Below are positions 1-44,095 of a stretch of DNA of 44,095 bases, in pieces. The position numbers were made by a program, and so were the translations under genes. Each line of letters begins with the position of its first letter. Within the stretch, counting starts at the first letter, position 1. The notes below the pieces were generated by a model that was given only the letters and a program-made list of their open reading frames with translations, did not search any database and had not been told where the DNA came from. This stretch comes from Nemertoderma westbladi (lineage: Eukaryota; Animalia; Xenacoelomorpha), in assembly GCA_032718475.1 (NCBI GenBank), contig JAUCBJ010003105.1:1-44095 (forward strand), in the 5' to 3' direction.

Positions 1-134
1 ATTCTTTAATCCAACATATGGAATTAATAATTTATAAAATAGCTAAAATAATTAATTAATTATAAAATGTATATCTACTAATGATTAAAAATGCAGTTAA
101 ACGGGTCGAGGAGGCGAGGTTATAGGTTAATCGC

Positions 135-2762
135 TCAGGTGTCGGTCGGGGGTTCTATACTCATGAGGTACAGGGCGCACCTTAATACTGATAAGTTGGT
201 CGGAATTCCAAGGCATTGTGAATAATGTGCGGCCGAGGTAGCGTTACTGTTACATAACCAACAAACACAGTTATCCATGGGCCTCCAGCAGCTGGGCTTC
301 TTACACAATCGATGATGGCAGCCATTGGCGATTAGCTGGGCTGCGGCTCTGCGGCGGAACCCAGTTAGGGACACGAGATTTATTTCTGCACCATCGCAGT
401 TATCGATTGCGTTTAGTACGGCAGTTGAGGATGAGTACTTACTAATGCCGCACCATAGTTTGTAATAGAAGGCTCTTACGCGATGTACATGTTCTAGTTG
501 CGGTATGTTTTCCAGTGAGGTAAAAACGGTGCATCCATATGTTGCTGAGGGGTAGACTACTGAGGCCCATAGCCGCTTTGCTGAGTCTAGCGATATATGT
601 TGCATATTTGCTTTAGTTGCAATACAGATGGAGCTGGCCACACCCTTTTTGTATAAGTGCTGATAATGCGCGGATGGACCATTTTTTGTGGATAGAATGA
701 CGCCTAGGTAGTTAAAAGTGGTTTTGAATTCAAGTTTGGAGCCATTGTAATATAATATGTCGCTTTCAGCTAACCGTCCACCTTTGCGAAATTTTACTAC
801 TTTTGATTTTGATAGGTTGACCGTAAGGTCGTTGACCCGGCAGTAATTAGATAACCTGTCTAGAGCGTCCTGAGTGGTCTTAATTGAATCCCCAACTATG
901 ACAAGATCATCTGCATACATAATAACAAGGCAGAGGGCTCCCATGAGAATGGATGGAAGATCTGCCACAAAGATACTAAACAGTAAGGGCGATAGCTTAT
1001 CACCTTGTATGACTCCTACAGTTTGAGTAATCGGTTCCATTATACATGTCCCAATACAAATGCAGACGTAGTTTACTGCGATAAGTGCCCATATAGCCGC
1101 AATAAACTTTCGGCTGACACCAAAAGTTACCAGACGTTGACATAGGGTTTCTCTGTTGACTGAGTCGAACGCCTTCGTAAAGTCTACAAATACGCAATAC
1201 GCATGACCTCCAGCTGGTTGTAGGGCAACTGTTATATGATTATATATACGTTTAACAGCCATCAGGGTTGAATAACCTCGGCGGAAACCATATTGGGTAG
1301 CGGGGAGAATACCTTTGTTCTCAGCAAACAAATATAGTCGCTCAAAAATAATAGCTGTATAGACCTTTAACAGGCACGATAGGAGAGCTATTCCGCGATA
1401 GCTGTCTGGGGATGTCTTCTTTCCTTTTCCTTTATAGAGTGGGAGTAGATATGAGGTTAACCAAACTATTGGGCAAGCTCCTAAGGAAAAACAGAGGGTG
1501 AACAAACTTAGAAGATACGGGAGTAGTTGTAGAAGCCCTGATTTTAGTGCCTCATTTGCCACTCCATCAGGCCCGGCTGCCTTATGGGGCTTCGTATTTG
1601 ATATTGCAGCTGCTATTTCGGACGGCTCTATTTGGCGATCTAGCTGATCATTCGGTTGGTCCGGTATTGACGGCGGTAGTTGCGGCGGTGGTTTGGAAGA
1701 TAACAACTCAGTGAAATGTGTATACCACGATTCTTCTGATACTTGTTGGGCTACTGGCTTGGTTTGGGCGCCATTTTTTAGAATATTCCAGAATCTAGAC
1801 TTGTTATTCTCGCACTCTGTGAGTAGCTCCGACTCTTTTCGCGATTCAAACAACTTCTTTTTGGTAAGTAACAGTTTCTTATATGATTGTGCTAATGTAG
1901 AGTATATTTGCCTCGTTTGAAGCGTAGGATCTTGTTTCATTATCTGGAATCTATAAGTGAGCTCATGCTTCATCAGGTAGCATTCTCGGTCAAACCAGGG
2001 TTTTGATTTCCTTTGCTTACTTGACATTGATGAGTTTGTAATAGCTGAGGTTATATAGGTGCATATGGAATCCACCCCATGTGAGATTGCATGTTGGAAA
2101 TCTCCTGTTCTTAAAATATTGCCAAGCCTTTCTAAATCAATTTTCTTGACAGTTTTATTTCGTTGTTTCCTCGAGGTGATTGCGGTTGCAAGTTCCAGTT
2201 CAATGTATACACGCTGGTGTTTTGTGTTTGTGGTTGGACGTATACTTACTGTTACTTTATCAGCTAAATGGTGATCAACAAAAACTAGGTCTATAACACT
2301 TTGACCATTCCAGGAATAGTATGTAGGAACTGAGAAATCGCTAACGCAGACCAACCCAGCCCCAAGAAGGCCACTGCATAGCTGATCTCCGCGATCATCC
2401 GTGCCGTCCAACCGGCAGTTAAAGTCGCCCGTGAGTAATATCGTTGACGTACTTTTAGTTCGTGCGAGAACAATTATTCTGGATAACTCGAGCAGAATAT
2501 CCGATACATATGATGCTGGTGGGTAGTAAGCAGAAATTAGCACTAAGTTAGTAGTTTGCAGAGCTATTACGGTCGAGCTGTTATAGATAACCTCCTGGCG
2601 CATTGGTGTTTTCATATTAATCGATATAGTAATACCACCCGATGGACGCCCTAAATCACGTTTCTCGCATGGTGCATTATGACAGGCAAAGCCCGGGATT
2701 ACCAAGTCTGATGTAAATGTTTCGGACAAGAGAAGTATGTCAGAATCTATGAATGATTTACG
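135..2762 (-). mobile_element. Non-LTR retrotransposon (LINE) ORF2: AP endonuclease + reverse transcriptase + C-terminal CCHC; RTE/RTEX-like, 5' end damaged
   Basis: APE motifs DILLLSET, GDFN and SVIDLVF; RT motifs KAAGPDG, YRGIALLS, QYGFRRG, FVDFTKAFDSV, GVIQGDKLSPLLF and MYADD; CWLC..H...C at the C-terminus. The frame is open from 2762 to 135 with an in-frame TAA at 2763-2765 and no APE N-terminal motif or ORF1. The clade call is tentative. Confidence 0.93.
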
Positions 2763-3547
2763 TTAATTACTGAGTTTGTTAATGAGGGACACAACTATTA
2801 ATGAGGGACACACATTAATGAGGAACACAAACATTAATGGGGGACACCTTAATAGTTAATAGACACCTTAATAATTTGTCTATGTCTAGGGGCCACACAT
2901 AAGCTTAATCCGGCTCTGGGGGACACCTTAATAGGGGTCAATGCTTCCCAATGAATTATTAATAAGGGCGATGGTGATGCTTGGCCGTCAGACATTATTA
3001 GATATTGATTAGCTGAAAAACTATACTACCGTGGGAACGTGACCTCTCTGGTAGAGCGGCTCTGTAGACAATTGTATGGTAGGATTACTGTCCTGTTCCC
3101 TGATTGGCTTATCCATCCCAACCTCCCTTACAAACAAGAATCACTGTTCTGCCTAGCTGGCGGTAGTTTGTACTGCATCATAGCGTACTCTATTTAAGGC
3201 CTTGCAAGCGTGCTGCCTTCCTAATTTATGGAGGCTGAACTGTTCAGTATAATTTCTTATTTAATTTCTTATTAAACATGGATGACAGTGATGACTTTGT
3301 AAAGGTTCCATTTACGGGATTCGTTATTCCGAGTCCAACCAATGATACAGCCATTGTTGAGCCGCTTGAACTCACTACGCAAACATCGTGCACCCCGAGT
3401 CCGGAGAAGAAAAAAACCAGGAAAGTCAGCAAGCCAAGAAAAGTTACTAAAGAACAATAAACATTGTACTAATTAATAATTGTAACTAGATGAGGGTCTG
3501 GGTCTTTATTGCATATGCGTTTTACAAATTGTTCATTAAAACTTACT

Positions 3548-5287
3548 AATCCGCGTTTTACACCCCTTCCCGGATCCAATAAAACTTGGTAATTAACATA
3601 AATCCGTGTTTTACACTCCGTTCCGGATCCAATAAAACTTGGTAATTAACGTAAATCCGTGTTTTACACTCCATTCCGGATCCAACAAAACTTGGAAATT
3701 AACGAAAATCCGTGTTTTACACTCCGTTCCGGATCCAATAAAACTTGGTAATTAACGTAAATCCGTATTTTACACTCCATTCCGGATCCAACAAAACTTG
3801 GTAATTAACGAAAATCCGTGTTTTACACTCCATTCCGGATCCAATAAAACTTGATAATTAACGTAAATCCGTGTTTTACACTCCATTCCGGATCCAATAA
3901 AACTTGGTAATTAACGTAAATCCGTGTTTTACACTCCATTCCGGATCCAATAAAACTTGGTAATTAACGTAAATCCGTGTTTTACACTCCATTCCGGATC
4001 CAATAAAACTTGGTAATTAACGTAAATCCGTGTTTTACACTCCATTCCGGATCCAATAAAACTTGGTAATTAACGTAAATCCGTGTTTTACACTCCATTC
4101 CGGATCCAATAAAACTTGGTAATTAACGTAAATCCGTGTTTTACACTCCATTCCGGATCCAATAAAACTTGGTAATTAACGTAAATCCGTGTTTTACACT
4201 CCATTCCGGATCCAATAAAACTTGGTAATTAACATAAATCCGTGTTTTACACTCCATTCTGGATCCAATAAAACTTGATAATTAACGTAAATCCGTGTTT
4301 TACACTCCATTCCGGATCCAATAAAACTTGGTAATTAACGTAAATCCGTGTTTTACACTCCATGACCGGATCCAACAAAACTTGGTAATTAACGTAAATC
4401 CTGGTTTGGTAATTAACGTAAATCCGTGTTTTACACTCCATTCCGGATCCAACAAAACTTGGTAATTAACGTAAATCCGTGTTTTACACTCCATTCCGGA
4501 TCCAATAAAACTTGGTAATTAACGTAAATCCGTGTTTTACACTCCATTCCGGATCCAATAAAACTTGGTAATTAACATAAATCCGTGTTTTACACTCCGT
4601 TCCGGATCCAATAAAACTTGGTAATTAACGTAAATCCGTGTTTTACACTCCATTCCGGATCCAACAAAACTTGGTAATTAACGTAAATCCGTGTTTTACA
4701 CTCCATTCCGGATCCAATAAAACTTGGTAATTAACGTAAATCCGTGTTTTACACTCCATTCCGGATCCAATAAAACTTGATAATTAACGTAAATCCGTGT
4801 TTTACACTCCATTCCGGATCCAATAAAACTTGGTAATTAACGTAAATCCGTGTTTTACACTCCATTCCGGATCCAACAAAACTTGGTAATTAACGTAAAT
4901 CCGTGTTTTACACTCCATTCCGGATCCAATAAAACTTGGTAATTAACTAGAATCCGCGTTTTACACCCCTTCCCGGATTTAATAAAACTTTGTAATAAAC
5001 CTGAATCCGTATTTTACACCCAATCCCGGATTCAGTAGAAAAATGAATCCGCGTTTTACACTCCGTTCAGGATTTAGCCTAAAACATGAATCCGCGCTTT
5101 ACACTCCGTTCCGGATCTGAAAAAAAGGCCAATCCGCATTTTACACTCGGTTACGGATTCGGTAAATTTAGCAGTGCACGGATCCGCAGATTACACCCTA
5201 AAAATGTAAATTTAGTCGACTTCCATAGGGACAATGTTAAATGATAGAATCCGGATCCTGATCCGGATCCGCGTTTTACTCTGACCC
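3548..5287. repeat. 53-bp tandem minisatellite (AATCCGTGTTTTACACTCCATTCCGGATCCAATAAAACTTGGTAATTAACGTA), ~26 regular copies then a degenerate tail
   Basis: Direct periodicity (unit starts at 3601, 3654...); copies decay after ~4950. Confidence 0.97.
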
Positions 5288-5331
5288 AGTAAGTAGTAAA
5301 TATTTCAGGAATAATGTTTTATTTGTTGCAG

Positions 5332-5555
5332 CTAGTGTGGCGGTTGTCAGTATAGAAGGTAATCCCTACCTGTGTAAGATAGACGAGATAGGGGAGCTGT
5401 GTGTGATGTCTAGCGCTACCGGTAGTCAGTACGCAGGTCTGGAGGGCCGATCTCAGGGAGTATTCAACGTACATCCGTTGGGGGGCGACGGTCGGATGGT
5501 GGGAGCGGGGGATCACAGCTACGTTCGGACGGGGTTACTTGGCTTCCTCGGGACG
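5332..5555 (+). CDS. DIP2: DIP2 internal exon A (ASVAVVSIEGNPYLCKIDEIGELCV...YVRTGLLGFLGT)
   Basis: ttgcag acceptor, gttagt donor; resembles DIP2 LCKTDEIGEICV...RSGLLGFVGP in the first AMP-binding-like domain. Confidence 0.92.
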
Positions 5556-6274
5556 GTTAGTACCATTGGTGATACTCTTTATAGAATTTATCCGTATCCC
5601 TATGTACTTATTGTAGTTTTTTTCACCAAGTGAAATACCACAGTGAAATTTATTTTATAAGTGTACCCTTTGACGTAAAAGCGATGAAACACCACGGATT
5701 GAGCACATTACTTTAAATGCTGCAACCTAACCCAACCCAGACTTGGAACATTTACTGCGCGATAAATGGTAACTTGGGAAACAGAGTGGAAGGGTTTTCC
5801 TGTGGTGGTGAACAGGCATTCCCTTGCTGAATAAGCCAAAAAGATTCTCCCATATACCGGTAGTTTTAATGAAGTATATTTTCAAAAAGCCGCTGTGATT
5901 GGTAATTAATTGTTTTATATTTTTAAGGTTCTTTTTCATTAAATGTGTATAATAAATATGTGGTTATCGCTGCATCACTCCTAGTGTATCTAGAGTATAT
6001 AGATAGATACACTAGAAGTGGTGAAAGAAAGCAGTCAGTAAAAGAGTCTTGATTCTAGACTCTTTTGAATATCGTCGAATCTTGCAGTGTAGAAAAAAGA
6101 TAGTGCGGATAGTATCAGATAAAACGTTTGTGCCATTCCCTTTAAAGCGAGACTGAATAAATATGCAATAAACATTATAAATTATATAATATACTATTTT
6201 ATTTGTATGACCCAGTAAAGCACAATATTAAACTGTGATAATCTATTCTGTACTTCAATTTCTAAAGTCCTCTA

Positions 6275-6424
6275 ACTTAATGATAATCCCATTGAAATAC
6301 TGAAATAACTTAATGATAATCCCATTGAAATACTGTAATCTGAGGGAGTCTCTCAGTATCAGTATGTCATGATAATCCCATTGAAATACTGTAATCTGAG
6401 GGAGTCTCTCATTATCAGTATGTA
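6275..6424. repeat. Short local tandem duplications (TGATAATCCCATTGAAATACTG x3) in the presumed IRG 3' UTR
   Basis: Motif repeated at ~6281, ~6315 and ~6370; the last two copies extend to ~55 bp. Confidence 0.8.
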
Positions 6425-6446
6425 TATACCACCGGAACTGACGTCA

Positions 6447-7724
6447 TTATTCAACCATTCGATCAACCTCCGCCTCGTGAGTAGTAGCTACATCAATGAT
6501 ATCCAGGGCTACGGACTTCATTTTATTCAAATTGTAATCTAGGAACCAATACGTGGCACCGAAACTGAGACCGCCACTAATAAGGAATCCTATAAACGGT
6601 ATAAACTTGGAGGCTTCCTCGGCCACCATCTCCACAGCTGTCGGTGCCAGTGACGTCATCGCTGACTTTATCGCTTCCTTTGTCAGCTCACCAACTGGCA
6701 GCGTCCGCGTGATATCCTTGAAAATGCCGACATCCATTCCAGTTTTCTTGGCCAACCTATCCAGGGACTCATTATCAAGACCCAGTTGTTCCGAATAGAA
6801 CTTCATTTCGTTGAGAATTAAGACCACATCAAACGCCGCGCCCAGTAGAGGTATTGGGATGGCCCCAGCAGCGGCGGAGGCAGTGGCTACTTTCCATATC
6901 CGATCTTTCAATACGTTTACTTTTTCTTCAACTCGGTCTTTAGTTACGGATGTTAAGGTGTAGATCATGGCTTCTCTTTTAATTTTAGGAAGATCCAAAA
7001 GTAATCGCCCTTCCAGGGCTGGAAATTGGTATTTCGAATCTTCAAATGAATCGATGAGGAACACTGGTACGTTACTCATTCCGGCTTCTTCAAAATTCGC
7101 TCGGATGTCGTTTTGTACGAGTTGCATAACCTCAGTGGCGACACCGTCAGGGTTTTGGCGATATTGTCTGGGATTGGATCGTTTCCGACTCTCAATATCG
7201 CAATCAATTTTTGTGCGAATAAAGTAGAACCGCTTCCCTCGAGCCGTAACTTCGCTTGCCAGCCACAGATCTTCTTCGCGGAATCTCTGAGTAGCGAATA
7301 CAAGGAAGAAATCGAATCGGTCAAATCCGACGGAATCGAGGTATCCGAGATGCGTCTCAGTTGGGAGTCGCGGGAAGTTTGGTGTCCCGACACCTGGAAG
7401 ATCCCAGAACTTAACGTTGGGGTTGCGAGGGTGCTCGTAGGGTGTGGGTACAGTGGTGCATTCCACTACCCCAGTGGGCGCCGCTCCTGGGTCGTCGTCT
7501 GTGAGACCTCTTACCGTGTTGATGAAGGTTGATTTACCGGTGCCCGAGTTGCCCGTGATACCGACATTGAGTGGCGCATCCTTCCAGCCATTCAACTTGC
7601 CCTCTATGAAGATGTCAACTTTGCCGCTACAAACAGCGTTCTTAGCTTCCTCCAGTTCATGGGGGTCAAATAAACAAAACCCAAAGTCTTGGCCTTGTAA
7701 ACGATCATCAGCAATGTCATCCAT
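6447..7724 (-). CDS. Immunity-related / interferon-inducible p47-type GTPase (IRG, IIGP5/IRGC-like), intronless, nested in a DIP2 intron
   Basis: 425-aa ORF with G1 GNSGTGKST, AAPTGVVECT, G3 FWDLPGVGT, G4 RTKID and the IRG-type C-terminal AAAGAIPIP...Y..QLGLD; AATAAA on the - strand near 6198-6203. Confidence 0.9.
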   Translation of the reverse strand: MDDIADDRLQGQDFGFCLFDPHELEEAKNAVCSGKVDIFIEGKLNGWKDAPLNVGITGNSGTGKSTFINTVRGLTDDDPGAAPTGVVECTTVPTPYEHPRNPNVKFWDLPGVGTPNFPRLPTETHLGYLDSVGFDRFDFFLVFATQRFREEDLWLASEVTARGKRFYFIRTKIDCDIESRKRSNPRQYRQNPDGVATEVMQLVQNDIRANFEEAGMSNVPVFLIDSFEDSKYQFPALEGRLLLDLPKIKREAMIYTLTSVTKDRVEEKVNVLKDRIWKVATASAAAGAIPIPLLGAAFDVVLILNEMKFYSEQLGLDNESLDRLAKKTGMDVGIFKDITRTLPVGELTKEAIKSAMTSLAPTAVEMVAEEASKFIPFIGFLISGGLSFGATYWFLDYNLNKMKSVALDIIDVATTHEAEVDRMVE

Positions 7725-7859
7725 GGTTGAAGAATCAAATTAAAGCGATATTGTTTAGACACTTATTAGACCTACCAATACAAGTAATGTAGGAGAGTCT
7801 GAGAGTATTCTTAGCGTCTGTTTTGGTATTTATAGTACACGAGTGGAGCCTTCCTGCAG

Positions 7860-8061
7860 CAAAAGCTGCAAGCCATCTTGCGAACTATTATAATTATAGT
7901 ATGGCTAGTTATATAGGCCTATTCTGATATTGGCTTCCGTCCAACAATATTATGGCTTCCGACACACTCACTGACACACCCGACACACTCACTGACACAC
8001 ACATAGACTTTTGGAAAGCCATAGTATAATTATAACAGTTCGCTGATGGCTCGCAGTTTTG
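7860..8061. mobile_element. MITE-like element, ~200 bp with ~45-bp imperfect inverted termini
   Basis: CAAAAGCTGCAAGCCATCTTGCGAACTATTATAATTATAGTATGGCT is nearly the reverse complement of AGCCATAGTATAATTATAACAGTTCGCTGATGGCTCGCAGTTTTG. Confidence 0.65.
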
Positions 8062-9000
8062 ACTCGCCCCACAATACAACATTACACTACTATAATTATT
8101 GTACAGTAATTAGTGCAATTTCTAAATATCCTAAGCTATAATGTCTTAAGGTCTATGCAGCTTTTATAGAGTTGTTATTGACTAACCGAACACGGTGTTT
8201 GATATAAAGCACCAGCGCATGACCCGATTACTTTGGTATTTTATATAAGGAATTCTATGTATAATGACATAAGTTGTATTGTATAATTGTATGTATTACC
8301 GTTAATGTTTGACACCTAATAATTCATACTTGATTATTTATTGTGCTTTTTCAGCTAGTTTCAACTATAGGCCTACCGGTGATTACAACTACCGATTGTC
8401 ATACATTATAACGGCTAGTCCGGGTTTTTATTGACTGATTTTTATATATTTTAATTTTGTTTTAATTTAATAAAATCAGCATCTATCTAAATATGTAAAA
8501 TACTTATGTTATTACAACACCAAAATGAATTGCTCCGTATTAAGGTTATACCACTATATATATTAATAGTGTTATTCAGTGGTTACAGTATTTATAGTAT
8601 GAATGCTGGTTGAACCTTGATCCCAGATATTTGTCCCTCTGTAATTCCCCACCAATTATTATCAACAGCCAAGTAGTAGATGGCCGGCTATTCATAGCTA
8701 TCCAACTATTTATAAAGACTAAATTTATGTGGACCAAGAATGAAAATCTGAGTCATGGGCTAAATTTAGGGTTGACTCATTACTTACATTTAGTAATTAT
8801 TCTTAGAGTTGAGCACTAGGTTATCCTCGTATTATTATTGTCACAGCGTGGTTAATACATTGCCTATAATTTAAGCAAACCGAAGGCCTCTTTTGGCTAT
8901 TTTACTGTAGTAAGCAGAGAGCCTAGTAAAGCGAAGACTTACTTCAATAAGAAAACTAAGTGTATCTTATATGTTTTAACATCCATAAGAATTATATAAA

Positions 9001-9325
9001 TTATAAGTAATTAAAACAGGACTAAGGATGATCCAACTCTATTATAGCAAATGAAGCGTAAAAAATGAATTCGGCACCAGCGGGGATCGAACCCGAGTCT
9101 CGCGATACACGTTCAGGTATGCTGACCACTACACCATGGAGGATCCTTCATCTTTCCGATTGATTTGCTATAGGTGGTAAGCTACCTTACGGTTGCTATT
9201 GAATGCAGTCCTTACGGATGGATTTGATCTGTATTCTAATACAGTAGCAGTTATGACCTGTACTGCAAACGAATCGATTTGCTATAGAGTTGGATCATCC
9301 TTAGTCCTGTGTAAATTACTTATAA
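9001..9325. mobile_element. MITE with ~50-bp terminal inverted repeats enclosing a tRNA-like sequence
   Basis: TTATAAGTAATTAAAACAGGACTAAGGATGATCCAACTCTA at 9001 versus TAGAGTTGGATCATCCTTAGTCCTGTGTAAATTACTTATAA ending at 9325. Confidence 0.8.
9071..9143 (-). pseudogene. tRNA-derived sequence (SINE head or tRNA pseudogene)
   Basis: The - strand has A box TGGTGTAGTGG and B box GGTTCGATCCC at tRNA spacing, but the acceptor and anticodon stems do not pair properly. Confidence 0.75.
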
Positions 9326-9574
9326 AACTAAGCGTAATTTGTATATTTTCCAGCCACATTAAAGCTATTTAATAAAATATTATATCACCGTTTTGTACAC
9401 TTCCAATAATAATTGAAAGGTCAAATTATTTGACATCACAAGCAGCCTATTATGCAGAAGAGATGCACGCACAGTGGCAAGTTAAGCAATTGGTTGACTT
9501 TAACCTGAGGCTCTTGTTACTATTATAACTTTTTGTTGGGCACAGCCTTTGTAAAGTCGGCAATGACGTCCAGA

Positions 9575-9715
9575 AGGATTCGAAATATATAAAAATGTTT
9601 GAATTTGGTTGGGAAATTGCTGAGTTATGGGCATTCGAAAGTTGCGTGTATTTACTTGCGCTGCATGCCATTCATTATATTTAATAAATACACAATGTTC
9701 TAGAACATTTGTTTA
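9575..9715. repeat. Partial diverged copy of the 10395-11289 foldback arm
   Basis: TTTGAATTTGGTTGGGAAAT.GCTGAG.T.TGGGCATTCGAA...ATAAATACACAATGTTCTAGAACATTT is shared with ~10640-10800. Confidence 0.8.
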
Positions 9716-9983
9716 TGTGTGATGAATATCCATGTACTGGTATTAATATTATGATAGACCATTGTGTATTTATTTATTAAATAATAATCAGATATATCAT
9801 AGAATATCATAGATATAATCAGAGAATAATCAGAAAATAATAACTGTATTACGTGGCATGGTGTATATAGATATATTGTCAAACATAACTTCGAGGAATT
9901 CTTAATATTTCTGCTTATTTTCAAGGAGGTCCATTGTGATTTTTAGTTTAGTGTGTCGCATTAAATTTATTTCTTGTATTCAG

Positions 9984-10111
9984 GGCGACTTAGTTTACGT
10001 AACAGGGAGAGTTGATGGTCTTATAACAGTTGGCGGTCGACGCCACAACAGCGAGGATATTATGGCTACAGTATTGGCTGTCGATCCAATCAACTTCGTC
10101 TACCGAGGCAG
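9984..10111 (+). CDS. DIP2: DIP2 internal exon B (GDLVYVTGRVDGLITVGGRRHNSEDIMATVLAVDPINFVYRGR)
   Basis: attcag acceptor, gtatgt donor; phase 0 in, phase 2 out; GRRHN.DDI.AT.LAV....VYRGR signature. Confidence 0.93.
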
Positions 10112-10394
10112 GTATGTATTGCTGCAACATAAAAAATATAACATAGGGCAGATGTATGACTTTATAGTCAATCACAATTGTCAACATCACACAGTGATAG
10201 TTTGCTAAGGCACCGCCTAGTACGTGCCTCGCCCCACAAATTGAATCACGTGTTAGGTAAGCCAGTTTATTCTGCGGAGGGGTCTTTCTGTATTAGATAA
10301 ATAAAATAAAGAACACTAATTATTTCTACCTAATACATTCTCAGTTCAGCAGTTAGCCCAATACTAATAAAAAACATCGGAAGCAACCAATAAC

Positions 10395-11289
10395 CACCAT
10401 GTCCTGGAATATAGTGTCGTTATTCAGGTACACGCCCCCCCCCCATTGCATGAAATTTGAAACACAGATAGTTTCACCTCCCTCCTCCTTACTGGGTGAG
10501 CCAGAATTTTTGTTTTCGCTTTCATTCTTTAGCTACAAGCGTTTGAAAAAGATGTCTCCGTCGATATTGCACCAGTTACACCGCAGTTATTCTTCAAACA
10601 TTTAGGGATTTGTTGGTACTAGTAGAAAGCTGACCGTGCAAGGATTCCAAATATGTAAAAACAATTTGAAAATTTTGAAAAAAAAATTTGAATTTGGTTG
10701 GGAAATAGCTGAGATGTGGGCATTCGAATTTTGCATGTATTAGCTTCCACTGCAGGCCATTAATTCTATTAAATAAATACACAATGTTCTAGAACATTTT
10801 GATTATGTGGGAATATCTATAAACTAGTATTATCATGTAGGCATTGCATTGTTGCCTAGCTACTTATGAGATAAACAAAATGTTCTAGAACATTGTGTTT
10901 ATTAATAGAATAAATGGCCTGCAGTGGGAGCAAATACATGCAAAATTCGAATGCCCATATCTCAGCTATTTCCCAACCAAATTCAAATATTTTTCGTTAT
11001 TTGGAATCCTTGCACGGTCAGCTTTCTACTAGTACCAACAAATCACTAAATGTTTGAAGAATAACTGTGGTGTAACTGGTGCAATATCGACGGAGACACT
11101 TTTTTTAAACGCTTGTAGCTAAAGATTGAAAGCAAAAATAAAAATTCTGGCTCATCCAGTCAGTGGTCGGGAGGTGAAACTATCTCTGTTTCAAATTTCA
11201 TGCAATCTCATTAAGATTTGTAGAAAAATTAGGGGGGGGGGGGGGGGGGCAGGTACCCGAATAACGACACTATATTCCAGGACATGGTG
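10395..11289. mobile_element. Palindromic foldback/MITE element with ~400-bp inverted arms and a ~70-bp spacer
   Basis: CACCATGTCCTGGAATATAGTGTCGTTATTC... matches ...GAATAACGACACTATATTCCAGGACATGGTG; the arms can be followed inward to ~10801 and ~10875. Confidence 0.88.
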
Positions 11290-11675
11290 TAATAGGCGTA
11301 TTTTATTAACGTACTTATTAGCGTACATTAATAATTATAATGGAATCATTTCTACCTAGTTGGGAGCGGGACATTTTCTCACAACAGTACTTGGTTACCG
11401 GGATTTTTGGAAGAAATTCTTACCCTGGTCCTGACTACGATATTACGGGTCATGGTGTAATGTACATACACTCATATGAAAATTGCTGAAATGATCCATT
11501 CACGTAATAAAACAGCTGTTAGTACCCGGCTGGCACCCTGGTTCAGTTTTCTGGTTTTGTTAGGTTAAGTTTTAGTTTGTTAGTTCGACACGAGAAAATT
11601 GTTTTTTTTTTCAAAATTTTCTGGAAAACATCCCATTAGATTTAAAATTCGTTATAGATTCCAAAAATCAAATCT

Positions 11676-14301
11676 TGATCTTGATACGAGCGGTACTTAA
11701 CTGATCTTGGTACGAGCGGTAATTAAGTGATCTTGGTTCGAGCGGTAATTAAGTGATCTTGGTTCGAGCGGTAATTAAGTAATCTTGGTTCGAGCGGTAA
11801 TTTAGTGATCTTGGTTCGAGCGGTAATTATGTGATCTTGATTCGAGCGGTAATTAATTGATCTTGGTTCGAGCGGTAATTAAGTGATCTTGGTTCGAGCG
11901 GTAATTAAGTGATCTTGGTACGAGCGGTAATTATGTGATCTTGGTACGAGCGGTAATTAAGTGATCTTGGTTCGAGCGGGTAATTAAGTGATCTTGGTGC
12001 GAGCGGTAATTAAGTGATCTTGGATCGAGCGGTAATTACGTGACCTTGGTACGAGCGGTAATTAAGTGATCTTGGTTCGAGCGGTAATTAAGTGATCTTG
12101 GTACGAGCGGTAATTAAGTGATCTTGGTGCGAGCGGTAATTAAGTGATCTTGGATCGAGCGGTAATTACGTGACCTTGGTACGAGCGGTAATTAAGTGAT
12201 CTTGGTTCGAACGGTAATTAAGTGATCTTGGATCGAGCGGTAATTAAGTGATCTTGGTACGAGCGGTAATTAAGTGATCTTGGTACGAGCGGTAATTAAG
12301 TGATCTTGGATCAAGCGGTAATTAAGTGATCTTGGATCGAGCGGTAATTAAGTGATCTTGGATCGAGCGGTAATTAAGTGATCTTGGTACGAGCGGTAAT
12401 TAAGTGATCTTGGTACGGGCGGTAATTAAGTGATCTTGGATCGAGCGGTAATTAAGTGATCTTGGTACGAGCGGTAATTAAGTAATCTTGATACGAGCGG
12501 TAATTATGTGATCTTGGATCGAGCGGTAATTAAGTGATCTTGGTACGAGCTGTAATTAAGTGATCTTGGTTCGAGCGGTAATTAAGTGATCTTGGTTCGA
12601 GCGGTAATTAAGTGATCTTGGTACGAGCGTTAATTAAGTGATCTTGGTTCGAACGGTAATTAAGTGATCTTGGTTCGAGCGGTAATTAAGTGATCTTGGA
12701 TCGAGCGGTAATTAAGTGATCTTGGTACGGGCGGTAATTAAGTGTTCTTGGTACGAGCGGTAATTAAGTGATCTTGGTACGAGCGGTAATGAAGTAATCT
12801 TGGTACGAGCGGTAATTAAGTGATCTTGGTTCGAGCGGTAATTAAGTGATCTTGGTTCGAGCGGTAATTAAGTGATCTTGGTTCTAGCGGTAATTAAGTG
12901 ATCTTGGTTCGAGCGGTAATTAAGTAATCTTGATACGAGCGGTAATTATGTGATCTTGGATCGAGCGGTAATTAAGTGATCTTGGTACGAGCTGTAATTA
13001 AGTGATCTTGGTTCGAGCGGTAATTAAGTGATCTTGGTTCGAGCGGTAATTAAGTGATCTTGGTTTGAGCGGTAATTAAGTGATCTTGGATCGAGCGGTA
13101 ATTAAGTGATCTTGGTACGAGCGGTAATTAAGTGATCTTGGTTCGAACGGTAATTAAGTGATCTTGGTACGAGCGGTAATTAAGTGATCTTGGTTCGAAC
13201 GGTAATTAAATGACCTTGGTTCGAGCGGTAATTAAGTGATCTTGGTTCGAGCGGTAATTAAGTGATCTTGGATCGAGCGGTAATTAAGTGATCTTGGTAC
13301 GAGCGGTAATTAAGTGATCTTGGTTCGAACGGTAATTAAATGACCTTGGTTCGAGCGGTAATTAAGTGATCTTGGTTCGAGCGGTAATTAAGTGATCTTG
13401 GATCGAGCGGTAATTAAGTGATCTTGGTACGAGCGGTAATAAAGTGATCTTGGTTCGAACGGTAATTAAGTGACCTTGGTTCGAGCGGTAATTAAGTGAT
13501 CTTGGATCGAGCGGTAATTAAGTGATCTTGGTACGAGCGCTAATTAAGTGATCTTGGATAGAGCGGTAATTAAGTGATCTTGGTACGAGCGGTAATTAAG
13601 TGATCTTGGTACGAGCGGTAATTAAGTGATCTTGGATCGAGCGGTAATTAAGTGATCTTGGTACGATCGGTAATTAAGTGATCTTGGTACGAGCTGTAAT
13701 TAAGTGATCTTGGTTCGAGCGGTAATTAAGTGATCTTGGTTCGAGCGGTAATTAAGTAATCTTGATACGAGCGGCAATTATGTGATCTTGGATCGAGCGG
13801 TAATTAAGTGATCTTGGTACGAGCTGTAATTATGTGATCTTGGATCGAGCGGTAATTATGTGATCTTGGTTCGAGCGGTAATTAAGTAATCTTGGTACAA
13901 GCGGTAATTAAGTGATCTTGGTACGAGCTGTAATTATGTGATCTTGGATCGAGCGGTAATTAAGTGATCTTGGTACGAGCTGTAATTAAGTGATCTTGGT
14001 TCGAGCGGTAATTAAGTGATCTTGGTTCGAGCGGTAATTAAGTAATCTTGATACGAGCGGCAATTATGTGATCTTGGATCGAGCGGTAATTAAGTGATCT
14101 TGGTACGAGCTGTAATTATGTGATCTTGGATCGAGCGGTAATTATGTGATCTTGGTTCGAGCGGTAATTAAGTAATCTTGGTACAAGCGGTAATTAAGTG
14201 ACCTTGGTACGAGCTGTAATTATGTGATCTTGGATCGAGCGGTAATTATGTGATCTTGGTACGAGCGGTAATTATGTGATCTTGGTTCGAGCGGTAATTA
14301 A
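11676..14301. repeat. 26-bp tandem satellite (GTGATCTTGGTTCGAGCGGTAATTAA), ~100 copies
   Basis: Direct periodicity with TT/TA/AT variants at the central positions. Confidence 0.98.
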
Positions 14302-14326
14302 AACTTATTTCCAATGCTTCTGATAG

Positions 14327-14510
14327 GTTGCTGGTATTTTCCGTAACGGTGCTGAAGGACCAGAGGATCATCGTTGTATCCGAGCAACGGAAGGACGTCA
14401 CGGAAGAGGCGTGCTTCCAGTGGATGTCCCGTGTAATACACGCCGTAGACGCTATACACCAGGTCTCCGTGTACTGTCTGGCTCTGGTAGCCGCCAACGA
14501 TTTACCAAAG
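14327..14510 (+). CDS. DIP2: DIP2 internal exon C (LLVFSVTVLKDQRIIVVSEQR...FQWMSRVIHAVDAIHQVSVYCLALVAANDLPK)
   Basis: tgatag acceptor, gtttgt donor; phase fits exon B; FQWMSRV..A.D.IHQV.VYCLALV signature. Confidence 0.94.
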
Positions 14511-15088
14511 GTTTGTTTGTACACTACACGCAAGGCGTTACTATGCATCCAACCATGAAATGAGACGAAATATACCAATCTATTTACCTTTTATAAAAAC
14601 CGAAACATTCAATAACTTTTTAGAAATAAATGTTAACTATTTCACACTGCTAGAGGTCACCGAGGCACCAACAATTTGAAATATTCTTCTCGGGATTAAT
14701 AATCCGCCATTTTGGTCATGACCAACTTCCAATAATCACTTATGACTCACTGGCGATGAACTAGGAGTTGGTCATCATGATGTAGTTAATGAATAGAAAG
14801 TTCCTTTAATACAAATGGTGAACCAAATGGCAACTTATTTAAGACCTGGGCTCGATAATAAAATTGAAAGTTTTACCATTTTTTTTTACTCTTTCACAGC
14901 ACTCGGACCGTGGTGTCATTAAAATTTTCAAATTGTTTTATTATTTGTTTTATTTTTAATATTTTATAAACCAATTCAATTGACAAATTAATTATCGCAC
15001 CACGGCTCGATTGCTTAATCTTTGTAATTTAGCCTGATTTAATTAATATAGTACAGACTGACTAATTAATGTTATCGTTATTCCACAG

Positions 15089-15397
15089 ACTCCGCTGGGG
15101 GGCGTCGACGTAACTGAGACTAAGAAACGTTTCGAGCTGGGGTGTCTACACATGATCAACCTGATGCTGTGTCCGCACAACTGCATAACCAACCTACCGA
15201 AACCGAGAGTGAAACCGGACGAGAGTGTGGGACCGGCGAGCATCATGGTCGGGTGTCTGGTGCAAGGAACGCGGATCACCGGAGCCCAGGGCCGCGTGGT
15301 CCCCTGCTGGGACGAGGCCAACGATAAAAAGGTTACCGCCGGTCTACAGGACGAGATGTTTAACCGAGCCGCCGGGGCGGCAGCCACTCGGGCCTCG
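15089..15397 (+). CDS. DIP2: DIP2 internal exon D (TPLGGVDVTETKKRF...CPHNCITNLPKPR...VGPASIMVG...); alternative donor after 15331
   Basis: ccacag acceptor; donor either gttacc (15332) or gtatga (15398), both phase 0. Confidence 0.88.
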
Positions 15398-16339
15398 GTA
15401 TGATCAGCCTGTCCACTTCCGGCATTCTATATCAATGTTTGCCTGCCGAGTAGTTTATGTGGCTGACTCCCTGGCTGCTCTAACCCGTCGTTTAGCAGAG
15501 GAGAACGAAAAATTAGTGTTATTTCTCTAATTTCATGTGAAATTTAGCTACTACAGTAGTTTCATGTGCAGAAAGGGCGAACTAATTTAGATTTCTATGA
15601 ACGGGTGTGTGGGGGGGGGGGGGGGGGGGGGGGAAATCATTGCTCTCTAGGGGCCATCGGCGGATATGGCTATTTCTTGTAAAACACTAACCCAGTAACT
15701 ATTATTGCAACTATTTTTGGGCGAAAGTTTTTGAGATTCAGTTTTTCGGAAAGAATATGAAACATAATTGTCATTCATAGATAATACTTATTGGCTTCAA
15801 AGTTGAACCCTTCCTGATTAGTTAATAATGTCTGGCTTGAGACACCCCACAGAGCTAAATATTTCATTAAATGCGTTTTTTGAGGTCAGTGATTTAATTT
15901 TTGATGCCAAACTTATATGTTACGGTAGCCCTGTTAGATTCCATAGACGGAATATTTTCTCGTTAGATATAGCTAAACCCCCCTCTCGTAGCGCATGGCT
16001 CTTAGTTTCTACGCACTCTCGTTTACTTTCATCCATAGAAACGCGGCCTGCCATTGACGTTATCTCGTATATTGTTATTTACTCTCTCTATTCTAGACTT
16101 ATTTTGCCACCATAACCGTTTCTGTCTTAAATCTAGAGATTTTATTAATTTAAATGTGATACTGTGCCATAATATATTAATTGTCTAACGTTAGAATTTA
16201 TCGAAGTGAAATTAAATTTTGTATTAAAATGTGACCTTATTTTCTTTTAAAAACTAATAATCGACTATTTCTCGAAACTTTAATAACTTAGAATGTATAA
16301 GACATGAGTCGGTTGTATAATTATTACTTTATCTGACAG

Positions 16340-16586
16340 TTCCAGGTGCTTTCAGACATTCTACGTTGGCGCGCCAGTAAGACTCCGGAACACGTGCTGT
16401 TTCAGCTTATTTCGCAGAAGGGCCTCGCCGTCCAATCAGCAACGTGCGCGTACCTACACCGCAGGGCAGAACGTATCGCATGCCTCCTAGTGGAAAAAGG
16501 ACGAACTCTCCCGGGCTCCCACGTGGCTCTGGTGTTCCCTCCAGGAATCGAACTTATTGCCAGTTTCTATGGGTGTCTATATCTCG
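16340..16586 (+). CDS. DIP2: DIP2 internal exon E (FQVLSDILRWRASKTPEHVLF...PPGIELIASFYGCLYLG), start of the second AMP-binding-like domain
   Basis: tgacag acceptor, gtaagt donor at 16587; LHRRAERIA and PPGIELIA.FYGCLY signatures. Confidence 0.93.
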
Positions 16587-17722
16587 GTAAGTGTACCGAG
16601 CTCATTACCAGTTTCTATGGGTGTCTATATCTCGGTAAGTGTACCGAGCTCATTACCAGTTTCTATGGGTGTCTATATCTCGGTAAGTGTACCGAGCTCA
16701 TTACCAGTTTCTATGGGTGTCTATATCTCGGTAAGTGTACCGAGCTCATTACCAGTTTCTATGGGTGTCTATATCTCGGTAAGTGTACCGAGCTCATTAC
16801 CAGTTTCTATGGGTGTCTATATCTCGGTAAGTGTACCGAGCTCATTACCAGTTTCTATGGGTGTCTATATCTCGGTAAGTGTACCGAGCTCATTACCAGT
16901 TTCTATGGGTGTCTATATCTCGGTAAGTGTACCGAGCTCATTACCAGTTTCTATGGGTGCCTATATCTCGGTAAGTGTACCGAGCTCATTACCAGTTTCT
17001 ATGGGTGTCTATATCTCGGTAAGTCTATCGAGCTCATTACCAGTTTCTATGGGTGTCTATATCTCGGTAAGTCTATCGAGCTCATTACCAGTTTCTATGG
17101 GTGTCTATATCTCGGTAAGTGTATCGAGCTCATTACCAGTTTCTATGGGTGTCTATATCTCGGTAAGTGTACCGAGCTCATTACCAGTTTCTATGGGTGT
17201 CTATATCTCGGTAAGTGTACCGAGCTCATTACCAGTTTCTATTGGTGCCTATATCTCGGTAAGTGTACCGAGCTCATTACCAGTTTCTATGGGTGTCTAT
17301 ATCTCGGTAAGTGTACCGAGCTCATTACCAGTTTCTATGGGTGTCTATATCTCGGTAAGTGTACCGAGCTCATTACCAGTTTCTATTGGTGCCTATATCT
17401 CGGTAGGTGTACCGAGCTCATTGCCAGTTTCTATGGGTGTCTATATCTCGGTAAGTGTACCGAGCTCATTACCAGTTTCTATTGGTGCCTATATCTCGGT
17501 AAGTGTACCGAGCTCATTACCAGTTTCTATGGGTGCCTATATCTCGGTAGGTGTACCGAGCTCATTACCAGTTTCTATGGGTGTCTATATCTCGGTAAGT
17601 GTACCGAGCTCATTACCAGTTTCTATGGGTGTCTATATCTCGGTAAGTGTACCGAGCTCATTACCAGTTTCTATGGGTGTCTATATCTCGGTAAGCGTAC
17701 CGAGCTCATTACCAGTTTCTAT
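16550..17722 (+). repeat. 48-bp minisatellite, ~24 copies, made of the last 37 nt of DIP2 exon E plus the first 11 nt of the intron
   Basis: Unit GTAAGTGTACCGAGCTCATTACCAGTTTCTATGGGTGTCTATATCTCG; donor-like sites every 48 nt from 16587 to 17691. Confidence 0.98.
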
Positions 17723-18380
17723 TGTCGTGCTAATTAATGCTCGTTAATTTTTATTTTTGATTGGGGTAATTCATTTTTGATTTATTGTAGTATATATTAT
17801 TGCTAATTAATTTGTTTTTAATTATGCTCAGCAAAACTTAATTGTCATTGTAAACTTCTATCACTTATCCTACAAAACTGAAACTTTTAAGTGCTTCGCG
17901 CGAAAAGTTACTGGATTTTCGATGTTAAGAGACGTTAATAACGTGTTTATTGATTTGCTAAAATACATCCGCCATTAGCCATGATTTCTATATTTGCATT
18001 GAAGATTTCAGTTTGTCGGGATCGGAAATTAAATTTGATTTTCTAACTATAAATTTAAATATTAAAAATCAATAACTGTTGTATATCTTTTATGTGAGGG
18101 ACCCACCGAGCCATTTATTTTGCTATTGTTCGAATTATTTACAGCGAATGAAAACATACCAGACGAGAAAAACAAAATACTAACGTAGGAAATCAGCACA
18201 GCTTAACAAACACAAGATAGTTGTACATAGGGAACTGGTATTTATTTATTTATTGGAATAATTACTGCAAAATATATGCACGATAATAGTTGAAAAATAC
18301 TCTCAATAAATCTATACCCTAATAAAGAAAACTAAGACAAGGCAAGTATACCTATAAAATAGAGCCGTACTAGACCTGGG

Positions 18381-19907
18381 CTATAGTTCCTCGTGGAACT
18401 CTGTTGTCAGTTTGTCTAACTCGAGCGGCGGCAAATTGTCCTTACACACCGCTGGCGTGTGGAACACCATGTTGTACTCGCAACGACTGGGTTCGCTCGC
18501 TTCCCTCAGTTGGTTGTCCACCCCGCAGACAAGCTGCACCCTGGTAGACCGAGAGGGCCCGTTCCAGCAGGCCAACCCATCCTTGTAGACCATAGTGTCG
18601 TCCTCCCACGATCCCCAGCGCCCCAGACTGGTTTCGGAGCCGCCACTGGCCCCGGACTGTACGACCTTATCGAACGGACACAGTCTGTAGGTGTACTCCG
18701 CTGTGCTCAACTCGAAACATTGGCCTCGTAGCGGGAGGAACTCGTAATCGCCGCCGTGGTCCCCTTCAACCACCTTCTTTAGCTCTCGTAACTCAGTGTC
18801 CAACTGGTTTACCTTGCTCTCTATTTCTTTGTGATGGTTCCTAGCGGTGGTGGCAGCTTCCACTGCCAACTGCGTCTCTTCGTCGAACTCTTCTTCAGTC
18901 TCCTTAACCTCCCCCACTACCTCCCCGTCGTCCTGTTCCTCAGGTATATCCACATCATCGTCTTCTCCAACCCCCTTGTAGACGTGTTTCATATACTCCC
19001 ACACGTAGTCCCTAAAGTCGTCCCTGTTGACCTCCGTCAACCCTCCCATGTAGGACTCGGCCTCTTCAGCCGTCGTTTCTCCGTCGTCGTTTACGTCGAA
19101 GTCCGCTACCGACGTCACTTCGTCCACGGTAATCAACCCGTCACTGTTATCGTCTAACTCGTAAAAGGCCTCATCTACCTCATCTTTATCCACCTTCCCG
19201 GTATCTTTCTTTTTTTCACTCTTCTCTAATACTTTATCTACCGGTACCTCATCTGACTCTTTATTTAACTCATCTTTCTCCCTCTCTTCCTTCAGTTTAT
19301 CGAACTTCTCTTTGGCTTCCTTCTCTACGACTTCCGCCTCTTCCTTAGCTGTTGCCGCGGCCTCCAGCAGCCCTCTCTGCTCATCTAACTCCACTTCAAT
19401 ATCTTCCTTTCTCAGCAACCTTTTCTCGTGGATTATTTTTCCCTCCTTCTTGTACCGGAGTTTCACTTGGACTCCCTGTTTCTGGAGCTCGTAATAGGCC
19501 TGGCGTTTCCGCAACGACTCCATACCCAGTAGTCGGCATGAGTTCTCGCAACTGCCGACAGGTTCGTCCGATCCGTCGCAACAGTCGCAGATTGTGTCGC
19601 CGACTCGACTCGACGGGACGTATCGGCCTCGATGGCCGATGTTCTCGCAGTAGAATCGGCCTGCTGGACAGGCCGATGTCCCTGGTTCGTCGCTGGAATC
19701 CTTGCAGTCGCAATAATCGTCGTTGACTTTATCGAATTTTATTAAACCATTTCCATCATGGCAATAGAATTTCCCGCCATTGTTTTTGTACAGAGAGTAT
19801 CGGGTTGGTTCAACGCCATGTAGATGTGTAGGAACTCCGGTTGCTGGGTTAACCAATATAATTACTAGGAATGCTAGTCCATGAAATAAAATTGCTTGAT
19901 ATTGCAT
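18381..19907 (-). CDS. PRKCSH: Glucosidase II beta subunit (PRKCSH/80K-H), intronless, nested in a DIP2 intron
   Basis: Signal peptide; VNDDYCDCKDSSDEPGTSAC; CDCCDGSDE; EF-hand-like loops DDNSDGLIT and DVNDDGETT; acidic tract; MRH domain (EYTYRLCPF, CWNGPSRST, EPSRCEY); C-terminal HEEL ER-retention signal; AATAAA on the - strand near 18241-18254. Confidence 0.96.
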   Translation of the reverse strand: MQYQAILFHGLAFLVIILVNPATGVPTHLHGVEPTRYSLYKNNGGKFYCHDGNGLIKFDKVNDDYCDCKDSSDEPGTSACPAGRFYCENIGHRGRYVPSSRVGDTICDCCDGSDEPVGSCENSCRLLGMESLRKRQAYYELQKQGVQVKLRYKKEGKIIHEKRLLRKEDIEVELDEQRGLLEAAATAKEEAEVVEKEAKEKFDKLKEEREKDELNKESDEVPVDKVLEKSEKKKDTGKVDKDEVDEAFYELDDNSDGLITVDEVTSVADFDVNDDGETTAEEAESYMGGLTEVNRDDFRDYVWEYMKHVYKGVGEDDDVDIPEEQDDGEVVGEVKETEEEFDEETQLAVEAATTARNHHKEIESKVNQLDTELRELKKVVEGDHGGDYEFLPLRGQCFELSTAEYTYRLCPFDKVVQSGASGGSETSLGRWGSWEDDTMVYKDGLACWNGPSRSTRVQLVCGVDNQLREASEPSRCEYNMVFHTPAVCKDNLPPLELDKLTTEFHEEL

Positions 19908-20415
19908 TGTGTTGCAGTGTTGTACGCCAGGATAATTTAATACCTACCGAACAGATACCGGTACCGGTATTCAGGTATTGGACATAGACAGATAGACATA
20001 CGCGTAGGCCGTAACTCATCCGTATACAGTATACGTATACGATATACTGATATACTATACTACACTACAGCACTATGTCACCAGATCCACCCAAACGTCA
20101 CCACCATTATGTCGCCATATCCACCAAAGCCATTAGTATTAAATGAATGGTTAATTATAGTAAATAAATATAATATTATTAAGAAGTATTTTTGTTTAGA
20201 CGCCATTTGAATAGTATAAATACCAGTACAAACATCTGAACATAATAAATTGCAAAATATAGTTTACTGAGGTATATTTAAACTAATACGATTCAAACAT
20301 TGTCTGACTACCCATAATAAGCATGGAATTACCTATATATCCTATTGTAAAAGTTTCAGCCTACGCTAATTTTGCCTAATTCTCGGCTCCTGTATTAAAG
20401 GCCTTGTGCCTTGCC

Positions 20416-20663
20416 TAAAGGCCCATTTATACTCGGCCGTACGACAAGGTCGTACAGCGGCCGTGAGATCAACGTACGGCCTTAATCCATGGCAGTACGG
20501 TGCCGTACGGAATCTGTAGTTGTTTTAAGACCGCATAGTTATATTGCCGTACGACATGATAGACCACCTGACGACTGCTGTACGGACAAATATCACAATT
20601 TCTTACCGTACGGTCACCGTACGGCTGTAGTATGTAGTACGGCCGATTATAAATGAGCCTTTA
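20416..20663. mobile_element. ~245-bp MITE (Tourist/Harbinger-like termini) with internal CGTACG motifs
   Basis: TAAAGGCCCATTTATACTCGGCCGTAC versus GTACGGCCGATTATAAATGAGCCTTTA. Confidence 0.8.
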
Positions 20664-20706
20664 CTGTTTAGGCTTACCTAAACGTGACCGTTACACTGTC
20701 ATACTG

Positions 20707-20840
20707 TACAATCATACTTAAAGAATAGGCCTACTGTTACTTTATTTCAAGCCGTGACATATATTTATAGCACCCCATATACCCATGGCTCATCATCGAG
20801 TTAACTTTATTTCACGGCGTATTTCACTCCGTCTTGAAAT
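20707..20840. repeat. Interspersed repeat; a second diverged direct copy lies at ~22548-22655
   Basis: Shared TACAATCATACT..GTTACTTTATTTCA..GCACCCC..ACTTTATTTCACGGC.TATTTCAC. Confidence 0.65.
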
Positions 20841-21213
20841 ACAGTTTCTTGGCAAAAATGAAACTGTAACCTCTACTATTGGGCGGAATTAACAAAAAAC
20901 TAGGGTTTTATCCCCACTGAGGTAATACTGAATGGATATACGGGGGGGGGGGGGGGGGGGGGGGGGTTCAAGTACTGGCGGACTCACTGACTCACTCGAC
21001 CCTATAATACTGTCATGCAACCTTATCCCTAAGCTGCTAAGGCTCAGCTTTGGTTTGTTTTTGGATAAGGGTTTGTTGGTCAGACCCAAACTCATTTAAC
21101 CATAAACCTAAGAAATGAGACTAATCTATTAAATACGAATCAACTTAGAATTTATTAATTACGCAATTCGGGGATACTATAATTTAAATTTGAATTTATC
21201 TCACGTATTCTAG

Positions 21214-21353
21214 GTTGTGTTCCTATACCAGTTCGACCTCCACATGCTCAAAACATCGCAACCACCCTTCCCACCTTTAGGATGATCATTGAAGTTTCCA
21301 AATCACATGTAATACTAACTACTGCTAGTATTCGCAATTTACTTAAGTCTAAG
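21214..21353 (+). CDS. DIP2: DIP2 internal exon F (GCVPIPVRPPHAQNIATTLPTFRMIIEVSKSHVILTTASIRNLLKSK)
   Basis: ttctag acceptor, gttagt donor; phase 1 fits exon E; VRPPHAQN..TLPT.RMI signature. Not in the ORF track. Confidence 0.93.
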
Positions 21354-21852
21354 GTTAGTTTACTGGAATTCGGCAAAAAAACATAATATATTATCACTCC
21401 ACGATACTTTATTTATCTTATATCTAATTAAAAATACTACCAATGTTGCAGATCTACTTTAAGTACAGTATTAGTGTCGCGGTGTTTGAGTGGATACACT
21501 GTGCCTACACTGCTTCGTGCTTCCACACTGTTCAACCCCACACTGTTCGGCGGCACAGATTTGATTCAGAATAAAGACTTCTGAAATTTGGGAACCTGGT
21601 TGCTGTTGGGGTTGTGGGAAAGGGTTGATAGTTATTTAGTGTTCATTTACATCCTTGGGAGTTAATGTGGCGCCCTTCCTGCCTTATAGATAGCAACCAA
21701 GAGATAGGAGACTTCGGGTTGCCTCCGATGTTTGGTTTTTCACCGCTCAATTTACTTTTTACCTTACGGATTACATTCATAATTAATAAATGTCCATAAT
21801 TGTTGTATTTATTTTTAGTTTTAAACGATATGATTATATTTGTTTTTTATAG

Positions 21853-22009
21853 GATTCCACTACAGTGATAGATTTTAAATCGTGGCCGACCGTACTAGAC
21901 AGTGAGGATAGCGCAAAACGAAAACAGATAGACATCGATGTTCCCCAAACTACGGCGGACGATCTAGCCTATCTGGACTTCAGTGTTTCTACAACTGGGG
22001 TTCTAGCAG
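21853..22009 (+). CDS. DIP2: DIP2 internal exon G (DSTTVIDFKSWPTVLDSED...LAYLDFSVSTTGVLA)
   Basis: ttatag acceptor, gtcagc donor; AYLDFSVSTTG signature. Confidence 0.92.
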
Positions 22010-22195
22010 GTCAGCAAAATATCTACTAAAATAGAGTCTGAGTCTATGTACTGTTAAAAACAATTTACTTTATTTTCGGAACCAATTCAAATATTCTCCA
22101 CGTTTAAATAACCAAAGACCCTAAATTTATTGATTTCAATAGGTAATGAAAACTTATTGTATTTTAATGTTGTACTGTCAAATAATTCGTTTCAG

Positions 22196-22334
22196 GCATT
22201 AAAATGACTCAAGGTGCTGCAGCAGCTCTGTGCCGATCTCAAAAACTCGCGTGCGAACTTTATCCTACCAGGGTAGTTGCATTGAGTTTGGATCCTTATT
22301 GTGGACTAGGATTGGTGCTATGGTGTCTTAGTAG
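22196..22334 (+). CDS. DIP2: DIP2 internal exon H (GIKMTQGAAAALCRSQKLACELYPTRVVALSLDPYCGLGLVLWCLS)
   Basis: tttcag acceptor, gtgagt donor; KL.CELY..R....LDPYCGLG..LWCL signature. Confidence 0.93.
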
Positions 22335-23569
22335 GTGAGTATCTGCTTTCAGCTGATTCCTGAGTTAGGCGAATTTTTTAAGTTCATGATCTTTGCGCTA
22401 GTGGTGAAAGCAGTGACATAATGAGTGACACCGGTCCCATCTACCATACGGTACCGGTAACGGCCTATGTATCTTGGGCTGTCTGCATCCGTGATGAATG
22501 ACTTACTCTTAGGCCTACCTCAGCGTCAGCGTTACCGTAGAATACGGTACAATCATACTGAAAAAATACAGTTACTTTATTTCACGCGAAGCACCCCAAA
22601 GCCCATCATTTAGTTTACTTTATTTCACGGCTTATTTCACGCTGACTTGAAAATATTGAAATAATATTAAAACAAATGTATCGACACAACAGTAAAATTC
22701 GAATATCGAAATTGTACTTTGCGAGTTAATTCCGTAATTTACTAGTACATAGGAAAAATATGTTGTGTATGTGAGGTGACATGTAATTTGAAGAAAGTTA
22801 CTAGTGCTTTGCATAGTTAAAGCGTTCGGTGTTTTGAGTTTAGAGGTTCGTCAGGGATTGGGATGGACGGCCAGTTATAAATAACTACTTGGGATGGATT
22901 CTCGAGTGAGCTGCGATCATAATATGTGATGAAAACTATCTGTAAATATATTTTCCAAGCACCGTTGCTGAGCTGATTTCTACTTACATCGTACTTGCTG
23001 TGGCAGAATCCCATCAGGATTGGATAATTTCATTAATTGGAATCGTTGTGGAAAAGTCCTTCAGTTAGCTTATTAAACTATTAACTTATTAAATGCAACC
23101 GTTTTGAAATTTAACCTGTTATTAAATTTAATAATATAGAATAACAAGAATTATATAGGGGTATTCTGCAACAAAACTACAAGTCATCCCAGCGGACTTT
23201 TACCAACTATCGGATACTTCCGACAGACAAACACACAGACATTAGGAAAACGGTCATTAATTAACCTGTCTCTGGTGACTCAACGCGCATTTATTATTTT
23301 GTTTAATATCAAAATATTTATATTTTTGTTCAATCTATAGAAAATATGAAGTTTTCGGTCAATAATTGAATTATCAGTATTAAAAGGTCCTATGTAACTG
23401 ATGCCCCCCTCGCTACGCCACTGTTTGCAGTAAATTATTAACACCCTGATTTCATCTTCAGACCTGACCAAATACTAGTCCTGTAATTTATTGCCGGTAT
23501 TCTGGGTGCAGATAGGGGGGCCCATGTGAAGAATACCAGACTTTCTGCCGTTATATTTCGCTTTGCAGT

Positions 23570-25379
23570 CAGTGCCGGATTAAGCATCTGGTGGCCCTAA
23601 GGCACATTTTAGTGATTTCCTAAAATGGCCCGAAAATTTATATTTTTCCGCAAACCCTTTCAAAAGAAAAAGCTGCTAAAAACAACTGAAAATGTTGCGA
23701 ATGATATATAAAGTATTTTCGTTGGATGACTGCGTGCCAATAAGTACTTTAATAATAAGTACTTTGCAAAAATAGTTTTCATCAAGAATTGTAACATTAC
23801 TAAACGGGATATTATGCTATTCCTATAAAACCTTTGCTATAAAAAGTGTAATGCTTTTAGTAGAATTTCAAGCTTTAATTTCAGGCATTAATATGTAACT
23901 TAGCTCATGTTTAAAGATCTGTAATACAACCTGCATGAAGTTCTTGGCCCAAGACTTTGATAAAATGGACCAAGATATGTAGGCTATCTTCTATGAAAAC
24001 TTTAAAACAATTTTATTAGCACAAAATTATTGTTTTTGAAAAATTTATGGGGGTTTTAGTATGTCCAGGCTATATTTTGGGAATCACATATTTTGGGATA
24101 GACAAAGTGTAGCAGTTACACAATCGGTTCTAGAATATTCAAATGGCTATGTTTTACAAAACCAACGATAGTAGTCCTAAAGCTGCTGAACATTTTGGTA
24201 TATGTTTGATGGCAATTGAGTAAAAAATAAAATAGTAGTTGGGAATTTAGTGATGAAAAAAGACAAAATTGACAAACTGATAAAAAGGTTTTTTATACAG
24301 AGAGTCATAAATATCAGCAATATATTATGTTGTTGAAAAGAGCTGTTTTGAGGTTAAAAAATAATTCAATGTTGAAAACCGATATCACCTTATGAAAGCC
24401 TTTCTATCAAACTACAAAAATTGTGTAAATTTTCGAAAATTTCATTTCTGTGGGTGTTATACAGAAGGTGGCCCCCTTAAGGCTGACTGGCCCCTGTAGG
24501 CTGTAGGCATTTAACAATTTTGATCGGATCGTGGGAATGTGTTATTTATTTGATCGGATCGTGGGAATGTGTTATTTATTTGCTGTAGCCTGTAGGGTAG
24601 GTTTCACAGGGTACTTATCTTTACAGGACTTGCTGAGAAATATAACTCACCAAAAGTGTGGGCTTAGTGCTGTAGTGCAAAGATGTAATATTTCTGATCT
24701 AGATTTGGACTTGCTGAGAAAGTAATGTTCTTCGATAAGAGAACAGTCTCTGAAATAAGCACTTTTTGTCACTAATTTTAATTTACCCAAATTCAATTAT
24801 GCTGTCCGAGAGTTTTAGGTTTTGCAGGAATTGCACCTAAAATGCCATCGATGCAAAATTCAATACACGGGGGCAGAACATCTGAATTTCGGTTAAATTA
24901 AATTACAGTAGTGAGAAAAAGTTACTTCTGACACGTTTTTCTTTATCAACAACTATTTTATCTACAACAAATTATGTGGTTGTTGGCGTTGTTCTAGAAA
25001 GTTTAAGAGCATAACGACAAATAATTAAAATTAAATTGAAAAAAAATTCAATTAAATTCTCCATTGTTCATAATTAACACTTTAAAGTTTTACTGCCCAT
25101 GTTATATTATTTCCCTGCCATCAGGTCTCGAACTAATAACACAGCACCTGTCGGTCGACTGAGCTAGAATTTTGCACTTTCTATCACAAATTTAGGAATA
25201 GATAGTAGTCGAAAGATGCACTTTCTTGCTCTGTTTTCTACAAATTTTAGTGAGATAAAATGTAGACTTTTCAGATAAAAATATTTTTCACAGGAATGAC
25301 TCGCTGAGAAAAAATGGCCCGTATTTTCGGCTGGCCCTAAGGCACGTGCCTTATATGCCTTAAGGTTAATCCAGCAGTG
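23570..25379. mobile_element. Non-autonomous hAT-type DNA transposon, 1810 bp
   Basis: TIRs CAGTGCCGGATTAA / TTAATCCAGCAGTG (12/14 match); perfect 8-bp TSD TTTGCAGT at 23562-23569 and 25380-25387; subterminal TGGCCCTAAGGCAC at both ends; no transposase ORF. Confidence 0.88.
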
Positions 25380-25581
25380 TTTGCAGTTACCCCCATGTGA
25401 AGAATACCAGGTTTTCACCAAAACCACAGGTTACAGAAGGGCTGAATCTAACCAAAACAATAAACGAATTAGTATATGTACAGGTTATAAGACAGAAATA
25501 AGCGCTATATAACACTTAATAAAGATAAATTAAATAAAATAAAAAATCTTCATATATAATATTATTATTTATTTCATCATA

Positions 25582-25680
25582 TTTCGTTGGGCACAGCTTT
25601 GAAAGCCAGCAATAACGTCCAGGAGGGATCGAACTGATGACCTCCGTATTGGAAGTCTGACGCTCTAACCATTCTGTTAG
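25582..25680 (-). mobile_element. Degenerate tRNA-derived SINE fragment
   Basis: The - strand reads AGAATGGTTAGAGCGTCAGACTTCCAATACGGAGGTCATCAGTTCGATCCC (D-arm-like, B box); the following body (TTGGGCACAGC...GCAAT.ACGTCCAG on +) recurs at ~9533-9575. Confidence 0.6.
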
Positions 25681-26257
25681 TGGCTCAGGTAAAAGGTAGA
25701 CCTGGAAATACTACCTTATACCTTGTATGTCCTCATGGCCTCCCATCTGTCAATACCAGTTCGTGGTCACTGGTCACTAGATCGATCCCATCTAGAAGTA
25801 ATTGCCGACTAAGCTGTGTGCTGCTGTCTTCACCAGCTATCTTCACCAGGTCAGGTGGTATCGTGTCTGACTATCTGCACCAAGTTTCTGTTTAACGTTT
25901 ACACTTTACACCCGCAATACACGTACAAACTACAGACAGACATATGGCGTAATAAGATGTTGGTACTAGCAGTGATGGGCTATACAAATCTAGATAGTAG
26001 GCCCCTATAATGCAGGATAAGTAATAAAGTAAAGTAGGCCCTAATCAAATTTCCGCCGATGGCGAATTTATTTTTTTCGCTACAACAATTGCTGATGTTA
26101 GCTCAGAGTTGTCCAAAATCCTGTTTAAATTGCTTTAATTTCTTTTAGCCCTCCTACAGTCCTAAGGCCCTACCGTTTATCCTCGTTTATTCTATAACTT
26201 AACCTATTGAAGTTCCCTTTACTGCTTTACTGATTGTTGAATTACCGCTCCTGAAAT

Positions 26258-27565
26258 ATGGCAGTTAGTTTGTGCTCTAACATATTGCGATGCCAAAGTT
26301 ACAGAACGGGGAGCGGAACTGTGGGGTCTATCAGCCGACAGCGGCCTCTATCCCGCGGTGTCGGTACATCGTGGTGGTCCAACGTTGAGTTGGGACCCCC
26401 GGACCCCATACTGGGTGTCACCGAGGCCTTCAAACGGGACACCAACCCCAAGAAGATAAACCTCGGCGTCGGGGCCTATAGAGATGATTCTGGGAAACCT
26501 TTTGTGCTCCCGAGCGTTCGGGAAGCGGCACAAAGGCTTCACGAGGCCGATTTGGACCACGAATATCTCCCGATAACCGGGGACTCCGAGTTCTGCTCGG
26601 CGTCCCGGGAGCTAGCCTTCGGGGAGGAGGCGGCGGCGAGCGGACGCATCGTAACCGTGCAAGGGATATCCGGGACCGGGTCACTCCGCATCGGAGCCAA
26701 CTTCCTGCAAAAGTTCCACGCCGGGGACAAAAAGGTCTACCTGCCGGGCCCCAGTTGGGGCAACCACACGCCGATATTCGGGCACGCGGGGATGTCCGTA
26801 GGCTCCTACCGGTACTACGAGCCGTCGACCTGCGGGCTCGATCTATCCGGGTGTCTGTCGGATATATCGTCTATCCCTAAAGGTAGCGTGATCCTCCTGC
26901 ATGCGTGCGCGCACAATCCCACAGGGGTGGACCCCACACGCGAGCAGTGGCTCGCCATAGAGGCCGCCGTCAAGGAACGCGAGCTGTTTGTCTTCTTCGA
27001 TATGGCCTACCAGGGATTCGCTTCCGGTGATATCGATAACGACGCCTGGGCATTACGTCAGTTCGTTTCCGCCGGACATAACGTGGTGTTGGCGCAGAGT
27101 TACGCGAAGAATATGGGGCTGTACGGGGAGCGAATCGGGGCGTTTAGCGTGGTCGCCGTGGACGCAGATGAAGCGAAACGAGTTGAGTCGCAACTTAAGA
27201 TAATCGTTCGTCCGATGTATTCGAACCCCCCGCTTTCCGGGGCTCGCATCGCTAAGACGGTGCTCCGTGACGCGACGTTGAGGAAGCAGTGGTTGGCCGA
27301 CGTAAAGGGGATGGCCGATCGGATAATATCGATGCGTCAGCGATTGTCCGACGGGTTGGTGCGCGAGGGCTCCTCCCGCGGTTGGGAACACATCACCAAG
27401 CAGATCGGGATGTTCTGTTTCACGGGGTTGAACCCCGACCAGGTGGCCAGACTGACCGCAGACCACTCGGTTTATCTCACTAAGGACGGGCGGATATCTG
27501 TAGCTGGTCTATCCTCCACCAATGTAGACTACCTGGCCCACGCCATGCACCAGGTCACCAAGTGA
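26258..27565 (+). CDS. GOT2: Mitochondrial aspartate aminotransferase, intronless
   Basis: Arg/Ser-rich transit peptide, then [62 protein letters not shown]-lysine motif [15 protein letters not shown] and [12 protein letters not shown]; AATAAA at 27630. Confidence 0.97.
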
Positions 27566-28010
27566 AACATTTGCATTCTATTCAATACATTATTATGTTA
27601 GGGTTACCAATTAGAGTTATCGATTACACAATAAAAATATATTATTTAGTACTTTATAGGGTTTCAATTAGGTATTGGATTTAGATGTGTCTTATTTTGT
27701 ATCACTTGTTTGGTATTTTGTGCCAATATATCGCTCTCTATTTGTTTTATACGAGATTGCGATTATTGAAATAGTTATATTTATATTTAATATTAACTGA
27801 ATATTTGATTATTTTTCGCGACTATAACAGTAATGATATCATAATAATTAATACGCCAAAACTCAGTTCTCAATTAATTGTTGCTCATTTTTTGCACAAT
27901 GATATTAGACACTTAGAGTTTGTTTTCATTTAATGAGAAAGATTTGAATAAATTAATGTGAGTCCGCGACATTTTTTTCAAATCCGGAATTGCGAAGTAG
28001 CGAGCTTAGA

Positions 28011-29076
28011 ATACAGGTTACAGCATACAGGTTACAGCATACAGGTTACAGCATACAGGTTACAGCATACAGGTTACAGCATACAGGTTACAGCATACAG
28101 GTTACAGCATACAGGTTACAGCATACAGGTTACAGCATACAGGTTACAGCATACATGTTACAGCATACAGGTTACAGCATACAGGTTACAGCATACAGGT
28201 TACAGCATACAGGTTACAGCATACAGGTTACAGCAAACAGGTTACAGCATACAGGTTACAGCATACAGGTTACAACATACAGGTTACAGCATACAGGTTA
28301 CAACATACAGGTTACAGCATACAGGTTACAGCATACAGGTTACAGCAAACAAGTTACAGCAAACAGGTTACAGCATACAGGTTACAGCATACAGGTTACA
28401 GCATACAGGTTACAGCATACAGGTTACAGCATACAGGTTACAGCATACAGGTTACAGCATACAGGTTACAGCATACAGGTTACAGCATACAGGTTACAGC
28501 ATACAGGTTACAGCAAACAAGTTACAGCAAACAGGTTACAGCATACAGGTTACAGCATACAGGTTACAGCATACAGGTTACAGCATACAGGTTACAGCAT
28601 ACAGGTTACAGCAAACAAGTTACAGCAAACAAGTTACAGCAAACAGGTTACAGCATACAGGTTACAGCATACAGGTTACAGCATACAGGTTACAGCATAC
28701 AGGTTACAGCATACAGGTTACAGCATACAGGTTACAGCATACAGGTTACAGCATACAGGTTACAGCATACAGGTTACAGCATACAGGTTACAGCATACAG
28801 GTTACAGCATACAGGTTACAGCATACAGGTTACAGCATACAGGTTACAGCAAACAAGTTACAGCAAACAGGTTACAGCATACAGGTTACAACATACAGGT
28901 TACAGCATACAGGTTACAGCATACAGGTTACAGCAAACAGGTTACAGCAAACAAGTTACAGCAAACAGGTTACAGCATACAGGTTACAACATACAGGTTA
29001 CAGCATACAGGTTACAGCATACAGGTTACAGCAAACAGGTTACAGCAAACAGGTTACAGCATACAGGTTACAGCAT
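28011..29076 (+). repeat. 14-bp satellite (ACAGGTTACAGCAT), ~76 copies
   Basis: Direct periodicity. Confidence 0.98.
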
Positions 29077-29591
29077 GAGCATAGTGGTAGTAATTTGATT
29101 GTCAGAATATAATAATAATATATAAATATACCACCGCAAGGAAGTAACCAACCATTCGCAATACATAAATACGTAAACATTCGCAATACGTACCACGAAA
29201 AATAAAACTAAATATGGCGTGCAGAGTATACAAAAAAAAAGAAAAATATTTTAATTCTAAATAGTATCTAATATCTGTCCAAAGCACAATCAGGTAGCAA
29301 AGTATACAAAAATAAATCAATTAATTAATTATTTTAAGTATTATGTTATTATACGGTTATATTAAATATTTCACCCTAGATACGGACATTTATGTAGCGT
29401 TCGGGAAAAAAATAGACATGGAAATAAATAGTCGAGATAAATAAACTAGTTTACACAAAATACTACATTAAATTATATTATATACCATTGATTGATGCCA
29501 TCATTTTTGTAGCGTTAAAAAAATAGTGGAAAATAAAGGAGAGAAAGGGAGGGTGGCTCAGAGTTCATGTAGAGGTTAAGTTACCTCGAGG

Positions 29592-29741
29592 CACTGAAGG
29601 ATGTTGGCTGCATGGCGGTAGACTGGGGCGCTGAAGGATGTTGGCTGCATGGCGGTAGACTGGGGCGCTGAAGGATGTTGGCTGCATGGCCGTAGACTGG
29701 GGCGCTGAAGGATGTTGGCTGCAAGGCGGTAGACTGGGGCG
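29592..29741. repeat. 37-bp tandem repeat x4 (CGCTGAAGGATGTTGGCTGCATGGCGGTAGACTGGGG)
   Basis: CTGAAGG at 29594, 29631 and onward. Confidence 0.95.
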
Positions 29742-29978
29742 CAAGAGGCATTTAATATATGGATAGACTAATTCCACTGGCACCTATTTCCTGGGCCATT
29801 CGATTTCGTTCCGAGGAGCGGACACGACGGAACAACATGGTCCTCCGTCTGGACCTGGCCACATTTACAAAATAGGGTATACGGACGTGTCACGGGCTTG
29901 TTTTCATCCCTAGATTTTTCGGACGTGACTGGAGGCAAAATTTACATATGCGAGATTTACACATATACGTAGTAATAC

Positions 29979-32900
29979 GGCGTATACGTAAAACGGACAG
30001 CAGTTTACAGACAGGTTTGCGGACAGGTTTGCGGACAGGTTTGCAGACAGGTTTGCGGACAGGTTTGCGGACAGGTTTGCAGACAGGTTTGCGGACTGGT
30101 TTGAGGACAGGTTTGCGGATAGGGTTACGAACAGGTTTGCGGACTGGCTTGGTTTCAGAACCCCCCCCCCCCCCCCCCAGATACAAAACACAGAAGAACG
30201 CAGTAGAATGTAGGTAGGTAGGTAGGTAATTACAATTACAATGTATCTTACACTTTTTTTCTACTTATTCGCTTTTTGGTGTAGTAAGCATTTCAAAATG
30301 TTACTAAATCTTACTCTTTGTAAATCTTACTCTGTCTTCCAAGCCAGTACCCCCCCCCCCCCCCCTCTCCCTTAAGCTTATTAGCTTTAGCTTGGTATTA
30401 CGCTAAAGAACCTCAGCTTCAACAGTTGTGTATAGTTCGTCTAGCACAAGGTCTCATTCACATGCCTAAAGGTGCAATGATTCTTGAGTCCATATCATAT
30501 TGAACCGGGTTGGTCTGACGGGTTTACTTACTCTGACTCCTGGTTGCTTATCTCGAATGTAAAGGTCACAATTCTCGGAAAGTCTCACTTCCTCATCTAC
30601 CTCCTCCCAATCCGTCACAAGATGTTATGTGGGACCGAGGATGTAGCAGAATATGACGTCTTTCTGTCGCAAAAGCTTCCCTAAAGCTGCGGCAAGAAGC
30701 TAGTCAGTGTCATAAAAACATGTGACTCCCCCCCCCCCCCCCCCCCCCCCCCACTATCTTAGCGAAAACACTACAGGTTCGTGAAATAAATTGTTATGGT
30801 GTCCACAATCAGAAGAATGGGAAAATGGAAGAGGTGAAAATGTCAAAAAGGCAAGAGGCGACTGAACGTGGTGGCAAATTCGGGTTATATCGGGTTATTT
30901 TGTGAACAATGCACAGCATAATGGGTGTAGGTGTTGTTCCCATCACCATAACTCCATTCGTTATTTCAATAAACACGAATTCAAAACACTGACCATTGGA
31001 AAGCCCATACTCGATATAGTTGGGGTAGGCTAGCTGTTGTTCCCATAACCGTTGGTGCATTCGTTCTTGAAATGACACCCATAACAACCCGTTGCTATAG
31101 TAACACAAATTCAAACAATGACCATACCTAAATAAGTTAAACTGTCCGTAAACCTGTCTGCAAACCTGTCCGTAAACCTGTCCGTAAACCTGTCTGCAAA
31201 CCTGTCCGCAAACTTGTCCGCAAACCAGTCCTCAAACCTGTTCGCAAACCAGTCCGTAAACCTGTCCGCAAACCTGTCTGAAAACCTGTCTGCAAACCTG
31301 TCTGCAAACCAGTCCGCAAACCTGTCCGTAAACCTATCCGCAAACCTGTCCGCAAACCAGTCCGCAAACTTGTCCGCAAACCAGTCCTCAAACCTGTTCG
31401 CAAACCAGTCCGTAAACATGTCTGCAAACCTGTCCGTAAACCTGTCCGCAAACCTGTCCGTAAACCTGTCCGCAAACCTGTTCGTAAACCTATCCGCAAA
31501 CCTGTCCTCAAACCAGTCCGCAAACCTGTCTGCAAACCTGTCCGCAAACCTGTCCGCAAACCTGTCCTGCAAACCTGTCCGCAAACCTGTCCGTAAACCT
31601 GTCCGCAAACCTGTCCGTAAACGTGTCCGCAAACCTGTTCGTAAACCTGTCCGTAAAACCTGTCCGTAACACCTGTCCGCAAACCTGTCTGCAAACCGGT
31701 CCGCAAACCTGTCCGCAAACCTGTCCGCAAACCTGTCCTGCAAACCTGTCCGCAAACCTGTCCGTAAACCTGTCCGCAAACCTGTCCGTAAACGTGTCCG
31801 CAAACCTGTTCGTAAAGCTGTCCGTAAAAACTGTCCGTAACACTTGTCCGCAAACTTGTCTGTAAACCGGTCCGTAAACCTGTCCGCAAACCTGTCTGTA
31901 AGCCTGTCCGCAAACCAGTCCGTAAACCTGTCTGCAAACCTGTCCGTAAACCTGTCCGCAAACCTGTCCGTAAACCTGTCCTCAAACCTGTCTGCAAACC
32001 TGTCCGTAAACCTGTCCGTAAACCTGTCCGTAAACTTGTCTGCAAACCTGTCCGCAAACTTGTGCGCAAACCAGTCCTCAAACCTGTCCGTAAACCTGTC
32101 CGTAAACCTGTCCGTAAACCTGTCCGTAAACTTGTCTGCAAACCAGTCCTCAAACCTGTCCGTAAACCTTTCCGTAAACCTGTCTGCAAACCTGTCCGTA
32201 AACCTGTCTACAAACCTGTCTGCAAACCTGTCTGCAAACCTGTCCGTAAACCTGTCCGCAAACCTGTCTGCAAACTGTCCGTAAACCTGTCCGCAAACCT
32301 GTCCGTAAACCTGTCTGCAAACCTGTCCGCAAACCTGTCCGCAAACCTGTCCGTAAACCTGTCTGCAAACCTGTCCGCAAACTTGTCCGCAAACCAGTCC
32401 TCAAACCTGTTCGCAAACCAGTCCGTAAACATGTCTGCAAACCTGTCCGTAAACCTGTCCGCAAACCTGTCCGTAAACCTGTCCTCAAACCTGTCTGCAA
32501 ACCTGTCCGTAAACCTGTCCGTAAACCTGTCCGTAAACCTGTCTGCAAACCTGTCCGCAAACTTGTCCGCAAACCAGTCCTCAAACCTGTTCGCAAACCA
32601 GTCCGTAAACCTGTCTGCAAACCTGTCCGTAAACCTGTCCGCAAACCTGTCCGTAAACCTGTCCTCAAACCTGTCTGCAAACCTGTCCGTAAACCTGTCC
32701 GTAAACCTGTCCGTAAACTTGTCTGCAAACCTGTCCGCAAACTTGTGCGCAAACCAGTCCTCAAACCTGTCCGTAAACCTGTCCGTAAACCTGTCCGTAA
32801 ACTTGTCTGCAAACCAGTCCTCAAACCTGTCCGTAAACCTTTCCGTAAACCTGTCTGCAAACCTGTCCGTAAACCTATCTACAAACCTGTCTGCAAACCT

Positions 32901-33100
32901 GTCTGCAAACCTGTCCGTAAACCTGTCCGCAAACCTGTCTGCAAACTGTCCGTAAACCTGTCCGCAAACCTGTCCGTAAACCTGTCTGCAAACCTGTCCG
33001 CAAACCTGTCTGCAAACCTGTCCGTAAACCTGTCTGCAAACTATCTGTAAACCGGTCCGTAAACCTGTCCGTAAACTGCTGTCCGTTTTACTTTTACGCC
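29979..33100. mobile_element. Foldback-type element: ~30-bp TIRs with inverted subterminal 12-bp tandem arrays (short left, long right)
   Basis: GGCGTATACGTAAAACGGACAGCAGTTTAC versus GTAAACTGCTGTCCGTTTTACTTTTACGCC; (ACAGGTTTGCGG)n at ~30005-30150 and (AAACCTGTCCGY)n at ~31141-33075. Confidence 0.82.
31141..33075. repeat. 12-bp satellite (AAACCTGTCCGY), ~160 copies
   Basis: Direct periodicity; source of the many spurious repetitive ORFs here. Confidence 0.98.
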
Positions 33101-33214
33101 CATTTATAATATACAGTATATCTATAAATTATAAATTGCAGCAAATTGGTCATCGACTTGTTACTTTTTCTATAAAAAGGTATTCTCGAATATTGTAGCT
33201 AGTTCCAGCGTTTG

Positions 33215-33757
33215 TGTAACCTGTATGCTGTAACCTGTTCACTGTAACAGGTATATTGTAACTTGTTTGCTGTAACTTGTTTGCTGTAACCTGTATGCTG
33301 TAACGTGTATGCTGTAACCTGTATGCTGTAACCTGTTCACTGTAACCGGTATGTTGTAACTTGTTTGCTGTAACATGTATGCTATAACCTGTATGTTGTA
33401 ACTTGTATGCTGTAATCTGTTCACTGTAACCGGTATGTTGTAACTTGTTTGCTGTAACCTGTATGCTGTAACCTGTATGTTGTAACTTGTATGCTGTAAC
33501 CTGTTCACTGTAACCGGTATGTTGTAACTTGTTTTCTGTAACCTGTATGTTGTAACCTTTATGTTGTAACTTGTATGCTGTAACCTGTTCACTGTAACCG
33601 GTATGTTGTAACTTGTTTGCTGTAACATGTATGCTATAACCTGTATGTTGTAACTTGTATGCTGTAATCTGTTCACTGTAACCGGTATGTTGTAACTTGT
33701 TTGCTGTAACCTGTATGCTGTAACCTGTATGTTGTAACTTGTATGCTGTAACCTGTT
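33215..33757 (-). repeat. 14-bp satellite, inverted relative to 28011-29076, with 84-bp higher-order structure
   Basis: (TGTAACCTGTATGC)n; variant pattern CTGTTCACTGTAACCGGT recurs every 6 monomers. Confidence 0.95.
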
Positions 33758-34765
33758 TGTTCGCGCTTTCAGACCTTTAGCAGTTTAACCTGCCAATTTT
33801 AGGTGTCCTCTTGTTTATAAATCGACTTTAGCCTATAACAATTATTTAATGCACATGAAGTAACATTAGCCGAAGGCAGTCTATGCGCGATCATTCACCC
33901 ACAGTTAAGGGAGACTGGATTCGGGTGCTTTGAAGTTATTGCGTTGCAGACCTACTGTATTATTCGATTGATCGTTACTATATAATCTCTGACAATATTA
34001 TTCACTTTCGGGGAAATATTAACAGTTCCTTTAGGATGTGGCGTTTTAAGTATAAAACAGAGTTATGACTTATACTAAACACAACGAGATGGCTAATGAT
34101 TTTCGTAAATAGCGCATTCTTTAGGAGATGCTTTATTATCTGTCACACTACTGCACACGACTTCACACTGCTGCACACTGATCTGCCGACCGTCACTGAA
34201 TTTGACCATATATAAGGAGGATTGCAACTGACACATGTAGGGATTATGAAATAGCATTTAATGCACACTAAAACCACTGTAATGTAAGTCGCAATTGCTA
34301 CCGGTAACAGGTCCCTCTTACCTTCAGTAATCAAGAAGATTGGGGTTTTATGATTATTTATCGATATTCTCCAAATATAACAACATATCCATCAACATAT
34401 TACAATTAATAACAGACAGTAAAATAATGCAGTTTTGTTATACAGCAATGTTTCAGGTCAGATGTGTGACCGTAGATGAGTTGAGATAATAGATTTACAT
34501 TCTTATAATCAAAGCCGTCTAATGTTGGCCAAAGTCTGAAACTTCTAACACAGAAGTACAGAATAATTTCCAAGCAGTTGTTCTCGCTCAGAAAGGTAAA
34601 CAAAGACCGTAATGCATTGCACGGTTTTCCGTAGGCCTCTGTGCAAGATAAAATGAAAATCGCTCTGATTGGCCGAGCGAGCTGAACAAAGAAGTTCCAC
34701 ATCGGCAGTAAATCAGCTGACAGATTTCGTCATCTGAACTACACTCTATTTAGAGTATTTGGCGT

Positions 34766-34896
34766 ATTGCGGCATAAAATGGCTTGTTATGTCCGCTAAA
34801 ACACCTACAGGGTACATTGCGGAGAAAATGGCTTGTTATGTCCGCTAAAACAACTAAACAGTTCATTGCGGAGATAATGACTGGTTATATCTGCAA
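34766..34896. repeat. Three ~49-50-bp direct repeats downstream of the zinc-knuckle ORF (also at 40371-40501)
   Basis: ATTGCGG..AAAATGGCTTGTTATGTCCGCTAAAA at 34766, 34816 and (diverged) 34865. Confidence 0.85.
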
Positions 34897-34985
34897 AAGC
34901 TTTTACACCGCTCCCAGAAAATGGGATTTAATTCTATAAAATATAAAAAATCACAGTTTCTAAAATATAAAAATACTCTAAACAG

Positions 34986-35834
34986 TTAGTCTTTCTTACG
35001 CGAACGGCGTTTACGCAATTTTTTGAGGCTAGCAAGAGTCCTTTTCTCTTTGGGGCGAGCCACTTTACTAGGAGGGCTATAACTCCTGGGTGAAGGGTGC
35101 AATACAATTGCATCGGAAGGTTTAGGATTACGGTCGGTGTATCCGCCGGTCGAGGTACCCGGTTGATCGATATCAACCTCAGTGGAGTGAGGTCGAACAA
35201 CCTTCAGAGTGCGTTTCAGTACAGCAGCTCTTACTGGTCCCTGACGAGTCGTTTGCACGAGAGCGGTAGGTGGACCGTGAGTAGTGAGAAATTTCCTCGG
35301 TTTGATGGTTCTTTCTAACTCGCGTTCTCGGGCTCTATATTCATAGGGTCGTCTATGAACTTCCTGTAGCTCTGGATGCGAGTTGATGAACAAATCGCCA
35401 TATTCCGGATCTTGACGAATGAAGTTGATCAAGTTATAGGAATTAAGATCGTTGGGATTAATGTTCCTGAGATATTTACGAACAAATTTGGTTGAAATAC
35501 TCTCGCCAATACGCTTCATTAGTTCGTAACTCGGTGTGCGAGATTTTTGTTCAACAGACGCGAATAGATAAGGGTGGAATGCATAAACTCCTTCGTAGGC
35601 GCGTCCAGGGTAATAGCGATGACGTGACTCACAATGTAAATCCGCGTTCGCTTCCCAGGCTCGGATGTAGCGTAGGGTAATCATTTCATCTCCCTTTTCC
35701 AGATCGCGGTTGAAAGGGCAATCAAAACTTGCATGTCCTTTAAACTGACAATGATGGCATTGAGTCATAAATTGGGGGCAGACTGCGAAAATGTGCAAGT
35801 TATTGAGTCTACAATACGCACAATAGATCTCCAT
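34986..35834 (-). CDS. CCHC zinc-knuckle protein with basic C-terminus (copy 1); frame stays open upstream to 35993
   Basis: CAYCRLNNLHIFAVC and CHHCQFKGHASFDC; K/R-rich tail KKLRKRRSRKK; an upstream in-frame extension has CRLCASRDH...C. Confidence 0.65.
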   Translation of the reverse strand: MEIYCAYCRLNNLHIFAVCPQFMTQCHHCQFKGHASFDCPFNRDLEKGDEMITLRYIRAWEANADLHCESRHRYYPGRAYEGVYAFHPYLFASVEQKSRTPSYELMKRIGESISTKFVRKYLRNINPNDLNSYNLINFIRQDPEYGDLFINSHPELQEVHRRPYEYRARERELERTIKPRKFLTTHGPPTALVQTTRQGPVRAAVLKRTLKVVRPHSTEVDIDQPGTSTGGYTDRNPKPSDAIVLHPSPRSYSPPSKVARPKEKRTLASLKKLRKRRSRKKD

Positions 35835-35993
35835 TGTAGGCTGTTCATGGAAGTAGGAGCAGGGTACGTTGGAGTCTACAGGGGTGAAATGGTCTCGAGA
35901 TGCGCATAATCGGCAACGTTTCCTAGAGTCATAATTGGCATGCCGATAATCGTACGCGGTGAGACATTGTGGACCCTGATACCATTCTAGGAC

Positions 35994-38900
35994 TTAGTCG
36001 TTGTCACTGCTCCGAGGTGCGGTGGGCTGAATCTCCTCGGATTCTAAGCATATTGGTTCGTCTTCCAATTGCATAGCTGAGGTAGGTGTGGCTGTCTCCA
36101 CAAGCGAACCCAGTGTCTGAACTTCCACGATAGAATAACCCGTGGGGATTCGAGGTCTTTGTATAACAGAGGAATGTAAGTTCTGTATACAAACGTCCTT
36201 GAAAATGGCGAATCCAGCCCTGTCCAACTTCTCAGCAGCTGAGTCTCTTAGGCTGAGCTTGGTCAGAGCGCGGTCCTTGAACTGACTATCAACGTTACGG
36301 AACGGAGTCAGAAAGCGCCTGAAGCATTCGAAGCGGATGAATTTATTGTGTTCATCTAGCTTGGCGAGTTTGGTTCCAAGTATTAAGGGATGGGCGCATA
36401 TAGTTCGACTGCACACATCGGCTAGCCAACCGGCAAGTGCGGCGTTTTCGAAGATAGTGTATATAGCTAATGAGGGACGAAGTGGAACACTCATGAAGCT
36501 ATACACGATGCCAGGTGCGGTTAATGGTCCGTCAAAGTATAATCGAGAATAATGATCTCCATATACTTGTTGATAGTTGATAGGGTTTCCGACTTTGAAA
36601 TTCCATCCGTATTCTTGAAAGGCAAGATGTCCGATGGAAGTTCGTTGTACTTTATTGATGCCGCTGGGTGTATTGGCATACATAGTTCGGAAGAAACCTC
36701 GGCCTTCTGCCCAGGGAGCAATCAGCTGAGTATCTACGAAAAGATAAGGGATATTCTCCATGTTCCTAAAGTCGTTTTGGAGATCTCCATAAACAGCTGA
36801 GCCGATTTTAAGGATTCTTTCGTTAAACAACATCTCAAGCACGGGCTGAGGTAACATCGATCCATCGATACCCATGGCCGGTTTGCGCTCGGTGTCGGTG
36901 ACGTAACGCTGCGCGAGTTCGAATTGTCCATGTCGGAGTTTCTTTTGTATCTCGGTGAGGGTCTCAAAAGAATAATCAATCACGTCGGAACACGCTCGAG
37001 TAAACACGTGGGTAGAACCAGCTAGTCCTCGTATATGTATCATGCGCGTAGTTCCCAGTTCTCCAACCGGAACGCTACCTTCGTTATCGTATGTGACAAC
37101 TCCATACATTTCGATAACGTTAAGAGTTTCATTCCACTCTTTAGTGGCGTTTTCTAGGGTCATCCCCACTGGATGCCACAAGGTGGCGCATTCGCTAGCG
37201 TTAGGTAGATCCCTATACTTCAGATACTGTGTAGTATACGTCTCTACATCTCCATATCGTTGTATTCTCTCCTCCTCGAATAACACGTCGAGATTCCAGT
37301 GGACTAATCGAGTTTTGATAAATCCATCGAGATTATACGGAGGTATTATATCCTTCTCTATTCTGGAAACATTGTAGGGTTTTCGGAATGAGTTTACTTT
37401 CACTAACTGATCCAGATGTTTCTGCAGTTGTTCGAGTTCGACAAGATCGAGAGGATTTATTAGTGGTAGAAACCTTAGACTATGTGTAGGATCTTCCGGT
37501 TTTACCATGTAATATTGAGTTAGATTGACATAATAAGGGTGATCTTTGATCCCATAAAACGAGTTTGGTAAAGATCTGGCGCGTATGTTGACCTCATGTA
37601 CCATACGACGGACAAGATCCGCTCGATTGTCCGGAGGTTGAACGAGTATACCGTCGACACGAGCGGCCTCGATTGGCGGACGCTGTAACATAGGAGCGTC
37701 AGCGATAAGATCTCGAGATCTTAGGTTGATATCAACCGGTTGGGGTTGTACCGTTGCAAAGAGTTTGTCTCCGAAATGGGGAACCATCGATGGATGAATG
37801 ATGGTTTTGGAGTAGAGATCCGTCATAAGGATTTGAGCTTCGGGTTGGGCTAAAGCTGCTTCTTCTCTTTCATCCATTTCGATGTGTTTCTCCTCGAGCT
37901 GATTTTCCTCCGCTTGTCGTTGTAAGCGTTCGTCTAAAAACTCTTGTAGAGAATAGGTTCGTCCAAGTTCGATATCTTCCTCGAGGTTCTGGATTTCTCG
38001 ATCGAACTGGGGTAAGGCGAACTCCTTCACCGCTTGGACTTGTTGCTGCAATTTGCGTTTCTCTAAACAATCATAAGTTCCTTTTCCTATCTTCTGCCGA
38101 ATAGCGTCTAACGCATTTCGTACAACGCTCTCCTCGACTTCGGTGACGGGTTGTATCGGGGTTAACCCAGGACGATTGTATGGGTTGAACAGCGATATTA
38201 GATGTCCGCATCCTAATCCGGCTAGGTAGGATGGGCGAATATCTAGCGAGCCCACTACCGGAGTGCCACCGATTAATTGTTCGGGTAACACAAGATCTTT
38301 GAATAGTGAATACAGTTCAGGAGGATCCGTTATACTATTAGGATCAAGAGTTTGAGGTCTCACTAGGGAATGAGGAGGTCTGACCGAATATTCCGGAACT
38401 CTGATCATGGGTTTATTCAAGGATCGTTTGAGGCAAGCGATCGTAGGTGATACGTCAAACAAGTTTCGCTCGAAACTCCCATAAGTATAGCGAGTAAAAC
38501 TGTGTTTAGCGCAACGTCTCCGCGGATGTTTATGTCTTTCCGTTTGTTGGTTGGGTCTAAGGCATTCATCGCAATAATACCAAAGACACACGTCCTGTAG
38601 AGGAAACGCGGGTGACCGCTCTCCAATTTTACAATATTCCTCCATCTGTTCGAAGCTATCCGGGACAACAGGTAGCGGTCGATCGGCGGTAAGATACATC
38701 ATAGTGAAATAGAGCCGTTTGAGTTCTATCATAGGGTCATGATGTATACCTTGAGGATATCGAGTTTCTAGATTTTGTTGGCTGGCAATATTGAGATATG
38801 TTTCTCTCAAGAATTCCAGATATTCGTTGAAGTCACTGCGTTTATCCGGCTCTTCAACGTCTTCTCCTTCGAGTCGGTTTCGAATAGAATTATCGTGTTC

Positions 38901-39131
38901 GATTCTCGGTTTATCGTTCCGACTCCGCTGGGTATGATATTTAAAGATAACCATTTCCCTTTCGGTGTCTACATCGTCCGTATCGTGTAAATCGATAGGA
39001 TGGCCAGTAGTTAAGAAGTCCATATACGTACCATTACGATGCGTATAGCGAGCGGTGAATTTTCTATAGTCCAATTCACGTGTGAGTTGTTCCTTGGACA
39101 TTGGTGGTTCGATATAACGGCCATCGGCCAT
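35994..39131 (-). CDS. Uncharacterised 1045-aa protein (from first ATG, MADGRY) with Cys/His cluster, coiled coil and putative DEDDy 3'-5' exonuclease-like domain (copy 1)
   Basis: Non-repetitive ORF over 3 kb; VVTYDNEG (ExoI-like), LPQPVLEMLFNERILKIGSAVYGD (ExoII-like, WRN/EXD type), FVDTQLIA, SIGHLAFQEYG, and RPSLAIYTIFE (degenerate ExoIII). Confidence 0.72.
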   Translation of the reverse strand: MADGRYIEPPMSKEQLTRELDYRKFTARYTHRNGTYMDFLTTGHPIDLHDTDDVDTEREMVIFKYHTQRSRNDKPRIEHDNSIRNRLEGEDVEEPDKRSDFNEYLEFLRETYLNIASQQNLETRYPQGIHHDPMIELKRLYFTMMYLTADRPLPVVPDSFEQMEEYCKIGERSPAFPLQDVCLWYYCDECLRPNQQTERHKHPRRRCAKHSFTRYTYGSFERNLFDVSPTIACLKRSLNKPMIRVPEYSVRPPHSLVRPQTLDPNSITDPPELYSLFKDLVLPEQLIGGTPVVGSLDIRPSYLAGLGCGHLISLFNPYNRPGLTPIQPVTEVEESVVRNALDAIRQKIGKGTYDCLEKRKLQQQVQAVKEFALPQFDREIQNLEEDIELGRTYSLQEFLDERLQRQAEENQLEEKHIEMDEREEAALAQPEAQILMTDLYSKTIIHPSMVPHFGDKLFATVQPQPVDINLRSRDLIADAPMLQRPPIEAARVDGILVQPPDNRADLVRRMVHEVNIRARSLPNSFYGIKDHPYYVNLTQYYMVKPEDPTHSLRFLPLINPLDLVELEQLQKHLDQLVKVNSFRKPYNVSRIEKDIIPPYNLDGFIKTRLVHWNLDVLFEEERIQRYGDVETYTTQYLKYRDLPNASECATLWHPVGMTLENATKEWNETLNVIEMYGVVTYDNEGSVPVGELGTTRMIHIRGLAGSTHVFTRACSDVIDYSFETLTEIQKKLRHGQFELAQRYVTDTERKPAMGIDGSMLPQPVLEMLFNERILKIGSAVYGDLQNDFRNMENIPYLFVDTQLIAPWAEGRGFFRTMYANTPSGINKVQRTSIGHLAFQEYGWNFKVGNPINYQQVYGDHYSRLYFDGPLTAPGIVYSFMSVPLRPSLAIYTIFENAALAGWLADVCSRTICAHPLILGTKLAKLDEHNKFIRFECFRRFLTPFRNVDSQFKDRALTKLSLRDSAAEKLDRAGFAIFKDVCIQNLHSSVIQRPRIPTGYSIVEVQTLGSLVETATPTSAMQLEDEPICLESEEIQPTAPRSSDND

Positions 39132-40590
39132 AAATAACGGCCATAAATAAAACTGACAGAAATAAATAAGCTCTAAAAGAAACAAGGGGTATACTGTCCC
39201 TAATCTCTTAAACAGCCTACCAATATACAATATCACAATCGAAATAATACTGGTACCAGTAAGTACCGGTTCGGGTGGTTAGGTAGTTAGGCCTACAGGT
39301 TACCGTCCGACCGGTACAGTCGAATTTATTGCCTACGTGCAATCAAAACAAAAATATATTATTGTTCGCGCTTTCAGACCTTTAGCAGTTTAACCTGCCA
39401 ATTTTAGGTGTCCTCTTGTTTATAAATCGACTTTAGCCTATAACAATTATTTAATGCACATGAAGTAACATTAGCCGAAGCCAGTCTATGCGCGATCATT
39501 CACCCACATTTAAGGGAGACTGAATTCGGGTGCTTTGAAGTTATTGCGTTGCAGACCTACTGTATTATTCGATTGATCGTTACTATATAATCTCTGACAA
39601 TATTATTCACTTTCGGGGAAATATTAACTGTTCCTTTAGGACGTGGCGCTTTAAGTATAAAACAGAGTTATGACTTATACTAAACACAATGAGATGGCTA
39701 ATGATTTTCGTAAATAGCGCATTCTTTAGGAGATGCTTTATTATCTGTCACACTACTGCACACGACTTCACACTGCTGCACACTGATCTGCCGACCGTCA
39801 CTGAATTTGACCATATATAAGGAGGATAGTAACTGACACATGTAGGGATTATGAAATAGCATTTAATGCACACTAAAACCACTGTAATGTAAGTTGCAAT
39901 TGCTACCGGTAACAGGTCCCTCTTACCTTCAGTAATCAAGAAGATTGGGGTTTTATGATTATTTATCGATATTCTCCAAATATAACAACATATCCATCAA
40001 CATATTACAATTAATAACAGACAGTAAAATAATGCAGTTTTATTATACAGCAATGTTTCAGGTCAGATGTGTGACCGTAGATGAGTTGAGATATTAGATT
40101 TACGTTCTTATAATCAAAGCCGTCTAATGTTGGCCAAAGTCTGAAACTTCTAACACAGAAGTACAGAATAATTTCCAAGCAGTTGTTCTCGCTCAGAAAG
40201 GTAAACAAAGACCTTAATGCATTGCGCGCTTTTCCGTAGGCCTCTGTGCAAGATAAAATGAAAATCGCTCTGATTGGCCGAGCGAGCTGAACAAAGAAGT
40301 TCCACATCGACAGTAAATCAGCTGACAGATTTCGTCATCTGAACTACACTCTATTTAGAGTATTTGGCGTATTGCGGCATAAAATGGCTTGTTATGTCCG
40401 CTAAAACACCTACAGGGTACATTGCGGAGAAAATGGCTTGTTATGTCCGCTAAAACAACTAAACAGTTCATTGCGGAGAAAATGACTGGTTATATCTGCA
40501 AAAGCTTTTACACCGCTCCCAGAAAATGGGATTTAATTCTATAAAATATAAAAAATCACAGTTTCTAAAATATAAAAATACTCTAAACAG

Positions 40591-41439
40591 TTAGTCTTTC
40601 TTACGCGAACAGCGTTTACGCAATTTTTTGAGGCTAGCAAGAGTCCTTTTCTCTTTGGGGCGAGCCACTTTACTAGGAGGGCTATAACTCCTGGGTGAAG
40701 GGTGCAATACAATTGCATCGGAAGGTTTAGGATTACGGTCGGTGTATCCGCCGGTCGAGGTACCCGGTTGATCGATATCAACCTCAGTGGAGTGAGGTCG
40801 AACAACCTTCAGAGTACGTTTCAGTACAGCAGCTCTTACTGGTCCCTGACGAGTCGTTTGCACGAGAGCGGTAGGTGGACCGTGAGTAGTGAGAAATTTC
40901 CTCGGTTTGATGGTTCTTTCTAACTCGCGTTCTCGGGCTCTATATTCATAGGGTCGTCTATGAACTTCCTGTAGCTCTGGATGCGAGTTGATGAACAAAT
41001 CGCCATATTCCGGATCTTGACGAATGAAGTTGATCAAGTTATAGGAATTAAGATCGTTGGGATTAATGTTCCTGAGATATTTACGAACAAATTTGGTTGA
41101 AATACTCTCCCCAACACGCTTCATTAGTTCGTAACTCGGTGTGCGAGATTTTTGTTCAACAGACGCGAATAGATAAGGGTGGAACGCATAAACTCCTTCG
41201 TAGGCGCGTCCAGGGTAATAGCGATGACGTGACTCACAATGTAAATCCGCGTTCGCTTCCCAGGCTCGGATGTAGCGTAGGGTAATCATTTCATCTCCCT
41301 TTTCCAGATCGCGGTTGAAAGGGCAATCAAAACTTGCATGTCCTTTAAACTGACAATGATGGCATTGAGTCATAAATTGGGGGCAGACTGCGAAAATGTG
41401 CAAGTTATTGAGTCTACAATACGCACAATAGATCTCCAT
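40591..41439 (-). CDS. CCHC zinc-knuckle protein (copy 2)
   Basis: Differs from copy 1 at 2 residues (I>V, R>C). Confidence 0.65.
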   Translation of the reverse strand: MEIYCAYCRLNNLHIFAVCPQFMTQCHHCQFKGHASFDCPFNRDLEKGDEMITLRYIRAWEANADLHCESRHRYYPGRAYEGVYAFHPYLFASVEQKSRTPSYELMKRVGESISTKFVRKYLRNINPNDLNSYNLINFIRQDPEYGDLFINSHPELQEVHRRPYEYRARERELERTIKPRKFLTTHGPPTALVQTTRQGPVRAAVLKRTLKVVRPHSTEVDIDQPGTSTGGYTDRNPKPSDAIVLHPSPRSYSPPSKVARPKEKRTLASLKKLRKRCSRKKD

Positions 41440-41598
41440 TGTAGGCTGTTCATGGAAGTAGGAGCAGGGTACGTTGGAGTCTACAGGGGTGAAATGGTCT
41501 CGAGATGCGCATAATCGGCAACGTTTCCTAGAGTCATAATTGGCATGCCGATAATCGTACGCGGTGAGACATTGTGGACCCTGATACCATTCTAGGAC

Positions 41599-44095
41599 TT
41601 AGTCGTTGTCACTGCTCCGAGGTGCGGTGGGCTGAATCTCCTCGGATTCTAAGCATATTGGTTCGTCTTCCAATTGCATAGCTGAGGTAGGTGTGGCTGT
41701 CTCCACAAGCGAACCCAGTGTCTGAACTTCCACGATAGAATAACCCGTGGGGATTCGAGGTCTTTGTATAACAGAGGAATGTAAGTTCTGTATACAAACG
41801 TCCTTGAAAATGGCGAATCCAGCGCTGTCCAACTTCTCAGCAGCTGAGTCTCTTAGGCTGAGCTTGGTCAGAGCGCGGTCCTTGAACTGACTATCAACGT
41901 TACGGAACGGAGTCAGAAAGCGCCTGAAGCATTCGAAGCGGATGAATTTATTGTGTTCATCTAGCTTGGCGAGTTTGGTTCCAAGTATTAAGGGATGGGC
42001 GCATATAGTACGACTGCACACATCGGCTAGCCAACCGGCAAGTGCGGCGTTTTCGAAGATAGTGTATATAGCTAATGAGGGACGAAGTGGAACACTCATG
42101 AAGCTATACACGATGCCAGGTGCGGTTAATGGTCCGTCAAAGTATAATCGAGAATAATGATCTCCATATACTTGTTGATAGTTGATAGGGTTTCCGACTT
42201 TGAAATTCCATCCGTATTCTTGAAAGGCAAGATGTCCGATGGAAGTTCGTTGTACTTTATTGATGCCGCTGGGTGTATTGGCATACATAGTTCGGAAGAA
42301 ACCTCGGCCTTCTGCCCAGGGAGCAATCAGCTGAGTATCTACGAAAGGATAAGGGATATTCTCCATGTTCCTAAAGTCGTTTTGGAGATCTCCATAAACA
42401 GCTGAGCCGATTTTAAGGATTCTTTCGTTAAACAACATCTCGAGCACGGGCTGAGGTAACATCGATCCATCGATACCCATGGCCGGTTTGCGCTCGGTGT
42501 CGGTGACGTAACGCTGCGCAAGTTCGAATTGTCCATGTCGGAGTTTCTTTTGTATCTCGGTGAGGGTCTCAAAAGAATAATCAATCACGTCGGAACACGC
42601 TCGAGTAAACACGTGGGTAGAACCAGCTAGTCCTCGTATATGTATCATGCGCGTAGTTCCCAGTTCTCCAACCGGAACGCTACCTTCGTTATCGTAAGTG
42701 ACAACTCCATACATTTCGATAACGTTAAGAGTTTCGTTCCACTCTTTAGTGGCGTTTTCTAGGGTCATCCCCACTGGATGCCACAAGGTGGCACATTCGC
42801 TAGCGTTAGGTAGATCCCTATACTTCAGATACTGTGTAGTATACGTCTCTACATCTCCATATCGTTGTATTCTCTCCTCCTCGAATAACACGTCGAGATT
42901 CCAGTGGACTAATGGAGTTTTGATAAATCCATCGAGATTATACGGAGGTATTATATCCTTCTCTATTCTGGAAACATTGTAGGGTTTTCGGAATGAGTTT
43001 ACTTTCACTAACTGATCCAGATGTTTCTGCAGTTGTTCGAGTTCGACAAGATCGAGAGGATTTATTAGTGGTAGAAACCTTAGACTATGTGTAGGATCTT
43101 CCGGTTTTACCATGTAATATTGAGTTAGATTGACATAATAAGGGTGATCTTTGATCCCATAAAACGAGTTTGGTAAAGATCTGGCGCGTATGTTGACCTC
43201 ATGTACCATACGACGGACAAGATCCGCTCGATTGTCCGGAGGTTCAACGAGTATACCGTCGACACGAGCGGCCTCGATTGGCGGACGCTGTAACATAGGA
43301 GCGTCAGCGATAAGATCTCGAGATCTTAGGTTGATATCAACCGGTTGGGGTTGTACCGTTGCAAAGAGTTTGTCTCCGAAATGGGGAACCATCGATGGAT
43401 GAATGATGGTTTTGGAGTAGAGATCCGTCATAAGGATTTGAGCTTCGGGTTGGGCTAAAGCTGCTTCTTCTCTTTCATCCATTTCGATGTGTTTCTCCTC
43501 GAGCTGATTTTCCTCCGCTTGTCGTTGTAAGCGTTCGTCTAAAAACTCTTGTAGAGAATAGGTTCGTCCAAGTTCGATATCTTCCTCGAGGTTCTGGATT
43601 TCTCGATCGAACTGGGGTAAGGCCAACTCCTTCACCGCTTGGACTTGTTGCTGCAATTTGCGTTTCTCTAAACAATCATAAGTTCCTTTTCCTATCTTCT
43701 GCCGAATAGCGTCTAACGCATTTCGTACAACGCTCTCCTCGACTTCGGTGACGGGTTGTATCGGGGTTAACCCAGGATGATTGTATGGGTTGAACAGCGA
43801 TATTAGATGTCCGCATCCTAATCCGGCTAGGTAGGATGGGCGAATATCTAGCGAGCCCACTACCGGAGTGCCACCGATTAATTGTTCGGGTAACACAAGA
43901 TCTTTGAATAGTGAATACAGTTCAGGAGGATCCGTTATACTATTAGGATCAAGAGTTTGAGGTCTCACTAGGGAATGAGGAGGTCTGACCGAATATTCCG
44001 GAACTCTGATCATGGGTTTATTCAAGGATCGTTTGAGGCAAGCGATCGTAGGTGATACGTCAAACAAGTTTCGCTCGAAACTCCCATAAGTATAG
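41599..44095 (-). CDS. Exonuclease-like long ORF (copy 2), 5' part outside the window
   Basis: Same protein as copy 1 with 6 visible amino-acid differences. Confidence 0.72.
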   Translation of the reverse strand, partial: YTYGSFERNLFDVSPTIACLKRSLNKPMIRVPEYSVRPPHSLVRPQTLDPNSITDPPELYSLFKDLVLPEQLIGGTPVVGSLDIRPSYLAGLGCGHLISLFNPYNHPGLTPIQPVTEVEESVVRNALDAIRQKIGKGTYDCLEKRKLQQQVQAVKELALPQFDREIQNLEEDIELGRTYSLQEFLDERLQRQAEENQLEEKHIEMDEREEAALAQPEAQILMTDLYSKTIIHPSMVPHFGDKLFATVQPQPVDINLRSRDLIADAPMLQRPPIEAARVDGILVEPPDNRADLVRRMVHEVNIRARSLPNSFYGIKDHPYYVNLTQYYMVKPEDPTHSLRFLPLINPLDLVELEQLQKHLDQLVKVNSFRKPYNVSRIEKDIIPPYNLDGFIKTPLVHWNLDVLFEEERIQRYGDVETYTTQYLKYRDLPNASECATLWHPVGMTLENATKEWNETLNVIEMYGVVTYDNEGSVPVGELGTTRMIHIRGLAGSTHVFTRACSDVIDYSFETLTEIQKKLRHGQFELAQRYVTDTERKPAMGIDGSMLPQPVLEMLFNERILKIGSAVYGDLQNDFRNMENIPYPFVDTQLIAPWAEGRGFFRTMYANTPSGINKVQRTSIGHLAFQEYGWNFKVGNPINYQQVYGDHYSRLYFDGPLTAPGIVYSFMSVPLRPSLAIYTIFENAALAGWLADVCSRTICAHPLILGTKLAKLDEHNKFIRFECFRRFLTPFRNVDSQFKDRALTKLSLRDSAAEKLDSAGFAIFKDVCIQNLHSSVIQRPRIPTGYSIVEVQTLGSLVETATPTSAMQLEDEPICLESEEIQPTAPRSSDND

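Follow-up and report, generated by a model that had tools for sequence, protein, structure and literature searches.

Repeat array and reading frame

The window analysed here is a 44,095-nt stretch of Nemertoderma westbladi contig JAUCBJ010003105.1. Self-comparison with blastn identified a head-to-tail repeat with a period of 5605 bp (Table 1). The second unit is 99.26% identical to the first, with 35 substitutions and no gaps, in agreement with the at least two abutting, near-identical 5605-bp units described in the initial annotation; no further copy was found in the 44,095-nt window by this comparison. Only one array end is located inside the window, the right end lying beyond it. At the left border, three bases (33757–33759) are compatible with both the minisatellite and the repeat unit. 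The non-coding portion of the unit comprises 1229 bp, matching the ~1.2 kb originally given, but contains 2.5 copies of a 49-bp repeat rather than three of ~50 bp. It has no significant similarity to the single LINE in the window. Short motifs 5′ of the ORF recur 5′ of host genes.

Table 1. Features of the repeat array, in window coordinates.
Feature	Position	Strand	Basis or remark
14-bp minisatellite	33215–33759		Adjoins left border of array
Repeat unit 1 (5605 bp)	33757–39361	−	blastn self-comparison
Repeat unit 2 (4734 bases, cut at window end)	39362–44095	−	blastn self-comparison
Putative TATA-like box	34207–34216		Readable on both strands
49-bp direct repeat, 2.5 copies	34766–34888		Weak hairpins (z about −2)
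Family reading frame, ~1,380 codons	34986–39131	−	One stop here; first ATG 39131, second ATG 39101
Zinc knuckle 3	35718–35759	−	Canonical CCHC
Zinc knuckle 2	35778–35822	−	C-x2-C-x5-H-x4-C
Zinc knuckle 1	35859–35915	−	Atypical
Premature stop	35994–35996	−	Common to both window copies (second copy 41599–41601)
Predicted WRN-type DEDDy 3′–5′ exonuclease, residues ~700–960	36399–37181	−	
Predicted ExoIII, Y940/E944	36438–36461	−	Glu replaces last Asp; by eye against Fig. S1 of PMC3706591
Predicted ExoII, D832	36783–36809	−	Profile matches
Predicted ExoI, D730/E732	37077–37100	−	By eye against Fig. S1 of PMC3706591
Glu/Gln-rich stretch, residues ~405–480, likely coiled coil	37839–38066	−	Inferred from composition
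N-terminal Cys/His cluster, residues 231–259, putative metal-binding	38502–38588	−	Pfam CEBP_ZZ, E = 0.016, far below cut-off
Second hairpin upstream of ORF	~39160–39225	−	z −3.05
Long hairpin 5′ of ORF	39263–39317		z −3.3 (+), −3.2 (−); best window out of a scan
Unit/unit junction	39337–39369		Both short Dada-U1 end motifs, reverse layout

On the minus strand, an ORF at 35994–39278 comprises 1094 aa from stop to stop and 1045 aa if counted from its first ATG (39131); a long ORF had been correctly recognized, but at 1080 aa. The knuckle ORF (34986–35993) continues this frame immediately past the stop at 35994. The family was surveyed using contigs of four public runs (X1, X3, X4 and X5) rather than a whole genome. 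At the stop site a sense codon accounts for the entire contig depth in all four (35189/35189, 34082/34082, 2952.6/2952.6 and 8.58/8.58). Third-position bias persists past the stop: of 21 variable sites from there to the next ATG downstream, 14 fall at third positions (p = 0.002). Because every overlapping contig is sense at 35994 and the bias extends across the stop, the family encodes a single protein of ~1,380 residues, and the two separate ORFs of the initial annotation do not hold for the family. Stop-codon read-through, or a second gene behind the stop, was considered and rejected because all overlapping contigs are sense at this site.

The protein is under purifying selection and is interrupted in both window copies. 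Third positions account for 24 of 35 variable sites (p = 2 × 10−5) and for 24 of 34 in the coding rows of the run-contig comparison. The two window copies show nine silent and eight replacement differences (pN/pS 0.26, p = 0.006). As these copies differ mainly at silent sites despite their common stop, the stop is perhaps not disabling in this genome. The ORF is intronless, as annotated, but this is uninformative, as the window also contains three ordinary host genes that lack introns. GC3 is 0.43 for the unit, compared with 0.41 for the LINE and 0.50–0.72 for the three host genes.

Predicted exonuclease domain and zinc knuckles

Residues ~700–960 are predicted to form a diverged WRN-type DEDDy exonuclease, with weak but repeated statistical support. 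RNase D profiles built from 5, 20 and 25 sequences matched residues 811–855 at 11.0–11.7 bits, scores reached by 0/500 shuffles and 0/500 window shuffles. Atlas gave 0.92 to PF01612 clusters. The profile scores and this Atlas value favour the DEDDy-type assignment made at the outset, whereas the number of features in common in Atlas, 154 of 256, is below the usual same-family level of 170. Among the best ten weak matches in 301 genomes, three were RNase D. Of the 30 Atlas matches, 24 were exonucleases in giant-virus-dominated clusters, which in itself is not evidence of transfer; the second match was a Basidiomycota cluster. The spacing of D730, E732, D832 and Y940 agrees by eye with the rows of Fig. 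S1 in PMC3706591. Residues 810–836 were compared by eye with the same figure, giving 11/27 matching positions for each of two Laccaria Dada rows, eight for WRN and seven each for Ectocarpus Dada and RNase D. In the predicted exonuclease, which may be active, Glu replaces the last catalytic Asp.

Other comparisons did not recover the domain. Neither Pfam PF01612 nor an NrnC-like profile matched the unit protein. A mixed 39-sequence profile scored −0.2 bits, with shuffles as high in 6/500 and 4/500 cases, and the hhalign probability was 20.6%. Alignment with RNase D in MAFFT was misregistered, placing ExoI and ExoIII elsewhere than by eye. Two single-sequence AlphaFold models had pLDDT values of 29 and 39, too low to be usable.

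The zinc knuckles reported earlier were recovered as three in-frame knuckles (35718–35915), 3′ of the exonuclease (Pfam zf-CCHC_3, E = 0.00036, below cut-off). The suggestion that the protein acts in, or against, host silencing found no support; by eye, the nearest relatives of ExoII are WRN-type exonucleases carried by transposons.

Family variants and sequence searches

Contigs matching 32800–44095 numbered 30,796 in run X1 and 10,845 in run X3, mostly at 90–99% identity. Single contigs in run X3 reached depths of 6000 and 3334, compared with ~30–57 for single-variant contigs. A crude floor from summed depth, which does not equal copy number, is 63–243 exonuclease-bearing copies and 229–675 copies of the ORF 5′ part. 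The 5.6-kb repeat likely numbers many dozens to hundreds of copies, belonging to many subfamilies at 85–99% identity. This large and diverse family corresponds to the multi-copy, selfish-element-like family originally envisaged.

Internal-deletion variants that lack the exonuclease and keep the reading frame are abundant. Two high-depth deletion joints are in frame and two low-depth joints of known length are out of frame, an argument of two events against two. One joint maps to 36066 in runs X3, X4 and X5 and to 36065 in run X1. A joint in one X3 contig falls on the unit boundary at 39362, with unknown letters between and a chance probability of up to 10% among 56 joints. Depth is high at the 5′ and 3′ parts of the ORF and low in the middle, and there is no rise toward the 3′ end as expected from 5′-truncated retrocopies; internally deleted DNA transposons would account for this profile no less well. 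Among the matches listed for runs X1 and X3, loose ends did not accumulate at the unit boundary. A loose end at 39359 in run X5 was rejected as an element end, being by eye homologous to the window.

Motif scans of the unit revealed no RT, HUH, GIY-YIG, Walker A or protease motifs, and no DDE, helicase, tRNA or ribozyme was found in it. Pfam transposase models gave no match to eight protein fragments, and residues 50–640 had no match in Atlas. Repeat searches of the unit gave no TIR or LTR, only matches of a length expected by chance. These scans and searches bear out the initial statement that no mobility enzyme is recognizable. A Penelope-like reverse transcriptase was absent from the unit by Pfam and motif scans, and Rfam, a core-motif scan and a repeat search of the unit yielded no poly(A) tail, hammerhead core or pseudo-LTR. 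The weak Rfam matches, three and seven in number, all fell well short of the gathering scores. No helper element was found in the window. LTR elements, with which Gag-only and TRIM arrays were considered, carry LTRs, a primer-binding site and a polypurine tract; no primer-binding site was recognized by eye, and no direct terminal repeat was found within the unit, although the same picture would result if neighbouring units had a single LTR in common. Helitrons encode a HUH Rep/helicase and have TC...hairpin-CTRR ends; the unit has no HUH or Walker A motif, and its junction no CTRR|TC.

Homologues were sought in a 5.8-billion sequence set, each search being confined to a length window; 0/7622 candidates were obtained for residues 600–1094, 0/775 for the exonuclease piece and 0/419 for the knuckle part. 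Among 1.84 billion representatives there were no homologues at E ≤ 0.001. None was found in IMG/VR, JGI metagenomes, PDB sequences or NCBIfam, and exact look-ups gave 0/6. The best relevant PHROGs match was an exonuclease family (E = 0.16). Phages gave two chance matches at E = 4 and plasmids none. A giant-virus exonuclease used as a seed retrieved no viral relatives and gave no significant pairwise match. No paper on such an element was found in the literature covered, which excluded Repbase and most subscription journals.

Comparison with known systems and possible modes of spread

Dada (PMC3706591) and KolobokD (PMC9587614) DNA transposons and bdelloid retroelements (PMC5408684, PMC6431247) have been described as carrying DEDD exonucleases, a precedent absent from the initial annotation; the roles given for these enzymes there are proposals. 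The bdelloid Vesta/Juno LTR elements and Athena Terminons have head-to-tail arrays, as does the unit, and carry as accessories a DEDDy exonuclease and a coiled coil, both predicted in the unit, and also an altered acidic motif (DEED in the bdelloid elements, DEDE in the unit); unlike them, the unit has no RT, hammerhead or telomeric repeat, and a single long ORF joins its exonuclease to the knuckles (PMC5408684, PMC6431247). HeT-A-type ORF1-only telomeric elements are similar in their RT-less single ORF, CCHC knuckles, head-to-tail arrays and long 3′ non-coding part, but the unit differs in having an exonuclease and in lacking poly(A), Gag homology and a 5′-truncation gradient (PMC13534243, PMC10088271). 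KolobokD carries a DnaQ-type exonuclease as transposon cargo, and KolobokP forms tandem multimers (PMC9587614).

The unit is probably a selfish mobile element of some kind. As no known self-moving enzyme was found, it has likely spread with borrowed machinery. We tentatively favour a high-copy non-autonomous element that is copied through RNA by the enzyme of a helper retroelement and then multiplied locally as DNA, a reading that we regard as possible rather than probable. Read-through transcription of the array would yield unit-length RNA, which the unit protein would bind via its knuckles and trim at the 3′ ends. A helper reverse transcriptase (Penelope-like or LINE, elsewhere in the genome) would insert the unit, here beside the minisatellite. 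Short variants retain both protein ends in frame, perhaps because translation in cis favours them. Arrays would expand by local DNA duplication, which would give two neighbours with the same private stop. Naiads, which are Penelope-like, also lack hammerheads, so the absence of a hammerhead from the unit is compatible with mobilization in trans.

A Dada-like DNA transposon or its descendant, with a DDE transposase too diverged to recognize or lost, is a close alternative, although somewhat less likely; here the exonuclease would act on DNA ends after cleavage, trimming them, and new copies would insert side by side. The unit resembles the DEDDy-bearing Dada elements (Kojima and Jurka 2013, PMC3706591), a domain carried by Laccaria and Ectocarpus Dada, in its size (4.7–11 kb for Dada), absence of TIRs, tandem copies, internal-deletion derivatives and a protein of ~1,400 aa. 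Its WRN-type exonuclease is by eye closest to the Laccaria rows, and the Basidiomycota match in Atlas and the high depth at both ends point the same way. Both Dada-U1 motifs lie at the junction, 20 bases apart, but in the reverse of the Dada-U1 layout. The Pfam and Atlas results above also gave no DDE/DxxH core, although a very diverged one may be present; D/CxxH occurs only at residues 256, 596 and 1110, never in the expected setting, with none from the exonuclease to residue 1110. Its zinc fingers differ in spacing and place, with no C-terminal C-x2-C-x9-H-x8-C finger and no complete N-terminal CCCC finger, and three Gag-like knuckles are not among the Dada features described in the available portions (PMC3706591). 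Dada inserts in snRNA or tRNA genes with a 6–7-bp duplication and has sub-terminal inverted repeats (PMC3706591), whereas Rfam and related searches detected no piece of an snRNA or tRNA gene at either border of the unit, which forms large arrays.

A further close rival, also rather unlikely, is a rapidly evolving host gene that encodes an RNA-trimming nuclease and that unequal exchange or the re-integration of circles has turned into a macrosatellite, possibly with a role in germline defence or as a drive gene. The strong purifying selection, the absence of dispersed ends among the matches listed, the homology that by eye runs on across the junction in run X5 and the motifs shared with the 5′ regions of host genes would suit such a gene. 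Trypanosoma brucei RNase D (TbRND) likewise combines a DEDD exonuclease with a C-terminal zinc finger aiding RNA binding, but is a cellular, non-repeat protein of ~350 aa with no sequence similarity detected (PMC7797062). Against a host gene stand the many subfamilies and abundant exonuclease-less variants, the lack of an orthologue in both large sequence sets, the transposon-like base composition and the array border within a minisatellite. Less plausible still is a new class of nuclease-only selfish DNA in animals, which would direct host recombination or the replication of circles so as to spread as tandem arrays, needing neither transposase nor RT in cis or trans and giving rise to in-frame nuclease-less variants that ride along.

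It is very improbable that a small circular virus or a plasmid-like replicon became integrated as a concatemer: the head-to-tail layout and the giant-virus-dominated Atlas clusters would fit, but there is no capsid, Rep, helicase or polymerase, the viral, metagenome, phage and plasmid searches leave the earlier term 'virus-like' without a relative, and the variants resemble a long-resident genomic family. Equally remote is an assembly artefact from duplicated haplotypes, a caveat of the initial annotation, or cargo of a larger known transposon with its enzymes past the window end, where the right end of the array lies; the copies abut exactly, their 35 differences are biased to silent sites as under selection, and depth is very high over the whole unit and junction in independent studies.

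Much of the repeat complement of invertebrates is unclassified, and this family combines many copies and an orphan ~1,380-residue selected protein with no known mobility enzyme. Its only predicted enzyme is an exonuclease, which would make the role of such cargo testable, whether spread depends on a helper, on an over-diverged transposase or on neither. If the array is instead one of host genes, a nucleic-acid-trimming enzyme would have been amplified to an unusual extent.

The repeat array and its family

The two unit copies (33757-39361 and 39362-44095) differ in a blastn self-comparison of the window by 35 substitutions over 4734 bases, with no gaps, and no third copy was detected in the window by blastn. 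The initial annotation had described abutting near-identical units, each with a long ORF, a knuckle ORF and a non-coding part, and had proposed an amplified multi-copy family; both descriptions are borne out, the second by public sequencing runs. Seven runs were listed, of which five, from four studies, contain the stretch, and four (X1, X3, X4 and X5) were examined. Contigs aligned to 32800-44095 number 30,796 in X1 and 10,845 in X3 and are mostly 90-99% alike. Single-contig depth in X3 peaks at 6000 and 3334, against about 30-57 for single-variant contigs. The unit belongs to a large multi-copy family; contigs of X1 and X3 together cover the whole unit plus the unit-unit junction, and an assembly artefact is unlikely. 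Because summed depth cannot be equated with copy number, the floor derived from it is only an order of magnitude: 63-243 copies with the exonuclease and 229-675 copies of the 5' part of the ORF, after division both by 31 (the worst-case overlap) and by the upper depth of single-variant contigs. X5, which is labelled as another organism and holds unit copies about 85-90% alike, may be a mixed sample.

Depth was roughly tenfold lower in all four runs at 34308-34684 and 39963-40339, with loose ends near 34893 in common; subfamilies seem to differ in this non-coding stretch. At 28011-30144 and 31142-33759, 14-bp and 12-bp minisatellites are each present in two blocks, which mirror one another in order and run in opposite orientations (complementarity of the arms about 88%); they resemble a fold-back structure whose right arm stops at the array border. 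Short motifs 5' of the unit's ORF (39200-39320) recur upstream of two host genes (19940-19970 and 7765-7780), and a short intron is possible within the ORF's 5' leader, at about 39145-39220.

Features of the repeat unit and its neighbourhood
Feature	Position	Strand	Remarks
LINE ORF	135-2762	minus	open over 875 aa; carries endonuclease and RT domains
Minisatellite	3548-5019		53 bp
IIGP-type GTPase gene	6447-7724	minus	intronless
Minisatellite	11676-14301		26 bp
Minisatellite	16560-17722		48 bp
Glucosidase II beta gene	18381-19907	minus	intronless
Aminotransferase class I/II gene	26258-27565	plus	intronless
Minisatellite	29594-29742		37 bp
Array left border			adjoins 14-bp minisatellite; three bases fit both minisatellite and unit
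Main ORF of unit	35994-39278	minus	stop to stop; 1045 aa from ATG at 39131
335-codon frame		minus	directly behind main ORF's stop; one per unit
Non-coding part of unit			1229 bp; holds 2.5 copies of a 49-bp repeat

One reading frame across the stop

The long ORF and the zinc-knuckle ORF had been read as separate; in the family they form one frame. The last base of the stop is 35994; there, the aligned depth of all four runs belongs entirely to sense codons. Third codon positions hold 24 of 35 variable places around the stop (p = 2e-5) and 14 of 21 in the stretch from the stop to the next ATG downstream (p = 0.002), both among the best 40 of 45 rows, as well as 24 of 34 coding variable places in a separate contig table (best 40 of 1545 rows). 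Given the sense codon and the third-position excess across the stop, the family encodes a single protein of about 1,380 residues, which is under purifying selection.

The stop is common to both window copies and was not seen in the four runs, from which the window subfamily also departs at further places; this subfamily is therefore probably from another individual or population. Coding changes between the copies comprise nine silent and eight replacement (pN/pS 0.26, p = 0.006), and coding differences (17 in about 3500) are rarer than non-coding ones (18 in 1229; p = 0.001). The silent bias despite the shared stop would be accounted for if intact copies had converted these two, or if the stop is tolerated.

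The deletion joint 36066-38872 (2805 bases) reaches a depth of 2918 in X4; loose ends mark it in X3 and X5, and X1 has one shifted by a single base. The joint 40943-43484 (2535 bases) has a depth of about 1900 in X1 and X3. Both remove the exonuclease and are net in frame, whereas two low-depth deletion joints of known length are out of frame. With two joints against two, this is only a hint that high-depth deletions are kept in frame.

Predicted exonuclease domain and zinc knuckles

Residues ~700-960 (family frame) are predicted, with high confidence, to adopt a DEDDy-type exonuclease fold, and three zinc knuckles lie C-terminal to it, as the initial annotation had proposed for both. PF01612 clusters rank first in the ESM Atlas (score 0.92; 154 of 256 features shared). 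A search of 301 proteobacterial genomes gave 27 weak matches at E<=1; RNase D accounts for three of the best ten examined (baseline, about 2-3 PF01612-type genes per genome), and a fourth, lower match overlaps a PF01612 match. Profiles of RNase D, for which none of the sequences had been picked as a search match, score 11.0-11.7 bits against residues 811-855, exceeding 500 of 500 shuffles and 500 of 500 window shuffles. Against the assignment, a mixed profile scores -0.2 bits, an NrnC-like profile gives no match, the hhalign probability is 20.6% and the domain is not recognized by Pfam. WRN-type exonucleases act on DNA or RNA, so the substrate may be either. Placed by eye against Fig. S1 of PMC3706591, the motif residues are D730, E732, D832 and Y940, with Glu944 replacing the last Asp; MAFFT puts motifs ExoI and ExoIII in a different register. 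Over residues 810-836, two Laccaria Dada exonucleases agree best by eye (11/27 each), followed by WRN (8) and RNase D (7).

No homologue of the unit protein was found in a set of 5.8 billion sequences (searched within length windows), 1.84 billion representatives (E<=0.001), the PDB, IMG/VR, JGI metagenomes, NCBIfam, phages or plasmids, and residues 50-640 had no match in the ESM Atlas. Egalitarian is the best solved relative (E = 6e-19) of an exonuclease in a giant-virus record filed under phages (L004; BTJB01000001.1).

Mode of spread

The unit still lacks a recognizable mobility enzyme. With the stop entered as X, the frame contains no YxDD or HUH motif and nothing of the GIY-YIG, Walker A or protease type; the unit has no TIR or LTR above chance, no tRNA and no Rfam family or hammerhead core, and no Helitron-type junction separates units. 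Hairpins upstream of the ORF, chosen as the best from a scan, are more stable than shuffles (z about -3). Among the rows listed for X1 and X3, loose ends do not pile up where units meet, as would be expected of arrays rather than of single copies dispersed in the genome. In X3, one joint falls precisely on 39362 (chance up to 10% given 56 joints).

We tentatively read the unit as a non-autonomous selfish element, moved via RNA by a helper and then multiplied locally as DNA. A helper supplied in trans would move it through an RNA intermediate, and local DNA multiplication would then build the arrays. The RNA route is preferred because of the knuckles, the LINE-like composition, the in-frame short variants, the DEDDy ORFs of bdelloid retroelements (PMC5408684 and PMC6431247) and the precedent of head-to-tail non-autonomous Penelope-like elements. 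Two points count against it: depth does not rise towards the 3' end, and no helper was detected. Also considered were PMC9587614, PMC13534243, PMC10088271, PMC8527503, bioRxiv 2021.04.23.441226 and PMC7797062.

A Dada-like DNA transposon is a close rival, somewhat less probable than the RNA route. Judged by the descriptions and figure rows of PMC3706591, it would account for the size, absent TIRs, tandems, deletions and exonuclease type. The unit junction carries both Dada-U1 end motifs, although with their layout reversed. The DDE/DxxH core, finger spacings and RNA-gene target of Dada elements were looked for and not found.

An amplified host nuclease gene is a further possible reading, slightly less probable again. 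The unit has no introns, as first noted, but this carries no information because three host genes in the window are likewise intronless. An isolated DIP2-like exon (about 9970-10110, plus strand) lies near these genes, which may sit inside the introns of a larger gene. Together with the LINE, which does not resemble the non-coding part of the unit, the genes and the exon identify the host as an animal. An integrated virus is unlikely.

No description of such an element was found in the literature searched, though Repbase may hold an entry. A new class of element is improbable; exonuclease cargo, knuckles and enzyme-less tandem elements each have precedent. The unit itself is real, multi-copy, under selection, an orphan by sequence and outside every family tested.
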